In this document: piece after piece, positions 1 through 64,000 of the stretch
Layout of the letters: each line of letters starts with the position of its first letter
Position numbering within the stretch: position 1 is the first letter of the stretch
From: a virus
Taxonomy: Duplodnaviria > Heunggongvirae > Uroviricota > Caudoviricetes
Virus record (IMG/VR): IMGVR_UViG_3300007609_001205
Coordinates: 40,834-104,833 of that record
Length of the DNA stretch: 64,000 nucleotides
Reading direction: 5' to 3' (one strand)
Made by a program: the position numbers and the translations under genes
Notes under the pieces: model-generated
What the model was told of the DNA's origin: nothing
The model's input: only the letters and a program-made list of their open reading frames with translations
Database searches by the model: none

Positions 1-46
1 GATTATATATAAACTATGATAAATTCCAAACCAAGTAAGTGGTCTA

Positions 47-1639
47 GTGAATTCAATATATAAATATATGAAGAAATTAAATAGAGAAGAGATGATAGAA
101 AAGATAATAGAAATACACGGAAAAAAGTATTTATTCAATTTCTTCAAATACACATCATACAAAGAAAAAGTTCAATTAATCTGTAAAACACATGGTAAAT
201 TCAATATTTCATTAAGTAATTTAATAGGAAATAAAAGAGGTTGTCCTGAATGTGGAAGAACAAGAGGTTGGGAATCAAATAAAAAAACAACTGATGAGTT
301 TATTGAAAATTCCCAAAAAATACATAAAAATAAATACAGTTATGAGAATGTAGTATATGAGAAATGGAATATCAAAGTATCTATAACCTGTAAAATACAT
401 GGTGATTTTCTCCAAAGGCCAAATACGCATTTAAATGGAAGTGGTTGTCCACAATGTGGTAAAAGAAAAAGAAGTAACAAAAAACCAAAAAAGATAGACA
501 TTAAAAAAATAAAAGAATTGAACTTTATAAATTTAGCAAAAGCCAAACACAATAATAAATATGATTATACACTTGTAGAATACCAAAGAAGCAATGAGAA
601 GGTCAAGATAGTTTGTAAGAAGCATGGAATATTCCAACAAACTCCACACCATCATAAAAATGGAAGTGGTTGTCCACAATGTGCATATCTAAATCAATTT
701 GGACCAAGACTTAAGACATGTGATTTTATCTCTATTTCAAAAAACAAACATAATAACTATTACACGTACACAAAATCTAATTACACAGGATATAAAAACA
801 AAATAATAATAACATGTCCAATACACGGTGATTTTAAACAAATACCCAAATATCATATGAACGGTGGTGGATGTATAAAATGTAATAATGGAAATGGGAA
901 TAGAAATAGGAATATTCTAAAATACACTACAAAAGAATATATTGAAAATTGCCAAAAAATACACAAAAATTATGATTACAATTTTTGTGAGTATAAGGGG
1001 ATGAAGGAAAATGTTAAAATTATATGCAATAAACATAAAGAATTTGACATCAACGCATACCTACACATAAATGGAAGTGGGTGTCCAAAATGTTCATTGG
1101 ATATGAGGAAAAGAACAAAGGACGAATTTATACAGGAGGCAAACGAAATACATAACAATATATATAAATATCTTATAAGAGATGACTATGTATCGATATC
1201 AGATAGAATACCCATAATATGTAATGAACATGGAACATTTCAACAAAAAGTTGAAACACATCTAAAGGGATGTGGTTGTAACCTTTGCAAAACAAAAAGT
1301 AGAGGGGAGATATCAATAATTAACTTTTTAAATAAATATAATATACCACACACAAGAGAAAAAACGTTCAATAATATAGATAATACAAGACTTAGGTTTG
1401 ACTTTTGGTTACCCCACAAAAAAACATTAATAGAATATGATGGGAAACATCATTTCAAACCCATAAAATATTTTGGTGGTGAAAAAGCATTCGAAAAAAT
1501 TCAAATAAATGATGAAATTAAAAACAGGTACTGCATCGAAAATAATATAAACCTCATAAGAATTAGTTACAAAGAATATAAGAATATTAAAAATATATTA
1601 AAAAATAAATTATTGATAAATGATAAATTCAAAGCCTAA
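47..1639 (+). CDS. DUF559/Vsr-like (PD-(D/E)XK) homing-endonuclease-type protein with six ~50-aa zinc-ribbon-like repeats
   Basis: Six repeats of pattern H..KYDY...EKVKI.C..HG.F.Q.P..H.NGSGCP.C. C-terminus RFDFWLP...IEYDGKHHF matches the DUF559/Vsr endonuclease motif. The track ORF opens at GTG 47; the first ATG is at 68, directly after TATAAATA. Confidence 0.6.
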   Translation: MNSIYKYMKKLNREEMIEKIIEIHGKKYLFNFFKYTSYKEKVQLICKTHGKFNISLSNLIGNKRGCPECGRTRGWESNKKTTDEFIENSQKIHKNKYSYENVVYEKWNIKVSITCKIHGDFLQRPNTHLNGSGCPQCGKRKRSNKKPKKIDIKKIKELNFINLAKAKHNNKYDYTLVEYQRSNEKVKIVCKKHGIFQQTPHHHKNGSGCPQCAYLNQFGPRLKTCDFISISKNKHNNYYTYTKSNYTGYKNKIIITCPIHGDFKQIPKYHMNGGGCIKCNNGNGNRNRNILKYTTKEYIENCQKIHKNYDYNFCEYKGMKENVKIICNKHKEFDINAYLHINGSGCPKCSLDMRKRTKDEFIQEANEIHNNIYKYLIRDDYVSISDRIPIICNEHGTFQQKVETHLKGCGCNLCKTKSRGEISIINFLNKYNIPHTREKTFNNIDNTRLRFDFWLPHKKTLIEYDGKHHFKPIKYFGGEKAFEKIQINDEIKNRYCIENNINLIRISYKEYKNIKNILKNKLLINDKFKA

Positions 1640-2159
1640 TAATAATAAATATCACCAAGGAAATTACATTCCTATAAATAAAGAAAAAGTAATAAAACTA
1701 AACTCAGAAGGGGGAATCTACTACCGTAGTTCCCTCGAAAAAAAAAAAATGATGGTTTGGTTCGATAATAATGATAAAATAATTAGATGGTGTGCAGAGT
1801 GTAACAAAATACCATACCAACTCACACATTATGAAAAATCAGGTGATATAAACTTAAAAAGCCATACCTATTATCCCGATTTCTATTACGAATTAGAAAA
1901 GAATGACAGAACAACCTCAAAAGTTATATGTGAGGTAAAACCACACAAGGAATATGAAGATGTTATTCTATTCGAAAAGAAATTGTTCAATGTACCCCAA
2001 AATGCAACCACAAAAAAATTGAAAAATTTAGAATATCGACTTAAAATGGCACAAAAGAATTCACAGAAATGGAAAACAATGATACGTTACTGTGAGAAAA
2101 AGGGACTTAAATTCATTGTTATAACAGAACAACACCTCAAAAGCAAAAAATTCAATTAA
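1620..2159 (+). CDS. hypothetical protein
   Basis: 179-aa ORF with phage-like K/E-rich composition; its 5' end overlaps the previous gene by 20 nt, so the true start may be internal. Confidence 0.35.
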   Translation: MINSKPNNNKYHQGNYIPINKEKVIKLNSEGGIYYRSSLEKKKMMVWFDNNDKIIRWCAECNKIPYQLTHYEKSGDINLKSHTYYPDFYYELEKNDRTTSKVICEVKPHKEYEDVILFEKKLFNVPQNATTKKLKNLEYRLKMAQKNSQKWKTMIRYCEKKGLKFIVITEQHLKSKKFN

Positions 2160-3106
2160 TTTTTATCACTGAACGTATCCAATGTTTTTAGAAATTCTTT
2201 ATATGTCATATCTATACCATCTCTTAGAGAGGTTTTTGGTTCCCACCCAATTTCTTTCAATTTAGAAACATCCAATAATTTTCTAGGAGTACCATCTGGT
2301 TTGCTCTGATCAAACTCAACGTTACAATAATGACCAATAACATCCTGTATCAGATACACAAGATCTCTTATAGATATATCCTCACCTGTACCAATATTCA
2401 CAATTTCACTTCCGTTATGATGTTCAAATAAATAAACACACGCCTCTGCAAGATCATCAACATAAAGGAATTCCCTTTTTGGGTTTCCGGAACCCCAAAC
2501 AACCACATTATTATCACTTGAATTCATTGATTCGTGTACCTTCCGAATAAGGGCGGGTAATACATGCGATGCTTCAAGATCATAATTATCATTCGGTCCA
2601 TATAGATTCGTAGGCATCACCGATATGAAATTTGTACCATGTTGCTCATTATACGATTGACACATCTTTATACCGGCAATCTTAGCAATTGCATAAGAGT
2701 CATTAGTGGGTTCTAACTCACCGGTCATCAAATACTCCTCTTTTATTGGCTGTTTGGACATCTTAGGATAAATACATGATGAACCAAGGAATAACAATTT
2801 CTCCACTCCATACAAATAAGAGTGGTGTATTACATTATTCTGTATCATCAGATTCTTGTATAGAAAATCTGCTTTTTTAGAATCATTCGCATGGATACCA
2901 CCTACCTTGGCGGCTGCCATAAAAACAAACACCGGACGATGTTTTTTAAAATACATATCCACTCTACCTTGGTTTGTCATGTCCAATTCTGAACTTGTTG
3001 GGGATAGTATATTATTAAATCCCCTCGATTTTAATTGTCGTATTATAGCAGAGCCAACCATACCTCTACCACCACAGACTAATATTTTAGAATACGGTTT
3101 TATCAT
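2156..3106 (-). CDS. fcl: GDP-L-fucose synthase (GDP-4-keto-6-deoxymannose 3,5-epimerase/4-reductase)
   Basis: N-terminus [15 protein letters not shown] (Rossmann GxxGxxG), plus YxxxK and NLYGPNDN motifs typical of Fcl/WcaG; its 3' end overlaps gmd by 4 nt. Confidence 0.85.
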
Positions 3107-4149
3107 TGTGTAACTTTCAATTTAATCAAATCTGCTGATACCATTTCCCTACAAAGTTCTTCAACCGTATATTCGGGTTCCCAATTAAGTACCTCTTTGG
3201 CTTTTGTAGAATCACCAAGGAGTTCATCTACCTCTGTGGGGCGGAAGTATTTCTCATCAATTTTTATAAGAACTTTATTTGTTTTCGAATCAATACCCAC
3301 TTCATCAACTCCTTCACCTTTCCACTCAATATCAACACCAATTTCACGAAATGCCATTTCACAAAAATCCCGAACTGATATCTTCTTACCAGTTGATAAT
3401 ACATAATCTTCTGCTTTTTTTTGCTGCAGCATCAACCACATACCACGAACATAATCCTTTGCATGTCCCCAATCCCTTTCAGCATCCAAATTCCCAATAG
3501 AAAGACTGTCTTGTAGTCCAAGTTTTATTTTCGCAACTGCCTGTGTTATCTTCCGAGTAACAAATGTTTCTCCACGAACAGGACTTTCGTGATTGAACAA
3601 TATACCAGAACAGGCATAAATTCCATATGACTCTCTATAATTCACAGTTATCCAATGTGCATATAACTTTGCTACACCATAAGGACTACGTGGATAAAAG
3701 GGTGTAGTTTCCTTTTGTGGAACTTCTTGTACAAGACCAAACATCTCAGATGTTGATGCTTGGTAAAATTTGGTCTTATTTTCCAATTTCAGAATACGGA
3801 TGGCTTCAAGGATTCTCAAAGTTCCCAGTGCATCAGAGTTTGCCGTGTATTCAGGTGTTTCAAATGAAACCTTAACGTGTGATTGTGCAGCCAAATTATA
3901 AATTTCAGTTGGCTGCACTTCCTGTACGATCCGTATTATATTTGTCGAATCCGTAAGATCCCCATAATGCAAAAAGAAACGATCCTTATATTTGGGGTTT
4001 TCGTATATGTGGTCTATCCTATCTGTATTGAACGAGGAACTTCTTCTTTTTATACCATGGACAATATACCCATTGTCCAAAAGTAATTCCGCCAAATATG
4101 ACCCATCTTGTCCGGTTATACCGGTAATTAATCCAACTTTTTTAGCCAT
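3103..4149 (-). CDS. gmd: GDP-mannose 4,6-dehydratase
   Basis: [43 protein letters not shown] is the canonical GMD N-terminus; SDR catalytic region present. Confidence 0.9.
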
Positions 4150-4200
4150 TGATAAATCTTAAATTTATTTCTTATATCAAATGGAAATAGATTTGTCCAA

Positions 4201-4572
4201 TTAAATTGAATGTAATCCTTGTCCATCATTCGAACCCTGTATAGATATCAACTTAATATTGTTATCGGGGTCACCCTTCTTTTTATACAGAACATTAAAT
4301 TGTTCAGTAAGGGCACGTTTAAATATTTCTGTGAAATATGCAAATGCATTCTCAGACTTCTCTTGATTGAAATTATACCAATTCTGGTACATTTTCAACA
4401 ACCCCATCTGAAAACAATCCATTTTATCATCTTCGGTGAAGAAACGTTTGTTCATTTTTTTTATAGCCTCAGTTCCCAAAATCTCCAACATTTTTACAGA
4501 TCTTCTTGTTAATTTCCCTCTGGCTTTTGATACTACTATTTCATAATACAGTTCTTTATTATTTATGTGCAT
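4201..4572 (-). CDS. late-transcription sigma factor, T4 gp55-like
   Basis: The NNKELYYEIV, KMLEIL and NAFAYFTEIF blocks align with T4 gp55 (VNNKELLQAI ... NPHAYITQACFNAF). Size 123 aa. Confidence 0.65.
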   Translation of the reverse strand: MHINNKELYYEIVVSKARGKLTRRSVKMLEILGTEAIKKMNKRFFTEDDKMDCFQMGLLKMYQNWYNFNQEKSENAFAYFTEIFKRALTEQFNVLYKKKGDPDNNIKLISIQGSNDGQGLHSI

Positions 4573-4668
4573 AAATTAAGCATTGTTTTTTTACCACTAG
4601 TGGTTATACTAATGCTTTTGAATTATATGATAAAATTATAAATAAGTTTTAAAAATAGCCCAGAAACA

Positions 4669-4699
4669 AAAAAAAAAATCCGACCGTAGGTCGGATTTT
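4669..4699 (-). terminator. intrinsic terminator (hairpin TCCGACC-GTA-GGTCGGA)
   Basis: 7-bp GC-rich stem flanked by A10 upstream and T4 downstream on the + strand. On the minus strand it reads hairpin + T10, separating the 4719..5996 gene from the gp55-like gene. Confidence 0.6.
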
Positions 4700-4718
4700 C
4701 CAAGTATAACTATTCAGG

Positions 4719-5996
4719 TTATTTTTTAACTCTTTCTTTGTACTGAAGTTCTTTAATTCCATCAACTTCTGTCTTCAAGTTATTTTCTCTTGTTTTTAAG
4801 TTTTCAAATGCCTCTGTAAGAACTTCGGACTCACCCATAATTTCCATAGAAGACTTTATCTTAGAAATGTTGAATTGAACATCTTCCAATTTAAGAGTAA
4901 CTTCTCTTTCTTTGTCTTCTAATTTTTTCTTAACAACTACCTCTTTATCAAGTTTAGTTTCAAAGAAATAAGTGAGATCACACTGAAGTTCATTTCTAAC
5001 TTCATTAACCAACTCCAATGCTGATTCATATTTGAAGAATGAATGTCCATATCTTTCATCACATCTATACAAGAATGTATTATCTTTGTAATTGAAAACA
5101 TATGCTTCCAATGTAGGGTTAATCAGATTACTAACTCTTTTAACAACATCCAATTCAACAAATGAATCTAAATTATTAGATACTTCAAGAATGATCGGAT
5201 AAAAACTTCTATTTACGATAGGAATTACCGGTGAATTGAAAACTGACTCAAGAGTACTCTCATCAGTCATCTCATCATCATTGATATAAACTCCTTTCTT
5301 TGAAACTCCAAGCCCAATAGTCAAATATTCAGAAATTCTGAAATCTATTCTTGATTCAGAGATTTCACTGAACTGCATTGAGTTTTGAAGAGTTCTTAAT
5401 GTTTCTAATCTCTCATCATCAGAAATATGTGATTCAAGCAATGTTTTCTCAATAACGCCATCTGAAAGCAAAAACCATGAATCCTTAATAAATGCCAAGT
5501 GACCATCTTCAACTTGCTCTACAATAGTATAAACAGGCTCAGATTTACCACCACTCAAAAGATTTGATCTATCCTCCGGATTCTTTGTTAAATTATGAAC
5601 AAAAAGCTTTATTTCTGGAACCCAGTCATAGATTGACAATTCGTTTAGGATCTTAGTGATTCGATCTTGATCAGTTTCCATGTTAATTGTTTCCAATAAA
5701 ACATTTATAGGCTGTCGATACAATTCACCCTGGTTCTTTGAATTTAAAACATTGAATAATGACTTCAATTCATATACCAATTTAAATTCCTCAACATCAT
5801 TGTTAATGCCTTCAAGAAAGGATTTAACTTGGTCATCAAATGAATACTTATTAAGTTTTTCATTCAGTGATTTTATAATCCCTAATTCTGCGTGGTCATT
5901 GAAATTCATGTGTCCCTCTATAATATAAGCCACATCTGATTGGTCATATGACAAAGATTTTTTGAAGTTGAATAGTTCAAGCTTTAGATTCTTCAT
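4719..5996 (-). CDS. hypothetical protein (acidic, coiled-coil C-terminus)
   Basis: 425-aa ORF; no motif recognised. Confidence 0.5.
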   Translation of the reverse strand: MKNLKLELFNFKKSLSYDQSDVAYIIEGHMNFNDHAELGIIKSLNEKLNKYSFDDQVKSFLEGINNDVEEFKLVYELKSLFNVLNSKNQGELYRQPINVLLETINMETDQDRITKILNELSIYDWVPEIKLFVHNLTKNPEDRSNLLSGGKSEPVYTIVEQVEDGHLAFIKDSWFLLSDGVIEKTLLESHISDDERLETLRTLQNSMQFSEISESRIDFRISEYLTIGLGVSKKGVYINDDEMTDESTLESVFNSPVIPIVNRSFYPIILEVSNNLDSFVELDVVKRVSNLINPTLEAYVFNYKDNTFLYRCDERYGHSFFKYESALELVNEVRNELQCDLTYFFETKLDKEVVVKKKLEDKEREVTLKLEDVQFNISKIKSSMEIMGESEVLTEAFENLKTRENNLKTEVDGIKELQYKERVKK

Positions 5997-6053
5997 ATTC
6001 TGAAATATTTTTTTTATATAAACTATATATTAGTATTAAAAACCCACTTTTTT

Positions 6054-6800
6054 CTATTTACCGATATCACCGGAATTTGGGTTTTTCCCATTCGGCTTAC
6101 CATCTCTCAAATTTTTCAAATTATTATACCACTTGGTCCTCATTGGACTGGCTTTCAATGTATCATCCTCCTCGTTAAACGATGGGTAATATGTTTGAAC
6201 TTCAATTTGTGCATTTAACCGTATCTCATTATCACCGGTCAAACCACCCTTTTCTCTCGAAATATCAATACTATTATTATCAGGCATTTGCATATAAGCA
6301 TCAATATGCATATAGTTATATTCAAAGAACATAAATTTATATAACCAAAGTGTATCCATTATTGACTGAGAACACTTAAATGTATCAATTTCAGTTTTCA
6401 ACAATATGGATAGGTCATAAGTGGCACTTATTGGCACAGCCCTTACCTTTTTCAACTCTCTCCTCAATTCAAGTCCCTCTTCTTTAATATCCTTTAACCA
6501 CATATTGGGATTTCTGAATTCATCAGAACGAATTGTCCAATCTTTCAATGTCAGGTGACCACGTGGTATCTGGTCAGTATTAAGTTCGACATACCTATTC
6601 TCGGAAACAATATCATCTTGGAAAGAATCCAAAAGAAATCTCTCATCACCGGACAGAGAATAATAAATCGGAACATTCACCTCAACATCTTTCTTAGTGA
6701 AACGGTTTGTCCATTTTATCCTTCCTTCGAGTGTATCCAACACACAAATGGTCAGATCACGAAAAAATACATCTTGATAATTAAACTTTTTGCCAATCAT
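6054..6800 (-). CDS. hypothetical protein
   Basis: The track ORF 6054..6887 overlaps the start of the clamp-loader gene by ~100 nt. An internal Met (MIGKKF, ~6800) gives a non-overlapping 249-aa product. Confidence 0.45.
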   Translation of the reverse strand: MIGKKFNYQDVFFRDLTICVLDTLEGRIKWTNRFTKKDVEVNVPIYYSLSGDERFLLDSFQDDIVSENRYVELNTDQIPRGHLTLKDWTIRSDEFRNPNMWLKDIKEEGLELRRELKKVRAVPISATYDLSILLKTEIDTFKCSQSIMDTLWLYKFMFFEYNYMHIDAYMQMPDNNSIDISREKGGLTGDNEIRLNAQIEVQTYYPSFNEEDDTLKASPMRTKWYNNLKNLRDGKPNGKNPNSGDIGK

Positions 6801-7782
6801 ACCACTATATATTAAGAAACAAAAACCTCGTAATATGAAAGACTTACTTTTTTGGGAAAGATACAGACCAAGGAAAATGGAAGACATGGTTCTCCCTGAA
6901 AGAATAACAAATCATTTTAAGAATGGACTCAATAAAAATGTTATATTATATGGAGATTTTGGAACAGGGAAAACATCACTTGCAAGAATTCTCATTGGGA
7001 AATATAGAACAGGTACCAATTACATCGAAGTAAACTCATCACTATACACATCAATTGATTTATTGAGAAACGAGATAGAAAAATTCTGCAAATCAACAAA
7101 TATAATAGACACAGAAGATGATGTAAAATATGTTTTCCTAGATGAATATGAACGTGTATCTGCTCAATTCGAAGATGCATTCAAAGCATTTAGTGAAAAA
7201 TACAAACACGTAAGGTTTATTCTAACCACCAACCACTATAACAAAGTATCTAAAGGAATAAAATCAAGGTTTACAGGAATAAACTTCAACTTTCACGAAG
7301 ATGAAAAGAAAGACATTCAACAGAGGTTTTATAAAAAGTTAAAAAATATATGTGCCAACGAATCAATAACCATTGATAATAAGACATTGGCCGATGTTGT
7401 TAAGAAGAATTTTCCCGATATGAGGTCAATGGTACAAAGAGTCCAAGACATCAAAGATACCGGAACAGAAGAGAAGTCAATTGAAATAAATACAGAACTA
7501 CAAGAAAACCTATACAAAACCCTATTCGAAAAAGATATGACATACAATGAAATATATCATTTCGTAATGGATAATTTTGGGGATGATAACATTGATGTAA
7601 TGTTTCAAATATTATCAAGACCATTTGTTGATCATATGATTGAAAAGAAACAATCAGTAAACCAACTCTTCAAATGTAATTATATCATAACCGATACCTA
7701 CCCCAAATTGGAAACAAATGCAGACCCAATTATCGTTGCAATGACAACCATAGGAAGGTTAAGAGATATTCTCACATCTTAA
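6790..7782 (+). CDS. clamp loader ATPase subunit, T4 gp44-like (AAA+)
   Basis: The Walker A motif GDFGTGKTSLARIL, the Walker B motif VFLDEYER, and VKKNFPDMRSMVQRVQDI aligning with T4 gp44 ALVKKNFPDFRKTIGELD. Confidence 0.8.
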   Translation: MPIIPLYIKKQKPRNMKDLLFWERYRPRKMEDMVLPERITNHFKNGLNKNVILYGDFGTGKTSLARILIGKYRTGTNYIEVNSSLYTSIDLLRNEIEKFCKSTNIIDTEDDVKYVFLDEYERVSAQFEDAFKAFSEKYKHVRFILTTNHYNKVSKGIKSRFTGINFNFHEDEKKDIQQRFYKKLKNICANESITIDNKTLADVVKKNFPDMRSMVQRVQDIKDTGTEEKSIEINTELQENLYKTLFEKDMTYNEIYHFVMDNFGDDNIDVMFQILSRPFVDHMIEKKQSVNQLFKCNYIITDTYPKLETNADPIIVAMTTIGRLRDILTS

Positions 7783-7947
7783 TCATTCAAAAATGCTGCT
7801 TCCATAATTTAACCGTACACCCATTTCATAATATCATCGATATATATATCAAATCTATTGCATAATATTCATCACATACGAATGATATATCAACTAAGAT
7901 GAGGTATTCCATTTAAATAATGATGAAAATTCATAAAAAGGTACAAG

Positions 7948-8352
7948 GTGTTCCATATCAATAATATATATTATATGCCAGAGTTCGATTTTAAAGATAT
8001 GTATATAGGATACCAAGGACACCCACGGTTCCAAGTGAATACCATCATAACCGATGACATAATCCGTGTGATTATTCAAAAATACGAGATGATCATCTTC
8101 ACAAATAAAGGAGAACTCTATGGTGATCCAAATTTTGGGGCAGATCTTTTGAAATTATTATACGAAACAAGAATATCAGCAACAGCAACACGAAATGTGA
8201 TTGCTCAACAAATCTCGGAATACATACCAGAATTGAACGATATCGATTATGGGTTGGAAGTTGTATTTGAACAAGACCCGGAAAAGTTCCAAGATATAAT
8301 GATTGTGAATTTCACCATACGTGAATACGAAGTTAAAGCAATAATTGCCTAA
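7948..8352 (+). CDS. baseplate wedge protein, gp25/GPW family
   Basis: TNKGELYGDPNFGADLLKLLYE...ATRNVIAQQISEYIPELNDIDYGLEV aligns with T4 gp25 TRKGSRPFDPEFGCDLSDQLFE...VERNIESAVRNYEPRI. The track start is GTG 7948; there is an ATG at 7975. Confidence 0.7.
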   Translation: MFHINNIYYMPEFDFKDMYIGYQGHPRFQVNTIITDDIIRVIIQKYEMIIFTNKGELYGDPNFGADLLKLLYETRISATATRNVIAQQISEYIPELNDIDYGLEVVFEQDPEKFQDIMIVNFTIREYEVKAIIA

Positions 8353-11300
8353 CTCAACCTCTTAGTACCAAGTGTCGCATTCCTATATTGCTTCGATGTT
8401 AAATTAGCAAATGCCTCTAATTCCTGTATATCAAGTATCCCCTTTATCTCATAATTCTTTCTATCTCTCCAATTAAGACCATAACCATTATTAGAACTCA
8501 CCTCAACAACTATAAATGGGTCAATATTTGAATCAACCGTGAAGTTGAATGGGTCAGTGTTAGAAGATAGCCTTCTCTCACTTATTCGTTGAATTGGATG
8601 TAAATCTATCTCTTTCCATTCTGTTATATCAATCCAATTCGTAAATTGACCACCATTATCATTCACGGGTGGAATAACTGAGGCTGTTACAGATTGTGTC
8701 ATTCCATAACCAGAAAATATATAATTATACCTATTATAACTCACAACATCAGAAACATTATAAGTAGTACCCGTTTTCCATTCCGGAACATCCTCATACT
8801 TCCGAGGGTTATTCAAACGATTATCACCAATAACAGACTCATACACCTTATCAAAATAAATAACCTTTTCACCGACAGAATATGTCTTCAATGGATACCA
8901 TTCACGGTATATCTCATATGTTTTGATATCAACAACATATTCGTCCGGCAATGATTGAGTTACACCAAGTGGTTGATCTGCATAAAAATCAAGAACACAA
9001 TTATACACAGTTGATCCATTATTAACAGGCATCAAATAAGATTCATTCAATCTAAAACTGATAGGTGTCATCGATTCCCTCACATTGAATATGGTAACAT
9101 CTCTCATCTGGTGAGAAATATAAGTGTTCTGAACAAAATCTGTTCGACCGGTGATATCCAATATCTTATGTGATAATGGTATTATATTCCCCTGCAACCA
9201 ATATTTCAAACCTTGTAACTTTTTCTGAACCTCCTCAAGAGTATATGTCAGAACACTATTACCATCTCTATCAGTTATACGGTAAGTAAGGTTGAATAAA
9301 TTCGTGTCTTCATATGTATCATTTGGAAATGTACCTTTCAAAAAGTCATTATCTTCCCACCCCACAACAGTTTGGTCAAATATATCAGGTATCTCTACTT
9401 TGAACAATTTCATATAGTTTTTTGAAAGGCGATCAACATTCTTATAATATTCATACAGTTCAAGGTCATTATAACCAAAATAGTTTATGGCATTTATTAT
9501 TGACTTATATGCCCCAACATATGGGTATATAACATGTCGCATCATCAACATCTCTTTACGTTTCTTATTAAGGAATGTCCAATCAATTCCTTCTTCTTTA
9601 ATATCATACTCCTTAAAAATATAAACATCATCTGATGATATCAATTTACCCATATTGTTCAATTCCGTCTTGTATCTTATGTCTTCATTTTCGGTTTGAC
9701 CATATACGAAAAATCTCCCTATCTCTTTATCCCACACCCTTATACGCAACGACAAATAAGTAATTGAATTATCTGATGGATAGCCATTGACGATTGTTGA
9801 TTCATCTTCGAAAAAATCTATTTCTTTGAAAAATTCAACCTCTATCTCTCTTGAATAAACTGCCTTTACTTTCACCAAATAACCATTATTAACTGATATG
9901 TATTGGTTTGAAGCATTTGAAACATCATTTAAGAAAATGGCTATATGTTGCCCAACTTCAAGACCCCTATTGACAAACATGGTATTTGATTGTGGATTTA
10001 ACTTTATAAAACCCGAACGTTTTCCCGATACGGGATCAACCACGGTTGAAAATGATATTTCATTTGTAATATCTTGTGATACATCAATGGTAAAGTCAAT
10101 ATCTTCCTTCATATACAATTGTAATACTGAACGAAGTGCCCCCTCTTCTCTTGAACGATACCCGACAAAGGTTTCAATTGGTTGTGGTGTTGATGAAATA
10201 TCATCATTATCATCTACAAACCCCAATTCGTGGTCAATTCTCGGAAAAACGGTCTGTTGATAGATGGAATTTCCCACTTTGTCAATATCCCTATTAGGCT
10301 TATTGTTCAAATGAACCGTTGGCAAAGGCTTTTGACCAATATAGGCGAGTGGTCCATCAGTAGTCAGTTGTTCCCCCGAAAAATCATAAAGGAAAAATTC
10401 CGGAACATTATCCGAATACCATTTCCAATAAACACTTGCTGTTATACCGCCATTGAAATTGTATCGTGGTCTTCTCAAATAATCCCTCGTATTCAACCAG
10501 AGACCATCTGGTTGTGTATAATTAGGATGAAGAGCACCATATTGACTTTGTGTAACAGTCAATGGATTCGACACAACCACATTGGAAACCACAAAAGAAA
10601 CTTGTGGAACAACTTCAATTATCTGTGATAATGTAGGTTGCAAAAACCAAACAGAATTCCTATCCGGGTTGAAAACATTTCGTGTAGTATTATCACCAAC
10701 AGGTAATGTGAATAATTCCCTCACAACACCTGTAACAGAATTCATAACAGATATATTTGCATTACCCGGATCCTGATTGGAAATATAAACATCCCCATCA
10801 TAATAATTCAATACTTGGTATCCATATGCAGGCGGTACTGTATTATTATAAAATTGATTGCCATTGCTTGCATTTCTTTTATAAAACTTAGGTGCATCCG
10901 ATGATGCATATATAGAATCATCCACCCCTGAAAATTCAAGATAATTATTCGTTCCTGATGCAATACCAGTTGATATAACAACATTATTATCAATATAATA
11001 TAAATCCGAAGAGTCATAGAAATAAACTGCCTCTCTTACCGGGTCATAGATAACCTCATCATCTGTTACCGATGGAACAGAATACGTATTCACAACGGTT
11101 CGTGTCGAACCATCTATCCTTCTAACATCAGTTGGTGGGGAAACAACATACATATCCCCTTCAAATTCATTGAAAACAATATCATATCCCTGACCCGATA
11201 TGGTCTGCACCAATGAACCGGAATTGTATATTAGAACTGATGTATCTGTCGTAACATAAACATCCCCATTATCACGATTGAAATCAAGTGAGAATGCAGT

Positions 11301-14138
11301 TGATGGTAATGTTACCGAACCAATAAGATTCTGTGTGTAAATATCAATCCAATAAAGATCCCTTTCTTCTAAGGCATATACATAAGAATCATATGTATTA
11401 TAAATCATCTTCAATGGTGAGTAAGTACCTGATAAAGTAACTTGTGATTCTAAATTACTCGTTATTGAATCATATACCAATACATCATTACCAAGTACAA
11501 AAATTGAACTCGATGGTTGCACATAAAGAATATCCACAATAGATTGTGTTGCTGTTGCATATGTGTTCAATGAATATGTTGCCGTGTTTTGGAATGTGAT
11601 ATTATATGCACTCGAAAATTGCTGATTGTTGAATTGACCACCTGACTGGGTCACGGAAATACACCCTGATTGCTGAAACCCATTAGAGAACCCAACAATT
11701 GCAAATGGAGAATTACCATAACACGCCTGAGTCAATCCCCAAAATGGACCCTCATAACTTAAATTCATTATATATGGATCAAGGAATATTATACTATAAT
11801 CAACATTCTGCAATGTATAAACAGTATTATTTACCCCCATGACCATACCCGTAGAAAATCCAGAATCCTCAAAATGAAGACATGAAAATGTTCCGGACTG
11901 TGTTCCGGATTGTGTCCCAAGTATTACCGAATTTGATGTGAGAAGTGAACCATGGTTCCCTTTGAATTTCTCAGTTATCACATAATTACTATCACCTGGC
12001 AAAACACTTGCACCCGGCTTCACACTTATATCACACCTTTGGGATGGGTCTTTAACATTAAATTTCAATGTTGAGCCAAGATTATCAACATATACACCAA
12101 AATCATCCAAAATAAATTGGTGTTGGTCTATCCAATCCTCCAATGTTTCTACCATCGAAGATACCCCACCCGTTGGAAGGCTGTGTGTTACTGGATATGA
12201 TCGATCATTCACAACAATATCCACATATGGTCCATAACTGAAAGTAACACCCTCAATAGATGGTTCGTGAAAAGTTACCTCTGTGTGTTCTATATAAAAA
12301 TCTGCAGTTGAACCAACACTTACATTGAAATCCATTGGAACATTCGGATATTGAGTTTCTAATTTTATAGAATTCTTATAGGGTGAAATCATACCTATTG
12401 TCTGTAATGTTGGTGCAATACCCAAACTCACCAACTCAGATAGGTTGTTATTATACCACTCAATAAGTGTGGCGTGTATTGTTCGTTCCATATCAATCTG
12501 ACCAGATGAATACACAAATTTTATATCTGCTTGATAAATTTCACCATTTATATTTATGACAAACCCAAATTCGTCAAGGTCAGTGAAGACAATATTATAA
12601 AGGAAATTCTCAGATATATCATAATTATACTCACTTGTAAGTTGTTCTTCAACTTCAATAAGTCTTTCTATTTTCTGATTCGTTGTACCAATATTCACCT
12701 GTGGGGTGGTATCTGTTAAAAAATTAACAATAGTGTATTGCGATGGATGCACAAGGTCGGCCTTTAACTCAGAACCTTCATAATAAAGGTCTATATCAAG
12801 CTCAGAAAAGACATCTGAGTACTTATCAGCAGCAGATGCAAGTGTTACCCCCTCAGAGAAGGTGAAACTCTGTGTGAATGCGAATCTATCAACAGTAAGA
12901 TAAACTTTACCATTTACCCCAATTGTCTCATTCACGGGTGTCTGTTCAACGGGTATATAAGTTGCCGTACTTGACCAATAATCCGTATCATCCGGATTTA
13001 CAGTAGTTACCGGTGGAGTAACAGTAAGGTCTTCACTTATGGAGTTAGCAACCCACGTATATGATTGAACACATTGATATATTTTATTCTTCCATATTAC
13101 TTGCTGACCAACTTGGTATGTTGTTTGGTTAGCATTCCCAACAAATGAAGAAATTGGGGAAACTCTATAAAATTGTTGGTTAGATATCGACTCCGGTATC
13201 TTAAATTCAACACCCGGCTTCAATATTTGAGGAACACCCGAAACAAAATCAATAACACCAACAAAACCAAGTGAGTTGGTTGTTGTTGCATCATAAAATT
13301 GCATTGCTCCCTCATAAACCAAAGGAACATCTGTTCTTGTAAGAACTTCTATGAAAAGTCCCGTGTTGGTTGGTAACTGTGTATTTGATACCGAATACTC
13401 ATAATGACTCATATCAAGTAGGTTATCATTCTTTATAGTAACAATATCAACATCATCAAAATCATTAGTTTGTTTATAATCATCATTACTATCAGTATTA
13501 ACAATATTTATCCTCCTACCAACATCGATCTTAGTGTAGAATTCATCCTCATTCCAAGTGGATAAAGTATTCTGTAATGATGGAGTTATGTAATTATAAA
13601 TACCAAGGGCATCAACAGATGATATCTTCTCGTCATTGTATGACGAATTATTCTGATAAGGATACGTATTATCGAAGAACGAATTTGTTTCATCAGATAA
13701 TATCATAATTGCACCCGGCTTTGTTCTTATAACGAAATACATTCTATTGGGGTCTGTGAATCCAAATATAGGATCATCGAACCGTATCAATGTACCAATA
13801 GGAAATTTCTTATGAAAATCAACACCATAAACCCACTTGGAATAATATGAATCCTCAAAATTAACAGGTTCAATAGATGTCACAACCTCAGACAAAACAC
13901 CGGATTCATAGAAATGAAAGCCATATTCATTAAATAACTGCCATTTATCAAGTGTAAGATTCTCTCCACACTCATAATCAAAAGCATCTACATTTTCAAA
14001 CATATAAATGCCCTGTGTTTTAAATGTGTCTGTTGAATTCTCATGAAAGAGGATATCCCCATCATATCTTTCAATATCTGTATTATACGTAATGTTTAAA
14101 GACTTTCCCTCCTTATCAAAGAACCTAAGATTATTCAT
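8349..14138 (-). CDS. very large virion structural protein (1929 aa; baseplate or tail-fibre candidate)
   Basis: Uninterrupted 5.8-kb ORF that is S/T/N/G-rich, with an SGTQSGTQSGT repeat. It is convergent with the gp25-like gene and carries the late-promoter-like motif upstream. Confidence 0.6.
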   Translation of the reverse strand: MNNLRFFDKEGKSLNITYNTDIERYDGDILFHENSTDTFKTQGIYMFENVDAFDYECGENLTLDKWQLFNEYGFHFYESGVLSEVVTSIEPVNFEDSYYSKWVYGVDFHKKFPIGTLIRFDDPIFGFTDPNRMYFVIRTKPGAIMILSDETNSFFDNTYPYQNNSSYNDEKISSVDALGIYNYITPSLQNTLSTWNEDEFYTKIDVGRRINIVNTDSNDDYKQTNDFDDVDIVTIKNDNLLDMSHYEYSVSNTQLPTNTGLFIEVLTRTDVPLVYEGAMQFYDATTTNSLGFVGVIDFVSGVPQILKPGVEFKIPESISNQQFYRVSPISSFVGNANQTTYQVGQQVIWKNKIYQCVQSYTWVANSISEDLTVTPPVTTVNPDDTDYWSSTATYIPVEQTPVNETIGVNGKVYLTVDRFAFTQSFTFSEGVTLASAADKYSDVFSELDIDLYYEGSELKADLVHPSQYTIVNFLTDTTPQVNIGTTNQKIERLIEVEEQLTSEYNYDISENFLYNIVFTDLDEFGFVININGEIYQADIKFVYSSGQIDMERTIHATLIEWYNNNLSELVSLGIAPTLQTIGMISPYKNSIKLETQYPNVPMDFNVSVGSTADFYIEHTEVTFHEPSIEGVTFSYGPYVDIVVNDRSYPVTHSLPTGGVSSMVETLEDWIDQHQFILDDFGVYVDNLGSTLKFNVKDPSQRCDISVKPGASVLPGDSNYVITEKFKGNHGSLLTSNSVILGTQSGTQSGTFSCLHFEDSGFSTGMVMGVNNTVYTLQNVDYSIIFLDPYIMNLSYEGPFWGLTQACYGNSPFAIVGFSNGFQQSGCISVTQSGGQFNNQQFSSAYNITFQNTATYSLNTYATATQSIVDILYVQPSSSIFVLGNDVLVYDSITSNLESQVTLSGTYSPLKMIYNTYDSYVYALEERDLYWIDIYTQNLIGSVTLPSTAFSLDFNRDNGDVYVTTDTSVLIYNSGSLVQTISGQGYDIVFNEFEGDMYVVSPPTDVRRIDGSTRTVVNTYSVPSVTDDEVIYDPVREAVYFYDSSDLYYIDNNVVISTGIASGTNNYLEFSGVDDSIYASSDAPKFYKRNASNGNQFYNNTVPPAYGYQVLNYYDGDVYISNQDPGNANISVMNSVTGVVRELFTLPVGDNTTRNVFNPDRNSVWFLQPTLSQIIEVVPQVSFVVSNVVVSNPLTVTQSQYGALHPNYTQPDGLWLNTRDYLRRPRYNFNGGITASVYWKWYSDNVPEFFLYDFSGEQLTTDGPLAYIGQKPLPTVHLNNKPNRDIDKVGNSIYQQTVFPRIDHELGFVDDNDDISSTPQPIETFVGYRSREEGALRSVLQLYMKEDIDFTIDVSQDITNEISFSTVVDPVSGKRSGFIKLNPQSNTMFVNRGLEVGQHIAIFLNDVSNASNQYISVNNGYLVKVKAVYSREIEVEFFKEIDFFEDESTIVNGYPSDNSITYLSLRIRVWDKEIGRFFVYGQTENEDIRYKTELNNMGKLISSDDVYIFKEYDIKEEGIDWTFLNKKRKEMLMMRHVIYPYVGAYKSIINAINYFGYNDLELYEYYKNVDRLSKNYMKLFKVEIPDIFDQTVVGWEDNDFLKGTFPNDTYEDTNLFNLTYRITDRDGNSVLTYTLEEVQKKLQGLKYWLQGNIIPLSHKILDITGRTDFVQNTYISHQMRDVTIFNVRESMTPISFRLNESYLMPVNNGSTVYNCVLDFYADQPLGVTQSLPDEYVVDIKTYEIYREWYPLKTYSVGEKVIYFDKVYESVIGDNRLNNPRKYEDVPEWKTGTTYNVSDVVSYNRYNYIFSGYGMTQSVTASVIPPVNDNGGQFTNWIDITEWKEIDLHPIQRISERRLSSNTDPFNFTVDSNIDPFIVVEVSSNNGYGLNWRDRKNYEIKGILDIQELEAFANLTSKQYRNATLGTKRLS

Positions 14139-14204
14139 TTAAATGATCAATTTGGTGTATATATAAAATTAGGTTATTCTCGGACAAATTCATATATTTA
14201 CAAA

Positions 14205-14486
14205 ATGAAAGTAATAATTGTATGGTATGAGAACTTTGTGTTCTTATATAAACATGGGAATAAATTAGGAACTGCTATAACAAATCAAATAGAATATTTG
14301 GAATATTTTGAAGGTACTAAAAAAGAATTCATGGTGAGATACCAAAAAGATTATCCAACTTCATCAAAACAAATTTTCTGCGATTCAAAACACCCACTTC
14401 GATTCCATATCAGACAGGCTATCGAAACATCATCCGAATTCAAAATAGTTGAAAGAAGTAGGAAATTGAAGAATATATTACGATAA
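14205..14486 (+). CDS. hypothetical small protein
   Basis: 93-aa ORF sitting between two minus-strand genes; balanced composition. Confidence 0.3.
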   Translation: MKVIIVWYENFVFLYKHGNKLGTAITNQIEYLEYFEGTKKEFMVRYQKDYPTSSKQIFCDSKHPLRFHIRQAIETSSEFKIVERSRKLKNILR

Positions 14487-15605
14487 TTTATCAGAGGAGG
14501 ATTTATAATTCTCCTCATACTTCTGAAGTATAATATCATACTGTTCTACCATAACTTCTCGAAATTTATCATTTGAATAAGTTTGGCGTTCAATATAGTT
14601 CTTGATATAATTTTCATAATCCAACTTCGTAGTTATCTCAACATCACCATCAGCAGCCTCTAGCAATATCTCTTCTTCATCTTCCTCATCCTCATCATCT
14701 ACTATATCATCAAGATAATCAATTGAAGCAAATCCACCTTTTGACAGTAATATCTCTAAATTCCTACGAATCTTCCTATCGGTAACAAGTAGGTTATTTG
14801 AAATAACAAGGTCTATATAATCCTTAGAATTTATCTCATCATCCAACTTATCAATATCTTCCTTTTCCTTTATAACAATTTCACGGAATATAGGTGAATA
14901 TTTATTTGGTACAAATTCAATCTCACCTGAATCTGGCCGAAGTATGGTTATTCCCTTCTGATCACCACGGTCATTCCTATCCATCTGATACGGAGAACCT
15001 ATAAATGTAAAGTTTTTAGTTCGTTGACGGATATGTATATGACCACTGAAAACATGCTCATATCTCGAAAATGCAGAAACATCAATTTTATCATGGTTTC
15101 TATGTGCAACAGAATTAAGATGCATTCGACAACCATTCAGATCGGAATGACAAAACAAATAATCACCCGGGCTATTCTCTATTTCCTTTATCATATCCAC
15201 TCTATGCTCAACCCAAGGCATAAGTACAAGTTTCTTTTCAGCAAAATCAATTGTAGTTGTTTCTGTATAAACATGAACATCATCTATATGATCGAAAAGC
15301 CTAACCGAATTAACATCATTCGTTCCCTTATTCCATAGATCATGGTTTCCAACTATCATATGAACTGGGAGTATCTTAGATATCTCTGTTATTATCTTCT
15401 CTGCTTTATAAGAAACAATAATAGGAATTGCAGTCCTATTATCATAGAGATCACCACAATGGATAAGAATATCTCCCTCTTCAACATTTTCTTTCAGAAA
15501 TGGTATATAGGAGTTCATAAAATAATCCTCCATCATATCCAACCATTTATCCAAATTATTCAAGTAAACACCAAAGTGCCAATCCGTAGTAATAAAAACC
15601 TTCAT
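14478..15605 (-). CDS. Mre11/SbcD-type nuclease, T4 gp47-like (calcineurin-like phosphoesterase)
   Basis: MKVFITTDWHFG, HCGDLYD and VGNHD are metallophosphoesterase motifs and are collinear with T4 gp47. Acidic C-terminal tail. Confidence 0.8.
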   Translation of the reverse strand: MKVFITTDWHFGVYLNNLDKWLDMMEDYFMNSYIPFLKENVEEGDILIHCGDLYDNRTAIPIIVSYKAEKIITEISKILPVHMIVGNHDLWNKGTNDVNSVRLFDHIDDVHVYTETTTIDFAEKKLVLMPWVEHRVDMIKEIENSPGDYLFCHSDLNGCRMHLNSVAHRNHDKIDVSAFSRYEHVFSGHIHIRQRTKNFTFIGSPYQMDRNDRGDQKGITILRPDSGEIEFVPNKYSPIFREIVIKEKEDIDKLDDEINSKDYIDLVISNNLLVTDRKIRRNLEILLSKGGFASIDYLDDIVDDEDEEDEEEILLEAADGDVEITTKLDYENYIKNYIERQTYSNDKFREVMVEQYDIILQKYEENYKSSSDKLS

Positions 15606-15656
15606 ATAATCTATTGATTTTAAAGGTTATATACATTATCACAGAATATGTTTAAG

Positions 15657-15694
15657 AAAAAAAAAACCCACCAATCGAATAAATGATTGGTGGG
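15657..15694 (-). terminator. intrinsic terminator (CCCACCAATC / GATTGGTGGG stem)
   Basis: 10-bp stem preceded by A10 on the + strand, which reads as hairpin + T10 on the minus strand. It lies between the tail tube and sbcD-like genes. Confidence 0.55.
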
Positions 15695-15716
15695 TTCAAA
15701 AATACACTCAATAGGA

Positions 15717-16343
15717 TTATACATATCCCGCCACGAATGGTGGAGATATTGTAAAGTTATTATCAATAAATTCATCAATCCAGTAATCACAAACAAAACT
15801 AGCATCTGCTTGAAAAATTTCTTTTGATGACCAATCCATTGATGGAGAAGATACAGATTTCAACTGACAGTTTTGGAATGTTACTCTTCGTAGAACAAGA
15901 CCCTTCTTATCATGTTGATTCACTATCATTGTACCAATAGTATCTGCTTTATAATGAAGAGTACCATTCTGTGAATTCCACGCAAGATCATACCAAGCCC
16001 TTAATGTATTCCATGTTTCCATAGAACCTTGGTTATTAACATTCACATTGAATTTAATACTCAAATCATCAATATGTGTCTGTTCCGGACCCGCATCCAA
16101 AAATGCACGTGTAGTGTATTTGAACCTTTGATCCTTTACACCAATTTGTTTATTGGTCAAGTTAAGGTCAATATCTGTTGCTTGTTGTAATAAAAGAACA
16201 GGGTCACGACCTTGTGCTTGTAATATTGTTGGTAAGATAAAAGTAATCTCGAATAAATTCATGAATACTGGCTCTTGTGGATCAGAACCCGGACCACCTG
16301 GTGACCCAGTCATTTGAAGTTGAGTGAAATGTGGTAATGGCAT
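15717..16343 (-). CDS. tail tube protein, T4 gp19-like
   Basis: MNLFEITF matches T4 gp19 PNLFQVEI, and C-terminal SFVCDYWIDE matches LALDYWE. 208 aa. A terminator follows the gene. Confidence 0.75.
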   Translation of the reverse strand: MPLPHFTQLQMTGSPGGPGSDPQEPVFMNLFEITFILPTILQAQGRDPVLLLQQATDIDLNLTNKQIGVKDQRFKYTTRAFLDAGPEQTHIDDLSIKFNVNVNNQGSMETWNTLRAWYDLAWNSQNGTLHYKADTIGTMIVNQHDKKGLVLRRVTFQNCQLKSVSSPSMDWSSKEIFQADASFVCDYWIDEFIDNNFTISPPFVAGYV

Positions 16344-16544
16344 ATGTTTTATGTTTCTTTTTGTTATATATTCCTTAGAATATTCTCTCTTGTATTATAT
16401 ATTCCAAACAAAAAGTCATTTTTTAACTTTCATCACAAAAAAGAAATATAAACATCAGTATATACCACACTAAAAAAGAGTTTTTATATTTTATATATAA
16501 TAATAGACTCACATAAAAAGTGGTCTAAAAATAAAGTATCTGTT

Positions 16545-16727
16545 ATGAGAAATATTAAAGAAAACAAATTAACTTCTGTTATGAAGTTCAATGAGTGGTC
16601 AAAAGAACCAAAGGCCGAGAAAGCCAATGGAGAAGTTACAAATGAATCTGCTAAATGTGATTGCACAGATTGTGATTGCAAAGGAGATTGTAAAAATTGT
16701 GACTGTGATTGTAGTTGCTGTAAATAA
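16545..16727 (+). CDS. small cysteine-rich protein (metallothionein-like CxC cluster)
   Basis: C-terminal 23 residues CDCTDCDCKGDCKNCDCDCSCCK contain 12 Cys arranged as CxC/CC. A TTTTATATATAATAAT motif lies ~60 nt upstream. Confidence 0.5.
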   Translation: MRNIKENKLTSVMKFNEWSKEPKAEKANGEVTNESAKCDCTDCDCKGDCKNCDCDCSCCK

Positions 16728-16744
16728 GACCAAACTAAACATAA

Positions 16745-17371
16745 TCAATTAGAATATAACAATTTACTAAGGGTTATAGGTGATGGGAAATATCCAATAT
16801 CATCTACTTTCCGTCTAACCGAATTGAATAAATTTGAATAGAACATATCATAATCCTTAAAAATAAAATCATTATTATCAACATCCTTTATTGATCGCCT
16901 ACTCTCAATAAAGTCCTTAATATCAATAACATTGAACCTAGAACACGCACCACCAATGACTGCATGTTTGGTATAAGTGTTACCTCTCCTAAAAGGAACA
17001 TCTTTAAAAACCCCCAATTCCTCATTAAGTGATAACAACTCATTGAATACTCGTTCTGTTATTTCTTGGTGCTCAATGAATATCCCACACAGGTTTTCAA
17101 GATGTTGTTCATCAAATCCAAATGGCAAATTCCATTTTTTGGATATACCACTGACACCAACTTTTTCTTCGAGATCCTGTGATGGGAATACTGTGGAAAA
17201 ATAGATATCATACTCAGGTAATTCATTTGTTTCCAATTTTAATTTATCCAATTCAGAATTAACAGATATATAATCACCCTTCAGAAAGTCGGCTTCTATC
17301 GTAGATACTATCTCACGAAATTTATCAAATCCTTGAAAATTTTCATATAGTTTAATATACCTCATCACCAT
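16745..17371 (-). CDS. hypothetical protein
   Basis: 208-aa ORF; nothing recognised. Confidence 0.5.
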   Translation of the reverse strand: MVMRYIKLYENFQGFDKFREIVSTIEADFLKGDYISVNSELDKLKLETNELPEYDIYFSTVFPSQDLEEKVGVSGISKKWNLPFGFDEQHLENLCGIFIEHQEITERVFNELLSLNEELGVFKDVPFRRGNTYTKHAVIGGACSRFNVIDIKDFIESRRSIKDVDNNDFIFKDYDMFYSNLFNSVRRKVDDIGYFPSPITLSKLLYSN

Positions 17372-17444
17372 ATATATTATATTTTAAACATAACAAGGGA
17401 GGGATTATATAAACATATATATGCTATAAAAATAACTTACTATT

Positions 17445-18395
17445 ATGACTCAAAGTAACCATATGTCCGAAGAGGATTATCTCAAAAAATACATAAGCAA
17501 TGATGGTGGCAATAATAACCAATCACTTGAAAATATTGAAAATTACGAGAAGGAAAACACAAATACGAGCAAATCAGGATCACGTACAGAAGACCTACAA
17601 TACTTAACATTTGATATAAATCAATTACCATGTGGTAAATTTTACCCAATGGGTACAATCTTAACCGTAAGAGCAGCACAAGTAAGAGAGATTCAAGCAT
17701 ATTCAATGGTCGATGATAACAACTTTTATGATGTGGTTGAGAAGATGAATGATATGTTAGCATCATGTGTCAGATTAAAAAGACCAGATGGTTCCTTTGG
17801 AACATATTTAGAACTAAAAGACCAAGATAGATTATTCATAATTTTTCTAATAAGAGAACTCACTTTCCAAAAAGGGAACTCACTTGAAGTAAAAGAAAAG
17901 TGTTCTTGTGGAGAAGAAGTTAGTATGGAATTGAAAAGGGAAAATTTCAAATTCCACAAAATAGAACCATCACTGGAAAAGTTCTTTGATAGTTCATCAC
18001 AATCGTTTGTATTTGAGTTGAAAAATGGTACTGTTTTCAACCTAACACCACCAACAATAGGCATACAAAAAGCATTCACTGAATACATAATTGAAGAAAA
18101 TAACCAAAAAAGAAAACCAGACCTATCCTTTTTGAAAATAATACCATTTCTATTAGATGGACGTAGTTCTATAACAAACGAAGGCATCAAGAAAAAATTA
18201 CAAAAGTATCAACAACTTTCACCAAATGAATTCCAATTCTTAAATTCGGCAGTAGATAAACTTACATTCGGGATAAAAAATCTTAGCAGAGAATGCACGT
18301 GTGGTCAGGAGGTCCACACGGAAATGTCATTTCCCAACGGAGCGTCAGGTATTTTCGTTATTCATGATGCCTTTGAAAAGTTTATTAAAGAATAA
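17445..18395 (+). CDS. hypothetical protein with duplicated C-x-C-G-(E/Q)-E-V motif
   Basis: EKCSCGEEV and RECTCGQEVHTE lie ~140 aa apart, suggesting internal duplication and possible metal binding. Confidence 0.5.
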   Translation: MTQSNHMSEEDYLKKYISNDGGNNNQSLENIENYEKENTNTSKSGSRTEDLQYLTFDINQLPCGKFYPMGTILTVRAAQVREIQAYSMVDDNNFYDVVEKMNDMLASCVRLKRPDGSFGTYLELKDQDRLFIIFLIRELTFQKGNSLEVKEKCSCGEEVSMELKRENFKFHKIEPSLEKFFDSSSQSFVFELKNGTVFNLTPPTIGIQKAFTEYIIEENNQKRKPDLSFLKIIPFLLDGRSSITNEGIKKKLQKYQQLSPNEFQFLNSAVDKLTFGIKNLSRECTCGQEVHTEMSFPNGASGIFVIHDAFEKFIKE

Positions 18396-18615
18396 ACTCC
18401 TTATACAAAAACATAATAATGTGAATGAAATGGCACTTGATTGTTGGCCATTTTGGATGTTGGAAGAAAATATCTCTATAATAAATGAAATGGTTGAGGA
18501 AGAAGAAAAAGAACGAAAAAACCAAGAGGATGAACAACAACACTCAATGCCCAATTTCAACCCCGGTCAATATATGAACCAAATGAAAAATATGACAAGT
18601 GGTTTTAAGAAATAA
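18301..18615 (+). CDS. hypothetical small acidic protein (start uncertain)
   Basis: Overlaps the 3' end of the preceding gene; the internal Met at ~18431 is more plausible. Confidence 0.25.
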   Translation: MVRRSTRKCHFPTERQVFSLFMMPLKSLLKNKLLIQKHNNVNEMALDCWPFWMLEENISIINEMVEEEEKERKNQEDEQQHSMPNFNPGQYMNQMKNMTSGFKK

Positions 18616-18658
18616 CCAACCTTTGAAAACCTTATTAAATAATAAGGATATATAATAT

Positions 18659-20296
18659 ATGATATTATCTGAAACCATTCAAGTAAAAACCAAGGGGAAT
18701 AAGAAACTCAAACACTACAATTCACTTGGATACAATACAAGTAAAGAGTTTATAGAAGTTTATATAAAGGACTTGCCTCTATCAATATCCAATGAGGTAT
18801 TAGTAAAATGTGATTATTGTGGCACTGAACACTATAAAAAGTATGTCGATTATAATAGAGTGGCAAGTGATACTAAATACGCATGTTCCCGTAAATGTGG
18901 AACGATCAAAGCAAAAGAAACAATTGAGAATTCCCCAAAAAAAGACCATCCCCTAAAAGGTAAAAAAATAGATCCGGATAAATTAAATGAGATAATCCAA
19001 AAAAGGATAAACACCAACATTGAAAAATATGGTGTTGAACATGTTCTACAAAAAGAAGAAATAAAAGAAAAATTCAAAAAAACCAACATAAAGAAATATG
19101 GGACTGACAACTATGCAAAAACAGACGAATTCATAGAAAGGCAACGAAAAAATACAATCGACAAATATGGTGTTACACATATATCAAAATTAGAAGAAAC
19201 AAAAGAGAAAATAAGAAGAACAAATATAAAGAAATATGGTGTTCCTTCCACATTGAATATTGAACGGGCAAATGAAAACAGACTTGAAGTTTTCAAATCT
19301 GAAGAACACAGAAAGGATTATGAAATATCTAATCACAAAGATTATATAAAATACATAGGAAACAGCACATCACTGTTCATGTGTGAAAAAGGACACGAAT
19401 TTCGAATAAAATATGATAATTATAAAAGTAGATTATCGAATAATATACCTTTATGTACCACATGTTACCCCATAAACAGTTTAACATCCATAAAAGAAGA
19501 AGAACTATACAACCACATATCATCACTATACAACAAAGAAGTCATAAAATCCCACCGGGATATAACGGAATTGGATATATACATCCCAAGCCTCAATATT
19601 GGGTTTGAATTCAATGGGTTATATTGGCATTCAAATAAATTCAAAGACAAGAATTACCATCTGAATAAGACAAATTACTTTAAGAAAAAGAACATAAGAG
19701 TTATACACATATGGGAAGATGAATGGGATAATAAGAAAGAAATAATATTATCACAAACAAAAAACCTACTCAACAAAAGCAATCGAATAGGTGCAAGAAA
19801 ATGCAAAGTTATTGAAATAAATGACACATCCATAAGTAAAGGATTCTTAAATGAAAACCACATACAAGGGAATGATAGATCCAATATTAAAATAGGACTA
19901 TATTACGAAGGAAACTTAGTATCTATTATGACATTTGATAAAAGTGAAGGCAGGAAAAAAATGCCAAATGGTGAATGGAATCTGTCAAGATTCTGTAACC
20001 TTAAAAACACAACAATAATGGGTGGATTCAGTAAATTACTTAAATATTTCATAAAAACATATAGTCCCAATAGAATAATAAGTTATGCAGACCGTTCGTG
20101 GTCAGAAGGAAATGTTTATACCAAAAACGGATTCACTAAAATATCAGAAACAAGACCCGATTATAAGTATTTAGTGAACAACCAAAGAATACACAAATCA
20201 AGGTATAGAAAATCATACACAGGTATCTCCGAATCAGATCTTGACATATTAAAAATATATGACTGTGGGAAGTTGAAATTTGAAATGGTATTATAA
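18659..20296 (+). CDS. DUF559/Vsr-like homing-endonuclease-type protein with KYG repeats
   Basis: Four ~30-aa repeats (IEKYGVEHV / IKKYGTDNY / IDKYGVTHI / IKKYGVPST). The central block DIYIPSLNIGFEFNGLYWHS...IRVIHIWEDEW matches the Vsr/DUF559 fold, followed by a C-terminal domain of unknown function. Confidence 0.6.
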   Translation: MILSETIQVKTKGNKKLKHYNSLGYNTSKEFIEVYIKDLPLSISNEVLVKCDYCGTEHYKKYVDYNRVASDTKYACSRKCGTIKAKETIENSPKKDHPLKGKKIDPDKLNEIIQKRINTNIEKYGVEHVLQKEEIKEKFKKTNIKKYGTDNYAKTDEFIERQRKNTIDKYGVTHISKLEETKEKIRRTNIKKYGVPSTLNIERANENRLEVFKSEEHRKDYEISNHKDYIKYIGNSTSLFMCEKGHEFRIKYDNYKSRLSNNIPLCTTCYPINSLTSIKEEELYNHISSLYNKEVIKSHRDITELDIYIPSLNIGFEFNGLYWHSNKFKDKNYHLNKTNYFKKKNIRVIHIWEDEWDNKKEIILSQTKNLLNKSNRIGARKCKVIEINDTSISKGFLNENHIQGNDRSNIKIGLYYEGNLVSIMTFDKSEGRKKMPNGEWNLSRFCNLKNTTIMGGFSKLLKYFIKTYSPNRIISYADRSWSEGNVYTKNGFTKISETRPDYKYLVNNQRIHKSRYRKSYTGISESDLDILKIYDCGKLKFEMVL

Positions 20297-20334
20297 CCAC
20301 CCAAAAGATACTATGATTATCTAATATATATAGT

Positions 20335-21000
20335 ATGAAATACCTTAAAAACTTTAAATCACTCAACGAAGAAAAAGATTGTGGGTGTGGATGTAATGGA
20401 GATTGTAACGGAAATTATAAATTAAACGAATCTGTGAATATTTCCGAATCTTTGGGATACCATATAGAAAATGACATACCACTCACAGAAAACATATTCA
20501 GATATGGCTCAGAACAATTCTTCAACACTATAAATGAGGCAAGAGAATTGTATTTATCCGGTGATCTAAAACTATCGGAGGAAAATGAGGAATTGGTTAA
20601 AACAGAAATTGGACAAAAGGCCATATTCGAAGGGAATGAAGTTTGGCTTGATATCCCAATGGAGGACGAAACCCCTATAAATGAATCCAAGGATAAGTAT
20701 AAAGGCAAAAAGTCTTCAAAACCAATGAGAGATACATCAGGGGGCAAAGCATATAAAGTATATGTACCCGGTTGTTCCAAGAAAACACCATCAAACCCAA
20801 GAGGTATAAAACTAGTTAGATTTGGATCTGGTGGTCTAAAGGCAAAGTTAAGTGACTCCGATGCCAAAAAACGATACGATTCAAGACATGGCTGTTCCAA
20901 AGGGAAACACAACGATAAATGTAAAGCCGGTTATTGGTCTTGTAGATTACCAAGATATGCAAAGGCACTTGGTCTAAGTGGTGGTGGAAAATGGTGGTAA
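20335..21000 (+). CDS. hypothetical protein with N-terminal CxC cluster and G/K-rich C-terminus
   Basis: DCGCGCNGDCNGN lies near the N-terminus and resembles the C-terminal CxC cluster of the 16545..16727 ORF. Confidence 0.5.
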   Translation: MKYLKNFKSLNEEKDCGCGCNGDCNGNYKLNESVNISESLGYHIENDIPLTENIFRYGSEQFFNTINEARELYLSGDLKLSEENEELVKTEIGQKAIFEGNEVWLDIPMEDETPINESKDKYKGKKSSKPMRDTSGGKAYKVYVPGCSKKTPSNPRGIKLVRFGSGGLKAKLSDSDAKKRYDSRHGCSKGKHNDKCKAGYWSCRLPRYAKALGLSGGGKWW

Positions 21001-21006
21001 TATAAT

Positions 21007-21399
21007 ATGAAATGTGAAAATTGTAATTGGGAATGGGATATTGAGAAAGATGATGAAAATCCATATCTATGCCATCAGTGTGGGTATGATACAAAATTGG
21101 GGGATTTTGATATGGAATCTTTCCACAAATGGTTGAGAGAAAATAGACCATATGACGAAGAATTGAAAGAGGGCTACCAGATAAGAACCTTCTACGAAAG
21201 TGTTGATAATGACGAATTGGTATGGCACAGAGATAAAGAAGATAGAATAATAGAACCCATTGGAGAAACAGATTGGTTATTCCAACACGACAACGAAATC
21301 CCGATTAAAATAGAAGGAAGAATATACATACCGAAGAATAAGTACCACCGAATAATCAAAGGATCTGGTGAACTTAAAATAAAACTGAGAAAATTATAA
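21007..21399 (+). CDS. zinc-ribbon protein
   Basis: MKCENCNWEW...CHQCGYD forms a CxxC...CxxC zinc ribbon. The gene is followed by a strong terminator. Confidence 0.5.
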   Translation: MKCENCNWEWDIEKDDENPYLCHQCGYDTKLGDFDMESFHKWLRENRPYDEELKEGYQIRTFYESVDNDELVWHRDKEDRIIEPIGETDWLFQHDNEIPIKIEGRIYIPKNKYHRIIKGSGELKIKLRKL

Positions 21400-21420
21400 A
21401 CAAACCTACGGAATATGTTA

Positions 21421-21452
21421 AAAAAAAAAGGAGTCTTTAAGACTCCTTTTTT
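21421..21452. terminator. bidirectional intrinsic terminator (AGGAGTC-TTTAA-GACTCCT)
   Basis: Perfect 7-bp stem flanked by A9 and T6. It sits between the convergent zinc-ribbon gene and the tail sheath gene. Confidence 0.7.
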
Positions 21453-21469
21453 AATTATAAAGAATAATA

Positions 21470-24400
21470 TCAAGACTGAATAAATCCACCTGACTGGATT
21501 GCACCATTTCTGAGCACATTCACATTATTCACAATTATACCCATTCCCTGAATAGGCTCGACATATGTATCGAGAACACCTATCTGATTAGCAATTATAT
21601 CACTTGTGTTATTCTCACCATCACACTTATTGAAGTATGCGAAAAGACCATCTCTCGATTTATAACTTTCACAAATAGAATCGGCTCTCAATTTTATCTC
21701 TGCTCTGATTTCAGGTGTGTTAAACTTCCACTGGTAATCAAGTAGCATATTTGTCAATTCTCTTTCCAATTCAATAAGCACTTCTCTAACATGTAAGAAT
21801 GATAAAGATGATTCGTACAATGTTTGTGCAGTGTTCTCTGTTTCGATAACGTGTCCTCTGTTTCGTTTGAAAACAATCGGGTTCATCATCGCACCATTTA
21901 AATTGGTTATGTCATCTGGTCCAAAGTCTTGCTCTACACCAGCAATATTAGTAATTCTACCATTAGTTATACCTGCTGCAATTGTCCAAGGAACAATATT
22001 AGTTACCGTGGATGTATGCTTTCTCATATAAGTAAGACCAACATATGCTGCCGGTGGAATACTTGCAGGACGACCACCATCATTCACAGTAAGGTATGGT
22101 CCGAAATAACCAACCGATGAAACACCAACCCCATCACCAAATGAGTAAAGGAATGCTGGAGAACTATTTGGATCACCACCACTTGCAATAAACTCTGTGC
22201 TTAGAACACCATCACTATCCAAGAAGGAAGGCGAAGATGAATTTTTGAAAGATTTCATCGATGGCATATTCAATATACCCAACACATCCAATCTTTCACC
22301 ACATATATCAACAAGTTGTTGCTTTGATCTCTCCGCAAGTCCAAGACCAAATCCATCAATCAAGTATCTGAAATCAAATGCTTCCTTATTTGTAATTGCT
22401 TTGAACAATGGTGTTCCTTTCGCAACCAAATTCAGAATATCTTCTTGTTTTGACTCAGTACCATCAGGCATAGACTCTTGTCTTATTCTAAAACCTTTAA
22501 GACTAATTGCTTTGTATGTTGAAACATAATCATCAACAGTTGTATATCTGAATGTCTGCTTATCACCATCGCCAAAATCTCTTATCTTGATTTCATCATC
22601 ACAAGTTATAACAACAAATGTGCTATCTTGTGCCCAAAGTCTCTTAGATAAAATACGTGTAAGTTTTCTAGGCATTTCATCAGACTCCAAAGATACTGTC
22701 GCATAGTTTGCCTCAAGATAATCACCAACTTTAATTTCAGTATATCTACTAGCACGTGCAAGGATTTTATTAGCAACCGGAACCCAACCAGATGGCTCAT
22801 CTACTTCAACAGATTGCTTGAAGTTAGAATCAAACGAATTGACATAGAAGTTATTATTCGCCAACAATGCATTGGCATCACCATCACCACCATTAAGTGT
22901 TCCAAATCTAGCAAGTGATTGAAGAGAAACATCTTCAAATGTTACCTTCATATTCAATTCATTATCAATGTACATATCAAGGTACAATGGAGCATCCTCA
23001 TAATCCCCACTATAAGCATATAAATTATCAACATCCAACAATTCTTCTACGACATTCTCATTTACCTCATATGCAAAATAACTATAAGTTGCAGATGATG
23101 AAGCAAACACACCACCACTCAAATTTGAAAGTTCCAATGCTCTTGCTTGTGCAGAAGCAGGTGTTGAATATGCTTGTACCGGGTTGTCTGGACTAAGACC
23201 TTCATCAGATTTAACAGTGAAAGAACCTTCATTCTCAACACCCGTAACAAGGAATTGGTAACCAGCACCCGAAACACTCACATCAGCCGCAGCCAAGAAT
23301 GCTTGGTTTCTATCAATATTATCATCACCGGCACCACCAAGTCCAGATAACTGAACTCCGTATGGATCTTCTTCCAATAAATTAACACCGAATACTAAAT
23401 AATCATAACCTGCAAGTGAAGCAGTTACAGACTCACCGGGAACAAACTCTGCCTTTAAAGAAGAGAAGTTTGTCTTTTGGTAAATAACATCGGTTGAATT
23501 AATAAGTCCTTGGTCATATTTCTGATATAAATCAGAATACCTACCAATAACCCCTTGTGTAAGACCTGCCGGTGCAGACGTTGTTTCCGCACCTTCAGTA
23601 CCTAGAATCATCTCGTCATCCACTTTATAAAATACAAGTGGCAATTCATTACCAGCAATCGAAATTGCATCAGTAACATCTGCAAAATAATTATCAACAT
23701 AATCATCCTCAACATATGTATTAGATGATGGGTTTGTAACAGTATAATCAAAATTCAAAACAAATGAACGATCCACTGTATTAGTGTTCTTAACATCAGT
23801 AACATCGACAAAAGAAAGTGATGATTTCTGTGGGTCACCTGAACCACCAAGTGGGTCAAGTAATAAAGACCCTCTATCAGAACTAGAAGTATCAATATAA
23901 CCAAGCATGTTATTAAATGTCTTAATTCTTCTATACTGTTCATAATCTCTTGGTGTAATACTCTGGTTCGTATCTTCAAATACAACCCTGAATGAATCCG
24001 TAGTTATACCATCATAATAATAATCATTACCAACACCATAAACCAATGGATTGAATGTAGTATCACCCGCACCCGTAACCGAATGGCGAAGTGAAACATC
24101 AACCAAGTTGAATGAACCACTTGAAAAAGTACCACCGGTATTAACAGAAAATGTTGCATAACCTAACACAATATCAGAAGCAGATGGTAATGGATTCGTA
24201 TCTGGTGTAGTAGTCTGATATGCTTTGACAACACCCGTTGAATCAAGAGCCATTGCAACATGATAAGTTTCATTAGTTGTAGATACTGGGTAGTAATCAG
24301 AAGTAACCTCCAAATTAAACGAAGAAGTTGCAATCTGTACCCAAGAACCACCTATAACACAATACCCATTGTCAGATGTAGCATCAACAGTATAATCCAT

Positions 24401-25720
24401 TGATATCGCAGTAGCAGATGTCACAGATGCTGTACCATTAAGGTCATTTACATAACCTTCAGAGAACCACCATGTTCTATTAGATGGGTTATGTACTTGT
24501 CCGGAAATAATACCACCAACTCTTTCACCAGCACCATAAAAAGAACCTCTACTTGCATGTTCGCCACCAAAACTTGGAACAGAACTTGTTCCAAACAATG
24601 CCATAACATTACCAGGTCTATCCAATACTTTCTGTGTCAATGACACACTCTCAGTAATTGTTTCTTGGTATGAAAGGTAATTGATATCAACATGACCATC
24701 ATCTGAACCATCATTTGTGTCCAAATTCGTATAGTTTGTTGACCCAGATGTTGGTGGATTAGGATTCAATGAATCTCTAACCAAATTATTACCAATAAGA
24801 TCAACTAGACCCTTAGGATAATCCGTTTCAAATAAATCAATGTTAAATGCACAGAATACACCATGTTCATCAGTACCTTGGTTTATAACAGTTTCTATAA
24901 ATATATTTCGGCCATTTTGATCTCTGAAATAAGGTATCATAGAAAGACCCTCTGCATATGCAAGAGTTGTTACATTCCTATCATTTGCAAAATTTCTCAA
25001 CTCATCTTTTCTAAGACCAGATGCCGAGAAATATTGTGAAAATCTAGCATCAACAGATAAATTCAAATAATTTGAATAATCTCCCGCAATGACCACAACA
25101 TCCACAAGGTAATCGGAAACCAAATCCTTAGAATTTACATAAGGTGGGATATCTTCTTGTGATCCATACCATTCAATCATCGGAACATCAAAACCACTTC
25201 TTTGTGATTTAACGACAAATATTGTTACATATTTATCAGATAAGTTCGTAAAGTTAAGCAATCTATTTTCGTATCCTGAATTATCATCTGCCAATGCCAA
25301 GAAAGAATCAGTATCCCTCTTCCAAAAACCGGTTGTATCAAAGAATCTTCTATATGGACCCTCTCTTTCAACATCATTTTGGTATGTAGTAGCACACGAC
25401 AAAGACTGGTATTCTATTTTATCAAGAACATCATCAGTAATCAACAAGTTTATTGCATAAACTGGCGATGCTTCCAACATTTTAGAAATTGTTCTATGAA
25501 AGAAAGAACCCTTTCTTTCAAGTTGTCTATCAATAGGACCGAAGACCGATTCAAGAGAATTGATATTATCGATAAGGATAGGTGTATTAACCGGTCCCTT
25601 TCGTGAAACACCGATCACAGTATTAACAATACCATCAACTGTTGGGCTTGTTATAACTGACTGATCACTTTCTTCTGTAAAAATCCCTGGTCTTCCGTAT
25701 TTTCCGATTTGGATTGCCAT
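21470..25720 (-). CDS. tail sheath protein, T4 gp18-like (1416 aa with large insertions)
   Basis: N-terminus RPGIFTEESDQSVITSPTVDGIVNTVIGVSRKGPVNTPILIDNINSLESVFGP parallels T4 gp18 SPGIELKETTVQSTVV...GKFQWGPAFQIKQVTNEVDLVNTFGQP. C-terminus FNTPEIRAEIKLRADSICESYKSRDGLFAYFNKCDGENNTSD parallels the gp18 C-terminal domain. Confidence 0.75.
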   Translation of the reverse strand: MAIQIGKYGRPGIFTEESDQSVITSPTVDGIVNTVIGVSRKGPVNTPILIDNINSLESVFGPIDRQLERKGSFFHRTISKMLEASPVYAINLLITDDVLDKIEYQSLSCATTYQNDVEREGPYRRFFDTTGFWKRDTDSFLALADDNSGYENRLLNFTNLSDKYVTIFVVKSQRSGFDVPMIEWYGSQEDIPPYVNSKDLVSDYLVDVVVIAGDYSNYLNLSVDARFSQYFSASGLRKDELRNFANDRNVTTLAYAEGLSMIPYFRDQNGRNIFIETVINQGTDEHGVFCAFNIDLFETDYPKGLVDLIGNNLVRDSLNPNPPTSGSTNYTNLDTNDGSDDGHVDINYLSYQETITESVSLTQKVLDRPGNVMALFGTSSVPSFGGEHASRGSFYGAGERVGGIISGQVHNPSNRTWWFSEGYVNDLNGTASVTSATAISMDYTVDATSDNGYCVIGGSWVQIATSSFNLEVTSDYYPVSTTNETYHVAMALDSTGVVKAYQTTTPDTNPLPSASDIVLGYATFSVNTGGTFSSGSFNLVDVSLRHSVTGAGDTTFNPLVYGVGNDYYYDGITTDSFRVVFEDTNQSITPRDYEQYRRIKTFNNMLGYIDTSSSDRGSLLLDPLGGSGDPQKSSLSFVDVTDVKNTNTVDRSFVLNFDYTVTNPSSNTYVEDDYVDNYFADVTDAISIAGNELPLVFYKVDDEMILGTEGAETTSAPAGLTQGVIGRYSDLYQKYDQGLINSTDVIYQKTNFSSLKAEFVPGESVTASLAGYDYLVFGVNLLEEDPYGVQLSGLGGAGDDNIDRNQAFLAAADVSVSGAGYQFLVTGVENEGSFTVKSDEGLSPDNPVQAYSTPASAQARALELSNLSGGVFASSSATYSYFAYEVNENVVEELLDVDNLYAYSGDYEDAPLYLDMYIDNELNMKVTFEDVSLQSLARFGTLNGGDGDANALLANNNFYVNSFDSNFKQSVEVDEPSGWVPVANKILARASRYTEIKVGDYLEANYATVSLESDEMPRKLTRILSKRLWAQDSTFVVITCDDEIKIRDFGDGDKQTFRYTTVDDYVSTYKAISLKGFRIRQESMPDGTESKQEDILNLVAKGTPLFKAITNKEAFDFRYLIDGFGLGLAERSKQQLVDICGERLDVLGILNMPSMKSFKNSSSPSFLDSDGVLSTEFIASGGDPNSSPAFLYSFGDGVGVSSVGYFGPYLTVNDGGRPASIPPAAYVGLTYMRKHTSTVTNIVPWTIAAGITNGRITNIAGVEQDFGPDDITNLNGAMMNPIVFKRNRGHVIETENTAQTLYESSLSFLHVREVLIELERELTNMLLDYQWKFNTPEIRAEIKLRADSICESYKSRDGLFAYFNKCDGENNTSDIIANQIGVLDTYVEPIQGMGIIVNNVNVLRNGAIQSGGFIQS

Positions 25721-25800
25721 ATTATTTAAATTATTTTTTATCTATTAGGTTATATATAAAATAAAAAAAATCAACTTTTTCTATTTCGGATATAATGATA

Positions 25801-28032
25801 TCAGTCCTTTGTGGGGGACTCCGTAAGTTTTTTCATTACATTTATACCACTTGTCGATTCAAAATCAACCCCGCCCAAAACTCTAAGCTTTTTGAATAAT
25901 TTACCATGAAGATCAACCAAAACTTCAACATCATCTAATGATAATTTATCATTCTCTTTTGTTGTCTTACCATTGACATTCACATATCTCATTTTAGAAC
26001 CACCATCAAAGAATATACTCAGGTATAATTGAGACCGGCTATATTCTTCTTTAATTTCAATATTTGTCATATCAAACCCAAACCTAGATAGGTAATAGAA
26101 ATATATAACATCTTTTTTCTGTTTTGCCAATACAAAATATACCCATTCCCCCTTACTTTTAATTCGGAATGCAATACCATTAGGTAACTTTGTGGACTCA
26201 TTCTTCAACTTCTCAAACCAATCAAATAAACTTAAACCACTTAATTCACCAACATTACGTTGATCAACATATTTTACCTTTGTTTTAACAATTTTATTAG
26301 AAACTTCCTGAACAACATCATTATCTGATTTACCCTTATGTGTCATTGCAGTATCAGATAGATCAACAGTAAGTCCAAAATATTCCTTTAAGAAAGTAGG
26401 CAATGCACCACTCCCCGTATACATTTTAGAATCGGCCAATAACTTGGTGATGAAGTTCAACAATATCTTTCCAGATTTTTTTCCGGATTTCACAGTTGAA
26501 CCATCTGATTCAAAATGAAATTCACACTCATCAGAAAAAATAGTTGTCTTATACCTATTATCTGCTAATATATCCATAACTGCATTCTCCCATTGATCAT
26601 ACAATTTAACATTTCTCCATGGACCGGGACCGGGTTGCTCAGGAGAACCACCACTATTAGACCCAAGATTTTCATATTCTCGGAAAACCCTATTGGAAAC
26701 CTTACCACCAGTTCTACCAGAAGGAATAACCGATGTTGTGTGTAGCCTATATGCCCTTTTAAACAATCTGACGATTTCAATTATATGGTCCGGATTTCTC
26801 ATCACCAATTTTGGACTCCTCTCATATTTCTTAAATTCTGTAACCTTTTCCTTTGTTATAGTAAATTCTGCAATTACATCTTGAGTGAAGATCTCTTCAA
26901 ATTTACTTTTCATTTCCTCTGTTGTCACTTCAACACCTACCTTCTTCTCATAAAACTTCACATAACCAGAAAGGTGTGACATCCTTGTTTCTTTCTGAAC
27001 CTGAACTTCCTTACCATTATCCGAACCATCACCGATTAATTTGGTCTTATCCGAATTTCCATTTTGTGCATCTTTTTGCTTAGATGTAAGTTCATTTAGA
27101 ACTTTTTCATATTCTTTAATGGTCTTATGCTTCTTTACAAGAATTTCCATCTTCTCCCATAAACCTTTCATTGCTTCCTCATCATTATCTTGATATGCTT
27201 TGGTAACTTTTTGTAAAATCTCCTTTGCTTTATCATCACCGATGGTTGATATTATAGAAGCATCATTATTTCTGTAATCACTATGGATATATTTAGCAAT
27301 TTGTCGATACATTTTCTTAAATTCCTTAGTATCCTTTACCTTCTTTTTAGCAACTGGTATTTTCTTAGCCTCTTCTGCATCTTTTTGCATTTCTTGTTTA
27401 ACCTTTTGAATTGCTTGTTTATACCTCTCAATATACTTAGGTATTAATTCCAATGTCAAATTCCTTGGCAATTCCAATGGGTCACCAGTTTCCTCACCAA
27501 GTTCTTTGACCTTACTCTTATCTATATCAGGTGCATCACCTTGACCCAATGCCTTACTTGCATCAAAATCACTTTCTTCACCACCTTCTTCCTTAACACC
27601 GTCCAACAGAAAAGTCTTATATTCTCCTAATTTTTCATAAACAACATCAACACCCTCCTGATCCTTTACTTGATCAAGTGCCTCTTCTGCCTCAACTACC
27701 AATTGGATTATCTTCTTATATGATGAACCACTAACGATTTTCTCTGATAACATATGTAGGCGAGCTGCAACGTGTATGGTTATCTTTTCCTTTGCAGGTA
27801 GATCTGACAATTGAACATCATCATTCATAACTTCAAATTTATTCTTCAATAATTTGATGATATTCTTCATTCTCATCATGTTATAGCCTATCTCACCCTT
27901 TCTAAGTATAGAATTGAACAACCTACCCACTAATGAATCACCCCAATTTACATCATTCTCAATCATCTCATTGACTGAATAATGTTTCTTATATTGTGAA
28001 AGGTATTGTTCTCTTGTATAAACTCTCCGCAT
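25801..28032 (-). CDS. hypothetical protein with K/E-rich coiled-coil centre
   Basis: 743 aa, immediately upstream of the sheath on the same strand; possibly virion or neck-associated. Confidence 0.5.
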   Translation of the reverse strand: MRRVYTREQYLSQYKKHYSVNEMIENDVNWGDSLVGRLFNSILRKGEIGYNMMRMKNIIKLLKNKFEVMNDDVQLSDLPAKEKITIHVAARLHMLSEKIVSGSSYKKIIQLVVEAEEALDQVKDQEGVDVVYEKLGEYKTFLLDGVKEEGGEESDFDASKALGQGDAPDIDKSKVKELGEETGDPLELPRNLTLELIPKYIERYKQAIQKVKQEMQKDAEEAKKIPVAKKKVKDTKEFKKMYRQIAKYIHSDYRNNDASIISTIGDDKAKEILQKVTKAYQDNDEEAMKGLWEKMEILVKKHKTIKEYEKVLNELTSKQKDAQNGNSDKTKLIGDGSDNGKEVQVQKETRMSHLSGYVKFYEKKVGVEVTTEEMKSKFEEIFTQDVIAEFTITKEKVTEFKKYERSPKLVMRNPDHIIEIVRLFKRAYRLHTTSVIPSGRTGGKVSNRVFREYENLGSNSGGSPEQPGPGPWRNVKLYDQWENAVMDILADNRYKTTIFSDECEFHFESDGSTVKSGKKSGKILLNFITKLLADSKMYTGSGALPTFLKEYFGLTVDLSDTAMTHKGKSDNDVVQEVSNKIVKTKVKYVDQRNVGELSGLSLFDWFEKLKNESTKLPNGIAFRIKSKGEWVYFVLAKQKKDVIYFYYLSRFGFDMTNIEIKEEYSRSQLYLSIFFDGGSKMRYVNVNGKTTKENDKLSLDDVEVLVDLHGKLFKKLRVLGGVDFESTSGINVMKKLTESPTKD

Positions 28033-28119
28033 ATGAAAGGGTCATTTTTAGATATATATTAAAAGATTTTGTTGTAATTTGTAAAAAAATATTGTATCTT
28101 TGGACAAACAAACAAAATA

Positions 28120-28500
28120 ATGAGCAATTTTAATATCATATCATTCGACATCTCGAAACTATCGCCATCAAATCTGATGCAGGCACTTCTTGATGCAGGG
28201 ATAAAATCCCTTACACCGGAAACAACAGAAACAATCTTACAGTTATTCAAAGAAGACCGGACACGGATTTTTTTAGATGGAACAACACACCAAGTTGTAG
28301 GATACATCGATAATGACACAGAAGAACCCGTATTCACAGAAAATTTCACAGAAAATCTTAAATGGATGCCAAGTATTGAACCAAAACCAGAAATTATTCT
28401 TGATATGGATACCATTCTCGAAAAAATCAATAAATTTGGAATGGATAGCCTATATTCAGAAGAATTAGCATACCTTAAAGAAGAGTCAAACAAAGTTTAA
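28120..28500 (+). CDS. hypothetical acidic protein
   Basis: 126 aa with balanced composition; a TATCTTTG motif lies ~25 nt upstream. Confidence 0.45.
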   Translation: MSNFNIISFDISKLSPSNLMQALLDAGIKSLTPETTETILQLFKEDRTRIFLDGTTHQVVGYIDNDTEEPVFTENFTENLKWMPSIEPKPEIILDMDTILEKINKFGMDSLYSEELAYLKEESNKV

Positions 28501-28536
28501 TGACTGATTATAAATGAACAATTAAAGATATTTTAA

Positions 28537-28737
28537 ATGACAAGCAACGAAACAAAACAAAAAGCAGATTTAATTTGGAACAAACTCTTCTCAAAAGATA
28601 GAGGAAATCGAACTAAGGAAGATGAATTAAACTTAATTGAAAGTGTTGTAATACAGATAGCACAAGAACAAAGAAAAGTGGGCAGAAACCAAATTCTCAA
28701 TCATATCCAAGAAGAGGTTAAGAATCTGCGTGACTAA
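28537..28737 (+). CDS. hypothetical small protein
   Basis: 66-aa ORF. Confidence 0.35.
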   Translation: MTSNETKQKADLIWNKLFSKDRGNRTKEDELNLIESVVIQIAQEQRKVGRNQILNHIQEEVKNLRD

Positions 28738-28762
28738 TAATATAACGAATTCGAATTTTTAA

Positions 28763-28933
28763 ATGAGCAGAAGGGAATTTATGAAATGGCAATTCGGTCT
28801 ATTCTTATATGGAATCATATGCGTATTCCTCCTTGCCATGTATTCTGCTGAACCAATTTGGTGGGTAATCCCATGCATCATTTACACAATTTTGGATGGT
28901 TGGGCAAAAGAGAAATTCAAAAACAGAGAGTAA
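28763..28933 (+). CDS. small two-helix membrane protein (56 aa, below the ORF-track cutoff)
   Basis: Hand-translated as MSRREFMKWQFGLFLYGIICVFLLAMYSAEPIWWVIPCIIYTILDGWAKEKFKNRE. It shows two hydrophobic spans, and a weak terminator-like hairpin follows. Confidence 0.3.
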   Translation: MSRREFMKWQFGLFLYGIICVFLLAMYSAEPIWWVIPCIIYTILDGWAKEKFKNRE

Positions 28934-28956
28934 CCCACCTACAAGTATATACAAAA

Positions 28957-28987
28957 CTTGACCACATTTCGGTCAGGTTTTATTTTT
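28957..28987 (+). terminator. weak terminator-like hairpin
   Basis: TGACC-ACATTTC-GGTCA followed by GGTTTTATTTTTT. Confidence 0.3.
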
Positions 28988-29061
28988 TCACAAAAAATCC
29001 ACACTTCCAAAATACCAGATTCACATCGAATATATAATTATACAAATCATCATATAAGAAT

Positions 29062-29346
29062 ATGAGATACAAACAATTGAAATACGGTGACAAAACAATC
29101 ACCAATTCGAAACAGATAAACAGTATAATAATGGACGAAGGCCTTCAATGGCTTATTGACTGTGAATTAGAAAATGCTGATATCGAAATCAAGAACAAGA
29201 CATTAATTTGGAATTCCGGTGATTTCATTACCGGTAAATGGAAATATGGAATTTTCAAAGACGGTACTTTCCATGGAACTTTTGAAAATGGGATATTTGA
29301 AAAGGGGAACATGTTAGGTAATTTTATCAGTGGAATTAAACACTGA
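29062..29346 (+). CDS. hypothetical protein
   Basis: 94-aa ORF. Confidence 0.4.
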   Translation: MRYKQLKYGDKTITNSKQINSIIMDEGLQWLIDCELENADIEIKNKTLIWNSGDFITGKWKYGIFKDGTFHGTFENGIFEKGNMLGNFISGIKH

Positions 29347-29367
29347 CCAAAAACAAATCAAACATAG

Positions 29368-29820
29368 ATGAACAAGAAGAAGGTTACTACAATTAAACCG
29401 TTCAACCTTGTCGATACAGAAATGGTTAAAATATCCAAGTACCATGGAGAAGATTACTTTTTCGAAATCGGTAAAAACATAACCAATGACATAACAGAAG
29501 CAGTGGCTCTAATGCTAAGAATTGGTGTAGATGAAAATAATCCTATATGGAATACCGAAATAAATGATGTAAATACTTATGAGATAAATCCTAGCAAATC
29601 TCTATATTGGCTATCAGGAGGCGATGATGAATGGCTATCCGGAATGAATTACAAATACCATTGGCATGAATGTGTAAATGAATTCTCAGAAGAATTTGGG
29701 TCGAAAATAATCGATATCATTAATGAATCCAAAAATCTCCGTGATGTCAGAAACAAAATAATAAGGAGGTTTAACCTACCAACATTGTTTGAATTTGCAC
29801 TGGAAAGGGGATTTGTGTAA
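29368..29820 (+). CDS. hypothetical protein
   Basis: 150-aa ORF with a terminator downstream. Confidence 0.45.
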   Translation: MNKKKVTTIKPFNLVDTEMVKISKYHGEDYFFEIGKNITNDITEAVALMLRIGVDENNPIWNTEINDVNTYEINPSKSLYWLSGGDDEWLSGMNYKYHWHECVNEFSEEFGSKIIDIINESKNLRDVRNKIIRRFNLPTLFEFALERGFV

Positions 29821-29842
29821 ATCAAACACCGAATATTCAAAA

Positions 29843-29869
29843 AGTCCGGCTTTTAAGTCGGACTTTTTT
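29843..29869 (+). terminator. intrinsic terminator
   Basis: AGTCCGGC-TTTTAA-GTCGGACT (one mismatch) followed by T6. Confidence 0.55.
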
Positions 29870-29881
29870 ATATATAATAGT

Positions 29882-30730
29882 ATGAATGCACATTTCATAG
29901 ACATAGACCTCGTTATGGAAGATAAATCAATGGCTTGGATCATATCAAAAGATAAACCAACCGAACCACTATTGAAGGTATCCAAATATAAATTCAATCT
30001 ATTCTTGTCTGAAATATACAAAAAGTTTGGGAATAAGATATCATTCAATGGTAAAACTTTTTACTTAGACGACAAAACAATGGAAAATCTGAAACGTCTT
30101 TGTAAAAAGAAAAAATGCAACATAACCAACCTTGGTATATCAATGCAAGAATTCACAAACACTGACATAATAGACGAAATAGATGTGGATATAAACCTTG
30201 AAATTTTCAAACGACTTATAAATAAACCAGATCACATATACATAATATGTTCCAAGAAAAAAAAGTCTACATACACCAAACACATATCCAAATTAGAAGA
30301 GGAGTTGGAGGAGATGGGTCTTAAAATTGAAAATTATTATTTCCTAACTGAAACTTTCTACAACAGAGACAGAGATAAAACTGCATTCCTTAAAATAAAG
30401 TTGATCCTTCAACACTTGATAGGACTTAAAATTGAAGAAGATCAATTTATAAGGGAGGATATACTCAAATATGAACACATATCATTATATGATGACTCAT
30501 ATAAAACCATACAGCTTGCAGATGATATAAATAAAGTATTCGAAAAATTCCTAGAAAAGACGGAAAAAGGAGTCAAACTCAAAGTAAAATCACTTATGAA
30601 GGATTATGACAACGTACTCATAATGAACAAATACACCCATAACAAGGCAAGGAAGATTGAGAAAAAGATAATTCCCCTAATGTATTCAAATATTGTAAAG
30701 GCATTTGAGAACTACCGATATGACCAATGA
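29882..30730 (+). CDS. hypothetical protein
   Basis: The track ORF begins at 29789 and runs across the terminator. The ATG at 29882 (MNAHFIDIDL) is the plausible start. Confidence 0.5.
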   Translation: MNAHFIDIDLVMEDKSMAWIISKDKPTEPLLKVSKYKFNLFLSEIYKKFGNKISFNGKTFYLDDKTMENLKRLCKKKKCNITNLGISMQEFTNTDIIDEIDVDINLEIFKRLINKPDHIYIICSKKKKSTYTKHISKLEEELEEMGLKIENYYFLTETFYNRDRDKTAFLKIKLILQHLIGLKIEEDQFIREDILKYEHISLYDDSYKTIQLADDINKVFEKFLEKTEKGVKLKVKSLMKDYDNVLIMNKYTHNKARKIEKKIIPLMYSNIVKAFENYRYDQ

Positions 30731-31042
30731 AAACTTTCACGAAGTTCTGAGTCTTACTCAGAGCCGATACCTCTTAATTCTATGGGACTCAAAATGGATT
30801 TCATAGTCACCATGTTCAATGAAAAAATGTGGTCTTACCATATTCATATAACCACCCAACTCAGTTTTCATATATGATAAATACTCAAAAAGTTTTTTGA
30901 TATCATAGACCACACCACTTTCAAAAAATTCCAAAATACCATTTAATATTGGTGGGTTTTGGAATCTTATTTTTGAATGTTTGTTCTTTATTCGATATGA
31001 TATAGATAAAGTTAAACAATTTCTCATAACAGTCTAATAATT

Positions 31043-31072
31043 AAAAATGAGTGGTTCTTTAAGAACCACTCA
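31043..31072 (-). terminator. intrinsic terminator (TGAGTGGTTC / GAACCACTCA)
   Basis: 10-bp stem with A5 on the + side, which reads as hairpin + T5 on the minus strand, downstream of the SPFH-like gene. Confidence 0.5.
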
Positions 31073-31094
31073 TTCACACATATTACGTATAACG

Positions 31095-32867
31095 TTACTT
31101 TTCAGTCGGTCTTAATGGAACTGCAGTGGAACCAGCATCTCCCATATCACTTTCTGATACATCTACTGAACCTGTATCATTTTTTGGCTCAGAATTTCCA
31201 CCGAATTTCTCCAACATCTTAAGTGTTTGATACATTCCCATACCCATCATTGGATCAGTTTCATCACCATCACTAGAATCATCAGAACCATTTTGGTAAT
31301 TATAGAACTGTGGTGCTGCAAGTGCTTGTGCAGGCAATTCCTTCATAAATTCCATAAGTCTCAACTGGAATGACATATCTTTCCCAAATACATTCACAAG
31401 TTCTTCTTGACCTTTCGCAACACCTTTATTATATAGGTATTCAGCCTCACCATCCAATCTACGTGCTTCTTTATTCTCAGCAGCAGCTTGTTTCTTAATC
31501 TGTGCAGCTACAAGCGCACCTTGTTGTTCAGCTTCGGCTTTTGCTTTAGATGATGCAACTTTTGCATGGAATGCCTTCTGTTCTTCCTTATAGGTTTGCT
31601 TCAACTTATAAGCCAACTGTTTTCTCTTATCAGGAACAAGCAATTCAGGTGGAATCGAAACAGATGTTAATCGGAATTCTTTAACCTTAACTTTATTCTT
31701 CATAGCCTCATCTACAATAAATTTTTCAATAGAACTCTCAATATCACTACGTTTTGTTACGAATTCAGTAGCTTCTCTAAGTTCTCCTTGATTACGAACC
31801 TGTGACCTTACAAGTGGTGTTATTACCTTGTTTTCAAGATCAACCAAACTCCCAATGGATGATAGGATATATGGAGCATCTTCTGCATCGATCTGTACTA
31901 ATAATCGACCATTTACATGAACTTCCCAACCATCTTTTGTCTTAGTACCCATTGCATCATCTGCAACACCCGATTCTTTACCATATTCAATTGGCTCACG
32001 TGTTTGGGTGATATCACCATTCTCACTCACTTCAAGGTCAATGGTTGCAGTTTTATAATTACCCGCATACTTCCATGTCTGAACACGTGTGTTGAATTTA
32101 GTGATAGTATATGCATTTGTGTTGATGTAATATTTTGATGGTGTAAGTACTTTCTTTCGAATACCTCTAAACCCTTCACCTACAACCGGGTTTGCTAACT
32201 CACCACCATCTGCTGCTCGTTGAATGTCATCTGGAACTTTACCGACTTTTGATAAAACCACACCAACATAACCAGGGGGGATTGTAGTGGCTCTTTCTAA
32301 TTTCGTTCTAAATAAATAAGTATTGATCTTATACTCACCAGGTTCAAGTACATTTAATTGTGGTCCTTTACGCCCACCATTCTCCAAAAAGTACTTCGCA
32401 TCCAACATATTTGTTTCAATACTATCACGATATTGTTCTTGATCAGGTGATACCCAATCAGGTGCAATAAATTCCTCACCTACCAATGGCTGACCATCAA
32501 GTGCAGTAAGAGTTCCCACCATACCATCTGGAACAACAAATGTAGAATCATAGGTAACGGTGTTGTTTACATTAACCCACCAATGCCATGCCATACCCTC
32601 CGAAAGAATTTTCGCCTGACGACCATTTTCGCCATTTTTTGAAATGACACCATCCGTGTTTGATACACCACCCCATTTCTTATAAATAAGACCAATATTC
32701 TCCTTTGGGACACTGATCAAGGAAGTGGCCACGAAACCACCCAAAAAGAAAATGGCTGATACTACCCACAAATGCCACCTTTTGACGGGAAACCTTGGTT
32801 GTTGAAAAATGGGTATAAAAGATGCTCCAAGAGCAATAACCGATAAAATTAATAAAATTGCATACAT
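31095..32867 (-). CDS. membrane-anchored SPFH/band-7 (flotillin/YqiK-like) protein
   Basis: Two N-terminal TM helices and a central SPFH-like region. A coiled coil rich in A/E/Q/K (AEAEQQGALVAAQIKKQAAAENKEARRLDGEAEY) is typical of flotillins. The C-terminal tail is acidic. Confidence 0.55.
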   Translation of the reverse strand: MYAILLILSVIALGASFIPIFQQPRFPVKRWHLWVVSAIFFLGGFVATSLISVPKENIGLIYKKWGGVSNTDGVISKNGENGRQAKILSEGMAWHWWVNVNNTVTYDSTFVVPDGMVGTLTALDGQPLVGEEFIAPDWVSPDQEQYRDSIETNMLDAKYFLENGGRKGPQLNVLEPGEYKINTYLFRTKLERATTIPPGYVGVVLSKVGKVPDDIQRAADGGELANPVVGEGFRGIRKKVLTPSKYYINTNAYTITKFNTRVQTWKYAGNYKTATIDLEVSENGDITQTREPIEYGKESGVADDAMGTKTKDGWEVHVNGRLLVQIDAEDAPYILSSIGSLVDLENKVITPLVRSQVRNQGELREATEFVTKRSDIESSIEKFIVDEAMKNKVKVKEFRLTSVSIPPELLVPDKRKQLAYKLKQTYKEEQKAFHAKVASSKAKAEAEQQGALVAAQIKKQAAAENKEARRLDGEAEYLYNKGVAKGQEELVNVFGKDMSFQLRLMEFMKELPAQALAAPQFYNYQNGSDDSSDGDETDPMMGMGMYQTLKMLEKFGGNSEPKNDTGSVDVSESDMGDAGSTAVPLRPTEK

Positions 32868-32995
32868 GTTTAAATTGTTTTTAATAAATGAATAAATAAT
32901 TGTTTAATTACGGCAAAGGTAGTCATTATCTTTAAACCACCAAAATTAATTTCAATATTCACTAAAAATTAAAATACAAACACGAAATAATTTGA

Positions 32996-33619
32996 TTATT
33001 CTTCGCTTGGTCTATCCTTTTTCTTGGAAAGGGTTTGATTTATAAGGTCATTTAACTTAGTTGGGTCGATTATCTGACCATCATCATCATCACTACTACC
33101 ATTATTTTGACCACCCATACTACTAACTACCTCAGTTAGATCTTGACGAAAATCCCTATATGACTTTTCGATTTCAGTTCTCTGTTTAGATGCAAACTTT
33201 GAATTTTCACGTATCTCCTTGATTGTTTGGTTAACAACCTCATGCATCCGTGCAGTATTATCACCATTATCAACTTGTCTCAACTGAACCAAAAAATTCT
33301 TTCGAGTCATCTTCTGTAAGAATAAAGATTCAGCATAAACCATTGCATCCTCATTCAATTTATTCTTTATATACTTATGGTCTTTCAGTTCGGGAAAATC
33401 AGATAAATAAAGATCAACAAGTGATTCCATCAACTCAATACCTTTCAATGATACAGTCTGTAAATCTGCATCATAATCATATATTGCAATATCACCCAAT
33501 TCCGGTAGATCATCCAATGTTGCCAAATGTTGGCTCATATCAAAATCATCACTGTGTTCTTGTATAAGGTCAAATTCCTCTGAAAGTTTCTCTGCTTTGG
33601 TCTGTTTCTTATCTGCCAT
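32996..33619 (-). CDS. hypothetical acidic protein
   Basis: 207 aa, D/E-rich. Confidence 0.45.
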   Translation of the reverse strand: MADKKQTKAEKLSEEFDLIQEHSDDFDMSQHLATLDDLPELGDIAIYDYDADLQTVSLKGIELMESLVDLYLSDFPELKDHKYIKNKLNEDAMVYAESLFLQKMTRKNFLVQLRQVDNGDNTARMHEVVNQTIKEIRENSKFASKQRTEIEKSYRDFRQDLTEVVSSMGGQNNGSSDDDDGQIIDPTKLNDLINQTLSKKKDRPSEE

Positions 33620-33698
33620 AGATACTTATTTTAGTTTCTGTATATATTCATATTTAAAAGTGGAAAAAATACAATTTTCACATTTCTATATATACACT

Positions 33699-33875
33699 AT
33701 GGGAAGGCCAAAAGGACAAAATAAAGAAAAGGTTGGATTTTCAATCGATAAAAAGATAATGAAACAACTTGACGAGTTCTGTGAATTGAATTCAATCAAC
33801 CGTTCGAAACTTGTCAATAATATAGTCAAGGACTATTTAGAAAATAATCTGATAGAAATATGTCAAGACAAATAG
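33699..33875 (+). CDS. ribbon-helix-helix-like small DNA-binding protein (possible small terminase/regulator)
   Basis: MGRPKGQNKEKVGFSIDKKIMKQLDEFCELNSINRSKLVNNIVKDYLE has an Arc/CopG-like RHH pattern. It lies immediately upstream of, and overlaps, the TerL gene. Confidence 0.4.
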   Translation: MGRPKGQNKEKVGFSIDKKIMKQLDEFCELNSINRSKLVNNIVKDYLENNLIEICQDK

Positions 33876-35959
33876 TATGGACAACGGCAATGGTCGAAGA
33901 GGCAGCCGAAAAGATAAATAATGGATTCTTATTATCAAGGGCAGAAAACCCATTCCACGAGGGAACAATAGGTCTTCGGAAGAATAAAGTAACCTTCAAA
34001 ATGTCCCCAAATGAATTACAAGAGTATATTAAATGTAAAACAGATGTACATTACTTTGCTGAGAATTATTGTTGGGTGAAGGGTGAGAAAGGTGAACCAG
34101 TAAGACTTAGACTAAGAGATTACCAAGTAGATATATTAGATAAATTCTATAACAACAGATTCAATATATTAATGGCGAGTAGGCAAGTTGGTAAAACTAT
34201 ATGCTCATCTATAATGTTACTTCATTTTGTCTTATTCAACAACAATAAGAATGCACTTGTGACTGCAAACAAATTAGACACTGCAGTTGAAGTACTTGAT
34301 AAAATGAGAGAAATATACCAAAGACTTCCATTCTTCTTACAAGCAGGGATTGTCAATTGGAGTATGAAGACCATTGTGTTCGAAAACAAATCAAGAATAA
34401 AGGGATTTGCCACAACAAAAACAGCATCCATTGGACAGGCTGCCGATTTCCTTTACTTGGATGAGTTTGCATACCTACCAGACAATATTGCCGAAAAGTT
34501 CTATAAATCCGTATTCCCAACAGTATCTTCTATGGAAAATTCCAAGATCATTATAACATCCACTCCAAATGGGTATAACCTTTTCCACAAATTATTAACA
34601 GATGCCGAGAAACCAGAAGGCGAGAAATCAAACTACTGTGCAAATAGAGTATATTGGTGGCAAGTACCAAAAAGACACGTTACATACATAAGACTCGATA
34701 ATAAAAAATTAAAGAAGTTTGGTGTAACCAAAGAAGAAGTAAAAGAACTCCTCGAAACGAAATACCCAAATACAGAAACATCAATAAAGTGGAATGATGA
34801 AATACACAAATGGGTAATTCATAAATTAAATGATAAAGATTGTACCGAGGAAATGATTCTAAATGAGAAAATAGGGGATGTTAAATTCCCTATGTTGGGT
34901 GATATAACCACATGGAAAAAAGAAACCATTAAAGATATCGGTGGAGAAGAGGCATTCAACCAAGAATTTGACCTCAGATTTATCAATACATCTAGGTCAT
35001 TATTGGATGAAACACTCATAAAGGAATTAAAAGACAACACCACCGAATACGAATACCAACACATAGACGAGATAAAAGATAAGATAAGATTCGATGTAAC
35101 TGACCTCAAATGGAACTCAAACCCCGAAGTTTATGAACACGAAAAAAGAAAGGATTACAAAATAGTGTTATCAGTAGATATTGCAGAGGGGTTAGGACAA
35201 GACTCATCTGTTATAAACATATTCAAGGTAAAACCAAAACCAATTGATCTAATCAAAAAACACGGCAAAAAGTATAAAGGACTTCAAGACTTTTACCAAT
35301 TAGAACAAATAGGGATATTCAAAAATAACCTTGTTTCTGTGAAGGAATTATCAGAACTCCTATACATAATTGGATTTGAACATTTTGAACCAGATAACGT
35401 CAAAATAGTTGTAGAACTTAACAATTATGGAAATGAGTTAGTTGCACACATGCCACATTTATTTGATGGGAATAATAACTATGGATCATCTGTTTTCTTC
35501 CGTTACAAACATCGTATAGATTCCCAAGATGAGAAAATTGGACTCAAGGTTGGGAATAATAAAAACTTATTGGTAAAATCATATCAGGAAAGAATGGACT
35601 CACGTAGTATCATAATAACCAACTCAGATAACATAGACGAAATGACCACATTCATAAAACACACAACCAATGCAGGGAATGTAGTTTATAAGGCAGATGG
35701 GTCTAAACACGATGACCAAGTTATGACTGTAGTAAATGTATCAAGTGTTTTCGAGAAAGTACAATTTCACCAAATGGTAGAAGACTACCACTACGAGATC
35801 ACAGATAGTGAAGTGAAGAAAATAATAGATGAAATAATGAAAAATATACAATATGATGACCCTGTTGATTATGGTCAGTTATTAGATATAAGACGCAGAA
35901 AAATGGGGAAACATAATAAATCACAAGTCGCCAAAAAGAATTGGGGATTACAGCCATGA
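33860..35959 (+). CDS. terminase large subunit, T4 gp17-like
   Basis: The Walker A motif MASRQVGKT, the Walker B motif FLYLDEFAY, and a C-terminal nuclease region; 699 aa. Confidence 0.8.
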   Translation: MSRQIVWTTAMVEEAAEKINNGFLLSRAENPFHEGTIGLRKNKVTFKMSPNELQEYIKCKTDVHYFAENYCWVKGEKGEPVRLRLRDYQVDILDKFYNNRFNILMASRQVGKTICSSIMLLHFVLFNNNKNALVTANKLDTAVEVLDKMREIYQRLPFFLQAGIVNWSMKTIVFENKSRIKGFATTKTASIGQAADFLYLDEFAYLPDNIAEKFYKSVFPTVSSMENSKIIITSTPNGYNLFHKLLTDAEKPEGEKSNYCANRVYWWQVPKRHVTYIRLDNKKLKKFGVTKEEVKELLETKYPNTETSIKWNDEIHKWVIHKLNDKDCTEEMILNEKIGDVKFPMLGDITTWKKETIKDIGGEEAFNQEFDLRFINTSRSLLDETLIKELKDNTTEYEYQHIDEIKDKIRFDVTDLKWNSNPEVYEHEKRKDYKIVLSVDIAEGLGQDSSVINIFKVKPKPIDLIKKHGKKYKGLQDFYQLEQIGIFKNNLVSVKELSELLYIIGFEHFEPDNVKIVVELNNYGNELVAHMPHLFDGNNNYGSSVFFRYKHRIDSQDEKIGLKVGNNKNLLVKSYQERMDSRSIIITNSDNIDEMTTFIKHTTNAGNVVYKADGSKHDDQVMTVVNVSSVFEKVQFHQMVEDYHYEITDSEVKKIIDEIMKNIQYDDPVDYGQLLDIRRRKMGKHNKSQVAKKNWGLQP

Positions 35960-35977
35960 AAATTTAGCCAACTACAC

Positions 35978-36466
35978 CTATTTAGACATACATCTATACA
36001 ATTTCTGTACTAATTTATCAAAACTCATCCTAATATCAACTTCTATTTCCTCATTATCAGAAATATTAACCAATACTGTGTTTTCACCTTTCGTAATAAG
36101 ATACGACTCACCGCCAATATACCAATTCGTGGACTCATCGAAAATCAGTTCGGTTTTTACATCACTACTGACCTCTAAAAATACCCTTTCCAATTTTTTC
36201 AATATCTCAAGGAACAATTCCTCTTTCTTCATGTTTTCTCGATCCCACTCACCTTTCCTAATAAGTTTCAAAAACTCTACCTTAGAAGGGATATTATACA
36301 TTTTCATATAAGTCGAAAAATCGTGTTTATGAAATTTATGGAGATAATCCTCTCCCAATTGAGCAATCACATACCTAAGATGTAACAACTCAATACTTTC
36401 TTCAAATATTGGAATAGGAAGACCCAATATACTCGATGTATGAACTGACATTTTAATTAGGTTCAA
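35978..36466 (-). CDS. hypothetical protein
   Basis: 162-aa ORF. Confidence 0.45.
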   Translation of the reverse strand: MNLIKMSVHTSSILGLPIPIFEESIELLHLRYVIAQLGEDYLHKFHKHDFSTYMKMYNIPSKVEFLKLIRKGEWDRENMKKEELFLEILKKLERVFLEVSSDVKTELIFDESTNWYIGGESYLITKGENTVLVNISDNEEIEVDIRMSFDKLVQKLYRCMSK

Positions 36467-36728
36467 CAGTCACTGAAAGGTCAGCACCTTGTAGTTTCTC
36501 TTTCATGGTGTTCAATTTATCATAATCACCATACTTAACATCACACACACCCTTAAAATGTACAATATGGGCACATTGTGTTGCTTGTTCTGTCGTATGA
36601 CCACACACCGTAACAAGACATTGTATTACATGATCGAATGTGTTCTTATCATCGTTATGAAGAAGTAATTTATATGGTTGCGAAAGCAACTCTTCTGCAT
36701 CTGTTTTTTTCTCTGTTTTAGTTGACAT
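36453..36728 (-). CDS. clpS: ClpS-like ATP-dependent Clp protease adaptor
   Basis: YKLLLHNDDKNTFDHVIQCLVTVCGHTTEQATQCAHIVHFKGVCDVKYGDYDKLNTMKEKL parallels the ClpS core [24 protein letters not shown]...ATQLMLAVHYQGKAICGVF. Confidence 0.7.
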   Translation of the reverse strand: MSTKTEKKTDAEELLSQPYKLLLHNDDKNTFDHVIQCLVTVCGHTTEQATQCAHIVHFKGVCDVKYGDYDKLNTMKEKLQGADLSVTVEPN

Positions 36729-36786
36729 ATGTTATATTAATTAGTTTTTACAAATATACAAAATAATATTTAATTTACACAAATAA

Positions 36787-37350
36787 TCACTCGTTTATAA
36801 CAACGGGTGTCTTATCTGATTTGGTAACATCAATTACCTCAACCCTACATGGTTGTTCCGGTGCCCACTCTTCAATGAACTTAACCAAGTGAGCATGACG
36901 GTCATCATACATTACAAATGTATCAGGATTGTATTTCTCAATGAGATCACTATATAGAATAGATTTAAAATCATAAGTATCCATACCAGGATTCAAATAA
37001 GTATGTGTCCCAAAATCAATGTTGTGATGTCTTAAAATATCCATAACCTGTTTCCTAAGAGATAACCTACCGGGTCTTTCACCATTACGTGATTTATCTA
37101 ACCGACCAGTCGCAAGAATAGGTAAAGTTGCCTCTTCTGAACACGCCTCAAGGTATTTTTTATAAACAAATGGATTAACAGGTATGTCAAATATATTTAT
37201 ATCCAAAGATTCCGGTTTTGACCACCACCCCGGATATGGCCAATCAAGACCAGTAGATTCCGACCAAAACTTTTTCCCCCAATCCTCCTTAGGACTATAC
37301 ACAAGTGTGTCGTCAAAATCAAATGATACTATTTTATCTACATACTCCAT
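36787..37350 (-). CDS. HAD-superfamily phosphatase/nucleotidase
   Basis: FDFDDTL (DxDxT) forms motif I, with downstream conserved T/S and K/D motifs. Confidence 0.6.
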   Translation of the reverse strand: MEYVDKIVSFDFDDTLVYSPKEDWGKKFWSESTGLDWPYPGWWSKPESLDINIFDIPVNPFVYKKYLEACSEEATLPILATGRLDKSRNGERPGRLSLRKQVMDILRHHNIDFGTHTYLNPGMDTYDFKSILYSDLIEKYNPDTFVMYDDRHAHLVKFIEEWAPEQPCRVEVIDVTKSDKTPVVINE

Positions 37351-37446
37351 TCTATCTAATCTTTTTCTATGTAATTATATATAATGTATATATATTAAAC
37401 ATATATCGCAAAGATACTAAAAATATTAACATAATTATGTTTTCAA

Positions 37447-37880
37447 CTATACTTAAAAAAATTGGACAGATGGATGCCAAAACAATTGTAATATTCATCC
37501 TATTAGCATTATTGGCTTTCTTCTATGTAAAAGGAATGTTTAACCCAAGTGATGACAATTCAGACAAAATTTCGGAACTCGAAAAAATAAACAAGCAATT
37601 GGAAAAGGATCGAGATAACTTAGAAGATGCATATGAAACAACTTATGAAATGTATCTGAATGATTCAAGTGAATTATCAGAATTGAAAAAAGAATTCGAC
37701 CTTTTGGAAGCACTTCTTGCAGACAAAGAAAGAGAACTTAAAAAATCAAGAAAGGAATTATCCGAAGCAAGAAAAAGAGCCGAAGAAACTCGCAAGAAAA
37801 TTAAAGAACTTGAAGAAACCCCAATAAAAAGGACAGGAAACGACCTAATAGAATCTATTCAAGAAAAAACAACAAAATAA
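37447..37880 (+). CDS. N-terminally membrane-anchored coiled-coil protein (lysis-associated candidate)
   Basis: MFSTILKKIGQMDAKTIVIFILLALLAFFYV forms a TM helix, followed by a long coiled coil. The track ORF starts further upstream at 37305. Confidence 0.45.
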
Positions 37881-37884
37881 TCAA

Positions 37885-38538
37885 ATGGAAAAAATATTAT
37901 TACTTATAATCACAATACTATCTTTCGCCAATTTATCAAATGCACAAGATAATGATACCACCGATACACAAAACCACCTTGGTGAATTTTTCGAACAATA
38001 TAGTGATAGCCTTTCAGATGAAGAATTATCCGGTCTATATGAAACAAAACCATGTGATACGGTCTATATCGACACAACTGAACAGATTGTGTTCAGTCCC
38101 AACGAATACTATATAATTGATGGAGATACAATCGGCATCATATTAACAGTTGAACAAGTACAAAAAATAGATTCCGACCTTGAGATGTTAAGATTGTTCA
38201 AATTATTGGATACACAGACACAAGATGTTGATGAATTCTACATCAGTGTTATAAATGACCAAAATGAGAAAATATCAATACTTGAAACAACACTTGGGAA
38301 TGTCAGGAACCAAGGCACGGAACAAGAAGAAATGATCAATAGTCTTAAACGACAATTGAAAATACGACAAAACCAAATGGACTCATATGAAGACCAACTG
38401 ATAAATGATGAATCGATAATAGAAGCACTTAAAGATGATGTCAAAACCCAAAAAAGACAAAAAATAGGTGCATATGCCGGTATGGGTGTCGGTGGAGCAG
38501 CATTTGTTGCAATATTAACAATTTTCCTACTGAGATAA
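37885..38538 (+). CDS. secreted or outer-membrane coiled-coil protein with C-terminal TM helix (spanin-like candidate)
   Basis: Signal-peptide-like MEKILLLIITILSFANLSNAQ is followed by a coiled coil, then C-terminal IGAYAGMGVGGAAFVAILTIFLL. Confidence 0.45.
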   Translation: MEKILLLIITILSFANLSNAQDNDTTDTQNHLGEFFEQYSDSLSDEELSGLYETKPCDTVYIDTTEQIVFSPNEYYIIDGDTIGIILTVEQVQKIDSDLEMLRLFKLLDTQTQDVDEFYISVINDQNEKISILETTLGNVRNQGTEQEEMINSLKRQLKIRQNQMDSYEDQLINDESIIEALKDDVKTQKRQKIGAYAGMGVGGAAFVAILTIFLLR

Positions 38539-38587
38539 TATGAAAAAAAGGGATTTTCAATAATAATATATAATACATAAAATTATT

Positions 38588-39178
38588 TTGAAAAACATGG
38601 GCTATACTAGAAAATTTGAAAGTTTCAAAAAAAACAAAACTACCAAAGTTGATGAAAAAACACAACCAAAAGTAGAAAAAGAAATCAATGAGGCTGCATC
38701 CGAAGCAGGTAATATGTTCAAGGTTGTTGTATCCGTAGATGTTCCAACTTCTCTTGTTAATTCTTATACTAAAAAAGTTAAAGATACGTATGAAAAGGAT
38801 CTTGCTAATACATATGGTAGGGAAACTATTGCAGAAGAACTTGCAAAGTATGTTCTTACAAATTATCTAAATGTTGATGCAGTACATGCAGGAGCATTAA
38901 CAGGTGATCCAGACCCAGCACAGGCACAAGCCCAAGCGCAACCACAACAACAAGCACAAGTTCAACCACAAGGTCAGATGCAACCACAGGCACAAGGACA
39001 GCCACAAGCACAAGTACAAGAGCCACAAACACAAGTACAAGAGCCAGAAGCACAACCAATTGACCCAGAACTTCAGGCACAAGCACAATCACAAGTTCAA
39101 CCATCACCAGAAGAATTTGAGGAAATACAAGCCCAAGATGATGAAGATGAAGAAATGGATGAAGAACTTCCTATCTAA
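38588..39178 (+). CDS. low-complexity PQ/AQ-repeat acidic protein
   Basis: Central PDPAQAQAQAQPQQQAQVQPQGQMQPQAQGQPQAQVQEPQTQVQEPEAQP and a D/E-rich C-terminus, followed by a strong terminator. Confidence 0.5.
   Translation: MKNMGYTRKFESFKKNKTTKVDEKTQPKVEKEINEAASEAGNMFKVVVSVDVPTSLVNSYTKKVKDTYEKDLANTYGRETIAEELAKYVLTNYLNVDAVHAGALTGDPDPAQAQAQAQPQQQAQVQPQGQMQPQAQGQPQAQVQEPQTQVQEPEAQPIDPELQAQAQSQVQPSPEEFEEIQAQDDEDEEMDEELPI
38910..39110. repeat. CA-rich imperfect tandem repeat encoding the QAQ/PQ tract
   Basis: Runs of cacaag/cacagg/gcacaa units, which is why all three antisense frames are open here. Confidence 0.6.
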
Positions 39179-39212
39179 ATAGGACAAATACAACACTTAT
39201 TAAAAATAAAAA

Positions 39213-39237
39213 GGGAGATTCTAATCTCCCTTTTTTT
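39213..39237 (+). terminator. intrinsic terminator (GGGAGAT-TCTA-ATCTCCC + T7)
   Basis: Perfect 7-bp GC-rich stem followed by T7. Confidence 0.7.
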
Positions 39238-39251
39238 ATATATAAATAGCA

Positions 39252-39857
39252 ATGAAACATATAACTGAATTCCAAAATTATAAACAAGACATATTTATAG
39301 TAGATGTACAAAAGTCATTTAAGAAATATTTCACAGATACTTATTTGGAAAAATTAAAGGAACATTGCAAACAATTCACAAATGTATATCAAATATGGGA
39401 TAATCATATAGACAAAGATTCAGACTCAGATTATCTATATGACCATAATCCCAAAATACCAAATCACCCAGATCTCTATAAATTCCCAAACCAAAAGAAA
39501 TTAATAGAGAAAAGGTATAATTATAATGTAGATGCAGATTTTTACAAGAAAATTCTAACTGAAAAGAATTGGAACAAAATAAGTGAGATGGAAGAAAACA
39601 AAACAATCAAAAAAGGCGATATATTTCCAACAATCGAAGGAACTGTCATTGTGTATATAGGAAATAACCACAAGTGGTTTCACTCTCCTAAAAAATTATA
39701 CAACATATTCAATGACCTCAAAGGCAAATCTATTGAAATTGTTGGCGGGGCTGATAACGAATGTTTGGATGATGTTTTCACCCTTGCAGAAAGCATGGGT
39801 GTGAAACCCACACGAAACCACCAATTCATTTATTCTGCAACACACTGCCCTCTATAA
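39252..39857 (+). CDS. hypothetical protein
   Basis: 201-aa ORF. Confidence 0.5.
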   Translation: MKHITEFQNYKQDIFIVDVQKSFKKYFTDTYLEKLKEHCKQFTNVYQIWDNHIDKDSDSDYLYDHNPKIPNHPDLYKFPNQKKLIEKRYNYNVDADFYKKILTEKNWNKISEMEENKTIKKGDIFPTIEGTVIVYIGNNHKWFHSPKKLYNIFNDLKGKSIEIVGGADNECLDDVFTLAESMGVKPTRNHQFIYSATHCPL

Positions 39858-39887
39858 AAAAAGGGTGTATAGTTTCCTACACACCCT
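39853..39887 (-). terminator. terminator-like hairpin (AGGGTGTATAG / CTACACACCCT)
   Basis: 11-bp stem with one mismatch and an A9 run on the + side, which reads as hairpin + T-run on the minus strand after the 39911..40615 gene. Confidence 0.45.
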
Positions 39888-39910
39888 CTGAGATAAATGA
39901 TAAACAGATA

Positions 39911-40615
39911 TTAATCTGTCGATTCACTTTCCTCGCCTACTACAACTTCACCAGTTTCCGCATTATACAATGTCTTATCCTTTGGTGGAACTGCCTCCCC
40001 AACTTCGACAGGAGAGAATTCCATTGCCCATCTTGAAATATCATCCACAAAATTCTTTGCAGTTGTATCATAATAGTTAATAAGACCAGACAACTCACCA
40101 ATTTTCAAAAGAATCTTTGAGAAGGTATATGTATCATTTGTAAGACCCTTAACTTTATGTTCAGAGATAAGATGATAAATATGCACAATATTAGTTGCCG
40201 TTAATGTAAAACATTTCAATTCTACATCATCTGTAAATTTTGTACCCTTCATACTACCAAGTAGATCAGTAAGTTCAATTGCAACAAATAACTGATTCAC
40301 ATCATACTCCATCTTCTTCAAAAGAAGGTCAGTCAAGAATCTGTATTGTGGTCTATTCAGATGAAAGTTGAAATTCGCATCTCTCAATTCATTCTGGTAC
40401 TCTTTCAACATATTCTGTGCCGTTAAGTATAATTGATCTTTCTCTTCCTCTGTACATCCAGTACCCGGGTTATCTTTCATATAATTCTCAAGTTCCGAGA
40501 TGTGATTATCCAAAGAAGTTTCAAAATTAGCATCAATCAATCTATAAAGTTCTTCGTTATAGAAAAAATCTACCTCTGGTTTTACTGTGTGTGTTTTAAT
40601 ATCTTGTTTATTCAT
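39911..40615 (-). CDS. hypothetical protein
   Basis: 234-aa ORF. Confidence 0.5.
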   Translation of the reverse strand: MNKQDIKTHTVKPEVDFFYNEELYRLIDANFETSLDNHISELENYMKDNPGTGCTEEEKDQLYLTAQNMLKEYQNELRDANFNFHLNRPQYRFLTDLLLKKMEYDVNQLFVAIELTDLLGSMKGTKFTDDVELKCFTLTATNIVHIYHLISEHKVKGLTNDTYTFSKILLKIGELSGLINYYDTTAKNFVDDISRWAMEFSPVEVGEAVPPKDKTLYNAETGEVVVGEESESTD

Positions 40616-40636
40616 AATATTCTTTTATTTTTATTT

Positions 40637-41071
40637 TTATACAAGGTCAACTTGTCCATCTTTTTGTTGCTGGTCATATAAATCACTAATCTGATTTGCC
40701 CTTGCGACACTCTCAATACCATAATTATTAATTATTCCCGCGAATGTTGTAAGATCAGGTTTAACCAACTTAATTTTACCCGATTTTGGATCTATCGTGA
40801 TTTTATCCAATTCAGTTTCGATAAGGATATCAACACTCTCATCGTCATCGAATGCATCTAAAAGATTCTCATTAAAAGATACCATTAATTCTTTATCCAA
40901 AATAAAGGCATAGTGGTCAGGTAATTTAGTCAATTTAACCAACTCCTTTTGTTTTACATTTCCAATAAATTGGAATCGCATGGCCATCGGAAAAGCCTTT
41001 TTTTCGAAAACTCTCATAAAAGTTTCCTTTGTAGTTTCATCTAACTCTTGAAATTTATCCATTTTATCCAT
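40637..41071 (-). CDS. hypothetical protein
   Basis: 144-aa ORF. Confidence 0.5.
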   Translation of the reverse strand: MDKMDKFQELDETTKETFMRVFEKKAFPMAMRFQFIGNVKQKELVKLTKLPDHYAFILDKELMVSFNENLLDAFDDDESVDILIETELDKITIDPKSGKIKLVKPDLTTFAGIINNYGIESVARANQISDLYDQQQKDGQVDLV

Positions 41072-41115
41072 TGTAGTAATTGTTTTTTTAATTATATGAA
41101 AATCAACGAGTTAGT

Positions 41116-41541
41116 TTAAAAAAAAGTAAAAAAAGTTGATATAATAGAAATTACTGCAATTGTTGAAGCAATATAAATGTTCCTCAATAATTTTCTTGAA
41201 TCCAACCTTTTATACGAAACAACAATCAAATATGAATATTTATCGACTTTCTTTATTGGTTCTTCTCTATCAAATCCATACAATTCAGCCAAACCTTTTG
41301 AATTCAAGTATTCAGACAATTGCTTAACAAATTCCTTTATATAATTCTCAGCAATAGTATCAATATCACCCGTTCTAATATTATAAGGTTCTTCAAAAAG
41401 GTCTTCCGGAATATTCAATACTGTATATAACCTACTCGCATTATCAATCCGCATACCAAATTTCTTTTTAATTTCCCCACGATTCTCTTTCAATGTTTTT
41501 GAATAAGAAAAGTAAAGATCCATATCTTTCAATAAGCCCAT
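41116..41541 (-). CDS. hypothetical protein with C-terminal TM anchor
   Basis: C-terminus IYIASTIAVISIISTFFTFF. Confidence 0.45.
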   Translation of the reverse strand: MGLLKDMDLYFSYSKTLKENRGEIKKKFGMRIDNASRLYTVLNIPEDLFEEPYNIRTGDIDTIAENYIKEFVKQLSEYLNSKGLAELYGFDREEPIKKVDKYSYLIVVSYKRLDSRKLLRNIYIASTIAVISIISTFFTFF

Positions 41542-41578
41542 ATTAATTATATCTATTTTATAGTAAATTGTTTATAGA

Positions 41579-44383
41579 TTATATATCATCATCAAGTTGT
41601 CTCTGTCTTATACTCATTAGATAATTTTTCAAAGTACCCGATGAACCAACTACACTCGATATGTCAGCAAGCAATGCTGCTACCGTATCCAACTTATCAC
41701 CCAACCCATTCATATCCACTTCCTTGGATGTAGAACCAGCAACAGAAACAGCCGTACCTGATTCACTTCGTTTCTTATCCATATCAAGAGTAAGTTGCCC
41801 AAAAACATCCGACTTCTGTTCTAATTTAGTCATCATCATATCAAATTGATCAGGGTCAATTAATGATAACATTACAACAGAAGATGATAATGATCGTATT
41901 GCCTGCATTTTTTCAAGATCCAATGAACTGATTGAATCAGAGAAACGTTCCATAGATGTACCAAGTTTCTCAAAAGAATCTGCCATAACAACTATGGTAT
42001 CAGTATCTCTCAACCTCTCTACTATATCAAGATATCCAAATATCGCACCTTTTACACCTTGCATATAATATTCATCCGGATAGAACATCCAATTACCCTG
42101 TGAAAATATCCTATCAACCTGTAAAATTCCTTCGGCAATATCAGGAAGTCCAAGACCAACAAAATCAAGCAATTCAGTTGCAATTATATTCAATAGATCA
42201 ATTTCCCTAAAAGCACGTACAAAACTTGTAAGTGTTGCAGAAACACCGCTTATCCATTCAGTTGTTGGAAATTTGGAATAATCCCCTTTACTCAAAAGAC
42301 TGGAAACAGTATAAATAGAACCAGCCATTGCAACCATAGAAGCAGTTCCTATCGCTATCATTGGACCGAACATGATCGAACCAACACCAAATGCTGCAAG
42401 AACACCACCAAATTTCAACAAAGTCATTGCAGCACCGGACATCCAATCAGTTGTTGGGAATTTACTATAATCACCTTTGGATAAAAGCAATGAAACAGAA
42501 TATATTGTACCCGCAACCGCGAGAATAGACATAGACCCAAAAAGAATAGCCGGACCCATAACAGCCATACCTAGTGTCATTATACCAAATGAGGTCATTG
42601 TGAGTGCAACACCACCTACCCAAGCAATCCCGGGATAAGCATTCGTATCATAATTACCCATTGCTAATATATGTGATGTAGCAACTATGGTAAATGCAAG
42701 TGTAACTACTGATGCTGCACCGGCTGCCAATACCAATGCGCCTGTCCCACCCGATGCAACCATTAAAGCACCGAGTGCCAATGTTGATACACCAAATGTA
42801 AGTATAGAAAGACCAACTCCCGCAACCCAACTAACATCTGGATATGTTCCATATTCACCCATTGATAATATATGAGAACTTGCTGCAATAGTAGAAGCAA
42901 TTATAAGAACAGATGCCCCACCAACAAGGTAATCACTTACCTTACCCAACCTACCAACGGCAACCATTGATAATCCCAAAACCGGGGTAACAACAGCTAA
43001 TGCAAGACCCAAACCAACAACTGTTAATAGTTGATCAACACGTAATGGAACTATTGCACTCATTATAATAGATGAAGCTGTTATGGCAGTAGATACTGCC
43101 GTAAAGAAAAGAGGCATCATAAATAACTTACCAACACCCATTGTTTTCTCAAGTATCACCATACCAATAGCAATCTTATCCATAAAATATGATATACCAG
43201 CAAATATACCAGCAATAACAATCGATGTAAGTGCTTGTGTCATAGATATGGGTACTATAAGATTCATCACCCAAGATGAAGCTGTTATGGCAGTAGATAT
43301 AGAAACAAGGCTTAAAAACAGCTTACCTGGATTGATTTTATGTTTATCAAAAGCAGCAACACCTTTCATCATCTTATCCATATTCATCGCAACAACTGCA
43401 AATGTACCCGATATCATTATCGCAGTAAGTCCTTGTGTAAAGGAAACCGGTACTATTAAATTCATGACCCAAGATGCAGCAGTTATAGCACCCGAAATTG
43501 ACATCAAAGCCAATAAAACTTTCTTACTATCAATACCAGCAGCTTCATACTCAGCAACACCCTTCATCATCTTAGACATACTAGAAGAAATTATAGCAAA
43601 TGTACCTGAGATAACAATTGCAGTCAAACCTTGACTAAATGATATAGGAACTATTAGGTTCATCGCCCATGATGCTGCAACAATACCCGCACTTACCGCA
43701 CCAAACATAGCAAGGACACTTGATGAACTCACATTTGCCTTGTCATATTCAGAAGCACCTGACATCAATTCACTCATACTACTTGCAATGATAGAGAACA
43801 TCCCAGCAATTATAAGACCAGTTGCCAATTGAAATGGACTGACCGGAATAACCAATTGTAGTGCCCAAGAGGAAAACGCAATTGCAGATGCCATAGTAGC
43901 AGTAACACCAAATAAACTTGCCATGTTCCTTGGTGTCAGATCTTTCATCTCTGCAATTCTTTCAAATGCATACGCAATCAATGGTAATGATATGGATAAT
44001 GCTATCACAGAAGCCCAGTCAACTGTTCCAACCAGTTGGAAAGCCAATCCAATTGCCATAACTGCACCAGCAATCAAGACAATTACACTCACACCATCTT
44101 TCAACATTTCTTTCTGCTTACCTGCTCCCTGAAATACCTCAGATGTTGGGGATTGTTGCTGTTTTTGTAATTTTATTATGGTTTCTTGATTATCAAGTAT
44201 TTTCTTATTATCCTCTTTCAATGATTCAATTCCCTCTGATATTTCCAATAAACCCCCCGAAAATCCACCTCCTTGCATTGCACTTCCAACCGAAGAAACT
44301 TGCTTCTTATTATCTAAATGATCAGCAACTTGTTGTAAGGCTTCTGCCACATTATTCAAGGCATTAAGTAATTCTCTATCCAT
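41579..44383 (-). CDS. tail tape measure protein candidate with internal tandem repeats
   Basis: 934 aa with coiled-coil ends. The centre holds four or more ~65-aa hydrophobic repeats (SSWAMNLIVPISFSQGLTAIVISGTFA...SSMSKMMKGVAEY) and a second family (SLLSKGDYSKFPTTDWMSG ×2). The late-promoter-like motif lies upstream. Confidence 0.6.
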   Translation of the reverse strand: MDRELLNALNNVAEALQQVADHLDNKKQVSSVGSAMQGGGFSGGLLEISEGIESLKEDNKKILDNQETIIKLQKQQQSPTSEVFQGAGKQKEMLKDGVSVIVLIAGAVMAIGLAFQLVGTVDWASVIALSISLPLIAYAFERIAEMKDLTPRNMASLFGVTATMASAIAFSSWALQLVIPVSPFQLATGLIIAGMFSIIASSMSELMSGASEYDKANVSSSSVLAMFGAVSAGIVAASWAMNLIVPISFSQGLTAIVISGTFAIISSSMSKMMKGVAEYEAAGIDSKKVLLALMSISGAITAASWVMNLIVPVSFTQGLTAIMISGTFAVVAMNMDKMMKGVAAFDKHKINPGKLFLSLVSISTAITASSWVMNLIVPISMTQALTSIVIAGIFAGISYFMDKIAIGMVILEKTMGVGKLFMMPLFFTAVSTAITASSIIMSAIVPLRVDQLLTVVGLGLALAVVTPVLGLSMVAVGRLGKVSDYLVGGASVLIIASTIAASSHILSMGEYGTYPDVSWVAGVGLSILTFGVSTLALGALMVASGGTGALVLAAGAASVVTLAFTIVATSHILAMGNYDTNAYPGIAWVGGVALTMTSFGIMTLGMAVMGPAILFGSMSILAVAGTIYSVSLLLSKGDYSKFPTTDWMSGAAMTLLKFGGVLAAFGVGSIMFGPMIAIGTASMVAMAGSIYTVSSLLSKGDYSKFPTTEWISGVSATLTSFVRAFREIDLLNIIATELLDFVGLGLPDIAEGILQVDRIFSQGNWMFYPDEYYMQGVKGAIFGYLDIVERLRDTDTIVVMADSFEKLGTSMERFSDSISSLDLEKMQAIRSLSSSVVMLSLIDPDQFDMMMTKLEQKSDVFGQLTLDMDKKRSESGTAVSVAGSTSKEVDMNGLGDKLDTVAALLADISSVVGSSGTLKNYLMSIRQRQLDDDI
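42280..43950. repeat. intragenic tandem repeats (~195-nt period) within the tape-measure gene
   Basis: Protein-level repeats are mirrored at the DNA level. The antisense ORF 43083..43634 is also internally repetitive. Confidence 0.55.
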
Positions 44384-44443
44384 TAGTAACTTTTAATTAT
44401 GAGTTATATATAAATTATACAAAGACATCTTAATATATAAACT

Positions 44444-44917
44444 ATGAAAACAAACAATATTATGGGGTTCAAGTCATTCATACATAAAGTAAAAGAGTCA
44501 TACCGAGATAGGAAAAAAGATGAAATATTGGATAAGATGATTGCCAAAAAACCAATAACTGATTTTGAAAAGGAATTTTTAAAAAATTTCGACACAATAG
44601 ATACAAAGGATATGATGGATTTTGTTATGCTCGATAAACAAACTACACATAATCAAATAACTTACTTACTCAATAAAGGTTGTAAAATAATATGTAACCT
44701 TTCCGACAGAAATGGTAAAATAGGACTTCCCATAGTATCAATATACAATGATTTCAATGATGAATTCTCAACTGTCAAAGTTACAAGTGGTGAAAAATGT
44801 AAATTGAAAACAAATTACCTATACAACATAATATACAATAACCGAAAAAATGAATATTCATTGGAAGAACACGATGTATATTATGAAAAAATACCAGTAA
44901 ATAACGATGATACTTAA
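44444..44917 (+). CDS. hypothetical protein
   Basis: 157-aa ORF. Confidence 0.4.
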   Translation: MKTNNIMGFKSFIHKVKESYRDRKKDEILDKMIAKKPITDFEKEFLKNFDTIDTKDMMDFVMLDKQTTHNQITYLLNKGCKIICNLSDRNGKIGLPIVSIYNDFNDEFSTVKVTSGEKCKLKTNYLYNIIYNNRKNEYSLEEHDVYYEKIPVNNDDT

Positions 44918-45176
44918 ATTCAAAGAATTCAATGAGGCAAATGGTATAGAATGGTTGGGTCCAGTTGGACCGGGTTGGCCAGAAACAAAAACACCGAATA
45001 CATTAAGTGATAATGATACAAATATCAAGCAATGTGAAATTGATAATAAATTATACACATACGATGATTATCAAACCATATATCAAGAATACTTAAAATT
45101 GGGCAATGGTCCATTGAATGGATTTACATTGGATAATCTCAACACAGTAGTCCAAACATTACAAGAAGAGAATTAA
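44907..45176 (+). CDS. hypothetical protein
   Basis: 89-aa ORF. Confidence 0.35.
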   Translation: MILKFKEFNEANGIEWLGPVGPGWPETKTPNTLSDNDTNIKQCEIDNKLYTYDDYQTIYQEYLKLGNGPLNGFTLDNLNTVVQTLQEEN

Positions 45177-47425
45177 ACATTATATAGAGGTATTTTCACA
45201 TCTACATTATTCAATGTAAGACATAAATATCCATATGTTGCTCCTGTTGTAGATGCAGTTGCAATAGGTGAATATGTTGAGCCAACAACAAACTGTGAAC
45301 CAGTTGATACTACTGCCTTATAACCAAGTGCAATTGAATCATCTGAAAATGATGAACCTGGTTGTACAAAACTCTCAGCACCAATAAATACACTATGACT
45401 CCCTGTATGAACTCCACCAGAACCAAAACCTACACTTACATTATAACCACCGGAAGTATTAGAACCACCAGCGTTAAATCCAATATATGTATTCTGACCA
45501 CCGGTCGTGTTACTTGACCCAGAGGTATATCCTAAAAATGTATTATTATTACCCGTTGTATTAACAATTCCAGCATCTCTTCCAAAAAAAGCATTTTGAA
45601 CACCATCACTTGACCTACCCGCCCTTTGACCAACATAAGTATTCTTTGAACCTGTTGTATTTAAATAACCTGCCTCGTGTCCAACAAATGTATTACATTC
45701 ACCACTTATATTAAAACGCCCCGATGAAGAACCTATAAATGTATTTCGAAACCCTATGGTATTAACTTGACCAGATGCATTACCCATAAATATATTATCA
45801 TTCCCACTTGTATTGGATTTACCCGACCAATACCCTACAAATACATTCCTAGAATTCGTATTAGCTTGTCCTGCCTCATACCCCACAATAACATTACACG
45901 AACCTAAAACATTTGACTCACCAGAGCCATCACCCACATAAACATTCCGACCACCACTAACATTTGACTCACCCGAAGAAAGTCCCAAAAAAGTATTTTT
46001 TGTTCCACTTGTGGTGTTCCGCCCAGCAGCATAACCAATAAATGTATTATCACCACCGGTGGTGGAAACTCCTGTATGGGACCCAATAAACACAGAATTT
46101 GATATAACTGAAGAACTACCACCAGAACTTCTACCAATAACAACAGAATCTGTTATATTTGTTGATGCAGAAGCAGCAGCAATACCCATAACAGTAGCAT
46201 CACTTCCAATATTCGAAGGCTCTTTATATGTAACAAAAACATCACCATTCAAAACGTCAATATAACCAGCAGACCCTGTTGCACCTGTTGCTCCCATTGG
46301 ACCAGTTGCCCCAACTGAATAACTAGTACCCATTGTAGATAAATCCACTAACTCAATGTTACCACCATTTACAATACTCGAACCCGTGGCTGCACTCAAA
46401 GTACCATTCAATATCACCACTTGTCCAAATGTTGCAATGTCAAGTGTACCGAATACCTCAAGATCACCATAAACAAAATAACTCTGATAATTACCAACAC
46501 TCACTGTTTGACTTGCCGTTATGGTATATTGTGGATAAACTGGCTCAATTGGTAATTGATAAATACCTTGTGCCCCACCAACATTATATAAAGAAAGACC
46601 CGTGCCTGCAATCAGATCAATTGATATATCACGAGTTACCAATGAAGGTTGTTCTACATTTATACCGGTACCACCCAAAACATTTGCCAATAGGTCAACT
46701 TGTTGAACTGACCCTGAACCTGAATTGACTATTGTCCCTGAACCTGAAATTGTTCCATTTATAACAACTACTTTCCCATAATTATCCAATAGACCATCAA
46801 CTTCAAGATCCCCATATGTCATGTACAAGGATTGGGTTGATACACTCACTGTTTCACCGGTTGGTATCGACCATTGTGGATATGAAGAACCATCCGAAAA
46901 TTCTTGTCTTTCCCATGCACCACTTAAATAAGACCATATTGGTCCCTGATCATCATCTACTCTAATTGACATCCCCTCTGTCGGACTCGTATAAGACCAA
47001 GTACCACCATTGAATTCGGCAATTTGGTCATCTTTACCTAACCATCCACCAACACCACCGTATATGAGATACCTATCCCCCGTACTCGGAACTAAAAGAG
47101 ATGGGTCTCCTGTACGTGTAACTGCAGAATCCTGCCACTCAGTTGTGAAACTTGCACTTGGACCCAATGCCAATAATTGCCAATTTGAATTATCATAAAG
47201 ATCAGAAGAAACCAATTGTTTCAATTGATAGAAATCATCACTACCTTCAACATAAACCATCATACCAAAATCCCTTCGGTCAGTCGGTATCTGATTTCTT
47301 TCCGCCAAATTACTCACTGTATGAAGACCACCCTTTATCTCATCGGCATATGCCGTTGGGATGGTCATCCCTGTTGTAAGTGGTCTGATCGGTGAAGATA
47401 CTAATGTTCCTTTATTCTGAGCCAT
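45173..47425 (-). CDS. tail fibre/spike protein with beta-helical GxSNTxG repeats and a short collagen-like tract
   Basis: More than 14 repeats of a ~14-aa unit (NTFIGYAAGRNTTSG / KNTFLGLSSGESNVSGG ...) plus ATGPMGATGATGSAGY. The late-promoter-like motif lies upstream. Confidence 0.6.
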   Translation of the reverse strand: MAQNKGTLVSSPIRPLTTGMTIPTAYADEIKGGLHTVSNLAERNQIPTDRRDFGMMVYVEGSDDFYQLKQLVSSDLYDNSNWQLLALGPSASFTTEWQDSAVTRTGDPSLLVPSTGDRYLIYGGVGGWLGKDDQIAEFNGGTWSYTSPTEGMSIRVDDDQGPIWSYLSGAWERQEFSDGSSYPQWSIPTGETVSVSTQSLYMTYGDLEVDGLLDNYGKVVVINGTISGSGTIVNSGSGSVQQVDLLANVLGGTGINVEQPSLVTRDISIDLIAGTGLSLYNVGGAQGIYQLPIEPVYPQYTITASQTVSVGNYQSYFVYGDLEVFGTLDIATFGQVVILNGTLSAATGSSIVNGGNIELVDLSTMGTSYSVGATGPMGATGATGSAGYIDVLNGDVFVTYKEPSNIGSDATVMGIAAASASTNITDSVVIGRSSGGSSSVISNSVFIGSHTGVSTTGGDNTFIGYAAGRNTTSGTKNTFLGLSSGESNVSGGRNVYVGDGSGESNVLGSCNVIVGYEAGQANTNSRNVFVGYWSGKSNTSGNDNIFMGNASGQVNTIGFRNTFIGSSSGRFNISGECNTFVGHEAGYLNTTGSKNTYVGQRAGRSSDGVQNAFFGRDAGIVNTTGNNNTFLGYTSGSSNTTGGQNTYIGFNAGGSNTSGGYNVSVGFGSGGVHTGSHSVFIGAESFVQPGSSFSDDSIALGYKAVVSTGSQFVVGSTYSPIATASTTGATYGYLCLTLNNVDVKIPLYNV

Positions 47426-47496
47426 TTAATTAAATAGATTTTAACTATATATTAAATACCTATTGTAGTTTACCAAAAATTACTTATCTTTGTATT

Positions 47497-47937
47497 ATGA
47501 AAGAAAAAGAATTAGTTATTGTAGTACGTGAATTTGATAAACTGAATCTCATAGAAAATGATATGTATTCAGAAAATCCCGATTTGTATGAAAATTACAA
47601 ACTTTCTGATTTACCACTTGTAAAATATACAGAAAAACTCAAAAAAGAAAATAAGACATTGTTAGAAAATTTCAATGCCATATCTAAATCACTTGATAAT
47701 GATGAGGAATTTGTATATTATTTATCCGTAAAAAATGATCTTTTATACATTGCTGGATATGATACATTTGCAGAAGGTCGTGAAAAACTTATGGATCTTG
47801 TCAAAGAATTGAAATTGGATATTGAACTTATCGATTATAAGATTCCACTAACAAGAACTCAGAAAGAAGACCTCCGAAAGTTAATAGATGATGTATATGA
47901 GGGGAATGTAGATGCATTCTATTACGAATACTTCTAA
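47497..47937 (+). CDS. hypothetical protein
   Basis: 146 aa; TATCTTTG lies 8 nt before the ATG. Confidence 0.45.
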   Translation: MKEKELVIVVREFDKLNLIENDMYSENPDLYENYKLSDLPLVKYTEKLKKENKTLLENFNAISKSLDNDEEFVYYLSVKNDLLYIAGYDTFAEGREKLMDLVKELKLDIELIDYKIPLTRTQKEDLRKLIDDVYEGNVDAFYYEYF

Positions 47938-49370
47938 TTCAATTTAAGCCTTCTGATGTGATATCCCAATGTGTTCCATAATATGGAATAGATATCATCA
48001 AATTCATCATACCGTATCCTTACCATATTGATATAGTTATCCTCACAGTAATCGTTCTTTATCTGGTCGTTTTCTCTGAGCAAATAATATGATGTCGTGC
48101 CACCGAATAACTCTACCGGTTGGTAATGTTGGATACCATCGAATTCTATACATGTTCTCATAGAGGGGATGTAGAAATCAAATGGTAACTTTTTTTCATT
48201 TACACAATCTTCAAATTTATGTTTATATGAATATGTTATATCATACTTATTCAAAAATTTCATTATCCCCTTTTCACCTTTCGAATGATTACATTCAGGA
48301 CAACCAACACCACTCAAATGTGAATTAGGTGTTTGTTCAAAATCTCCGTGGTATGGACAAGTTATTAAAATTTTTTCATTCGATTTCTTATAAACCGACT
48401 TTTCATATTTGTATCTGAATTCATGTATAAGATTTGCTTCTGATATAAATTGGTGTGTTGTTTTTTTCAACAGCCTCATTTCTGGTCGATCACCTCTTAG
48501 ATGATATCTAGGTTTTTGTAAATATATAATATCACGAAATTTTATCTTAACAGGTGTATCTGTATCAACATATTCAACTAATGAATAATCATATCTATCC
48601 TTAAATATTTCAACAGACTTTCTTATAAATGTTTCTGTATCTATAACATTTAAACCCTCAGGCCTCAATCCTTTTAAATGATACTGTGGACATTGATTAT
48701 AAATCCTCTCACGGAATTTTATCTTAACAGGTGTTTTCATATTAACATAATCAACCATTGAATAATCATATCTATCTCCAAATATTTTAACAGACCGACT
48801 TATGAATTCACTTTTAGTCAATTTACTACTACAACTAAATTCAGGCTTTCTCCCCATTAAATGTTTAGCAGGTGTTTGTTCATAAATTATACCATCATAT
48901 ATTATCTTCACATGTTTATTCATTGATTCGTATTCAACCATTGAATAATCATATCTATCTTTAAATATTTTCACGGAATCACTTATAAATTTATCAGTAG
49001 TATACATACGTTCACATTTATAACCACACAAATGATTATTAACAATTTGTCTATATTCTACACCCTGATATATCAAAGTAATAGGCTTTGTACTACCTTT
49101 AAATTCTGATTTAGAATAATCATATTTATTATGACCCCACAACAATTTGGATTTATTTATGAAATCATCAGTATTCCTTATTCGAGATTCTTCTGGACAC
49201 TTACCATTCAAATGATACACAACTTTTTGTTTAAAAAGTAACCCTTTATATCCAATGAATACATAATCACTACTAATAACTTTATCAGGAACTGATTTAT
49301 AATCATATTTACATTTAAATATCTTATTCGATTTATTCACAAATTCTTGCTTAGTCATACTTTTCACCAC
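47934..49370 (-). CDS. DUF559/Vsr-like homing-endonuclease-type protein with degenerate zinc-ribbon repeats
   Basis: Six ~48-aa repeats (KIFKDRYDYSMVEYESMNKHVKIIYDGIIYEQTPAKHLMGRKPE); only the last keeps C..HG....GVGCPEC. C-terminus LPFDFYIPSMRTCIEFDGIQHY. Confidence 0.6.
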   Translation of the reverse strand: MVKSMTKQEFVNKSNKIFKCKYDYKSVPDKVISSDYVFIGYKGLLFKQKVVYHLNGKCPEESRIRNTDDFINKSKLLWGHNKYDYSKSEFKGSTKPITLIYQGVEYRQIVNNHLCGYKCERMYTTDKFISDSVKIFKDRYDYSMVEYESMNKHVKIIYDGIIYEQTPAKHLMGRKPEFSCSSKLTKSEFISRSVKIFGDRYDYSMVDYVNMKTPVKIKFRERIYNQCPQYHLKGLRPEGLNVIDTETFIRKSVEIFKDRYDYSLVEYVDTDTPVKIKFRDIIYLQKPRYHLRGDRPEMRLLKKTTHQFISEANLIHEFRYKYEKSVYKKSNEKILITCPYHGDFEQTPNSHLSGVGCPECNHSKGEKGIMKFLNKYDITYSYKHKFEDCVNEKKLPFDFYIPSMRTCIEFDGIQHYQPVELFGGTTSYYLLRENDQIKNDYCEDNYINMVRIRYDEFDDIYSILWNTLGYHIRRLKLN

Positions 49371-49494
49371 ATATTATATTTGTATGTATATATAATAACA
49401 GATAGCTCCCCTATTCCCCCTCAACTCGTTATTTCTATATTATACCCATCCTATACGGGATTTGGTAATATATAATTAAAAGAAATTACATAAT

Positions 49495-50709
49495 ATGGCT
49501 AAGAAAAAAAGTAGTAAAAAATTCACATTCTCGGAAGTAGGTAATCTGTTAAATGATATCACCAAAAAAGTTCCTGTTGTCATTGAAACAGAAGCAAAAG
49601 AAAAGCATTTTATTGATACTGGGGTTTATCTTTTAAATGCAGCATTAAGTGCTGATATGTTGAATGGCGGAGTACAACACGGTAAGATATTCACTGTTGC
49701 CGGTGATTCTGGAACGGGTAAAACATTTGTTGCACTATCAATTGCAAAAAATGCACAAAGAGATGGTATGGGTGTTATATATATTGACACAGAACATAGT
49801 TTGAATTATGATGATTTAGCAAATTATGGTATCGATAATGATACTGAAAAGTTCAAACTTATAAGAGGTAATAAAGTTGAAGATATTAATATCCTCCTAA
49901 CACAATTATTGGATTCACTCAAAGAACAAAAAATAAAAAATGGTTCTATCGACCCATTCCTAATTATACTAGATTCTGTTGGACAAATGAGTTCAAACAA
50001 AGAAAAAGAAGATTTAATATCTGGGAATCTTAAAGTTGATATGACAAGAGCAAAAGCATTAGCTGCTATGTTCCGTTCAATTAACACTGATCTAGGATTT
50101 TTAGAAATTCCAATGGTTGTTTGCAACCATGTTTATCTTGAACAAGGCCAAATGTATCCTTCTCAGGTCTTGAAGGGTGGAAAAGCATTGGTGTATTCAA
50201 GTTCGGTTATTGGTATGATGTCAAAAGCAAAATTGAAAGATAATAATGTCGATGATATGGACCTTGGGCAATCAGGTATTGTCGTAACGTTTAAAACTGC
50301 TAAAAACAGATTAGCAAAACCAAAGAAAATTAAATTTGAAATATCATTCATATCCGGTATGAACCCATACACAGGCTTAGATGCTTTCTGCCGACCAGAA
50401 TATTATGAACAAATCGGAATTGCAAAGGGTAAAGAAGAAGTCGACAAAAAAACGGGGGAAATAACATTCAAACCCGGTGGTCATAGATGGTATATTAGAC
50501 ATTTAGGTAAATCAGTCTATTCAAAAGACCTCTTTAAACCAAATGTTTTCACACAAGAAGTTCTTGAAACTATGGCACCGATTATAAATGATTACTTCAG
50601 ATACCGATCAGTTGATGAAATTGAAGAATCTGTCAAAGAGTTTGATGAAATACAAGATAACGGTGTAGTCGAAGGTGAAGACTTCGATGCAGGGGAATTA
50701 TTCGAATAA
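49495..50709 (+). CDS. uvsX: UvsX/RecA-family recombinase
   Basis: The Walker A motif GDSGTGKT, and LDSVGQMSSNKEKEDLISGNLKVDMTRAKALAAMFRS aligning with T4 UvsX IDSIGNMASKKETEDALNEKSVADMTRAKSLKSLFRI. Confidence 0.85.
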   Translation: MAKKKSSKKFTFSEVGNLLNDITKKVPVVIETEAKEKHFIDTGVYLLNAALSADMLNGGVQHGKIFTVAGDSGTGKTFVALSIAKNAQRDGMGVIYIDTEHSLNYDDLANYGIDNDTEKFKLIRGNKVEDINILLTQLLDSLKEQKIKNGSIDPFLIILDSVGQMSSNKEKEDLISGNLKVDMTRAKALAAMFRSINTDLGFLEIPMVVCNHVYLEQGQMYPSQVLKGGKALVYSSSVIGMMSKAKLKDNNVDDMDLGQSGIVVTFKTAKNRLAKPKKIKFEISFISGMNPYTGLDAFCRPEYYEQIGIAKGKEEVDKKTGEITFKPGGHRWYIRHLGKSVYSKDLFKPNVFTQEVLETMAPIINDYFRYRSVDEIEESVKEFDEIQDNGVVEGEDFDAGELFE

Positions 50710-50744
50710 AAGATAGTGTGATCAACATTGTTCATCACCATTCA

Positions 50745-50775
50745 GAAAAGACCTCAATAGAGGTCTTTTCTTTTT
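50745..50775 (+). terminator. intrinsic terminator (GAAAAGACCT-CAATAG-AGGTCTTTTC + T5)
   Basis: 10-bp perfect stem followed by a T-run after uvsX. Confidence 0.7.
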
Positions 50776-51046
50776 AATACTCCCAACTACTAATTATCTC
50801 TTCTAATTGATCACTAACATCTCCTAAGGAATCAACTGATTGATTTCCGTGTGGGTATGGAGTTTCATCTTGGATGTACTGTTTGATCCTATCAAGTTTC
50901 TCAAGTATTTTTTTCTGATCTTTTGGAATTTGTCTTTGACGTTCTTCCATTTCCTTGTCTGTATAGAAGTTGTTTGTGTTGTTGTTCTCTATCATATTAC
51001 AAATATAATAAAAATATATACAACATGGAATATTTAAATTCTTCAA
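50774..51046 (-). CDS. hypothetical small protein
   Basis: 90-aa ORF. Confidence 0.35.
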   Translation of the reverse strand: MKNLNIPCCIYFYYICNMIENNNTNNFYTDKEMEERQRQIPKDQKKILEKLDRIKQYIQDETPYPHGNQSVDSLGDVSDQLEEIISSWEY

Positions 51047-51086
51047 AGAGTATTATAATAATGATTCTTTTTTTGATAAAAAATAA

Positions 51087-51583
51087 TCACTGAATAGTTT
51101 CTCTATAATCAAGTAAGTCCTGATAATTAAAGTATCTCTTTTTAAAGTAATCTTTTGGAAAATGACCAGTAATATCTGTCCAATTATCCCTATTCCCGTA
51201 TAAATACTTTATTATTTTTTCGTCCTTCTTATTATTCAGATCAAATACACTCCGTTCAAATGTCTTAGGATATTCATCAAAATTATTATACATCCATGGA
51301 TCGATTATATATCTATCATTAAGTACTGCAAAATGATGTCCATCGTCCGAATCTTCACCTTCAAGTTCAATGAAATATTCACTTTCTGGATTTTCATAAG
51401 TACTGAAACCATATATCTTTATACCATCCCCTTCATCATTCTAATTGCATTTGCAACTGATGTGCAATAAAAAGAACCACCTTTATCAATAACTTCTTCA
51501 ATTAAATTAACAAAATTTGGATCATCATATATATATGGATCAAATGTGGAATTATTCTCGAAATATTTAAGATGTTTCATTTA
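51087..51583 (-). pseudogene. split/frameshifted small gene
   Basis: A 52-codon ORF (MKHLKYFENN...RMMKGMV*, ATG at 51583) ends at a TAA. Reading resumes in another frame without a start codon (NDEGDGIKIYGF...) and continues into ORF 51087..51293. Confidence 0.35.
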
Positions 51584-52147
51584 TTAATTTAATTCTGCAT
51601 TTTGTGACTTAACGAATTCCATATATGACCCATATTCTTTTACAATATCTTCATATGGAACTTTTTCAAATCGACCTATATCTTTTTTATTCACTAACTT
51701 ACTTGGAGTGACAACACCATCATCCAACCACTTCTGACACATATTCAGGTAATGTTTCTTTTCTTCGGTATTAAGTTTATTCAAAATACCGATCCAATCC
51801 ATAACCTTCGTGAAATCTTCATTATACCGATTATCAATTAACCACTCCACTACATCCAAATGTTTATATTCGAATGCAACAATGACCAATTTTGGACGAT
51901 CCGTATAGACCACACCTTTTTCGTGAAAAAATTTAACAATTTCCAACCTTCCGTGTTTAACACTATGTTTTAATAACATTTGGTATAAGTATGAGGTATG
52001 GTCTTTATGTCTTTTCAATCTGTTGGCCAATTCATTGACATCACTTCGGAATACAAGATCCCTTAATTCAATTTGTTCCTGTTCTTCCTTGTCAAATTCT
52101 TCTTGGGTTTTAGCCTCATTGAATGTATTCCAGTTTTTTATAGTCAT
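51584..52147 (-). CDS. hypothetical protein
   Basis: 187 aa; possibly degenerate ankyrin-like repeats. Confidence 0.45.
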   Translation of the reverse strand: MTIKNWNTFNEAKTQEEFDKEEQEQIELRDLVFRSDVNELANRLKRHKDHTSYLYQMLLKHSVKHGRLEIVKFFHEKGVVYTDRPKLVIVAFEYKHLDVVEWLIDNRYNEDFTKVMDWIGILNKLNTEEKKHYLNMCQKWLDDGVVTPSKLVNKKDIGRFEKVPYEDIVKEYGSYMEFVKSQNAELN

Positions 52148-52165
52148 TATCTATATATTATTTCC

Positions 52166-52405
52166 CTACATATATTTATTCATCGTACCACCAATGTTAT
52201 TCAAACTCATATGATATTGTTTGGGTCCAACAACATATTTTGGACTCATTTTGGTTATTTGTTCCGGAAACTTAGTGAAATATTCAATCAATTCCTTCTT
52301 AATTTCATATTCATCTTTAGTATTATCTACACTATCCATCCTTAAAGATAATCTATACCAATTATTATCTACATAATTCTTTATTTCATGTGGTGTATGT
52401 TCCAT
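52166..52405 (-). CDS. hypothetical small protein
   Basis: 79-aa ORF. Confidence 0.35.
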   Translation of the reverse strand: MEHTPHEIKNYVDNNWYRLSLRMDSVDNTKDEYEIKKELIEYFTKFPEQITKMSPKYVVGPKQYHMSLNNIGGTMNKYM

Positions 52406-52451
52406 AATAAATCCAAAAATTAAAATATAAGTATTAAAATACTATATAGTA

Positions 52452-53189
52452 TCATGATGTTGCATCTTTTTTGCCCATGGAGGGATTCATTCCTATAAAA
52501 TTACCATTTGCCGATTTAATGTCTGAACAACCCAACATTTCTTTTAAAACATCAGATATTACTTCATCCGTTAATAAATTATTAGAATATGTCTTCAATT
52601 TTGATTCATCAACGAATTTCCCCACCTCAACTTCCATAGGAAATCCTTCTACCTTAACTTTTGATTTCGAAATAGAATTTGATATCATTGATATCATATT
52701 ATCTTTGATTATGTTCATTTCAGATTCATCAAATACAACAACACGATTATCTGCAACCATTCCATCAACATCAAATATATGCCTTGCCGGATTTACAATT
52801 GATATTCTACTCAAAGCCGTATCAAATTTATCTGCCAATATCTTTTCATGGTCAATAGATGCATTTGGTATATTACTATACACATCAATTTCTGAAACTT
52901 CCGATTCAAGTGACTCCATTATATAACTTTCAAAAGTGAGTACATTATCCTTTTCCATTGAAACCCGATCATCAATAACATCATCAATTACCCTATTGAT
53001 CATTTTAACACTATCCAACCCACTCTTCTCAAGGTAGGATTTTACACGATTTGGATTAAGATACTTCTTCAATTTTGAAGGTCGTATGTTCCATTCATCT
53101 ATGTATGAATCAATATACTGATTTATAAGATCATAATACTTATTAACCTCTTCTGTTGTTTCCATATCAGTATATATAAAATCTTTCAT
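52452..53189 (-). CDS. hypothetical acidic protein
   Basis: 245-aa ORF. Confidence 0.45.
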   Translation of the reverse strand: MKDFIYTDMETTEEVNKYYDLINQYIDSYIDEWNIRPSKLKKYLNPNRVKSYLEKSGLDSVKMINRVIDDVIDDRVSMEKDNVLTFESYIMESLESEVSEIDVYSNIPNASIDHEKILADKFDTALSRISIVNPARHIFDVDGMVADNRVVVFDESEMNIIKDNMISMISNSISKSKVKVEGFPMEVEVGKFVDESKLKTYSNNLLTDEVISDVLKEMLGCSDIKSANGNFIGMNPSMGKKDATS

Positions 53190-53317
53190 ACCAAAGTATG
53201 ATGTGCATTAGGTTTTTAATATATAGATTAAATTACAGATACAATTCAATGTTCCTTTCGAGTTCAAAAAGTTACCATAACAGAAAACCGGTTGAATTTA
53301 TAATACGTGAGAATTAT

Positions 53318-54154
53318 ATGTCCTTACGAGAAGACAAGGAATATATCCCAAGATTTTCATTCAAAGATATTACTGAGTTCAAGAACATTCCGATAAACGA
53401 ACCAATAAAGTATAACCAAGACATTGTTATAAAGGCGATAAAATATGGTATGATCTTTCTTATAAATTACAAAGGTGAAGAAGATAAACACTTTGCCGGA
53501 CACGAAAGAGTTATTTATCCAATGGTCATTGGTAGGTCATCAAAAGGTAAAATACTTATAAGAGGATGGCATTTGAATGGATGGTCGGTTTCTAAGAATC
53601 GCCACGTAAATAAGATATGGAGGCTGTTCAGAGGGGATAGAATTCTTTCTATGACATTCACCGGTTCATTTTACAGACTTGCCCCCGAAGGGTATAATAT
53701 GAATGATAAAGGAATGAGAGGTGGTATTATTGCCAAGGCAGATTTTAATGCTATACGAAGAAACCAACAGAATTTGGTAAAACGGAATTACCTACAAAAC
53801 CGAGACGAAGTATCAATTGGTACAGATGAAGAAAAATTCTCAACTATTCGATTAAAGAATACTGAATCTCAATTAGACCTCAACGAACCAACGGAAAACG
53901 CATACATAAATAACCTAAAATCTTCTGATAATTTGAGGATAAGTTTTCTTAAGTCAATATATGGAACTGAATATGTTGCAGTCCTTGGGGCAATCGGTAA
54001 GCCAGGGAACACTGTGAAAATACTCACAGATGATGGTAAGAGTTTAGGCGTATATAAAGTACTCGATTCAACCACGGGGGAGATATTGAAAAATATAAAG
54101 AACGTCAAAGGAAATACCATATACGACCTATACATATTTGACAAGAAATTGTAA
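53318..54154 (+). CDS. WYL-like domain protein
   Basis: ILIRGWHLNGWSVS....WRLFRGDRILSM resembles the WYL signature (W-Y/H-L ... FR.DRI). The track ORF starts at 53198; the ATG at 53318 (MSLREDKEY) is more plausible. Confidence 0.4.
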   Translation: MSLREDKEYIPRFSFKDITEFKNIPINEPIKYNQDIVIKAIKYGMIFLINYKGEEDKHFAGHERVIYPMVIGRSSKGKILIRGWHLNGWSVSKNRHVNKIWRLFRGDRILSMTFTGSFYRLAPEGYNMNDKGMRGGIIAKADFNAIRRNQQNLVKRNYLQNRDEVSIGTDEEKFSTIRLKNTESQLDLNEPTENAYINNLKSSDNLRISFLKSIYGTEYVAVLGAIGKPGNTVKILTDDGKSLGVYKVLDSTTGEILKNIKNVKGNTIYDLYIFDKKL

Positions 54155-54186
54155 AAACAAAGTTTAGTATCTGATATATAAATTAT

Positions 54187-54678
54187 ATGGAAATATACAC
54201 ACAAAAAGAGATAGATTCTATCAGGAGCAAACAAGAAACCAATGACCGTTTAGAAAAATATTTCTTACAAAAGAGAGATGGTTGGAATAACTTACTAGCA
54301 CCACTTTTTGAGGTCGTTAAAATGGAACCATCAAAAGAGACATCTACAAAAATAACAGATACTCAATCAATGTCATTGGCATATCGTCAAAAAATAAATG
54401 AGGAGATATCAATATATCTTGAAAAAAGATCAAGACAAGATGTTAAGATAAAAAAGTTGAAACAAGATAAGTTCTTGTTCTATGCAACGGGATTTGGTCT
54501 AAAAACAAATTATGGCGAGAAACAATTGATGATAGATGGTCATATCCGAGAAGAAGAAAGAAACATCGAATTAATTGAAAATTATGTAGAGTTTTTACGT
54601 GCAATGAATAAAAACCTTGAATCACTTCAATATACTTTGAAAAATATTATCGAACTTTACAATATCCTATTAAGATAA
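54187..54678 (+). CDS. hypothetical protein
   Basis: 163-aa ORF. Confidence 0.45.
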   Translation: MEIYTQKEIDSIRSKQETNDRLEKYFLQKRDGWNNLLAPLFEVVKMEPSKETSTKITDTQSMSLAYRQKINEEISIYLEKRSRQDVKIKKLKQDKFLFYATGFGLKTNYGEKQLMIDGHIREEERNIELIENYVEFLRAMNKNLESLQYTLKNIIELYNILLR

Positions 54679-54707
54679 ATTACACTAACCAATTTAATAT
54701 ATACCAT

Positions 54708-55142
54708 ATGGAGAAATTTTTAGAAAAGTTCGATGAATTCGAAAGAAAGAATTATAATAGGAAATATCCACGTATAATTAATCCTGAAACAATTTGGGAT
54801 GGTACTTGTAATTTAATAAGGAATATGGACAGAAAAGGACTACACCCATATTACCTGAATGATAAATACGAACTTTTGGAAATACAACACACACCACAAG
54901 GAGTTCCATATAAATTAAGTCCTTCTGGAAAGAAACAATACCAAAAAGATAGAAAAAACACATTTGGTACTATTTACTTTGTAAGAGATGAAGAACTTTC
55001 TGAATTAAACCCTGTTGTAGAACAAATGCAATCCCTTATTACGAAATTGGATAAAATGAGGGAAACACTCAGTGACCTAGTCGGTAGTAAGGTACAACAC
55101 CATTTTGGAAAAGATGATTACGAAAGAGACCGAGAGGAATAA
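54708..55142 (+). CDS. hypothetical protein
   Basis: 144-aa ORF. Confidence 0.45.
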   Translation: MEKFLEKFDEFERKNYNRKYPRIINPETIWDGTCNLIRNMDRKGLHPYYLNDKYELLEIQHTPQGVPYKLSPSGKKQYQKDRKNTFGTIYFVRDEELSELNPVVEQMQSLITKLDKMRETLSDLVGSKVQHHFGKDDYERDREE

Positions 55143-55195
55143 AGGTTTCTGCTAAGATAATATAAACATCCATATACATTATACATATACATGAT

Positions 55196-55504
55196 ATGCA
55201 ATACGTTGTCAAAGAAGACATAATTGTGGCAGATCAAACTATTGCCACAACCGGAGAAACATTCGAAGAAATTGATGGTTTCATAGAAGTTAATACATCA
55301 TTTGGGAGTTCTATGAAATTCGATGTTACCAAATCAAGTAAATTCTTTAAAGCCAAAAATGATATAGATGTTAGATTCAAGGAAATAGACTCCGATGATG
55401 ATGCCATTAAAACATGGAGATTACAATTGGATGTGAAGACAACACGCACAAATGCAAAGAAAATTGAAAAATATCTTAAAGAAAGTTTAGCTAATATGAT
55501 ATAA
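55196..55504 (+). CDS. hypothetical protein
   Basis: 102-aa ORF. Confidence 0.4.
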   Translation: MQYVVKEDIIVADQTIATTGETFEEIDGFIEVNTSFGSSMKFDVTKSSKFFKAKNDIDVRFKEIDSDDDAIKTWRLQLDVKTTRTNAKKIEKYLKESLANMI

Positions 55505-55521
55505 ATCCTTATATTTGCATC

Positions 55522-56106
55522 ATGTTTCTACGGTTGGAGAATAATCACTTAGTTAAATTTTTACCCATGCCATTAAAGGATGGTACATATACTGATCGTA
55601 TTGAAAGTGATGCAATATACTATAATAATACCACTATTTACGACCGAACTGGGTATCTAAAAGAATTGATGAATGAACACCTAAAGCAACGAAATGAACG
55701 TCCGATAAGTTATTACAATATGACATACGCACTTGTTATCTATAATGGACAAATAAGATTTGTAAAAATTGGTAGAACTTTATTAAATATTCTTCCTAGT
55801 AAACTATACAACATCAAAACAAACGAACATTTGTTAGTGTGTACTACCAATACAACAAGTGCTTTTCCCGACTTTAGATCATCAAAATTAGTAATGTGTG
55901 ATTACAAACAACCCATACAATCTAAAAATGTTGAAGATTGGGTTAGGTATATCAGAAAAGAACAACCATTTTATTTGGAAGATTGGCTCAATAGATATGA
56001 AATTTCTAAAAATATTCCTATTTTAGAAGAATTATTCGGAGAAAATTCTATTCAAAGAATCACTCAAAAAAGGAGAAATGAAAAATTAAACAATATATTA
56101 ACTTGA
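55522..56106 (+). CDS. hypothetical protein
   Basis: 194-aa ORF. Confidence 0.45.
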   Translation: MFLRLENNHLVKFLPMPLKDGTYTDRIESDAIYYNNTTIYDRTGYLKELMNEHLKQRNERPISYYNMTYALVIYNGQIRFVKIGRTLLNILPSKLYNIKTNEHLLVCTTNTTSAFPDFRSSKLVMCDYKQPIQSKNVEDWVRYIRKEQPFYLEDWLNRYEISKNIPILEELFGENSIQRITQKRRNEKLNNILT

Positions 56107-56121
56107 ACGTATAATCAATAG

Positions 56122-56328
56122 ATGGGATTTTTGAATAATTTTTTTGGCTATCGGTCATGGTTAAAAGAACCGAAATATTGTGAACATTGTGATGATACAG
56201 GAGAGATTGAAGTTATTGTAATGGGAACTGATGATACGAATTACGTAGAATGCACAGTTTGTAAAAATAGACCATCAAGAGTACGAACCAAAAGAAACAG
56301 AACACTAACCAAAATATTAGACACATGA
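56122..56328 (+). CDS. small zinc-ribbon protein
   Basis: CEHCDDTG...CTVCKN forms a CxxC-x20-CxxC arrangement. Confidence 0.4.
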   Translation: MGFLNNFFGYRSWLKEPKYCEHCDDTGEIEVIVMGTDDTNYVECTVCKNRPSRVRTKRNRTLTKILDT

Positions 56329-57239
56329 CAACAGATCCAACAAATTATTCAATTGGCGTAGTGGTGGCGAGATTCCAAGTCGATGATCTCCACGAAGGAC
56401 ACCATCACATTATTGAACAAGTTTCCAATAACCATGGAAAGATTCTTGTATTTCTAGGAATACCGGAATTCATTGGAACAATGAAAAATCCACTGGACTT
56501 TGACACAAGGAAAAAGATGGTTCAACAAGATTACCCCAATGCAGTGATCATGTCAATACCGGACCAACCGGAAAATGACCTATGGGCAAAGGAATTGGAT
56601 AGACGAATCCGAGAAATTTACCCAAAATCCCACGGAGAAGTTCTACTTTATGGTTCAAGGGATTCATTCATTCCGTCATATGAAGATGGTGGCGGTGAAT
56701 TCGACTGCACCGAATTAAAATCACATGGTACATATGCAGGTATTGATATCCGAAAGAAAATATCTGATGAAAACCTTGCCTCACGAGATTTCAGGTATGG
56801 ATGCATCTATACAGCATATAACCAATTTCCAAGAGTTATTCCAGGGGTAGATATTATCCTCATGAGAAAAGGGAAAGTTATGTTGGCAAAAAGATATAAT
56901 GAACATCGATACCGATTCATCGGTTCTCTGGTAAAAGAGGGTTCTGATTCATTCGATGTTGCTGCCAACAAAATACTCACCGAAAAAATCGGAAGCAATT
57001 GTGAGATAAGTCCTTTGAAATATCTATTCTCAACAAATGTTGATGATTGGCGTGTGAGGAATTCAAGGGATAGTGTTATATCCACTGTTTTTGAGACAGA
57101 AATACTATGGGGTCACCCACAACCATATTCTAAATATGACGAAATCAAAGAATTTGATATTTCTGACATAAACCACGAAATCATCACCAAAGATCACCAT
57201 CCAATTCTCGAAAAATATTTAAAAATTAAAACAAAATAA
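56325..57239 (+). CDS. natV: bifunctional NMN adenylyltransferase / Nudix hydrolase (NatV/NadM-like)
   Basis: N-terminal cytidylyltransferase motif VVVARFQVDDLHEGHHHII (HxGH) and a C-terminal Nudix-box-like region GSLVKEGSDSFDVAANKILTEKIGS. It lies directly upstream of the NadV-like gene, as in vibriophage KVP40. Confidence 0.65.
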   Translation: MTTDPTNYSIGVVVARFQVDDLHEGHHHIIEQVSNNHGKILVFLGIPEFIGTMKNPLDFDTRKKMVQQDYPNAVIMSIPDQPENDLWAKELDRRIREIYPKSHGEVLLYGSRDSFIPSYEDGGGEFDCTELKSHGTYAGIDIRKKISDENLASRDFRYGCIYTAYNQFPRVIPGVDIILMRKGKVMLAKRYNEHRYRFIGSLVKEGSDSFDVAANKILTEKIGSNCEISPLKYLFSTNVDDWRVRNSRDSVISTVFETEILWGHPQPYSKYDEIKEFDISDINHEIITKDHHPILEKYLKIKTK

Positions 57240-57241
57240 TT

Positions 57242-58894
57242 ATGAAAACAGTCAAATTACCACAGAAAAGGGTTACTCGAACCCCAAGATTACTTTTAGC
57301 AGATGCTTATACAGTCGGAGGAAATGATTTCCAAAGTGATAAAGCACAAGAGAAATCATCCTATTATGCAACATTCAGAAGGGAGTTATTTAAGATAAAC
57401 CCCGACCTATATGTAAAAGGAGATAACCGAATGGTCTTTTACGGACTTGGGAGAATCCTCGAAAAATTATTTTATGATCCGGTCACACATCAAGAAATAG
57501 ATGATGCCAAGGCGTTCTTAGAAACAGCCAAAGTAACTGCAACAGGCCTAACAAAATACAATTTCCCCGAAGAACTATGGCGAACAGTAGTAGATGATTA
57601 CAACGGAAGACCACCTATTAGAATTATGGCAATGCCCGAAGGATCTGTTGTTTATCCAAACGAACCAGTAATGCAAGTTACAAGTACTGCACATGGACGT
57701 AAAATGGGTGAGTTGGCAGCATGGTTTGAGAGTAAGTTACTACAAGTATGGGCAACTTCTGAAAGAGCCACACAAGATAGACATTGGCTTAATTACCTTA
57801 TTGAAATGGTAAAGGAAATTGACCCGAACAACGAACAATTCCTATTGGATGCATCATCAATGCTTACCGATTTTGGTGACCGAGCCGGGGCATGTATGAT
57901 GGAATCTGATGAAATTCCATTGGGTGGTCTATTGAGTTTTATGGGATCAGATACATTCTCAGCAGGATATCAAGCATGGAATGAATCCGGTCGAAAAGAA
58001 CCAACTGCAATCAGTGTGTTGGCACTTGCCCATAGAAATGTACAAGCATATGAAAAAGAAGAAGATTGCTACCGTGCATTATACGATGCTATGGAAGACA
58101 ATGAAATTGGGAGTTTTGTGGCTGATTGCTACGACTACTATAATGCAGTGGAAAACCATTTGTTAAAACTTGCACTCGAAAGTAAGAAAACCGGAAATGG
58201 GAAAGTTGTTACAGTAAGACCCGATAGTGGTGACCCAGTAGAACAAGTTATTTGGACATGCCGATTGGCAGTAAAAAATGGTCTTTATACCGAAAGAGCC
58301 ATCACTGACAAACATGGCATGAAAAGACATTGGAAGTTCGGTACATTCTTGAAATTCATTGAAGGTGATGGAATGGATTTCAAAACAATGAAAGATATTA
58401 TGAAAGCTTTGATGTCTGAAGGATTTGCACCTTACGGTTGGGGATTATTTGGATCTGGTGGCGGATTAAGAAACAATCTCAAAAGAGATAACCTATCTGC
58501 AAAATATGCAATCAATGCAGTGGGAGATGATAATACAGGAGTTATCAAAACATCTGAGGTTGTTGAGAAGTCAAGCCTACCCGGACCATTGAAAGTCCTT
58601 AGAACAAAAGAAGCACTCCAAAAGGGAGAAACTATAACATTCTTAGACAATGATGGTGAAAATGCAATGAAGCTTTACTTTGATGGATCAAATATTTGGG
58701 AACCATTCGGACCAGGAATGGATGACCATTTCTTGGTTGCAAAGGAAAGACTAAATGAGCAATGGGACTCTATGCCAAAAAACTTACCAAACAAGTTTCC
58801 AGCAACAACAGATGTTCTCGAAGAAAGAGACAGATTATTGGCTATCAATGCTCCATCAAAATTCGAAGAACGTAGTTTTGGAACACTTGCATAA
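57242..58894 (+). CDS. nadV: nicotinamide phosphoribosyltransferase (NadV/NAMPT)
   Basis: N-terminus LLLADAYTVGG parallels NAMPT LLATDSYKVTH; the motif GLFGSGGGL is conserved; 550 aa. Confidence 0.7.
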   Translation: MKTVKLPQKRVTRTPRLLLADAYTVGGNDFQSDKAQEKSSYYATFRRELFKINPDLYVKGDNRMVFYGLGRILEKLFYDPVTHQEIDDAKAFLETAKVTATGLTKYNFPEELWRTVVDDYNGRPPIRIMAMPEGSVVYPNEPVMQVTSTAHGRKMGELAAWFESKLLQVWATSERATQDRHWLNYLIEMVKEIDPNNEQFLLDASSMLTDFGDRAGACMMESDEIPLGGLLSFMGSDTFSAGYQAWNESGRKEPTAISVLALAHRNVQAYEKEEDCYRALYDAMEDNEIGSFVADCYDYYNAVENHLLKLALESKKTGNGKVVTVRPDSGDPVEQVIWTCRLAVKNGLYTERAITDKHGMKRHWKFGTFLKFIEGDGMDFKTMKDIMKALMSEGFAPYGWGLFGSGGGLRNNLKRDNLSAKYAINAVGDDNTGVIKTSEVVEKSSLPGPLKVLRTKEALQKGETITFLDNDGENAMKLYFDGSNIWEPFGPGMDDHFLVAKERLNEQWDSMPKNLPNKFPATTDVLEERDRLLAINAPSKFEERSFGTLA

Positions 58895-59628
58895 TGAGTA
58901 GAGTTTTCAACAAAGAAGATGTTAAAAGGTGGCAAAAGAGGTTCGATGAACTTGATATCTCTTGCCACCTTATTGACGAATCAAGTAAAATAGTAGCATT
59001 CTATCAAAAAACAAGTAACCATACATTCCAACCTAATATAACCCAAATTCAAGAATTACAAATATCTACACATTTTAAATATAAATTTAATTACTCAGTT
59101 CCAAAGAGTAATTTAAACACATTCAATAAGATATTAGACGATACACTTAACAACAGACCATTTATCATAAGACAACAGAACGATAACACTTATACAAATG
59201 ATAAAATAATAACCCCCCTATCTGAATTACCCACGATTAAAAGAACCGAACTTTTTATAAATGGAACTGATTACATATTACACGAGGCAACATTACACAC
59301 ACAATTATCAAATTTGATAATGTGGGTAACAAATGTTGAGGATGCATTTATAACCCTATCAAAATGGTATCCACTTGATGGTAATGGAGAAGAATTATCC
59401 AAACTCCCATTCAAATTACATGATATAGTTTCACGTAAAGGGAAAAGAGATGAATGCCTTATCAAAGGAATATCATATAATAGGGAATTTTTATTCTATG
59501 ATATAATAGAAATAAATGAAAAAATAGGTAATTCTATCATATTCGGTGATAATTATAAGCAATCTCCTGAATTCCTTGAAATATCAAGAAACTCTAAATT
59601 AGTAAGTTTACTCAAAGCCTCCAAATGA
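58894..59628 (+). CDS. hypothetical protein
   Basis: 244-aa ORF. Confidence 0.45.
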   Translation: MSRVFNKEDVKRWQKRFDELDISCHLIDESSKIVAFYQKTSNHTFQPNITQIQELQISTHFKYKFNYSVPKSNLNTFNKILDDTLNNRPFIIRQQNDNTYTNDKIITPLSELPTIKRTELFINGTDYILHEATLHTQLSNLIMWVTNVEDAFITLSKWYPLDGNGEELSKLPFKLHDIVSRKGKRDECLIKGISYNREFLFYDIIEINEKIGNSIIFGDNYKQSPEFLEISRNSKLVSLLKASK

Positions 59629-60060
59629 CTTAATATGTTTGAGAGTTGAATGACTTTCATCAACTGGACCATCCGGTTCGGTATATACTCTCAATTTATC
59701 AATCACTTCCTCTAATGCAGTTATGACTTGCTTTGGCTCAGTCCCATATCGTTGGAGTATCTTTTTACTTATTTCAATAAATGATTCTTTCAGAGATGCT
59801 TCATCCTCTTTATCAGAAAGAATCAACTTTTGTATTATAACATCCCCTAATATTTTATCAAACGGCCTTAGTCCTTCTTCCAATTCATGCACAATGTCAT
59901 GAATTTCCTTTTCGGTCATATCGGATTCTTGAAACCGTTCATGTATCACAACAAGTTTTGGAAGTAGTTCCTTTATCCGATTTTCAACAACAGATGCATC
60001 AAATTCCCCTATAACATTTAATTCATTGATATGTTGCATAAACAATTGGTAATTTATCAT
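59608..60060 (-). CDS. hypothetical acidic protein
   Basis: 150-aa ORF. Confidence 0.4.
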   Translation of the reverse strand: MINYQLFMQHINELNVIGEFDASVVENRIKELLPKLVVIHERFQESDMTEKEIHDIVHELEEGLRPFDKILGDVIIQKLILSDKEDEASLKESFIEISKKILQRYGTEPKQVITALEEVIDKLRVYTEPDGPVDESHSTLKHIKSFGGFE

Positions 60061-60092
60061 ATATATTAACTACAAAATATAAGTATTCAATT

Positions 60093-60872
60093 ATGAAGAC
60101 ACTTACTACAACATTTCAATTCATTCAAGATAATTTCATGGAATTACGTGATAAACTTGAAGACCTGACAAAATTATCAGATATTGTAAAATTACAATTC
60201 GACCAAGACAAAGTAATGATATATTCAATGGATGGTTCAGGTCAGATGGTACTGGCGATGAAATCCTATCAAGTCAATACACACGAATATATCACACTTG
60301 ATGATACACTTGATGATACAATAGAATGTGTAATATTGAATGCAAAGAAATTCGTAAAGAATTTAAAATTCGTAAACACAGCAACACCTATTAAATGTAA
60401 AGTAACCTATAAGAAATTTGATGATGGTCTTACAGAAGTCAGGTCTTTTATATTCACTAATGCCAAACTGAAATTAAATGTTGAAACCGGCAATAGAAAT
60501 GAACTAAAAAGGATAACAACTGATAGAATGAATCAAATGTTAGACCCAGATAGAAGGGAATGGGATTTTAATATAGATGCGAACACTTTCCATGACATCT
60601 CTAAATTGGCAAGAATAAATTCGGATGAATCCCGTAGAATTCTTGAAATAGATGCACATAATGGAAAGGTCAAACTTTCAGAACGTTCATTATGGGAGAT
60701 GGAAGTAGATGAAACTGACCAACCCAATGCAAATATAATGATAAATAAGAAATATTTACCATTCATAGATTCCAAAGGAAATGATGTTACATTCAATGTA
60801 TTCAATAACTTCATATTCATTGAAGGGGAGCAGTCAAAATTCATGATAAGTTTCGAACAATCATTCGATTGA
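60093..60872 (+). CDS. sliding clamp candidate, T4 gp45-like
   Basis: N-terminus MKTLTTTFQFIQDNF parallels gp45 MKLSKDTTALLKNF. The C-terminal block NANIMINKKYLPFIDSKGNDVTFNV...FMISFE parallels gp45 NMANMKMQPGNYKLLLWAKGKQGAAKFEG...VVALE. The size fits two beta-clamp domains. Confidence 0.45.
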   Translation: MKTLTTTFQFIQDNFMELRDKLEDLTKLSDIVKLQFDQDKVMIYSMDGSGQMVLAMKSYQVNTHEYITLDDTLDDTIECVILNAKKFVKNLKFVNTATPIKCKVTYKKFDDGLTEVRSFIFTNAKLKLNVETGNRNELKRITTDRMNQMLDPDRREWDFNIDANTFHDISKLARINSDESRRILEIDAHNGKVKLSERSLWEMEVDETDQPNANIMINKKYLPFIDSKGNDVTFNVFNNFIFIEGEQSKFMISFEQSFD

Positions 60873-60873
60873 T

Positions 60874-61290
60874 ATGAGTCTGGTACAATCATACAAGAAC
60901 ACCCATTATAATAGTGATATTAACATCACACTTATCGTAGATACTGATTCTAAACAATTGGATGAATTATTGAAAGACCGTGGTATGCGATCAGCCATCT
61001 ATATAACGGCATGGAACCCCTTAAGTGAAAGCCGCCCCATCAGGGAAAACCAATCATCAAACGAAAATCTTAAGGATGACCTACTCACCATTACAAGTGA
61101 GGAAAATATAATAATGGGATTTGGTGAATCTATTTCAAATGAAGTACCAGGTGAGGAAAGTTTCCTAGTATTGGGTCTTTCAAAAGAAATTGGTAATGAA
61201 CTGGCATATAAATATCAACAGAACGCCTTTATCTTACATCAGTTGAACTCTTTTACAGAGTTGGTGATAACTGATCATTATAAAGAATAA
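60874..61290 (+). CDS. hypothetical protein
   Basis: 138-aa ORF. Confidence 0.4.
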   Translation: MSLVQSYKNTHYNSDINITLIVDTDSKQLDELLKDRGMRSAIYITAWNPLSESRPIRENQSSNENLKDDLLTITSEENIIMGFGESISNEVPGEESFLVLGLSKEIGNELAYKYQQNAFILHQLNSFTELVITDHYKE

Positions 61291-61350
61291 ATAAGACCAC
61301 ATAACTTTTAAAGAAGAAAAAGGGAATACATAAGACACAATATATATTTT

Positions 61351-61569
61351 GTGTCCGAAAATATCATATACAACCTTTTCCTATTCCATCTTGATACGAT
61401 GGTTAAAAAACATGATTACTCAGACATTTGGTACAATAGTTTAAAAGGTAGTGAGTATAGGTTTGCTTCTTTCAAATACGAACTATACACTGATGAGAAG
61501 TTCAAAAGCAAACTGATAAAAGATTTCCGGGCAAAAAAAATCAATTACGTATTATATGAGGTTGATTGA
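61351..61569 (+). CDS. hypothetical small protein
   Basis: 72-aa ORF. Confidence 0.3.
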   Translation: MSENIIYNLFLFHLDTMVKKHDYSDIWYNSLKGSEYRFASFKYELYTDEKFKSKLIKDFRAKKINYVLYEVD

Positions 61570-61888
61570 TGAACAAGATAATATTAAATACTATGAAGGA
61601 TTTGATGTTGAAAAAATTAAAAATCACCCACCAGATGGTTCGAACGGTATGATGGTAGTATTCTTTGAATCACTTGAAAATGAACAAAAGAAATATAACA
61701 GAAAGCAAAAATTATCAAATTTATTAAATAACACAATATATAATGATTTCAATAAATTGATAGATGGACTATCCAATAACTACCTTATGATAAATGAAAC
61801 AAAAGGATACCATGACATCATCTATCGTTCTGTTAAATCTAAATTGGAAACAACACCAAGTTTATTGCCGTGGAATTTGAAATGGTAA
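61556..61888 (+). CDS. hypothetical protein
   Basis: 110-aa ORF. Confidence 0.35.
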   Translation: MRLIDEQDNIKYYEGFDVEKIKNHPPDGSNGMMVVFFESLENEQKKYNRKQKLSNLLNNTIYNDFNKLIDGLSNNYLMINETKGYHDIIYRSVKSKLETTPSLLPWNLKW

Positions 61889-61922
61889 TTTCAACTAATA
61901 TCATTTCTAATATATAATACAT

Positions 61923-62405
61923 ATGAAACATCTTATGAGATATGAAGGATTTTCGGTAAGTGAAAGAGTTGATGAAATCTTAGATAAGATCACCAAATAT
62001 GGTCTCGACATAATTTCACAAGACGAAATAGATTTCTTAAATGCCCATCAAACACCCGAACAAGAGAAAATACACAAAAGGATGTTACGAAAAGAAAATG
62101 AAGTGGTATTTGAAGATGATCAAAACCATTTCCGATTCGAATTAGAAGATTATAAGGATTATGGGAAAGAAAAACAACTAATCGGAACTTTTTACGTACC
62201 AAATATTAAGGACATTGATAATGGGGAAGTTATAGAAGGTCAATTGAAAGGACAAATAACAATCCACATTGATGGACAGATATCACCCGACTTCACAAAA
62301 GATGAGTATGATATATTTGACTTCTGTGAAGGAATCGAACACGAATTAGACTCGTTCGTTGAATATATTGTGATTGAAGTTATGGAAATGTCCTATAAAA
62401 ACTGA
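61923..62405 (+). CDS. hypothetical acidic protein
   Basis: 160-aa ORF. Confidence 0.4.
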   Translation: MKHLMRYEGFSVSERVDEILDKITKYGLDIISQDEIDFLNAHQTPEQEKIHKRMLRKENEVVFEDDQNHFRFELEDYKDYGKEKQLIGTFYVPNIKDIDNGEVIEGQLKGQITIHIDGQISPDFTKDEYDIFDFCEGIEHELDSFVEYIVIEVMEMSYKN

Positions 62406-62413
62406 TCATTAAA

Positions 62414-63229
62414 ATGGAACGTATCATAGAAAAAACCACTGATAATAACCAAATACACTCAGATGATTTTTACCAAGCAATAAAGCCATTGAAATCATGG
62501 TTATTTAAAGAACTTGGTATGAGAGAGGTTATCGAAAAAATGACAATTCCTCACTGGCAACCGGCAACAGAGAAACAAATTAGGAAATTCAATAGAGGAA
62601 TTCGTCTTATAAAGAAGACATCAATGCCCAAAGACCTCATTGAAAGGAATATTGAACGTTCCAAGACATTTAAAATGATATATGATGAAAAGGGGAAATG
62701 GCATCCTGTCAATAAATTGAAAACAAACTATTCAGATATTGCAGTTATCCTCACACAACTCGTAGAGAGGGCATACAAGGACAAACCAGAAAAAACAATG
62801 GTATGGTATAAGAGAATAATAGATAATCCAAAAGAGGGTCTATTACAGATAAAACCATACCTTGAAGATATGGTTTTGAAATACTTTACATTTGAAGATC
62901 TTTGTAATAATGTATCTGAAATTAAGAAATTCTCAAAGTCAGGTGAACAAGCAGAGGAAACAGTAATCGAATGGTTGGAATATCTTGGGTATACTATTGA
63001 ATACCACGGTGGTGATGGTGACCTTATAGACATGTTATTCGGAACAGACCTTATCATATCAAACTCCGATGGTAAATATTTCACGATTCAAGTGAAGAGA
63101 AGTAAATTGGAATTCCAATCACTTGATTATTTGAATGTTGATTGGTTGATTTTTGTGAAACCTATAATAACTGTATTTGAAAGAGAAACCCGTAAAGAAT
63201 TAAAAGAAGCAGACCTTATGGTGGATTGA
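62414..63229 (+). CDS. protein with C-terminal PD-(D/E)XK nuclease-like motif
   Basis: C-terminus GYTIEYHGGDGDLIDM...YFTIQVKRSK follows a D...D-x-(E/Q)-V-K pattern. Confidence 0.4.
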   Translation: MERIIEKTTDNNQIHSDDFYQAIKPLKSWLFKELGMREVIEKMTIPHWQPATEKQIRKFNRGIRLIKKTSMPKDLIERNIERSKTFKMIYDEKGKWHPVNKLKTNYSDIAVILTQLVERAYKDKPEKTMVWYKRIIDNPKEGLLQIKPYLEDMVLKYFTFEDLCNNVSEIKKFSKSGEQAEETVIEWLEYLGYTIEYHGGDGDLIDMLFGTDLIISNSDGKYFTIQVKRSKLEFQSLDYLNVDWLIFVKPIITVFERETRKELKEADLMVD

Positions 63230-63254
63230 GGAGTGATAAAATAAATAAAAACCT

Positions 63255-63728
63255 TTGGAAATTGTAAAAAAACTACGTTGGACATATAAACAAGAGAATA
63301 AACCATTCATATCAATCGCATCAAATGATTGGGTTAGATGGGGGTTTCTGTTTAAAATAGCAATATGGCTTAACCCCAATTACAAAAATGTTACAATATT
63401 CAGGAAAAAATACAAATCCCTTAGGAACTTTGTAGTTATTGGACTTAGATGGAATGGCAGGAATGTTAATCGTAGAACAACCGGCTTTGCCAAAAAAGTC
63501 ATACAGAAGCACAAGGATTCCAAGTGCCTTTATTGCGAATGTGTAATAACCGATGAAAATGCTTCTACTGATCACATAATACCCATCTCAAAGGGTGGAA
63601 ACAACTCTCAAGTAAATCTTATGGTCTGCTGTTTTGATTGCAATAACGAAAGAGGTGATATGGACTTTAATAAATTTTTGAGATATAAGAACCCAAAATA
63701 CAAAAAAACGAAAATACCATATGTATGA
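63255..63728 (+). CDS. HNH endonuclease
   Basis: CLYCEC...ASTDHIIPISKGGNN..VNLMVCCFDCNNERG is an HNH motif with a zinc-binding Cys box. Confidence 0.65.
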   Translation: MEIVKKLRWTYKQENKPFISIASNDWVRWGFLFKIAIWLNPNYKNVTIFRKKYKSLRNFVVIGLRWNGRNVNRRTTGFAKKVIQKHKDSKCLYCECVITDENASTDHIIPISKGGNNSQVNLMVCCFDCNNERGDMDFNKFLRYKNPKYKKTKIPYV

Positions 63729-64000
63729 TGAAAGTAGGTGAAATATGGGCATTCAAAGGTGATCTTATTCAAATAAGAGGTATATATAAGGATATTGTTA
63801 TATGTCGTAAATTAATGATAAATCCATCCAACCGTTCCGATATTAAAGAATTCAATGAAACAGATTCAATGTTCAGACAACCGGTTAAAATGGACCGCCT
63901 TATAAAGTATTCCATAAAAATAGCCGACAGTATTGATGATGAACAAAAACTCATCGATTTCAGTACTTGCGAATCGATATCAATAAATGAAGATTCCTAT

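What the first reader, a model, noticed from the sequence alone, without database searches (positions are those of the whole stretch)
16344..21469. About 5 kb island splitting tail sheath from tail tube
In T4 and most myoviruses the sheath (gp18) and tube (gp19) genes are adjacent. Here the sheath gene (21470..25720) and tube gene (15717..16343) are separated by seven ORFs. Six of these are on the opposite strand and include two Cys-cluster proteins, a zinc-ribbon protein, a duplicated CxCG(E/Q)EV protein and a DUF559-type endonuclease. This looks like an insertion, possibly endonuclease-mobilised, into the tail module, and its cargo is uncharacterised.
Basis: partly seen in the sequence, partly recalled or inferred. 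Interest (0 to 1): 0.6.

Follow-up and report, generated by a model that had tools for sequence, protein, structure and literature searches.

The report
Patchwork gap between sheath and tube
The 5 kb between the tail sheath and tail tube genes of this huge phage is not one inserted island: it is a conserved tail-assembly gene pair, found there in almost all relatives, flanked by two variable slots, one holding a selfish homing-endonuclease gene and an accessory gene pair that sits elsewhere in relatives.

Summary
Sheath (21470-25720, -) and tube (15717-16343, -) are correctly assigned and are separated by seven real ORFs, six of them on the + strand. A bidirectional terminator lies at 21419-21457.

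The window comes from a megaphage related to LR756502 and LR745206. The "single insertion" reading is only partly right.

- **Conserved core.** orf316 (the CxCG(E/Q)EV protein, with a fold like T4 gp51/gp26) and the small ORF that overlaps it lie between sheath and tube in 77 of 81 related loci.
- **Lineage-conserved genes.** cys60 and orf208 are also present at this position in the closest relatives.
- **Window-specific part.** Only 18616-21399 is specific to this genome. It holds an intact Hef-type (Vsr-like) free-standing homing endonuclease gene and the cys221-zr130 pair.
- **Evidence of mobility.** The endonuclease gene is patchily distributed among relatives and carries a scar copy of the orf316/small-ORF junction. 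The cys221-zr130 pair occupies other positions in relatives.
- **Same slot in relatives.** It is empty, or holds an aminoacyl-tRNA synthetase, a glutamate-synthase-domain gene or other endonuclease genes.

This is an ordinary hyperplastic region associated with homing endonuclease genes.

One side observation is more unusual. The last ~22 codons of orf316 almost lack synonymous variation, exactly where the +1-frame ORF opens. That fits either a programmed +1 frameshift or a conserved translation-start element.

The parts
15717..16343 (-). Tail tube gene (208 aa). It forms the left border of the region.
   Evidence: Matches phrog_45 'tail tube' at 3.3e-13 and phrog_32623 at 8.7e-15. It is 88-91% identical to the tube of L098 and L100. 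It is homologous to PAU gp92, PTm1 gp019 and MA9V-2 056, which lie next to the sheath in those phages.
15664..15697 (-). Intrinsic terminator after the tube gene.
   Evidence: Scan hit with 13 base pairs followed by a T-run. Folds at -23.2 kcal/mol, z = -5.75.
16344..16544 (.). Divergent intergenic region between tube(-) and cys60(+). It holds a perfect copy of the 17-mer TTATATTTTATATATAA at 16484-16500(+).
   Evidence: The 17-mer has 7 hits in the window against 0.84 expected. The other hits include sites 20-52 nt upstream of the sheath, orf316 and the 934-aa ORF. The promoter role is inferred.
16545..16727 (+). cys60: a 60-aa protein with a metallothionein-like Cys-rich tail. It is lineage-specific cargo in the variable slot between tube and orf316.
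   Evidence: Homologues sit at the same position in L100 (63% over the alignment) and L098 (41%). No homologue is seen in the other ~90 loci.
16745..17371 (-). orf208: a lineage-restricted protein of unknown function in the slot between tube and orf316.
   Evidence: Homologues lie between tube and orf316 in L098, L100 (59% each) and L007 (47%). The L006 homologue (53%) lies upstream of orf316 in a rearranged locus. A search of 5.8 billion proteins gave only 3 hits. No Pfam, PHROG or NCBIfam match.
17445..18395 (+). orf316: conserved core gene with a duplicated CxCG(E/Q)EV motif. It is probably a tail or baseplate-hub assembly protein (fold like T4 gp51/gp26).
   Evidence: Matches phrog_36717 at 1.4e-20. 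It has 1242 homologues. It lies between sheath and tube in 77 of 81 loci. AF2 model: pLDDT 72, pTM 0.70. Foldseek against BFVD finds PAU gp93 and PTm1/pT24 proteins at 1e-11 to 1e-17, then 'baseplate hub assembly protein T4-like' and 'gp51-like' at 2.6e-5 to 1.2e-3.
18330..18395 (+). Last ~22 codons of orf316, where synonymous variation almost disappears. This overlaps the opening of the +1-frame ORF. A candidate +1 slip site, TTT_CCC_A, lies at 18330-18336.
   Evidence: The synonymous-difference fraction is 0.06-0.08 here against 0.28-0.48 elsewhere in the gene, across 67 homologues. The DNA is nearly invariant. The +1 frame is open for at least 68 nt into orf316 in all 65 loci. CCC is the rarest Pro codon, at 9%.
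18364..18615 (+). Small conserved ORF (83 aa from ATG 18364; listed at first as 18430-18615). It overlaps orf316 by 32 nt in the +1 frame and is the partner of orf316 in all relatives.
   Evidence: tblastn hits directly after orf316 in about 85 loci. Amino-acid conservation continues upstream of 18430 in L098 and L100, which have no ATG at that position. An 83-aa gene is called on the identical ENA contig. PAU, MA9V-2 and PTm1 have equivalent small ORFs in the same +1 frame.
18616..18645 (+). Degenerate copy (scar) of the orf316-end/small-ORF-start junction, directly upstream of HE545. It marks the left edge of the endonuclease cassette.
   Evidence: 88% identical over 26 nt to 18370-18395 (family D9). 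That junction is the best non-self match in the whole 64-kb window (score 20; next best 14). The same holds in L006 (score 16; next best 11). A copy is present upstream of all four orthologous endonuclease genes. In L063 its ATG is in frame with the endonuclease ORF.
18659..20296 (+). HE545: intact free-standing homing endonuclease gene of the Hef type (Vsr-like 'EDxHD' nuclease). It has zinc ribbons and KYG repeats (DUF7487).
   Evidence: Matches phrog_3339 at 3.5e-106 and PF24308 at 4.4e-17. It is 30% identical over residues 160-541 to Hef of phage U5, E = 6e-28, and similar to many genes annotated 'Hef-like'. D306, N319 and H324 are invariant and D354 is nearly invariant across 13 paralogues. 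Hef-type enzymes belong to the Vsr-like family (PMC3239194).
20335..21000 (+). cys221: accessory protein of unknown function (N-terminal CxCxC cluster, two domains). It is the first gene of a widespread phage gene pair.
21007..21399 (+). zr130: second gene of the pair. It has an N-terminal CxxC...CxxC ribbon and a conserved ~85-aa core (WHRD...YHRxIKG).
   Evidence: It always follows a cys221-like gene. It is 82% identical to the L101 copy. The ribbon is shared with the L101, L086 and L103 versions and is absent from the versions in the usual slot.
21419..21457 (.). Bidirectional intrinsic terminator shared by the + strand unit (orf316 to zr130) and the sheath gene.
   Evidence: Inverted repeat I13. 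Folds at -15.7 and -17.0 kcal/mol, z = -3.6 and -3.9, with U-runs on both strands. Relatives without cargo have an equivalent hairpin directly after the small ORF.
21470..25720 (-). Tail sheath gene (1416 aa). It forms the right border of the region.
   Evidence: Matches phrog_34521 at 2.4e-87. It is about 50-53% identical (tblastn) to the sheaths of LR756502 and LR745206, and 80-81% identical to L098 and L100.

Best explanation
The sheath-tube gap is a composite with three kinds of content.

**(1) A conserved core.** This is orf316 plus the small overlapping ORF (17445-18615), which I take to be a tail or baseplate-hub assembly pair. In the wider group the pair follows the tube gene on the same strand. 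In this megaphage clade old inversions placed it between sheath and tube. In the window's sub-lineage it is read divergently from the tube and convergently with the sheath.

**(2) Two variable slots flanking that core.** These are the divergent promoter region between tube and orf316, and the 3'-end region between the small ORF and the sheath terminator. Different relatives carry different cargo in them.

**(3) The window's own cargo.**
- The first slot holds cys60 and orf208, which are shared with the closest relatives.
- The second slot holds a promoter-less cassette inserted upstream of the shared bidirectional terminator.
- That cassette is an intact Hef-type homing endonuclease gene followed by the accessory pair cys221-zr130.

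**Mechanism.**
- The endonuclease gene most likely spreads by homing, that is, double-strand break repair between co-infecting relatives. It is probably expressed by read-through from the orf316 unit.
- The cys221-zr130 pair arrived by recombination, from another position or from another member of the clade.

**Shown:** the gene identities, the synteny pattern, the patchy distribution, the scar, and the position of the terminator.

**Inferred:** endonuclease activity, homing, co-transcription, and the route by which cys221-zr130 arrived.
For: **Core status of orf316 and the small ORF.**
- They lie between sheath and tube in 77 of 81 loci.
- The order sheath > tube > orf316-like > small ORF is seen in LR756501, PAU, MA9V-2 and PTm1.

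**Variable slots.**
- The tube-orf316 gap is only ~190-220 bp in L060, L071 and L072.
- The gap between the small ORF and the sheath is ~90-145 bp, with just a hairpin terminator, in L053-L057 and L071.
- Elsewhere the second slot holds a class I aminoacyl-tRNA synthetase (L007, L060), a glutamate-synthase-domain gene (L100, P0002 contig), or other Hef-like genes on either strand.

**Closest relatives.** L098 and L100 (sheath 80-81%, tube 88-91%) share the backbone, cys60 and orf208. They lack HE545 and cys221-zr130 at this site.

**Endonuclease.**
- HE545 belongs to the Hef family.
- Orthologues at 58-60% identity sit at the same site in L006, L007 and L063 but not in closer relatives.
- 17 of 91 loci carry at least one Hef-like gene near sheath or tube.
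- The scar copy of the orf316/small-ORF junction sits at the 5' edge of the cassette.

**Expression context.** There is no terminator between the small ORF and HE545. The terminator follows zr130.

**cys221-zr130.**
- It is 82-83% identical to a copy near the capsid gene in L101, which belongs to the same clade.
- It is 41-58% identical to the copies in the usual sbcD|big1929 slot.
- It is of the zinc-ribbon subtype.

**Precedent.** T4 free-standing endonuclease genes sit between conserved genes and are often promoter-less cassettes. Co-conversion of flanking DNA accompanies homing (PMC2988022).
Against: - No nearly identical genome lacking the endonuclease was found. The closest relatives are ~80% identical in protein, so insertion junctions cannot be aligned at the DNA level.
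- Endonuclease activity and its target site are untested.
- Only about 20 kb of each relative was examined. L098 and L100 may carry cys221-zr130 elsewhere, and the direction and route of its relocation are unknown.
- The patchy distribution of the endonuclease could reflect repeated loss rather than gain.
- The function assigned to orf316 rests on low-TM Foldseek matches (0.28-0.50) and synteny, not on a family-level sequence match.
Confidence: 0.8

Rival explanations
1. One reading: the whole ~5.1 kb is a single island inserted into an originally adjacent sheath-tube pair, mobilised by its endonuclease.
For: Six ORFs lie on the opposite strand. An endonuclease gene is present. A terminator sits at one edge. 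In distant relatives (LR756501, PAU) sheath and tube are adjacent or nearly so.
Against: orf316 and the small ORF are homologous to core genes present in every relative, and they lie between sheath and tube in 77 of 81 loci. cys60 and orf208 are conserved in place in L098 and L100, which lack the endonuclease at this site. There is no compositional difference, no repeat flanking the whole segment and no integrase. The content of the region varies piece by piece among relatives rather than as a unit.
Confidence: 0.04
2. The + strand block orf316 > small ORF > HE545 > cys221 > zr130 is a selected functional operon. On this view cys221-zr130 are tail or virion assembly factors recruited next to the hub-assembly gene for co-expression, and the endonuclease gene is an incidental passenger.
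For: There is no terminator between the genes, and a single terminator follows zr130. In most of the clade the pair sits in the same structural-gene neighbourhood, between sbcD and the 1929-aa CBM-containing protein. Other phages also carry it among structural or packaging genes.
Against: The pair occupies at least three different positions within the clade and many contexts outside it. No structural or functional assignment was obtained. The same slot in relatives holds unrelated metabolic genes.
Confidence: 0.15
3. The arrangement is a metagenome assembly chimera.
For: The source is an uncultured metagenomic contig, and the region contains repeated endonuclease-family genes that can confuse assemblers.
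Against: An independent ENA contig of 81 kb is 100% identical over 12,621 bp across the whole region. The same proteins are recorded on a JGI contig of 152 kb. The backbone arrangement is shared by L098, L100, L007 and others. Reading frames and the terminator are intact.
Confidence: 0.02

Closest known systems
Free-standing homing endonuclease genes of T4-like phages (seg and mob genes; Hef of phage U5)
   Same: HE545 is homologous to Hef itself and to many genes annotated 'Hef-like'. It sits in an intergenic position between conserved, essential structural genes. It looks like a promoter-less cassette inside an existing transcription unit. Its distribution among relatives is patchy. All of these are features described for T4 free-standing endonucleases (PMC2988022). 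Hef-type enzymes belong to the Vsr-like 'EDxHD' family (PMC3239194).
   Different: HE545 is larger (545 aa) and has extra N-terminal zinc-ribbon and DUF7487 repeat modules. The host genome is a megaphage only distantly related to T4. The insertion site is in the tail module rather than among nucleotide-metabolism genes. The cassette carries a duplicated copy of the neighbouring gene's start region. Activity is untested.
Hyperplastic (plastic) regions of T4-superfamily genomes and 'HEG islands' (Barth et al. 2023, PMC10448857)
   Same: Conserved core genes are interrupted by slots whose content differs from phage to phage. Endonuclease genes cluster next to essential genes and at the boundaries of exchanged segments (abstract of PMC10448857).
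   Different: In this clade the core genes themselves (tube, and orf316 with its small ORF) have also been inverted relative to the sheath. No long tracts of high nucleotide identity bracketed by endonuclease genes were found. The T4-superfamily 'hyperplastic region' concept is cited from my own knowledge (Comeau et al. 2007) and was not re-read here.
T4 gp51/gp26 baseplate hub assembly proteins
   Same: The orf316 model matches BFVD entries named 'baseplate hub assembly protein, T4-like' and 'T4 gp51-like' (E = 2.6e-5 to 1.2e-3). orf316 is a conserved neighbour of tail genes.
   Different: There is no Pfam or PHROG sequence match to that family. TM-scores are low (0.28-0.50). orf316 has two CxCG motifs and an overlapping downstream ORF.
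Tail assembly chaperones with programmed frameshift (lambda G/GT, P2 E/E')
   Different: The shift would have to be +1 (or -2) rather than the usual -1. orf316 is much larger than typical chaperones. A conserved ATG allows independent initiation of the small ORF. In the window's clade the pair is not next to a tape-measure-like gene. This comparison rests partly on my own knowledge of Xu et al. 2004.

Membership tests
Hef-type (Vsr-like, EDxHD) free-standing homing endonuclease [HE545] | Sequence homology to the characterised Hef protein and its family | tested here: met
   tblastn to phage U5 hef: 30.3% identity over residues 160-541, E = 6e-28. There are many 'Hef-like homing endonuclease' hits. 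phrog_3339 'homing endonuclease' matches at 3.5e-106.
Hef-type (Vsr-like, EDxHD) free-standing homing endonuclease [HE545] | Conserved Vsr-like catalytic residues (acidic, Asp, Asn/His, His, Asp) | tested here: met
   D306, N319 and H324 are invariant and D354 is nearly invariant in 13 paralogues. The spacing of +13, +18 and +48 compares with +13, +18 and +46 for Vsr D51, H64, H69 and D97, as numbered in PMC3239194. This is a motif-level test only.
   Pfam gives only DUF7487 at E<=0.1; DUF559 and Vsr are not listed. phmmer against PDB finds nothing at E<=1. The Vsr link therefore rests on the literature statement about Hef-type enzymes and on the motif.
Hef-type (Vsr-like, EDxHD) free-standing homing endonuclease [HE545] | Free-standing gene in an intergenic site between conserved genes, patchily distributed among relatives | tested here: met
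   The orthologue is at the same site in L006, L007 and L063. It is absent there in the closer relatives L098 and L100 and in L053-L057 and L071. Paralogues occur at other sites and in both orientations.
Hef-type (Vsr-like, EDxHD) free-standing homing endonuclease [HE545] | Site-specific cleavage of endonuclease-less alleles and preferential inheritance (homing) | not testable with these tools
   This requires biochemistry or co-infection experiments.
Single inserted genomic island (whole 16344-21469) | Present or absent as one unit, with an empty site in relatives | tested here: not met
   orf316 and the small ORF are present in all relatives, and between sheath and tube in 77 of 81 loci. The remaining pieces vary independently.
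Single inserted genomic island (whole 16344-21469) | Atypical composition, flanking repeats, or an integrase/transposase | tested here: not met
   GC is 0.28-0.39 inside and 0.30-0.39 outside. No repeat brackets the segment. No integrase or transposase family match was found.
T4 gp51/gp26-like baseplate hub assembly protein [orf316] | Sequence or fold match to the family | tested here: inconclusive
   No T4 baseplate-hub family appears in the Pfam scan at E<=0.1, which returned only a weak Cauli_DNA-bind match. Foldseek against BFVD gives E = 2.6e-5 to 1.2e-3 to entries so named, but with TM 0.28-0.50 and a model pLDDT of 72.
T4 gp51/gp26-like baseplate hub assembly protein [orf316] | Conserved position within the tail/baseplate module | tested here: met
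   It is next to sheath and tube in about 90 loci and in the cultured phages PAU, PTm1, pT24 and MA9V. The exception is the Lak phages, where it lies far from the sheath.
Tail assembly chaperone with programmed frameshift [orf316 + small ORF] | Downstream ORF in another frame that overlaps the 3' end, with constraint on synonymous sites at the junction | tested here: met
   The small ORF is in the +1 frame in all 65 loci and in PAU, MA9V-2 and PTm1, with the open frame overlapping by 68-146 nt. Synonymous differences are 0.06-0.08 over codons 294-316 against 0.28-0.48 elsewhere.
Tail assembly chaperone with programmed frameshift [orf316 + small ORF] | A functional slippery site and a fusion protein | not testable with these tools
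   The candidate site TTT_CCC_A at 18330-18336 is invariant, and CCC is the rarest Pro codon. However, a conserved ATG at 18364 permits independent initiation.
Tail assembly chaperone with programmed frameshift [orf316 + small ORF] | Chaperone fold | tested here: inconclusive

The most novel reading that the evidence does not exclude
The conserved heart of the 'island' may be a gp51/gp26-like tail-hub assembly gene that makes two products through a conserved programmed +1 ribosomal frameshift at UUU_CCC_A (18330-18336). One product would be orf316. The other would be an orf316-small-ORF fusion, analogous to the G/GT tail assembly chaperones but with a different fold, size and shift direction.

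This would be conserved from Sphingomonas phage PAU and the Flavobacteriia jumbo phages to megaphages of more than 600 kb.

A related point concerns the Hef-type endonuclease cassette. It has copied the start region of the small ORF. In L063 that copy is in frame with the endonuclease ORF, which suggests the cassette borrows the small ORF's translation signals.
Probability: 0.3. Interest if true: 0.6.

Novelty: new member of a known kind. Interest (0 to 1): 0.3.

Why it matters
For annotation, the segment should not be labelled a mobile island or treated as foreign cargo. Part of it (orf316 and the small ORF) is core tail-assembly machinery of a large and abundant clade of huge phages. orf316 alone has more than 1,200 homologues in metagenomes.

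For phage evolution, it shows that the tail module is not syntenically fixed even in megaphages.
- Core genes have been inverted.
- Two defined slots collect homing endonuclease genes, auxiliary metabolic genes and an accessory gene pair that occupies different positions in different relatives.
- This is the same logic known from T4-like phages.

The junction between orf316 and the small ORF is a concrete, cheap-to-test candidate for recoding in a family of proteins of unknown function. If confirmed, it would extend the two-product tail chaperone principle to a new protein family.

Tried and rejected
- **Nucleotide search.** Megablast of 12 kb against 50,697 phage records gave only a 173-bp hit, so there is no close cultured or deposited relative. 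A 'distant' blastn search with cys221-zr130 found nothing.
- **Sigma-70 promoter scan.** It was uninformative: 55 sites against 65.5 expected.
- **Inverted or direct repeats as rearrangement or insertion borders.** Nothing brackets the whole segment. Only the 26-nt junction copy (D9) and the terminator (I13) were meaningful.
- **Family searches.** Pfam and NCBIfam gave nothing for cys60, orf208, orf316, cys221 or zr130.
- **HE545 against PDB by sequence.** No hit.
- **A horizontal-transfer idea that I withdrew.** I first thought cys221-zr130 had come from an unrelated T4-like phage, because L101 shares no other gene with the window. The L101 capsid protein turned out to be 65% identical to that of LR745206, so L101 belongs to the same megaphage clade.
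- **Small ORF start.** I first placed it at 18424/18430. I revised it to 18364 after seeing coding conservation upstream.
- **Exact-sequence look-up of the window's own orf316 cluster representative.** This failed. The source contig was reached through orf208 instead.
- **Literature.** One search for a known frameshift in gp26/gp51-like genes returned nothing relevant.

Full report
**1. What is there**

The flanking genes are the sheath at 21470-25720(-), 1416 aa, and the tube at 15717-16343(-), 208 aa. Seven ORFs lie between them:

| ORF | Coordinates and strand |
|---|---|
| cys60 | 16545-16727(+) |
| orf208 | 16745-17371(-) |
| orf316 | 17445-18395(+) |
| small ORF | ends at 18615(+) |
| HE545 | 18659-20296(+) |
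| cys221 | 20335-21000(+) |
| zr130 | 21007-21399(+) |

The sheath matches PHROG 'tail sheath' at 2.4e-87. The tube matches 'tail tube' at 3.3e-13. Its Pfam gp19 match is below the cut-off. The gene after the tube is an SbcD-like nuclease.

GC content is 0.28-0.39 inside the segment and 0.30-0.39 outside it. Only the skews flip, together with the coding strand.

The hairpin at 21419-21457 is a good bidirectional terminator: -15.7 and -17.0 kcal/mol, z = -3.6 and -3.9, with U-runs on both strands. A strong terminator also follows the tube gene.

An ENA contig of 81 kb is 100% identical to window 10745-23365. The arrangement is therefore not a one-off assembly product.

**2. Where the window comes from**

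The sheath protein finds the uncultured megaphages LR756502 and LR745206 at about 50-53% identity. It then finds LR756504, LR756501/3 and LR756500, and more distantly the Lak phages and the jumbo phages PTm1, pT24, PAU and MA9V.

LR756502 and LR745206 are genomes of more than 630 kb, from a French lake and a Japanese subsurface sample (PMC9723777). The phage is therefore a megaphage. 'T4-like' applies only in the loose sense of having a contractile tail.

**3. Synteny in relatives**

orf316 has 230 confirmed relatives in IMG/VR and 1242 in the protein collection. I mapped the window's proteins on about 100 fetched loci.

Sheath, tube and orf316 are all visible in 81 loci. In 77 of these, orf316 and the small ORF lie between sheath and tube.

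- **Arrangement A (64 loci):** sheath+ orf316+ smallORF+ tube- sbcD+ zr130- cys221- big1929+.
- **Arrangement B (10 loci, the window's own arrangement):** tube- orf316+ smallORF+ sheath-.
- **Three other variants** also have orf316 between sheath and tube.

Only the distant LR756501, LR756504, LR756500 and PAU have sheath > tube > orf316 on one strand. PTm1 and MA9V-2 show that same order in their annotation.

The separation of sheath and tube by this gene pair is therefore an old, fixed feature of the clade. It was produced by inversions of core genes, not by an insertion.

**4. The two variable slots**

*Slot 1, between tube and orf316.* In arrangement B the tube-orf316 gap shrinks to ~190-220 bp in L060, L071 and L072.
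- The window holds cys60 and orf208 here.
- The closest relatives, L098 and L100 (sheath 80-81%, tube 88-91% identical), hold homologues of both plus extra ORFs.
- L053, L054, L056 and L063 hold a fragment of a second type of homing endonuclease. That type is related to window ORF 47-1639.

*Slot 2, between the small ORF and the sheath.* This gap shrinks to ~90-145 bp, with just a hairpin terminator, in L053-L057 and L071. Its contents in other loci are:

| Locus | Content of slot 2 |
|---|---|
| window | HE545, cys221, zr130 |
| L100 and the P0002 contig | a glutamate-synthase-domain gene |
| L007, L060 | a class I aminoacyl-tRNA synthetase |
| L098, L063, L066, L069, L072, L085 | other Hef-like genes, on the opposite strand |

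orf208 is very rare. A search of 5.8 billion proteins gave three hits.

**5. The endonuclease**

HE545 matches phrog_3339 'homing endonuclease' at 3.5e-106 and DUF7487 at 4.4e-17. By tblastn it matches Hef of phage U5 (30% over residues 160-541, E = 6e-28) and many genes annotated 'Hef-like'.

Hef-type enzymes were placed in the Vsr-like 'EDxHD' family by Taylor et al. (PMC3239194). In an alignment of 13 paralogues D306, N319 and H324 are invariant and D354 is nearly invariant, with Vsr-like spacing. The ORF is intact.

Orthologues at 58-60% identity occupy the same site in L006, L007 and L063. They are absent from that site in the closer relatives L098 and L100. In all, 17 of 91 loci carry at least one Hef-like gene near sheath or tube, and LR756500 has four. 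This patchiness is what homing predicts, although repeated loss is not excluded.

**6. A scar at the cassette edge**

Directly upstream of HE545 lies a 26-30-nt degenerate copy (18616-18645) of the sequence at 18366-18395. That sequence is the end of orf316, which is also the start of the small ORF. The two are 88% identical.
- In the window, that junction is the best non-self match to the copy anywhere in the 64 kb. The same is true in L006.
- The copy is recognisable upstream of all four orthologous endonuclease genes.
- In L063 its ATG is in frame with the endonuclease ORF.

I read this as a recombination scar. It would show that this endonuclease lineage once sat directly at the orf316/small-ORF junction and took a copy of that start region with it. 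This is inference.

In the window no terminator separates the small ORF from HE545. The shared terminator comes after zr130. The cassette therefore looks promoter-less and read through from the orf316 unit, as described for several T4 seg and mob genes (PMC2988022).

**7. The cys221-zr130 pair**

cys221 has more than 3,000 homologues and is always followed by a zr130-like gene, in many phage contexts.

In arrangement A and in L007 the pair lies between sbcD and the 1929-aa protein. The window has only a 93-aa ORF at that position.

The window's copies compare with other copies as follows.
- They are 83% and 82% identical to a pair in L101. That contig's capsid protein is 65% identical to LR745206, so it belongs to the same clade. 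In L101 the pair lies near the capsid gene and is split by an I-TevI-like endonuclease gene.
- They are only 41-58% identical to the copies in the usual slot.
- The window's zr130 has the N-terminal zinc ribbon, which the usual-slot versions lack.

The pair has therefore moved or been exchanged within the clade. Whether HE545 carried it in cannot be decided.

**8. What orf316 is**

The AF2 model has pLDDT 72 and pTM 0.70.

Taken with the synteny, the best reading is a tail or baseplate-hub assembly factor. Confidence in this is moderate.

**9. Side observation: the junction between orf316 and the small ORF**

- *Start of the small ORF.* It begins upstream of the ATG at 18430. Coding conservation in its frame runs through 18396-18429 in L098 and L100, which have no ATG at that position. 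A conserved ATG lies at 18364 inside orf316. The ENA gene call is 83 aa.
- *Synonymous variation.* Among 67 orf316 homologues the synonymous-difference fraction is 0.28-0.48 along the gene. It falls to 0.06-0.08 over codons 294-316. A 47-nt stretch is nearly invariant in sequences that are only 56-69% identical in protein.
- *Coincidence with the +1 frame.* The suppression starts ~34 nt upstream of the ATG. That is exactly where the +1 frame opens in every locus.
- *Candidate slip site.* The suppressed stretch begins with TTT_CCC_A. CCC is the rarest Pro codon in the window's genes, at 9%.
- *Distant phages.* In PAU, MA9V-2 and PTm1 the small ORF is also in the +1 frame, and that frame is open 113-146 nt into the upstream gene.

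Two readings remain. One is independent initiation at the conserved ATG plus a conserved start-region element. The other is a programmed +1 frameshift that gives a fusion protein, as in the G/GT tail chaperones. I cannot decide between them here.

**10. Verdict**

The 'single, endonuclease-mobilised island' interpretation is only partly supported.

The region is a typical example of a conserved phage module with hyperplastic slots colonised by free-standing homing endonuclease genes and accessory genes. It is new only in that it occurs in a megaphage clade and in the tail module. Interest is modest. The junction recoding candidate is the one element that could turn out to be unusual.

Noticed in passing
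window 18303-18430: Synonymous variation collapses over the last ~22 codons of orf316 (0.06-0.08 against 0.28-0.48 elsewhere), exactly where the +1-frame small ORF opens. The invariant stretch begins with TTT_CCC_A, which contains the rarest Pro codon. The same +1 overlap is seen in PAU, MA9V-2 and PTm1. This could be a programmed +1 frameshift or a conserved translation-start element.
   Followed up: partly
window 18616-18645; also L006 ~11158, L007 ~11146, L063 ~2200: A degenerate copy of the orf316-end/small-ORF-start junction sits directly upstream of each orthologous Hef-type endonuclease gene. In L063 the copy's ATG is in frame with the endonuclease ORF.
   Followed up: partly
window 16484-16500(+), 17377-17393(+), 25750-25766(-), 44404-44420(-): The 17-mer TTATWTTTTATATATAA has 7 hits against 0.84 expected. 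Four of them lie 20-52 nt upstream of start codons in the right orientation (cys60, orf316, sheath, and a 934-aa ORF). It is a candidate phage promoter motif.
   Followed up: partly
window 47-1639(+): A second, different homing-endonuclease-like gene (DUF723, DUF4379 treble-clef finger, DUF2726; phrog_559 at 9e-109). Truncated relatives of it occupy the tube-orf316 slot in L053, L054, L056 and L063, and lie beside the tube in L006.
   Followed up: partly
window 21470-25720(-): The sheath is 1416 aa. Only its N-terminal ~370 and C-terminal ~450 residues align with sheaths of more distant phages, which implies a very large central insertion.
   Followed up: no
window 41579-44383(-): This 934-aa ORF carries the promoter-like 17-mer upstream. 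It is weakly similar (29% over 106 aa, E = 1.7e-4) to PAU gp97, the ~1,100-aa gene that follows the orf316-like/small-ORF pair in PAU. It may be the tape-measure or hub protein, here ~23 kb away from its usual neighbours.
   Followed up: no
window 8349-14138(-): A 1929-aa protein with a CBM_5_12 carbohydrate-binding module (2.5e-8). It is conserved next to sbcD and tube in most relatives and is inverted in LR756502. It is probably a tail fibre or baseplate component.
   Followed up: no
window 14205-14486(+): A 93-aa ORF (conserved in L098 and L100) occupies the place where most of the clade carries the cys221-zr130 pair.
   Followed up: partly
L007 12988-15240; L060 7010-9265; L100 11137-12654; L098 1780-2514: Relatives carry auxiliary genes in or beside the same slots: a class I aminoacyl-tRNA synthetase, a glutamate-synthase-domain protein, and a SIR2-family protein.
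   Followed up: partly
L005 (LR756500) 12373-23029: Four Hef-like endonuclease genes surround the sheath and tube genes of this 462-kb phage, which is an extreme local density.
   Followed up: no
L101 3106-5832: In this clade member a DUF5824 gene precedes the cys221-like gene, and an I-TevI-like endonuclease gene is inserted between the cys221-like and zr130-like genes. In more distant phages (L086-L092) the cys221-like and zr130-like domains are parts of larger proteins.
   Followed up: no
window 33860-35959(+): Large terminase subunit (PF03237 at 5.7e-17; phrog_5989 at 4.4e-47), about 8 kb from the sheath-side genes.
   Followed up: no

Follow-up and report, generated by a model that had tools for sequence, protein, structure and literature searches.

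A rare cysteine-rich peptide gene in a megaphage-related viral genome, and its reading as a candidate metallothionein-like protein

The window analysed here is a stretch of 64 kb (64,000 nucleotides) from the viral sequence IMGVR_UViG_3300007609_001205, and its GC content is 27–39%. Genes of T4 type were identified in it, namely those for the large terminase TerL, a gp44-like clamp loader, a RecA/UvsX-like protein, and SbcD, together with tail genes for a gp19-like tail tube and a very large sheath-like protein. The tail tube protein shared 71% identity with that of LR756502 (642 kb) and 64% identity with that of LR745206 (635 kb), both from uncultured phages, and on these identities the window belongs to a relative of the megaphage group; the two records are freshwater and subsurface 'megaphages' (PMC9723777). 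A search for near-identical DNA in 50,697 phage records returned no near-identical record and one 82% match to a homing-endonuclease piece, and Rfam and tRNA scans of the window gave no matches. The window also carries auxiliary genes (2156..4149 on the minus strand, 57242..58894 on the plus strand, and 31095..32867 on the minus strand) for a GDP-mannose 4,6-dehydratase and an NAD-dependent epimerase of the GDP-sugar pathway, a NAMPT-like nicotinamide phosphoribosyltransferase, and an SPFH/Band 7 membrane protein. At 68..2159 (+), a 523-aa protein with 23 Cys combines DUF723 with the treble-clef zinc finger DUF4379 and is followed by a TnsA-like endonuclease; the two are probably another mobile endonuclease unit.

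A first-pass annotation had described a 60-aa ORF with a Cys-rich C-terminus on the plus strand, and the ORF was found at 16545..16727 as described. The features of the locus are listed below.

16490..16502, plus strand: promoter-like TTTATATATAATA element, approximately 45 nt upstream of the ATG.
16520..16544, plus strand: conserved 5' leader GTGGTCTAAAAATAAAGTATCTGTT, identical at 22 of 25 positions in the related locus L032; the sequence further upstream diverges.
16545..16727, plus strand: whole ORF, 60 codons plus TAA, with the ATG at 16545 and the TAA at 16725–16727; the product is MRNIKENKLTSVMKFNEWSKEPKAEKANGEVTNESAKCDCTDCDCKGDCKNCDCDCSCCK.
16545..16604, plus strand: conserved N-terminal segment, residues 1–20, MRNIKENKLTSVMKFNEWSK, hydrophilic and not a signal peptide.
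16605..16655, plus strand: variable charged linker, residues 21–37, ending in a conserved T-N-E-S.
16656..16724, plus strand: Cys block B, residues 38–60, CDCTDCDCKGDCKNCDCDCSCCK, with 10 Cys.
16745..17371, minus strand: convergent neighbouring gene for a 208-aa protein, with no match in Pfam, PHROG, or NCBIfam.
17445..18395, plus strand: gene for a 316-aa protein, phrog_36717, which adjoins the tail tube gene in nearly all related loci.
20380..20406, plus strand: 4-Cys cluster CGCGCNGDC near the N-terminus of the 221-aa gene 20335..21000.

Four sequence types of the peptide were recognised in related phage contigs: that of the window, P0001 (whose DNA is L032), a 126-aa type (L003, L034, L036, and L058), and an 89-aa type (L059). 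The ATG, the frame, the first 20 residues, an Asn-Glu pair before the last Cys block, and a C-K-stop ending were common to all four. The window and L032 differed at 25 nucleotides, 17 of them at codon position 3, and pN/pS was 0.15 in the frame of the ORF vs 0.28–1.76 in the five other frames. Insertions and deletions in the linker between these two sequences were in frame, the sense frame was the sole frame open across all four homologues, and P0001 had been called by two independent gene callers. As for the Cys block, the last 23 residues hold 10 Cys, which are all the Cys of the peptide, rather than the 12 counted earlier; with a background of 0.8% Cys in window ORFs of at least 100 aa, the binomial probability of such a run is ~1e-15. 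Its Cys codons are a mixture of TGT and TGC. An untranslated ORF or a TG/CA-repeat artefact had been named as what could undo the finding, and on both counts, conservation and the lack of a repeat, the outcome favoured a real gene. A tandem-repeat artefact was rejected, as Tandem Repeats Finder detected none at the Cys block. We concluded that the ORF 16545..16727 is a real gene under purifying selection.

The Cys run by itself would be insufficient as proof, because an equal run at 38866..39072 on the minus strand is an artefact. A comparable origin for the peptide, as a frame artefact of antisense or low-complexity sequence, could also point to antisense frame 1, which is open in the window with a pN/pS of 0.28. 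Set against this, that frame holds stop codons in L032 and L034, the sense ATG, first 20 residues, and stop are retained in four diverged homologues, and both a tandem repeat and an Rfam family are absent. The peptide ORF is told apart from the artefact by its conservation, and the reading that it is not a gene is scarcely credible and essentially refuted. An antisense gene was likewise rejected, as the best antisense frame is interrupted by stops in the same two homologues. The artefact at 38866..39072 (-) comprises two Cys-rich antisense ORFs, with 10 Cys in 23 residues, opposite the gene 38597..39178 (+); the run is what the antisense strand reads where an acidic plus-strand protein of 193 aa has a low-complexity AQAQAQ/PQ stretch. 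These ORFs are a useful negative control for Cys-run findings.

A TATATATAA-like element lies approximately 45 nt upstream of the start in all four types (L032, L058, L059, and the window). In the window, the 70 nt ahead of gene starts held 33 copies of ATATATA[AT] where uniform placement would give 2.5, an approximately 13-fold excess, and 28 of 73 ORFs had it within that distance. It is also found upstream of 15717..16343 (-), 21470..25720 (-), and 49495..50709 (+). The motif is likely a phage promoter core, a function that we infer from the sequence; it gives no clue to timing, because it precedes structural and replication genes alike. A sigma-70 promoter and terminator scan of the window performed no better than shuffles, and the conserved 16-nt leader, searched as a repeated window motif, gave 3 matches vs 2.7 expected. 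A Shine-Dalgarno-like 4-mer at −20..−4 was present in 1 of 55 window genes of at least 100 aa. The peptide gene has none, which is uninformative since 54 of the 55 are also without one. The 20 nt upstream of window gene starts are 83% A+T, and the overall pattern points to initiation of translation independent of Shine-Dalgarno sites, as in Bacteroidota hosts.

In an alignment of the four types (A5), the residues M1, N3, I4, K5, N7, L9, S11, K14, F15, W18, S19, and K20 were invariant, giving the N-terminal consensus M-[RG]-N-I-K-x-N-x-L-x-S-x-x-K-F-x-x-W-S-K when the MAFFT placement is taken for the 126-aa type. Residues 1–20 of the window peptide and P0001 were identical at 17 of 20 positions, and the DNA changes were synonymous. 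The linker that follows is 17 aa long in the window and approximately 28 aa in P0001, with differences that keep the frame; its N33-E34 pair (16641..16646) is invariant and the next residue is S or A. Block B of the window has the spacing C-x-C-x2-C-x-C-x3-C-x2-C-x-C-x-C-x-C-C and aligns with CDCIDCDCKGDCKNCECKCCK of P0001 and CDCKDCKCGGKCTKDCKCKGKCCK of L059, so that the three sequences, with 9–10 Cys each in this block, take the aligned form CDC[TIK]DC[DK]C[KG]G[DK]C...CCK. At Cys45, a synonymous TGC/TGT change was observed. A further block of 10 Cys, block A, is present in L059 and the 126-aa type at the position of the Cys-free spacer of the window peptide. The relatives are 69–126 aa in size with 9–19 Cys (L059, 89 aa, has 19), and whole Cys blocks have been gained or lost, giving 9, 10, 11, or 19 Cys per protein. 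The opening four Cys are spaced C-x-C-x-x-C-x-C in all members. Residues between the Cys shift from Asp-rich in the window to Lys-rich in L059 while the Cys positions stay aligned, which indicates that the Cys and the N-terminus are conserved and the charged surface is not.

The peptide family is very rare and phage-restricted. A word-indexed protein search of 5.8 billion protein clusters retrieved one homologue, P0001, which was also the one true match in an exhaustive HMMER search of 1.84 billion representative proteins; three further HMMER matches were discarded on inspection as repeat-driven false positives. The peptide had no tblastn match in the 50,697 phage records. A search for related loci with a three-sequence alignment returned 182 stretches that fitted the pattern, of which none survived verification by tblastn, probably owing to the masking of low-complexity sequence. 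Of 23 IMG/VR loci picked out by a degenerate DNA scan for K-F-[NE]-x-W-S-K, 2 were real, and a scan of metagenomes with the N-terminus pattern yielded 2 loci, one being the new 19-Cys variant L059; the same pattern was found in none of 185,579 bacterial and archaeal species genomes. The gene is missing from the reference megaphages and from most related loci, a patchy distribution, and since close relatives do without it the peptide is dispensable.

The gene lies in a hypervariable island of approximately 5 kb between the tail tube and sheath genes (15717..25720), which was compared among the window, the JGI contig with P0001, and L003/L036. The island contains homing endonucleases (18659..20296, DUF7487/phrog_3339). 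In the relatives it also holds a DDE transposase-like gene, a Glu_synthase-domain gene, membrane proteins, and tandem MORN-like repeat arrays (L003:2312-3555). In L032, L034, and L036, a homologue of the convergent 208-aa gene adjoins the peptide gene or lies no more than 3 kb from it, L059 being too short to show this; in L007–L009, it occurs without the peptide. The 208-aa protein is a possible partner of the peptide; as an obligate partner it was rejected, because it occurs without the peptide. In the 316-aa gene, the duplicated CxCG(E/Q)EV motif noticed earlier was located as CSCGEEV at 17901..17921 and CTCGQEV at 18294..18314. The two C-x-C-G half-sites are approximately 130 residues apart and conserved in many homologues, and the pair probably forms a four-Cys zinc site unrelated to the peptide.

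The 221-aa gene had been put forward as a paralogue of the peptide on the strength of an N-terminal Cys cluster. The cluster is present, within DCGCGCNGDCNGN; common ancestry of the two Cys modules was not upheld. BLASTP of the peptide against the 221-aa protein gave E=0.18 with a best segment of 7 residues. A profile built from 35 N-terminal Cys modules of the 221-aa family retrieved the window 221-aa ORF at E=1.8e-7, and the peptide and its homologues were not retrieved at E<100 among 7807 ORFs (profile E>100). Moreover, the 'GDC' of the pattern C-x-GDC-(K/N)-N that the two were said to share is conserved within neither family. From these comparisons, the two modules appear to share chemistry, not demonstrable ancestry.

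The 221-aa family itself is large, with 3136 clusters at E≤0.001 and no Pfam domain, and its distant members occur in Methylophilales and Flavobacterium phages. The module C-x-C-G-C-x-x-C follows a short M-K-Y-L-K-x-F-type start in 59 of 121 members examined (49–86% identity), and on this count the N-terminal cluster is real and conserved. Other members have C-x-C or C-C only, and three homologues carry an acidic cluster of approximately 15 Cys (L023:3-920, L026:2395-3447, and L029:549-1514). Across the family (P0002-P0121), an invariant R-H-x-C...S-C-R-L signature at the C-terminus is combined with a modular, swappable N-terminus, which may hold nothing, Cys modules, DUF5824, or multi-module extensions that are rich in Lys and have K-K-N-E-S-like junctions. 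In the AlphaFold model of the 221-aa protein the core had a pLDDT of 80.7, and residues 13–15 and 17–23 were below 50, so that the Cys cluster is predicted to be disordered. Foldseek of this model against the PDB returned nothing at E≤0.001, a PDB profile search returned nothing significant, and the BFVD matches were uncharacterised phage proteins only, some of them fused to XkdF or ChaB. The gene that follows immediately, at 21007..21399 (+), encodes a 130-aa protein with a zinc-ribbon-like C-E-N-C...C-H-Q-C start; it accompanies the 221-aa gene in L010, L018, L022, L023, L025, L026, and L029.

We lean towards reading the peptide as a metallothionein-like protein that would bind metal via its C-terminal Cys block. 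The description of the tail as metallothionein-like stood up, in that it has C-x-C, C-C, and C-x-x-C motifs and no aromatic or His residue in the Cys block, and its evolution fits a metal-thiolate role. The class is defined by a mass below 10 kDa with high Cys content and by Cys motifs without aromatic or His residues. The peptide is of that size and has 10 Cys in 60 residues (17%), or 43% in the last 23, and blocks A and B of the relatives are alike in their motifs; Phe15 and Trp18 belong to the N-terminal segment and not to the block. A match to a sequence-defined metallothionein family was sought in Pfam and found for none of the four variants: no profile match to Metallothio, Metallothio_2, Metallothio_Pro, or others was obtained, the window peptide had no family at E≤1, and the three other variants gave nothing related to metallothionein at E≤10. 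There were no PDB sequence relatives at E≤10 and no PHROG match for any variant, and NCBIfam at E≤1 returned no family for three variants and, for the fourth, spurious matches on the low-complexity linker only. Lacking any such match in metallothionein profiles, NCBIfam, PHROG, or the PDB, the peptide stands outside every sequence-defined metallothionein family.

In the model that we propose, the peptide has three parts: the conserved 20-residue N-terminus, a charged spacer of variable length, and the C-terminal Cys block. The block would need metal ions in order to fold, building with them a metal-thiolate cluster like those of metallothioneins. The AlphaFold model of the peptide without metal had a mean pLDDT of 52.5 and no fold. 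With its 9–10 Cys, block B could hold approximately 3 divalent ions (Zn or Cd) or more Cu(I). Mammalian metallothioneins have two domains with Zn3Cys9 and Zn4Cys11 clusters (PMC10243857), and by that measure the 9–10-Cys blocks are of the right size for clusters; because relatives carry a second 10-Cys block, the family would be built of one or two cluster domains. In an infected cell, the peptide may buffer, sequester, or deliver a thiophilic metal, with the conserved N-terminus probably tethering the cluster to a partner. Being hydrophilic at its N-terminus, the peptide would be expected to stay reduced in the cytoplasm, which makes a secreted disulfide knot unlikely. Cys modules are in recurrent use in this clade, since the unrelated 221-aa family has N-terminal Cys/Asp-rich clusters of 2 to approximately 15 Cys. 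We infer metal binding, the identity of the metal, the stoichiometry, and the biological role from the sequence. Several points count against the metal reading: no Pfam metallothionein family or PDB relative was matched, a plain metal buffer does not need a strongly conserved 20-residue N-terminus, which weighs against a pure buffer role, the family is very rare and dispensable, and the genomic context names no benefit of the peptide to the phage.

It is rather unlikely that the peptide is a zinc-stabilised inhibitor or adaptor of a specific host or phage protein, acting in anti-defence, take-over, or with the 208-aa protein as its partner, and using the Cys block as a structural knot. Hypervariable islands are typical sites of accessory counter-defence genes, and the location of the gene in one between the tail tube and sheath genes, rich in homing endonucleases and with a transposase-like gene in a relative, is in line with such a role, as are the patchy distribution, the conserved N-terminus, and the co-occurrence of the 208-aa gene in those peptide loci that are long enough to show it. 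Against it, the 208-aa gene is also present without the peptide, and the charge reversal and the gain and loss of blocks in the Cys region oppose a conserved binding surface there. Gain and loss of blocks, together with Asp-to-Lys replacement at fixed Cys spacing, fit a metal-thiolate cluster and would be a poor fit to a recognition surface or to the core of a RiPP. A RiPP precursor, in which residues 1–20 would be the leader for a maturase elsewhere in the genome or in the host and the Cys block a cross-linked or heterocyclised core, is unlikely, even though the leader-spacer-core layout, the highly conserved leader, and the conserved Cys positions suit it. It is formally possible because 64 kb of a genome of possibly >600 kb is visible (the relatives LR756502 and LR745206 have 635–642 kb). 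RiPP precursors normally adjoin their enzymes. The earlier remark that the window holds no radical-SAM enzyme or other maturase was borne out among the ORFs checked by motif and by Pfam/PHROG: the C-x3-C-x2-C motif is absent from every other window ORF, and no radical-SAM, YcaO, LanB/C, or MNIO-type family was detected by Pfam in the 20 largest ORFs or by Pfam/PHROG in the neighbours. The conserved 208-aa and 316-aa neighbours are without an enzyme signature in Pfam, PHROG, and NCBIfam, and where Lys has replaced Asp between the Cys, most candidate acceptors for Cys-Asp cross-links are gone. NCBIfam gave no precursor family match either, so that in the 64-kb window neither of the marks of a RiPP, a nearby modifying enzyme or membership in a curated precursor family, was found and the suggestion of a RiPP precursor lost ground.

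Packaging of the peptide as an internal, ejected virion protein, possibly metal-loaded, is unlikely; it and the metal-cluster reading could both hold. The N-terminus would act like a T4 capsid-targeting sequence and a prohead protease would cut at x-N-E|S/A, so that a small Cys-rich peptide would remain in the head and be injected along with the DNA. Apart from their conserved capsid-targeting sequence, T4 internal proteins differ from one another (PMC3012670). IPIII needs no more than its first 10 residues for targeting, and propeptides are removed by gp21 after L/I-x-E (PMC3012670, PMC9026906); phiKZ-like phages cleave after S/A-x-E (PMC9026906). The T4-type genes of the window (TerL, the gp44-like clamp loader, UvsX/RecA, and SbcD), the position of the peptide gene among tail genes, the invariant N33-E34 followed by S/A (V-N-E-A in one type), and the BFVD structural relatives of the 221-aa family that are fused to XkdF-type protease and ChaB domains all speak for packaging. 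So does the start M-K-x-[LI]-K-x-F-x-x-F of many accessory ORFs here and in relatives, which also carry N-E-S junctions. On the other side, the window yielded no prohead protease or capsid gene, Thr rather than Leu or Ile stands at P3 of the putative site in 3 of 4 types, and the likeness of the N-termini may simply come from A/T-rich codons that follow the start, in a genome of 33% GC without Shine-Dalgarno sites. In its broader form M-[KR]-x-[LI]-K-x-[FY]-x-x-[FY], often followed by N-E-S, the start was observed in many accessory ORFs, and similar starts were located as follows.

16745..17371, minus strand: start of the 208-aa gene.
20335.., plus strand: start of the 221-aa gene.
39252.., plus strand: start of an ORF in the window.
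44907.., plus strand: start of an ORF in the window.
51419..51580, minus strand: start of an ORF in the window.
61923.., plus strand: start of an ORF in the window.
L034:1984: start of an ORF in a relative.
L034:2713-3138, minus strand: start of an ORF in a relative.
L034:3144-3827, minus strand: start of an ORF in a relative.
L007:4816: start of an ORF in a relative.

This shared start might be a targeting or processing signal like the T4 capsid-targeting sequence (CTS), or equally a by-product of A/T-rich codons. The fullest combination of these ideas, a modular phage metallothionein on a targeting segment that is cut at N-E|S/A, packaged, and injected to act in metal-loaded or metal-stripping form at infection, is very unlikely.

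If the peptide binds metal, as the metallothionein-like reading proposes, large phages carry their own thiol-based metal buffers, and the handling of trace metals (Zn, Cu, and Cd) would join the host processes that phages manipulate. Among the papers listed in a literature search, none described a phage-encoded metallothionein. To our knowledge, no virus-encoded metallothionein is known, and a packaged phage metallothionein would be the first; if true, it would define a new class of phage proteins that are internal or ejected. The peptide family would also be a compact natural experiment in metallothionein evolution, with blocks duplicated and lost and basic residues taking the place of acidic ones between the Cys. 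A signal for targeting or processing could lie behind the conserved N-terminal segment and the recurrent 'M-K-x-L-K-x-F ... N-E-S' grammar of the clade's accessory proteins, and it would then help to predict which proteins of uncultured megaphages are packaged. Should the block do no more than give an orphan accessory protein a structural zinc knot, the finding would be of local interest only.

Among known systems, the T4 internal proteins IPI, IPII, and IPIII resemble the peptide as small, diverse accessory proteins with a short conserved N-terminus, a Glu-X cleavage site, and hypervariable loci (PMC9026906, PMC3012670). The likeness is at the motif level only, and the site T/V-N-E|S/A of the peptide fits the L/I-x-E of T4 in part. 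Precursors of ranthipeptide/SCIFF type are, like the peptide, short, with a conserved leader and a C-terminal Cys-rich core; the peptide differs from them in that no radical-SAM/SPASM maturase is adjacent, its Cys blocks duplicate, and the flanking residues change charge.

Metallothioneins are a polyphyletic class. The fungal copper thioneins (Neurospora crassa MT and yeast Cup1) are short Cys-x-Cys-rich peptides with G, S, D, or N between the Cys, and their resemblance to the peptide, which is negative in Pfam, is at the motif level only. The C-x-C-G-C-x-x-C module of the 221-aa family has its Cys spaced as in the C-x-C-x-C-x-x-C of Cup1. The bacterial SmtA/BmtA proteins (Pfam Metallothio_Pro) carry the family-14 signature K-C-A-C-x2-C-L-C, in which the first four Cys have the same C-x-C-x-x-C-x-C spacing as in the peptide (CDCTDCDC); in contrast to SmtA, the peptide has no profile match, no His ligands, and no sequence for a zinc-finger-like fold, and its length and Cys pattern differ. 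The two-block relatives of the peptide resemble the two-domain layout of animal metallothioneins, and the ending ...CSCCK of the peptide resembles the ...CSCCA with which human MT2 ends. Like metallothioneins, the peptide is small, with K, D, S, T, N, and G between the Cys, and its family has one- and two-block versions; the Cys density of its block is 43%, whereas approximately 30% is typical of metallothioneins. Unlike them, it is phage-encoded, has a predicted binding capacity only, and carries a Cys-free, conserved 20-residue segment with Phe and Trp followed by a charged spacer. The peptide is best read, on present comparisons, as a new phage-borne Cys protein of probable metallothionein-like type with a conserved N-terminus.

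Follow-up and report, generated by a model that had tools for sequence, protein, structure and literature searches.

The window analysed in this study is a 64,000-nt stretch of a viral genome (Caudoviricetes) with a G+C content of about 33%, in which no tRNAs were found. In addition to the genes listed in Table 1, it encodes a RecA/UvsX-like protein, NAMPT, GDP-mannose dehydratase, a clamp-loader-like ATPase, and a phage metallopeptidase. A preliminary description, made from the sequence alone, had regarded the clpS gene of this window as phage-encoded. ClpS is a small adaptor through which proteins are selected for degradation according to their N-terminal residue. The T4-type terminase, the RecA/UvsX-like protein, the clamp-loader-like ATPase, and the synteny in blocks between the window and the uncultured phage genome LR745206 confirm the phage context.

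Table 1. Features of the clpS locus and the clpP gene of the same phage (positions in the window)
Feature	Position	Strand	Basis
Large terminase subunit (terL; T4-type), convergent with HAD-clpS	33860..35959	+	Pfam Terminase_6N, PHROG 5989
157-aa ORF, window-specific insert between clpS and terL	35978..36451	-	ORF; ATG at 36451
clpS coding sequence, 91 aa plus stop	36453..36728	-	ORF, Pfam, AF2, Foldseek, dN/dS
ClpS core domain, residues 19-91, with N-degron pocket N25, D26, D27, N29, F31, V34, A53, V56, H57, L84	36456..36674	-	Alignment to E. coli ClpS
ClpS N-terminal extension, residues 1-18 (MSTKTEKKTDAEELLSQP), ending in junction proline P18	36675..36728	-	AF2 model, alignment
HAD-clpS spacer, 58 nt	36729..36786	-	Sequence
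HAD-superfamily phosphatase (HAD_SAK_1 family), 187 aa, upstream partner of clpS	36787..37350	-	Pfam, PHROG 415, motifs, AF2
ClpP of the window's phage, 205 aa, PF00574	window-equivalent 69470-70087		Ser/His/Asp triad in place

The 91-residue ClpS homologue that had been described at this position corresponds exactly to an ORF on the minus strand, with ATG at 36728 and TAA at 36455-36453. The full sequence of the protein is MSTKTEKKTDAEELLSQPYKLLLHNDDKNTFDHVIQCLVTVCGHTTEQATQCAHIVHFKGVCDVKYGDYDKLNTMKEKLQGADLSVTVEPN; it includes LHNDDKNTFDHV and ATQCAHIVHFKG, and the strings quoted in the preliminary description are present in it. In the Pfam search, the protein matched the ClpS family PF02617 over residues 17-81 with 71.1 bits (E 6.6e-20), far beyond chance and above the gathering cutoff of 23 bits, and it also matched PHROG 27368. 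Its scores against nine NCBIfam ClpS equivalog models (NF000671, NF009563, and seven more) were all below the cutoffs, the best being 40.4 bits against a cutoff of 107, indicating that the protein represents a divergent subfamily outside the curated bacterial equivalog groups. A sequence search of the PDB returned Arabidopsis ClpS1 (7D34, E 7e-5) as the best match, together with E. coli ClpS. The AlphaFold2 (AF2) model, for which 35 homologues were used as input, had a mean pLDDT of 85, with residues 1-10 disordered and residues 19-90 well ordered, and its order of elements (E-H-H-E-H-E) is that of the ClpS alpha/beta fold, three helices on a three-stranded sheet. The top 38 matches of this model in a Foldseek search of the PDB were all ClpS proteins (rmsd 0.7-1.5 A, target-normalised TM 0.8-0.95), originating from M. 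smegmatis, Arabidopsis, C. crescentus, E. coli, A. tumefaciens, and Plasmodium. The Pfam match and the fold match establish that the protein is a member of the ClpS family.

Among the known structures, M. smegmatis ClpS (9AYN/9AYO) and Arabidopsis ClpS1 (7D34) were the best matches, with an rmsd of 0.7-0.9 A and a target TM of 0.91-0.95. They have the short helix 3 and loop in common with the phage protein, whereas their sequence identity to it is 23-30% and their gatekeeper residue is different. E. coli ClpS (PDB 1MBU, 2W9R, 3O2B, 7UIV) shows about 26% identity and adopts the same fold, superposing over 81 columns with an rmsd of 1.5 A, and it resembles the phage protein in the alpha-amino-binding residues N34, D35, D36, and H66 and in having an unstructured extension with a proline junction. 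On the other hand, the phage protein does not contain the RENEHP insertion that precedes the last strand of E. coli ClpS.

A HAD phosphatase had been noted next to clpS, and our analysis of the gene adjoining clpS on its upstream side agreed with this. The protein exceeded the cutoff of Pfam HAD_SAK_1 (PF10307; 26.0 bits, cutoff 25.6), and the same family was annotated on nearly all of the 120 HAD homologues listed. In a set of 50 homologues, the residues of HAD motifs I-IV, namely DxDxT (D11, D13, T15), T81, K129, and D149-D150, either did not vary or were conserved at a level of 90% or more. The AF2 model had a pLDDT of 96.5, and its best PDB matches, which were weak (E 3e-3 and above), were HAD enzymes such as GmhB, HisB-N, and the PNKP phosphatase domain; the PDB sequence search with this protein yielded spurious matches to repeat proteins only. 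HAD homologues of 282-323 aa were considered as candidate HAD-ClpS fusions and rejected, as their C-terminal additions contained neither ClpS motifs nor a ClpS Pfam match. The HAD-clpS spacer of most relatives measures no more than a few to about 30 nt, suggesting that the two genes are probably co-transcribed as one unit. A Bacteroidetes-type promoter (-7 box TAnnTTTG) 5' of clpS was also considered. The box in the window spacer, TATATTTG, was not conserved, being present in one of 49 distinct upstream regions, namely that of the window itself, compared with a background of 4.4%, and we attribute it to chance. A scan of positions 35800-37600 for sigma-70 promoters and terminators found fewer promoter-like sites than in shuffled sequence. 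Downstream, the 157-aa ORF begins one base past the clpS stop codon; homologues of it were found neither in LR745206 nor in any of 80 viral loci. The content of the clpS-terL interval is variable and, in the closest relatives, consists of an unrelated ORF of about 260 aa.

To place the locus among known phages, we searched 50,697 phage records by megablast with the terL-clpS-HAD region and obtained zero matches. At the protein level, ClpS retrieved three records only, those of the uncultured phages LR745206 (634 kb), LR756502 (642 kb), and LR756504 (636 kb), which are Mahaphage genomes reported by Al-Shayeb et al. 2020 with predicted Bacteroidetes hosts (PMC7162821; PMC9723777). In IMG/VR, at least 186 viral contigs of up to 436 kb encode relatives of the window ClpS with 63-73% identity. 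Of the 80 viral loci fetched, 79 had the HAD gene followed by a co-oriented clpS, with terL convergent to the pair, and the terminases across the clpS-bearing viral loci were just 50-69% identical. Pairwise dN/dS values were about 0.13 for clpS, 0.26 for the HAD gene, and 0.085 for terL, with synonymous sites near saturation. Since many genes of host origin without an obvious function are found in huge phages, clpS could have been a recent passenger, a decaying host fragment without a role in infection, or cellular contamination. However, the low dN/dS of clpS, its fixed position next to terL, maintained while the terminases diverged, and the presence of a protein identical to the window ClpS (P0001) in independent public assemblies argue against these possibilities. 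Synteny and selection effectively refute the passenger reading, and we consider an explanation of this kind highly improbable. In this lineage of Bacteroidota megaphages, clpS is a fixed core gene with conserved synteny.

The closest cellular relatives point to the source of the gene. Among 185,579 species genomes, the best matches were all Bacteroidota MAGs with 44-57% identity, followed by Planctomycetota with about 33%. In a neighbour-joining tree based on 71 core columns with 200 bootstrap replicates, phage and Bacteroidota ClpS proteins formed a clade in 200 of the 200 replicates. The phage proteins were monophyletic in the best tree, yet in only 73 of the 200 replicates. Mean core identity was 78% for phage ClpS versus 60% for Bacteroidota ClpS. 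These sequence relationships are most simply explained by a single, old acquisition from a Bacteroidota host, after which the gene was inherited vertically and stayed strongly constrained; that there was only one acquisition is likely, if weakly supported.

The cellular Bacteroidota ClpS proteins, which are uncharacterised, MAG-encoded, and 89-95 aa long, match the phage proteins in length class. Both groups have the signature NDD-x-NTF[DE][HWF]VI...C.H...QAEQCAHIVHF.GKC.VK.G, with the same F gatekeeper and the same A pocket wall. The phage proteins differ from the Bacteroidota proteins in fixed substitutions in the helix 3 region and the last strand, Y66, S73, T74 (not P), K76 (not C), K78, and T87, and in a C-terminal E-x-N. 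The window copy is itself slightly atypical: its K28 replaces the Tyr or Phe of most copies, and its D83 replaces the Gly present in 43 of 44 copies. The gene neighbourhoods also differ. In E. coli, clpS and clpA form one operon. In the nine Bacteroidota loci inspected, cellular clpS was adjoined by neither a HAD gene nor clpA/clpC.

The residues of the putative N-degron pocket were compared in an alignment of 44 distinct phage, 22 Bacteroidota, and 21 other ClpS sequences. From the E. coli and C. crescentus structures, we take E. coli N34, D35, D36, and H66 to be the residues that bind the alpha-amino group of the N-degron. The hydrophobic pocket is formed by E. coli V43, V65, L99, M40, and M62, with M40 as the gatekeeper. 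The equivalents of the former, N25, D26, D27, and H57, were invariant in the 44 distinct phage copies, and so were V34, V56, and L84, which correspond to E. coli V43, V65, and L99, respectively. The pocket region that had been noticed in the window protein is conserved in these phage copies; neither a lack of a ClpS profile match nor a lack of the pocket residues, either of which would have refuted the preliminary description, was observed. At three positions, the residue fixed in the phage copies differs from that of E. coli: T38 is replaced by N29, M40 by F31, and M62 by A53. All three replacements are common to cellular Bacteroidota ClpS, indicating that they are a lineage trait and not an invention of the phage, and Asn at the T38 position is also found in AtClpS1. 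These changes in the gatekeeper and pocket wall (M40 to F, M62 to A, and T38 to N) may shift the specificity from Leu/Phe/Tyr/Trp.

The surface that would face the unfoldase gave a less clear picture. We take E. coli E79, E82, and K84 to be the ClpS residues that contact the ClpA N-domain. Their counterparts in the phage copies are D/E70, S/N73, and M75, respectively, of which D/E70 is kept and the other two are not; the conservation of ClpA-contacting residues that had been put forward for examination is therefore partial. These positions are variable in cellular Bacteroidota ClpS as well, and their equivalents also vary in actinobacterial ClpS (bioRxiv 10.1101/2024.06.12.598358). Because the ClpA contacts are only partly kept, and are likewise not kept in cellular Bacteroidota ClpS, a ClpC-type partner is likelier than ClpA. 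Such a partner has precedents, since the closest structures, M. smegmatis ClpS and Arabidopsis ClpS1, both serve ClpC (bioRxiv 10.1101/2024.06.12.598358). Accordingly, of the earlier proposal that the protein is a ClpS adaptor redirecting ClpAP, the assignment to ClpS stands, and the target would more probably be a ClpC-type unfoldase.

Residues 1-18 showed low pLDDT and were unstructured in the AF2 model, and the junction proline P18 was invariant in the phage ClpS clade. The extension of this clade is conserved and lysine-rich, with the consensus MATITKKKTKSKVEEILSKP[YF], whereas the extensions of Bacteroidota ClpS are acidic and poorly conserved; the median net charges of the extension were +2 and -3 in the phage and Bacteroidota copies, respectively. 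ClpS extensions are usually poorly conserved (PMC9663308), which makes the conservation in the phage clade unusual. In E. coli, the ClpS extension enters the ClpA pore, and both the flexible extension and the proline junction are needed for delivery (PMC9663308).

We then examined which Clp components are encoded by these phages. Pfam analysis of 47 ORFs and tblastn searches found no Clp ATPase, ClpP, ClpX, or Aat in the window. A contig 100% identical to window positions 52414-64000 over 11,587 nt extends past the window end. It encodes the ClpP of the window's phage, which lies 33 kb from clpS and is 73% identical to ClpP1 of LR745206 and 42.5% identical to E. coli ClpP. A ClpC gene was not found in the window or its 10-kb extension. 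In the complete relative LR745206, which was assembled from 13 pieces for the Clp search, we identified two true ClpP paralogues, scoring 228 and 183 bits against PF00574 and sharing 45% and 37% identity with E. coli ClpP, respectively, and a single 701-aa AAA+ protein of the ClpC-like double-ring type. In the latter, the Walker A/B motifs of both rings are intact, and the pore loops read KYRG and GYVG. A UVR motif in the middle domain and a ClpP-docking loop with VGF are also present. The Clp_N domain is missing; a leader of roughly 45 residues with a poly-Asp run precedes the D1 ring. The same N-domain-less form is encoded by LR756502 (82% identity), and two IMG/VR contigs (262 and 436 kb) encode an N-domain-less ClpC plus ClpS. 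Full-length ClpC with the N-domain was found on other viral contigs. A stand-alone Clp_N domain was not found in the 634 kb of LR745206 with an ad hoc Clp_N profile that recovered 34 N-domains in other viral ClpC proteins. LR745206 also had no second ClpS, and the L/F-transferase Aat was absent at E 1e-3. As the phage has its own ClpP, and its complete relatives have an N-domain-less ClpC, the picture is wider than the reprogramming of host proteolysis proposed earlier.

On balance, with moderate confidence, we favour the reading that the window clpS encodes a functional ClpS N-recognin that was captured from a Bacteroidota host, became a core gene of the lineage, and docks by default on the N-domain of host ClpC. 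Target proteins with a bulky hydrophobic first residue would be bound in the conserved core pocket by this residue and by their free alpha-amino group. By analogy with characterised systems, the flexible lysine-rich extension would be threaded into the pore of an AAA+ unfoldase of the ClpC/ClpA type, and the unfoldase would then tug the adaptor, take over the substrate, and thread it into ClpP. This N-degron hand-over is known from E. coli ClpAPS (PMC9663308) and from mycobacterial ClpS-ClpC1P1P2 (bioRxiv 10.1101/2024.06.12.598358). As Clp_N is missing from the phage ClpC of the relatives, the default partner would be host ClpC, the N-domain of which we assume to be the docking site. The phage encodes its own ClpP, and the proteolytic chamber would therefore be at least partly supplied by the phage; the phage ClpP possibly joins mixed complexes with host ClpC. 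N-degron binding, the unfoldase partner, and the physiological targets are inferred here. During infection, Clp degradation would be expected to shift to N-degron proteins, such as those generated by cleavage of host or phage proteins, with fewer of the usual substrates being degraded. A reprogramming of host proteolysis by phage ClpS, as suggested in the preliminary description, is plausible.

The Clp genes of the relatives also allow a different partner. The phage ClpS may serve the N-domain-less ClpC and the ClpP of the phage itself instead of the host unfoldase, forming a self-contained protease in which contact is made through the ClpC middle domain, the basic extension, or both, the extension possibly reaching the acidic ClpC leader or directly the pore. 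The ClpS-bearing genomes LR745206 and LR756502 encode the 701-aa ClpC-like protein with intact motifs plus two ClpP paralogues, and both genes, clpS and that for the N-domain-less ClpC, occur together on the two IMG/VR contigs. The conserved, basic nature of the phage extension, which is unlike that of the cellular extensions, and the poly-Asp run in the leaders of the N-domain-less ClpC proteins are consistent with such a contact, although this charge complementarity is an observation only. M. tuberculosis ClpS was reported to act on ClpC1 without the N-domain, via the middle domain (Marsee 2018, PMC6274998), and the phage ClpC retains a middle domain. However, this N-domain-independent route comes from one in vitro study, which concerned inhibition and not substrate delivery (PMC6274998), and the docking site in E. 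coli is the N-domain (PMC9663308). In addition, the presence of ClpC in the window's phage is deduced from relatives with about 52% terminase identity. We regard a partnership with the phage's own unfoldase as possible, though less probable than docking on host ClpC.

A further possibility is that the phage ClpS is mainly an inhibitor. It would then fill the N-domain and the pore of host ClpC, slowing this unfoldase, blocking its usual adaptors and substrates, and protecting phage proteins, while the N-domain-less phage ClpC-ClpP would be insensitive and take over. Mycobacterial ClpS suppresses non-N-end-rule proteolysis by ClpC1P1P2 (bioRxiv 10.1101/2024.06.12.598358; PMC6274998), and the part missing from the unfoldase of the relatives is precisely the ClpS docking domain, although the loss of this domain could have different causes. 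For inhibition, the N-degron pocket would not have to be preserved, yet its residues do not vary, which makes pure inhibition less likely; we judge it to be distinctly improbable. We also put forward, tentatively, a broader proposal: the megaphage lineage may own a complete but rewired N-degron protease, composed of a ClpS with a conserved basic tail, an N-domain-less ClpC with a conserved acidic leader, and one or two ClpPs, or else its ClpS may block host ClpC while the phage ClpC is immune. In the rewired protease, the adaptor would engage the unfoldase without docking on an N-domain, via the middle domain or a charge contact between tail and leader. The preferred reading remains that of a functional adaptor of host ClpC.

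ClpS has already been recorded in phages, and the idea that it acts on host proteolysis is not new, as Iyer et al. 2021 put forward the same role for jumbo-phage ClpS (PMC7824862). Agrobacterium phage Atu_ph07 encodes ClpS (gp708) together with ClpA, ClpX, ClpB, and ClpP homologues (PMC6102473), and BFVD/UniProt contains annotated viral ClpS proteins, including that of an uncultured marine phage (A0A8D9CC24) with 48% identity to the window ClpS. The ClpS proteins of cultured phages, Atu_ph07 gp708 and that of Klebsiella phage RaK2, which are likewise very large phages, are 14-27% identical to the window ClpS. Literature searches on the topic found no experimental study of any phage ClpS, and the phages of the present lineage are uncultured, which limits the practical use of the finding. 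In contrast to the earlier-annotated phages, among which clpS is patchy, clpS is here a syntenic core gene of the whole lineage, and the lineage's own unfoldase is without the N-domain. What the present analysis adds is the status of clpS as a constrained, syntenic core gene, its Bacteroidota origin, the basic extension, the phage ClpP, and the N-domain-less ClpC of the relatives.

Regulated proteolysis is a lever of viral takeover, and redirecting the ubiquitin system is routine among eukaryotic viruses; the Clp N-degron pathway would be the bacterial counterpart. The maintenance of ClpS under strong purifying selection beside the terminase, in an entire lineage of the largest phages known and alongside a phage ClpP, argues that the choice of the proteins to be degraded is a standing requirement of megaphage infections. 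If ClpS works with the N-domain-less phage ClpC, this would represent a second mode of engagement between ClpS and an unfoldase and would also provide a compact orthogonal degradation module for Bacteroidota. If either the rewired protease or the blocking of host ClpC is true, these phages would possess virus-encoded, adaptor-controlled proteolysis apart from that of the host.

The genes encoding Clp components in the phage genome and its relatives are listed below, together with the other features of the window. The contig carrying locus L218 belongs to the same phage genome as the window, with 100% identity across an 11.6-kb overlap, and encodes a bona fide ClpP beyond the window end. A UvsW-like helicase gene comes next after this clpP. 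The complete relative LR745206 carries two ClpP paralogues, and this pair is reminiscent of the ClpP1/ClpP2 hetero-complexes of some bacteria.

LR745206 and the IMG/VR loci L138-L176 also encode a ClpC-like unfoldase, which has a conserved N-terminal leader containing a poly-Asp run. This form lacking Clp_N, the usual ClpS docking domain, is common across IMG/VR contigs. Another viral ClpC class, of about 830 aa, retains the N-domain.

Features of the window and of related viral sequences (window positions unless stated)
Feature	Location	Strand	Remarks
DUF723 + treble-clef zinc finger protein (530 aa), then TnsA-like endonuclease N-domain protein	47-2159	+	
GDP-mannose 4,6-dehydratase and adjacent NAD-dependent epimerase/reductase	2156-4149	-	dehydratase 533 bits
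CBM5/12 carbohydrate-binding module protein	8349-14138	-	1929 aa
SPFH/Band-7 domain protein	31095-32867	-	590 aa
ORF directly 3' of clpS	35978-36451	-	157 aa (162 from upstream TTG)
196-aa protein	38588-39178	+	C-terminal half low-complexity Gln/Pro/Ala repeats (PQAQ units)
Putative phage metallopeptidase	40637-41071	-	PF18894, 31.5 bits
NAMPT/NAPRTase (nicotinamide phosphoribosyltransferase)	57242-58894	+	
HNH endonuclease	63255-63728		
ClpP	69470-70087 (window-equivalent, outside window); L218 17057-17674	+	205 aa, PF00574, Ser/His/Asp triad
ClpP paralogue	LR745206 123556-124221	-	45% identity to E. coli ClpP
ClpP paralogue	LR745206 75119-75859	-	37% identity to E. coli ClpP
ClpC-like unfoldase	LR745206 423224-425329; also L138-L176	+ (LR745206)	~700 aa, no Clp_N

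A match to the Bacteroidetes -33/-7 promoter consensus, TTTG-N20-TATATTTG, lies in the spacer between the HAD phosphatase gene and clpS (36729-36786). Because this match is not conserved among the relatives (1 of 49), it is probably due to chance or particular to this phage. On the other side, the clpS stop and the start of the next ORF form the junction TAAAATG, and the two genes are translationally coupled. No homologue of this ORF was detectable in the 80 related viral clpS loci or LR745206, and in the closest relatives the same position is taken by an unrelated ORF, roughly 260 aa long, on the opposite strand, indicating that the gap between clpS and terL is a variable insertion site.

Elsewhere in the window, the DUF723 and TnsA-like proteins may form a mobile or homing endonuclease pair, and the CBM5/12 protein is probably a virion or fibre protein. 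The dehydratase and epimerase/reductase are predicted to constitute a phage-encoded GDP-6-deoxyhexose (fucose-type) sugar pathway. The predicted function of NAMPT/NAPRTase is NAD salvage, as also described in other jumbo phages.

In the 196-aa protein, the N-terminal portion is kept among relatives, and the repeat run terminates in an acidic tail. The putative metallopeptidase, encoded about 4 kb away from clpS and kept by relatives at 52-63% identity, could be a source of new N-termini for ClpS.

Follow-up and report, generated by a model that had tools for sequence, protein, structure and literature searches.

Described NAD+ rebuilding systems

NARP2 of phage KVP40, which belongs to a Vibrio schizo-T4 lineage, consists of NadV (Nampt) and NatV (Nmnat), and these two enzymes have been reported to abolish Thoeris I and DSR2 defence and to raise NAD+, the latter even in defence-free cells. 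NARP1 serves the same goal, the rebuilding of NAD+, by means of Adps and Namat, and Namat is recognised by the signature GSXΦXΦXΦTRD, in which X3 and X7 are aromatic (PMC12774641). The combination of NadM and NadV is frequent in jumbo phages, in a third of which salvage is documented. Among bacteria, NadM fused to a Nudix domain is represented by structures from Francisella (2qjt, 2r5w) and Synechocystis (2qjo), and a Nudix domain of the same NadM/ADPRase type is found in the repressor NrtR, fused there to a winged-helix DNA-binding domain. Nudix hydrolase activity requires the canonical box GX5EX7REUXEEXGU (PMC2330246). Nudix domains of the NadM/NrtR type with a perturbed signature are published as almost inactive, and restoration of the signature made catalysis 600-fold faster.

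The gene pair analysed here lies in a stretch of 64,000 nucleotides (the window) from a genome at least 152 kb long. It comprises the same two enzyme families as NARP2, with the same predicted chemistry in which nicotinamide and PRPP give NMN and then NAD+; as in NARP2, the Nmnat is of the NadM type and fused to a Nudix fold, and the Nampt is without the Namat clamp. The two systems differ in several respects. The proteins of a KVP40-like phage are only distantly similar to those of the window (NadM 22% identical over 85 aa, E = 0.004; NadV 28% identical), ~3.7 kb separates the two genes in the KVP40-like phage D479 whereas nadM and nadV abut in the window, and the Nudix box of the KVP40 type has the canonical form (RELREE) whereas the window protein reads KILTEK. 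The window pair also belongs to a Bacteroidota/huge-phage lineage. The parallel to the KVP40 pathway drawn in the initial annotation holds for the chemistry, but at this level of similarity the 304-aa protein and KVP40 NatV are not orthologues. Judged by sequence, the window pair is a divergent member of the known NARP2/salvage-II pathway. We consider it likely that the locus is a nadM-nadV operon for NAD+ 'salvage II', equivalent to the phage NARP2 and residing in a huge-phage relative, with its Nudix domain dead.

Organisation of the locus

The nadM-like open reading frame (56325-57239, + strand) encodes a 304-aa protein with an N-terminal NMN adenylyltransferase and a C-terminal Nudix-fold domain, as identified from the reading frame, the fold search and the family profile. 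The nadV frame (57242-58894, + strand) encodes 550 aa, is co-directional and begins 2 nt after the nadM-like frame. Two adjacent, co-directional genes had been annotated initially, and both frames are found exactly at these positions. The motifs quoted at that time are present as well (HEGH in the 304-aa protein and GLFGSGGGL in NadV), and the DNA is AT-rich as described, with a GC content of 0.27-0.39 across the window. The gene order given there, with NadV leading, has to be reversed, the NMNAT-Nudix gene preceding nadV.

The reading frames are not due to chance, since a search with the 304-aa protein gave 308 homologues at E ≤ 1e-3, of which many lie below 1e-100, identical copies of it were recovered from other metagenome contigs, and NadV matches NAMPT structures. 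The 5-kb locus matched none of 50,697 phage records in a Megablast search and therefore has no close sequenced relative among them. Between 52 and 62 kb of the window, a sigma-70 promoter scan returned fewer promoter-like sites than were present in shuffled sequences (43 vs 55±7), and a terminator scan returned none on the + strand. Two flanking frames, one of 68 aa (56122-56328) and one of 244 aa (58894-59628), were considered as parts of the module and rejected, as each overlaps an end of the pair and is without homologues in related loci.

NMN adenylyltransferase domain of the NadM-like protein

Single-sequence Pfam scores of the 304-aa protein fall just below gathering for both domains (NMNAT 19.7 against 21; NUDIX 18.4 against 21.1), so that both domains were assigned from the family profile and the fold search. 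The family profile matches PDB 2qjt over both domains with E = 1.9e-19, in two stretches (7-153 and 170-301). The AF2 model has a pLDDT of 84.8, and its top six Foldseek matches are the NadM-Nudix structures 2qjt, 2qjo and 2r5w (E 1e-17 to 1e-13), so that the two-domain architecture of the bacterial NadM-Nudix proteins is shared by fold as well as by profile. Sequence identity to these solved structures is ~16%, and the NCBIfam equivalog cut-off (PRK05379) is missed, with a best score of 27.7 bits against 418. The profile searches proposed in the initial annotation were positive at gathering for NadV (NAPRTase and NAMPT_N), whereas NMNAT and NUDIX were matched by way of the family profile.

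Alignment to residues 5-149 of FtNadM and to the M. jannaschii NMNAT delimits the adenylyltransferase domain, a HIGH-superfamily nucleotidyltransferase, to residues 8-165 (56346-56819). The first ATP-binding motif, HxGH, is placed by the family alignment at residues 23-26 (HEGH, 56391-56402), and relative to FtNadM the window protein has a two-residue insertion between RFQ and this motif. Both histidines, substitution of which had been named initially as an argument against the assignment, are intact (H23 is kept in 118/119 family members and H26 in 116/119). R143 is invariant, and D80, N84 and W87 align with identical residues of the M. jannaschii enzyme. The domain retains 60 of its 64 family-conserved positions, including R16, Q18, H23, H26, D80, W87 and R143, and shows 71.5% identity within the sub-clade of the query.

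The second ATP-binding motif, the role of which is given in PMC5889475, is equivalent to SGTxxR / ISSTxxR and reads AGIDIRK (56736-56756) in the family alignment. Position 140 is Ile in the query only, while it is Thr in 112 of the 119 family members, Ser in five and Ala in one; Thr also occupies the equivalent position of FtNadM, SyNadM, MjNMNAT and KVP40-type NatV. The Ile codon, ATT, is one transition away from ACT. T140I replaces the Thr present in most of the family, and NMNAT activity could therefore be reduced. Confidence in the model is lowest at residues 131-160, the helix bearing this motif (pLDDT 51-63). Literature searches on what precisely the motif Thr does, and on the function of the Glu beside the NAMPT catalytic His, yielded general statements only.

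Degenerate Nudix domain

The Nudix-fold domain comprises residues 170-300 (56832-57224), with a pLDDT mostly of 81-96 and structural matches to the Nudix domains of NudC, RppH and NadM. Its Nudix box, GSLVKEGSDSFDVAANKILTEKIGS (56922-56996), was placed in register by profile alignment to the RELFEE of FtNadM and is degenerate: the core is K-I-L-T-E-K against R-E-U-x-E-E of active enzymes, and R15, E16 and E20 of the box are replaced. The signature lost in the window protein is kept in its canonical form in 45/45 bacterial homologues, all three glutamates are retained in just 14/119 close relatives, and the set with a degenerate Nudix domain is exactly the viral loci that are at least 43% identical to the query. 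Only 13 of 20 family-conserved positions are kept in this domain, the losses in the sub-clade of the query also including G201, D207, R216 and E247, and identity among close relatives is ~51%. The D-W-R motif (residues 241-243, 57045-57053) is kept despite the loss of the catalytic glutamates, with family counts of 119/119 and, among homologues, 45/45 bacterial and 76/80 viral; R197, G200 and D249 are kept too.

On account of the degenerate sequence and the published precedent, the ADP-ribose pyrophosphatase activity has almost certainly been lost. NrtR is comparable in that its Nudix domain, the signature of which has likewise decayed, keeps its fold, and the family profile matches the NrtR structure 2FML; in contrast to NrtR, the window protein pairs this domain with an adenylyltransferase and has no DNA-binding domain. 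A canonical Nudix box is absent from every frame of the 64-kb window. The idea that a stand-alone Nudix protein compensates for the dead fused domain was rejected, as such a gene was seen at one locus (L005) and at 0 of 15 degenerate viral loci within ±4 kb. Of the NMNAT-Nudix fusion annotated initially, the two-domain architecture stands by fold and profile, but the Nudix half is catalytically degenerate (KILTEK). Caution is therefore advised with the label 'bifunctional NMN adenylyltransferase/Nudix hydrolase', currently used by JGI for these proteins.

NadV

The downstream protein is assigned as a Nampt-type nicotinamide phosphoribosyltransferase of a 'long', phage-only lineage by matches to Pfam (NAPRTase 53.0 bits against a gathering value of 20.8; NAMPT_N, marginally, 25.6 against 25.0), to PHROG 448 (E = 1.2e-48) and to PDB entries (NAMPT 7yqo, E = 1e-32; human NAMPT, E = 4e-28). 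NCBIfam PRK09198 covers it at near full length (protein 17-482; profile 8-446 of 465) with 182.7 bits against an equivalog cut-off of 405. In terms of its sequence, NadV is a divergent lineage.

Residues D21/Y23, F211/R214, D237, H264, R326/D328, D376 and the GSGGG loop align with human and Xanthomonas NAMPT, as does the GDG motif, and the catalytic residues are conserved in 15/15 members of the same lineage. The DFGDR motif (57869-57883; F211 and R214) corresponds in the alignment to F193/R196 of human NAMPT, and the equivalents of these two residues are conserved in 15/15, 56/56 and 39/39 members of three NadV lineages. GSDT (57944-57955) aligns its D237 with the GTDT Asp of human NAMPT, D219, which we take to be the nicotinamide-selectivity residue (Ser in nicotinate PRTs), and this Asp is conserved in all three lineages. 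The PRPP/ribose-phosphate binding motif is aligned at RPDSGDP (58217-58237; R326 and D328). The Asp and Arg residues of the NAMPT active site, singled out initially beside the HxGH histidines, are thus intact by alignment. The autophosphorylated catalytic His, the role of which in NAMPT is stated in PMC12774641, is H264 (58025-58033), as aligned to AEHS of human NAMPT; its context is A-H-R in 15/15 window-type NadVs and E-H-S in 95/95 NadVs of the other types. The glycine loop GLFGSGGGL (residues 401-409, 58442-58468) leads into the SCH-equivalent GGGLRNNLKRD, the two together spanning 58442-58489, and this region was compared with the Namat signature as described below.

Conservation of the operon and identity of the phage

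A same-strand NadV is present beside nadM at 42/43 bacterial (Bacteroidota) and 77/78 viral loci, and in all relatives studied closely it directly follows nadM. Synechocystis and 42/43 Bacteroidota loci have the nadM to nadV order of the window. The NadV partner is drawn from three divergent lineages, and the pairing is near-invariant nonetheless. The operon appears to derive from Bacteroidota hosts, and the host of the phage is probably a member of the Bacteroidota.

The TerL encoded in the window has as its nearest relatives those of uncultured huge phages of 630-735 kb (39-54% identity, the best 52-54%), followed by the jumbo phages PTm1 (34%) and PAU (29%) and by T4-like cyanophages (~28%). 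The N-terminus of TerL matches the T4-type Pfam domain, and the window further encodes a clamp loader resembling gp44 and a UvsX/RecA-like protein. The initial description as a T4-like phage does not agree with the TerL identities of 52-54% to huge phages against ~28% to T4-like cyanophages; on these comparisons, the genome is a relative of huge uncultured phages and not T4-like in the strict sense.

Proposed pathway and alternative explanations

By homology, a NadV (Nampt) and a NadM-type adenylyltransferase are encoded side by side, in agreement with the initial reading of a route from nicotinamide to NAD+. NadV, all catalytic residues of which are conserved, would convert nicotinamide and host PRPP to NMN. 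The N-terminal domain of the 304-aa protein, which keeps HxGH, R16, D80/N84/W87 and R143 and has the unusual T140I, would then form NAD+ from NMN and ATP. The Nudix-fold domain is predicted still to fold and, its metal-binding glutamates being lost, most likely hydrolyses neither ADP-ribose nor NAD(H); its continued presence is probably explained by a role in structure, oligomerisation or ligand binding. Such a pathway would rely on the host for PRPP and would have no means of its own to turn ADP-ribose back into ribose-5-phosphate. A Prs/Adps-like gene, Macro, NADAR, ART and sirtuin domains and a second active Nudix were sought in the 64-kb window and none was found; the remainder of the genome may nevertheless encode an active Nudix, a Prs or an Adps. 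A literature search on DUF3293 returned nothing. The expected physiological effect is that NAD+ is kept high in the infected cell, and the analogy with KVP40 NARP2 predicts that this weakens immunity based on NAD+ depletion (Thoeris, DSR and SIR2-type systems). A counter-defence role is plausible on this analogy.

Counter-defence is, however, inseparable from general NAD+ boosting, because KVP40 NARP2 raises NAD+ without a defence system. It is possible, although we hold it only tentatively, that the pair is an auxiliary metabolic module that supplies NAD+ to NAD-dependent enzymes of the phage or sustains a long infection, and was not selected specifically against NAD+-depleting immunity. This explanation involves the same chemistry with a different selective reason and is compatible with the salvage II reading. 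The over-production of NAD+ by KVP40 NARP2 is consistent with it, as are the whole sets of NAD+ synthesis and utilisation genes often carried by jumbo phages, the housekeeping salvage function of the same operon in Bacteroidota chromosomes and Synechocystis, and the NAD(P)-dependent sugar-nucleotide enzymes encoded at 2156-4149 of the window; against it, the homologous pathway experimentally defeats Thoeris and DSR2. The loss of the ADPR-recycling Nudix and the lack of other NAD+/ADPr-network genes in the window are neutral between the two.

Other alternatives concern the chemistry itself. The adenylyltransferase might be crippled by T140I, leaving NadV as the only working enzyme and the final step to the host NMN adenylyltransferase, with nadM on its way to a pseudogene or a structural partner. 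Ile140 occurs in 1/119 relatives where every reference NadM examined has Thr, and the protein's other half, the Nudix domain, has already decayed, but the frame is intact, 60/64 conserved NMNAT positions are kept, substitution by Ser (5) or Ala (1) is tolerated elsewhere in the family and the identical protein occurs on more than one contig; we regard this explanation as unlikely. We give slightly less credence to a repurposing of the dead Nudix domain for ligand binding, by which it would sense ADP-ribose released by NADases and switch on the adenylyltransferase, or sequester ADPR-derived immune signals. The confident fold, the retention of D-W-R, R197, G200 and D249 without the catalytic glutamates, and the match of the profile to 2FML would agree with such a role, and related NrtR Nudix domains without catalysis bind ADPR as an effector, whereas the further loss of G201, D207, R216 and E247 and the ~51% identity among close relatives look more like relaxed constraint. 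It is very improbable that the 550-aa protein is a Namat as in NARP1, which would make NAD+ in one step from nicotinamide and ADPR-pyrophosphate, using products of NADase defence. Namat is homologous to Nampt, including the window NadV, and is often annotated identically, but at the clamp positions X3 and X7 the window sequence GGGLRNNLKRD has G and N in place of the signature aromatics, whereas the bona fide NARP1 Namat of phage Barry, used as a check of the register, reads GSYTYQYMTRD with Y at both. The matches to PDB 9w5x and 9ke8 (E ~1e-10) are also far below those to bona fide NAMPT (1e-32), the window holds no Adps/Prs-like gene, and the partner gene encodes an Nmnat, a hallmark of NARP2; the NARP1/Namat reading was rejected on the absence of the aromatic clamp signature.

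Implications

The salvage pathway itself is already established, and the locus adds little to it beyond an extension to the huge-phage/Bacteroidota lineage. Its modest value lies in the comparative result, namely the apparent Bacteroidota origin, the near-invariant pairing, the exchange of NadV and the clade-limited loss of catalytic residues from the Nudix domain. A more far-reaching proposal, which we consider quite improbable, is that this phage clade has remodelled a nadM-nadV operon captured from Bacteroidota, deliberately inactivating the Nudix domain while keeping it as a regulatory domain or one binding ADP-ribose or immune signals, and repeatedly swapping NadV. If this were true, the inactivation would stop the destruction of NAD(H) and ADPR and link NAD+ synthesis to compounds that NADase defence produces, and the swapped-in NadVs would include the phage-only 'long' lineage, in which the A-H-R context may alter ATP/Mg2+ coupling. 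If the Nudix loss is adaptive, it would indicate which of the side-activities of NatV/NadM a phage can do without or is harmed by.

The nadM-nadV gene pair

The initial annotation described two adjacent, co-directional genes for a nicotinamide phosphoribosyltransferase and an NMN adenylyltransferase (NMNAT)-Nudix fusion. Both are present and intact on the plus strand, the NMNAT-Nudix gene nadM (56325-57239, 304 aa) being followed after 2 nt by nadV (57242-58894, 550 aa) within a tightly packed co-directional gene array. The motifs quoted for them were located as HEGH at residues 23-26 of the 304-aa protein and GLFGSGGGL at residues 401-409 of the 550-aa protein. Since a metagenome protein collection holds 308 homologues (E<=1e-3) of the 304-aa protein, many of them below 1e-100, and since other assembled contigs also encode a protein identical to it, the two ORFs are not chance. 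The start of nadM shares 4 nt (ATGA) with a 68-aa ORF (56122-56328, plus strand) whose two CxxC pairs are zinc-ribbon-like, and a 244-aa ORF (58894-59628, plus strand) overlaps the stop of nadV. Neither has Pfam or PHROG matches, and no homologue of either occurs in those related loci that were examined, so both are insertions specific to this lineage on either side of the operon.

Profile searches with the single 304-aa sequence stayed just below the gathering scores for CTP_transf_like (19.7 bits) and NUDIX (18.4 bits) and reached 27.7 bits against the NCBIfam NadM-Nudix equivalogs, whose cut-offs lie near 400. A KVP40-like phage has a NatV-type protein that shows 22% identity across 85 residues, and tblastn matched 5 of 50,697 phage records. 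However, a profile of the 119-sequence family alignment matched the Francisella NadM-Nudix structure 2qjt across both domains (E=1.9e-19). The AlphaFold model made from the same alignment (pLDDT 84.8, pTM 0.71) has NadM-Nudix structures (2qjt/2qjo/2r5w; E 1e-17 to 1e-13) as its top six PDB matches. On the strength of these profile and structure matches the NadM-Nudix assignment is firm at the family level.

Of 64 family-conserved positions, the NMNAT domain retains 60. Within the 119-member family, R143 is invariant and each of R16, Q18, H23 and H26 is found in 116-118 sequences, the two HxGH histidines being present in the query as well. D80 and W87 are invariant in a 27-sequence alignment, and D80, N84 and W87 align with the same residues in the M. 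jannaschii NMNAT, at positions which we take to contact NMN. A single change stands out in the domain: the second ATP-binding motif, AGIDIRK, carries Ile140 (codon ATT, one transition away from ACT), where 112 of the 119 relatives and every reference NadM examined have Thr. The presence of Ser in five family members and of Ala in one at this position suggests that a hydroxyl is not absolutely required there.

Type and lineage of NadV

NadV passes the Pfam gathering scores for NAPRTase (53 bits) and NAMPT_N (25.6 bits), and matches PHROG 448 'nicotinamide phosphoribosyl transferase' (E=1.2e-48) and the solved NAMPT structures from Xanthomonas (1e-32) and human (4e-28). Alignment to human NAMPT gave equivalents for ADAYTV, DFGDR, GSDT, H264, RPDSGDP, EGDGMD and the GSGGG loop, and the Asp/Arg active site is not substituted. 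In human numbering, ADAYTV corresponds to D16/Y18, DFGDR to F193/R196, GSDT to D219, RPDSGDP to R311/D313, EGDGMD to D354, and H264 to the autophosphorylated H247.

A related family, Namat, acts with Adps on the ADPR-PP route of NAD+ reconstitution (NARP1), in place of the PRPP-using Nampt that is paired with Nmnat in NARP2. The two can be told apart by a motif described for Namat, GSXΦXΦXΦTRD, in which X3 and X7 are aromatic (PMC12774641). A true NARP1 Namat, that of Escherichia phage Barry, adjoins a Prs-like Adps and reads GSYTYQYMTRD in this segment; the NadV studied here reads GGGLRNNLKRD and KVP40-type Nampt GGGLLQQLDRD. A search of the window with the Barry Adps gave nothing credible, the best match (E=0.034) lying within the GDP-mannose dehydratase gene. 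The missing signature makes a Namat identity very unlikely and, together with the lack of a credible Adps in the window, shows that NadV is Nampt-type.

A minority of the related loci, namely L022, L024, L025 and L031 (bacterial) and L072, L078 and L116 (viral), have a Prs/Adps-like gene no more than 4 kb from nadM-nadV. Linkage of prs and nadV is already known, and the bacterial loci fit it; in the viral loci the gene could serve PRPP supply or reflect a mixed NARP1/NARP2 arrangement.

NadV is a member of a 'long' lineage, with a median of 553 aa, which was met on viral contigs only and gives the best match at 18 of 77 viral and 0 of 42 bacterial loci. Around the catalytic, autophosphorylated His (58025-58033, plus strand, given as residues 262-264), all 15 'long' NadVs have A-H-R; in the two other lineages found beside the nadM family the context is E-H-S (95/95). 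All catalytic residues are kept in each of the three lineages. The similarities of nadM and nadV to the window are discordant among related loci: in L003 and L005 nadM is 46-48% identical to the query and NadV merely 25-28%, in L004 and L006 NadV is 51-52% identical and nadM merely 35-39%, and the closest viral loci (L053/L054; nadM 63% identity) carry an L003-type NadV. This indicates that the NadV partner has been replaced repeatedly with its adjacency to nadM kept, which argues for strong functional coupling of the two genes. In scans of GTDB species genomes (45 bacterial loci) and IMG/VR (the best 80 of 267 viral relatives), NadV is the same-strand neighbour of nadM in 42 of 43 bacterial and 77 of 78 viral loci with enough downstream DNA.

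Degeneration of the Nudix domain

The Nudix register was set by profile alignment, in which RELFEE of FtNadM corresponds to the family consensus R-i-l-s-k-E. The query reads K-I-L-T-E-K and so has other residues in place of the signature's R15, E16 and E20, and a canonical Nudix box is absent from all frames of the window. Among the 119 closest relatives all three Nudix glutamates are present in 14, two in 2, one in 67 and none in 36. The sub-clade of the query has also lost G201, D207, R216 and E247, although over 90% of the other family members keep each of them; D241-W242-R243 is invariant in the family, and the domain is predicted with high confidence in the AlphaFold model despite its decay. 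A NadM/NrtR-type Nudix protein with a perturbed signature has a kcat of ~1.4e-4 s-1, and restoring the signature raised the rate 600-fold (PMC2330246). Given this precedent and the replaced residues, ADP-ribose/NAD(H) pyrophosphatase activity has very probably been lost in the 304-aa protein. The proposed pair of NadV with a NadM-type adenylyltransferase/Nudix fold is upheld, but its Nudix half is probably inactive.

The canonical REUxEE is present in 45 of 45 bacterial and 65 of 80 viral homologues (best 80 of 267; Fisher p=0.001, viral versus bacterial). Within this viral set the 15 degenerate loci are exactly those at least 43% identical to the query, the 65 canonical ones all being at most 42% identical, and the decay is therefore the mark of a single derived phage clade. 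A separate canonical Nudix within ±4 kb was found in none of the 15. The metagenomic relative L005 (8391-9017, also 1410-2248) combines a degenerate fused Nudix with a stand-alone canonical Nudix (RELEEETG, RDPR motif) directly after NadV, an arrangement which the 15 other degenerate viral loci lack. Upstream, L005 also has a cREC_REC-domain gene and a small CTP_transf_like gene.

In 16 of the 80 viral NadM homologues (IMG/VR L053-L132; e.g. GVVVARFQVHKLHEGQRNLLNM) HxGQ replaces HxGH, the second His being Gln, and the Nudix box is canonical. This is the reciprocal of the query, where the NMNAT motif is intact and the Nudix box dead, and suggests that the half of the bifunctional enzyme which has been retained differs between phage lineages.

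Genome type and other genes

The phage had been called AT-rich and T4-like. AT-richness is borne out (GC 0.27-0.39), and the locus has no DNA-level match among sequenced phages (megablast, 50,697 phage records). The N-terminal domain of the large terminase (33860-35959) is of T4 type, but the protein is closest to unannotated 630-735 kb 'uncultured phage' genomes (LR756502, 53.9%; LR745206, 52.6%; also LR756504 and LR756501/3), followed by the jumbo phages Tenacibaculum PTm1 (34%) and Sphingomonas PAU (29%), with only ~28% to T4-like cyanophages. The window also holds a gp44-like clamp loader and a UvsX/RecA-like gene, and for several flanking genes there is synteny with a 629-kb phage scaffold from a metagenome. 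The phage is a relative of the huge-phage lineage, and its terminase relatives and this synteny leave 'T4-like' true in the most distant sense only. A Bacteroidota host is likely, since the bacterial homologues of nadM are nearly all from Bacteroidota.

About 2 kb 3' of the pair lies a DUF3293 protein (60874-61290, plus strand; E=3e-15), a family of which the literature search found no mention. On the minus strand, adjacent genes for a GDP-mannose 4,6-dehydratase (E=5e-160) and an NAD-dependent epimerase/dehydratase (E=8e-64) at 2156-4149 probably form a phage-borne GDP-6-deoxyhexose (fucose-type) pathway, and a 1929-aa protein (8349-14138), which has a chitin-binding type of carbohydrate-binding module (5/12) and matches DUF4888 weakly, may act in host recognition or as a tail fibre. 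Plus-strand genes for a DUF723 and treble-clef zinc-finger protein (47-1639), a TnsA-like endonuclease (1620-2159) and an HNH endonuclease (63255-63728) are probable mobile or homing endonuclease-type genes. An SPFH/Band-7 domain protein (31095-32867), a calcineurin-like metallophosphoesterase (14478-15605) and a protein with a HAD_SAK_1 domain (36787-37350; a HAD family known from RNA-repair proteins of the 'Swiss army knife' kind), all on the minus strand, have no obvious link to the NAD+ genes.

Predicted pathway and its role

The best-supported model is the classical salvage-II/NARP2 route, in which NadV would convert nicotinamide and host PRPP to NMN and the NadM domain would adenylylate NMN to NAD+, the Nudix-fold domain being presumably non-catalytic. 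The nicotinamide-to-NAD+ reading of the initial annotation agrees with the NMNAT and NAMPT residues kept; its observation is confirmed and its interpretation partly supported. The homologous gene pair of KVP40 increased NAD+ and eliminated defence by type I Thoeris and by DSR2 (bioRxiv 10.1101/2024.02.11.579819). In a survey of viral NAD+/ADPr systems, which put forward a counter-NADase role, 33% of jumbo phages carried NadV, and NadM never occurred without NadV (PMC9503650). For the pair described here, counter-defence and general NAD+ boosting are both plausible roles, between which the present data cannot distinguish.

The locus is a divergent representative of a pathway that is known and has been well surveyed. 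It adds to that pathway a probable lineage-specific loss of accessory Nudix catalysis and an unusual phage-only NadV lineage, two features that should hold little surprise for a specialist.
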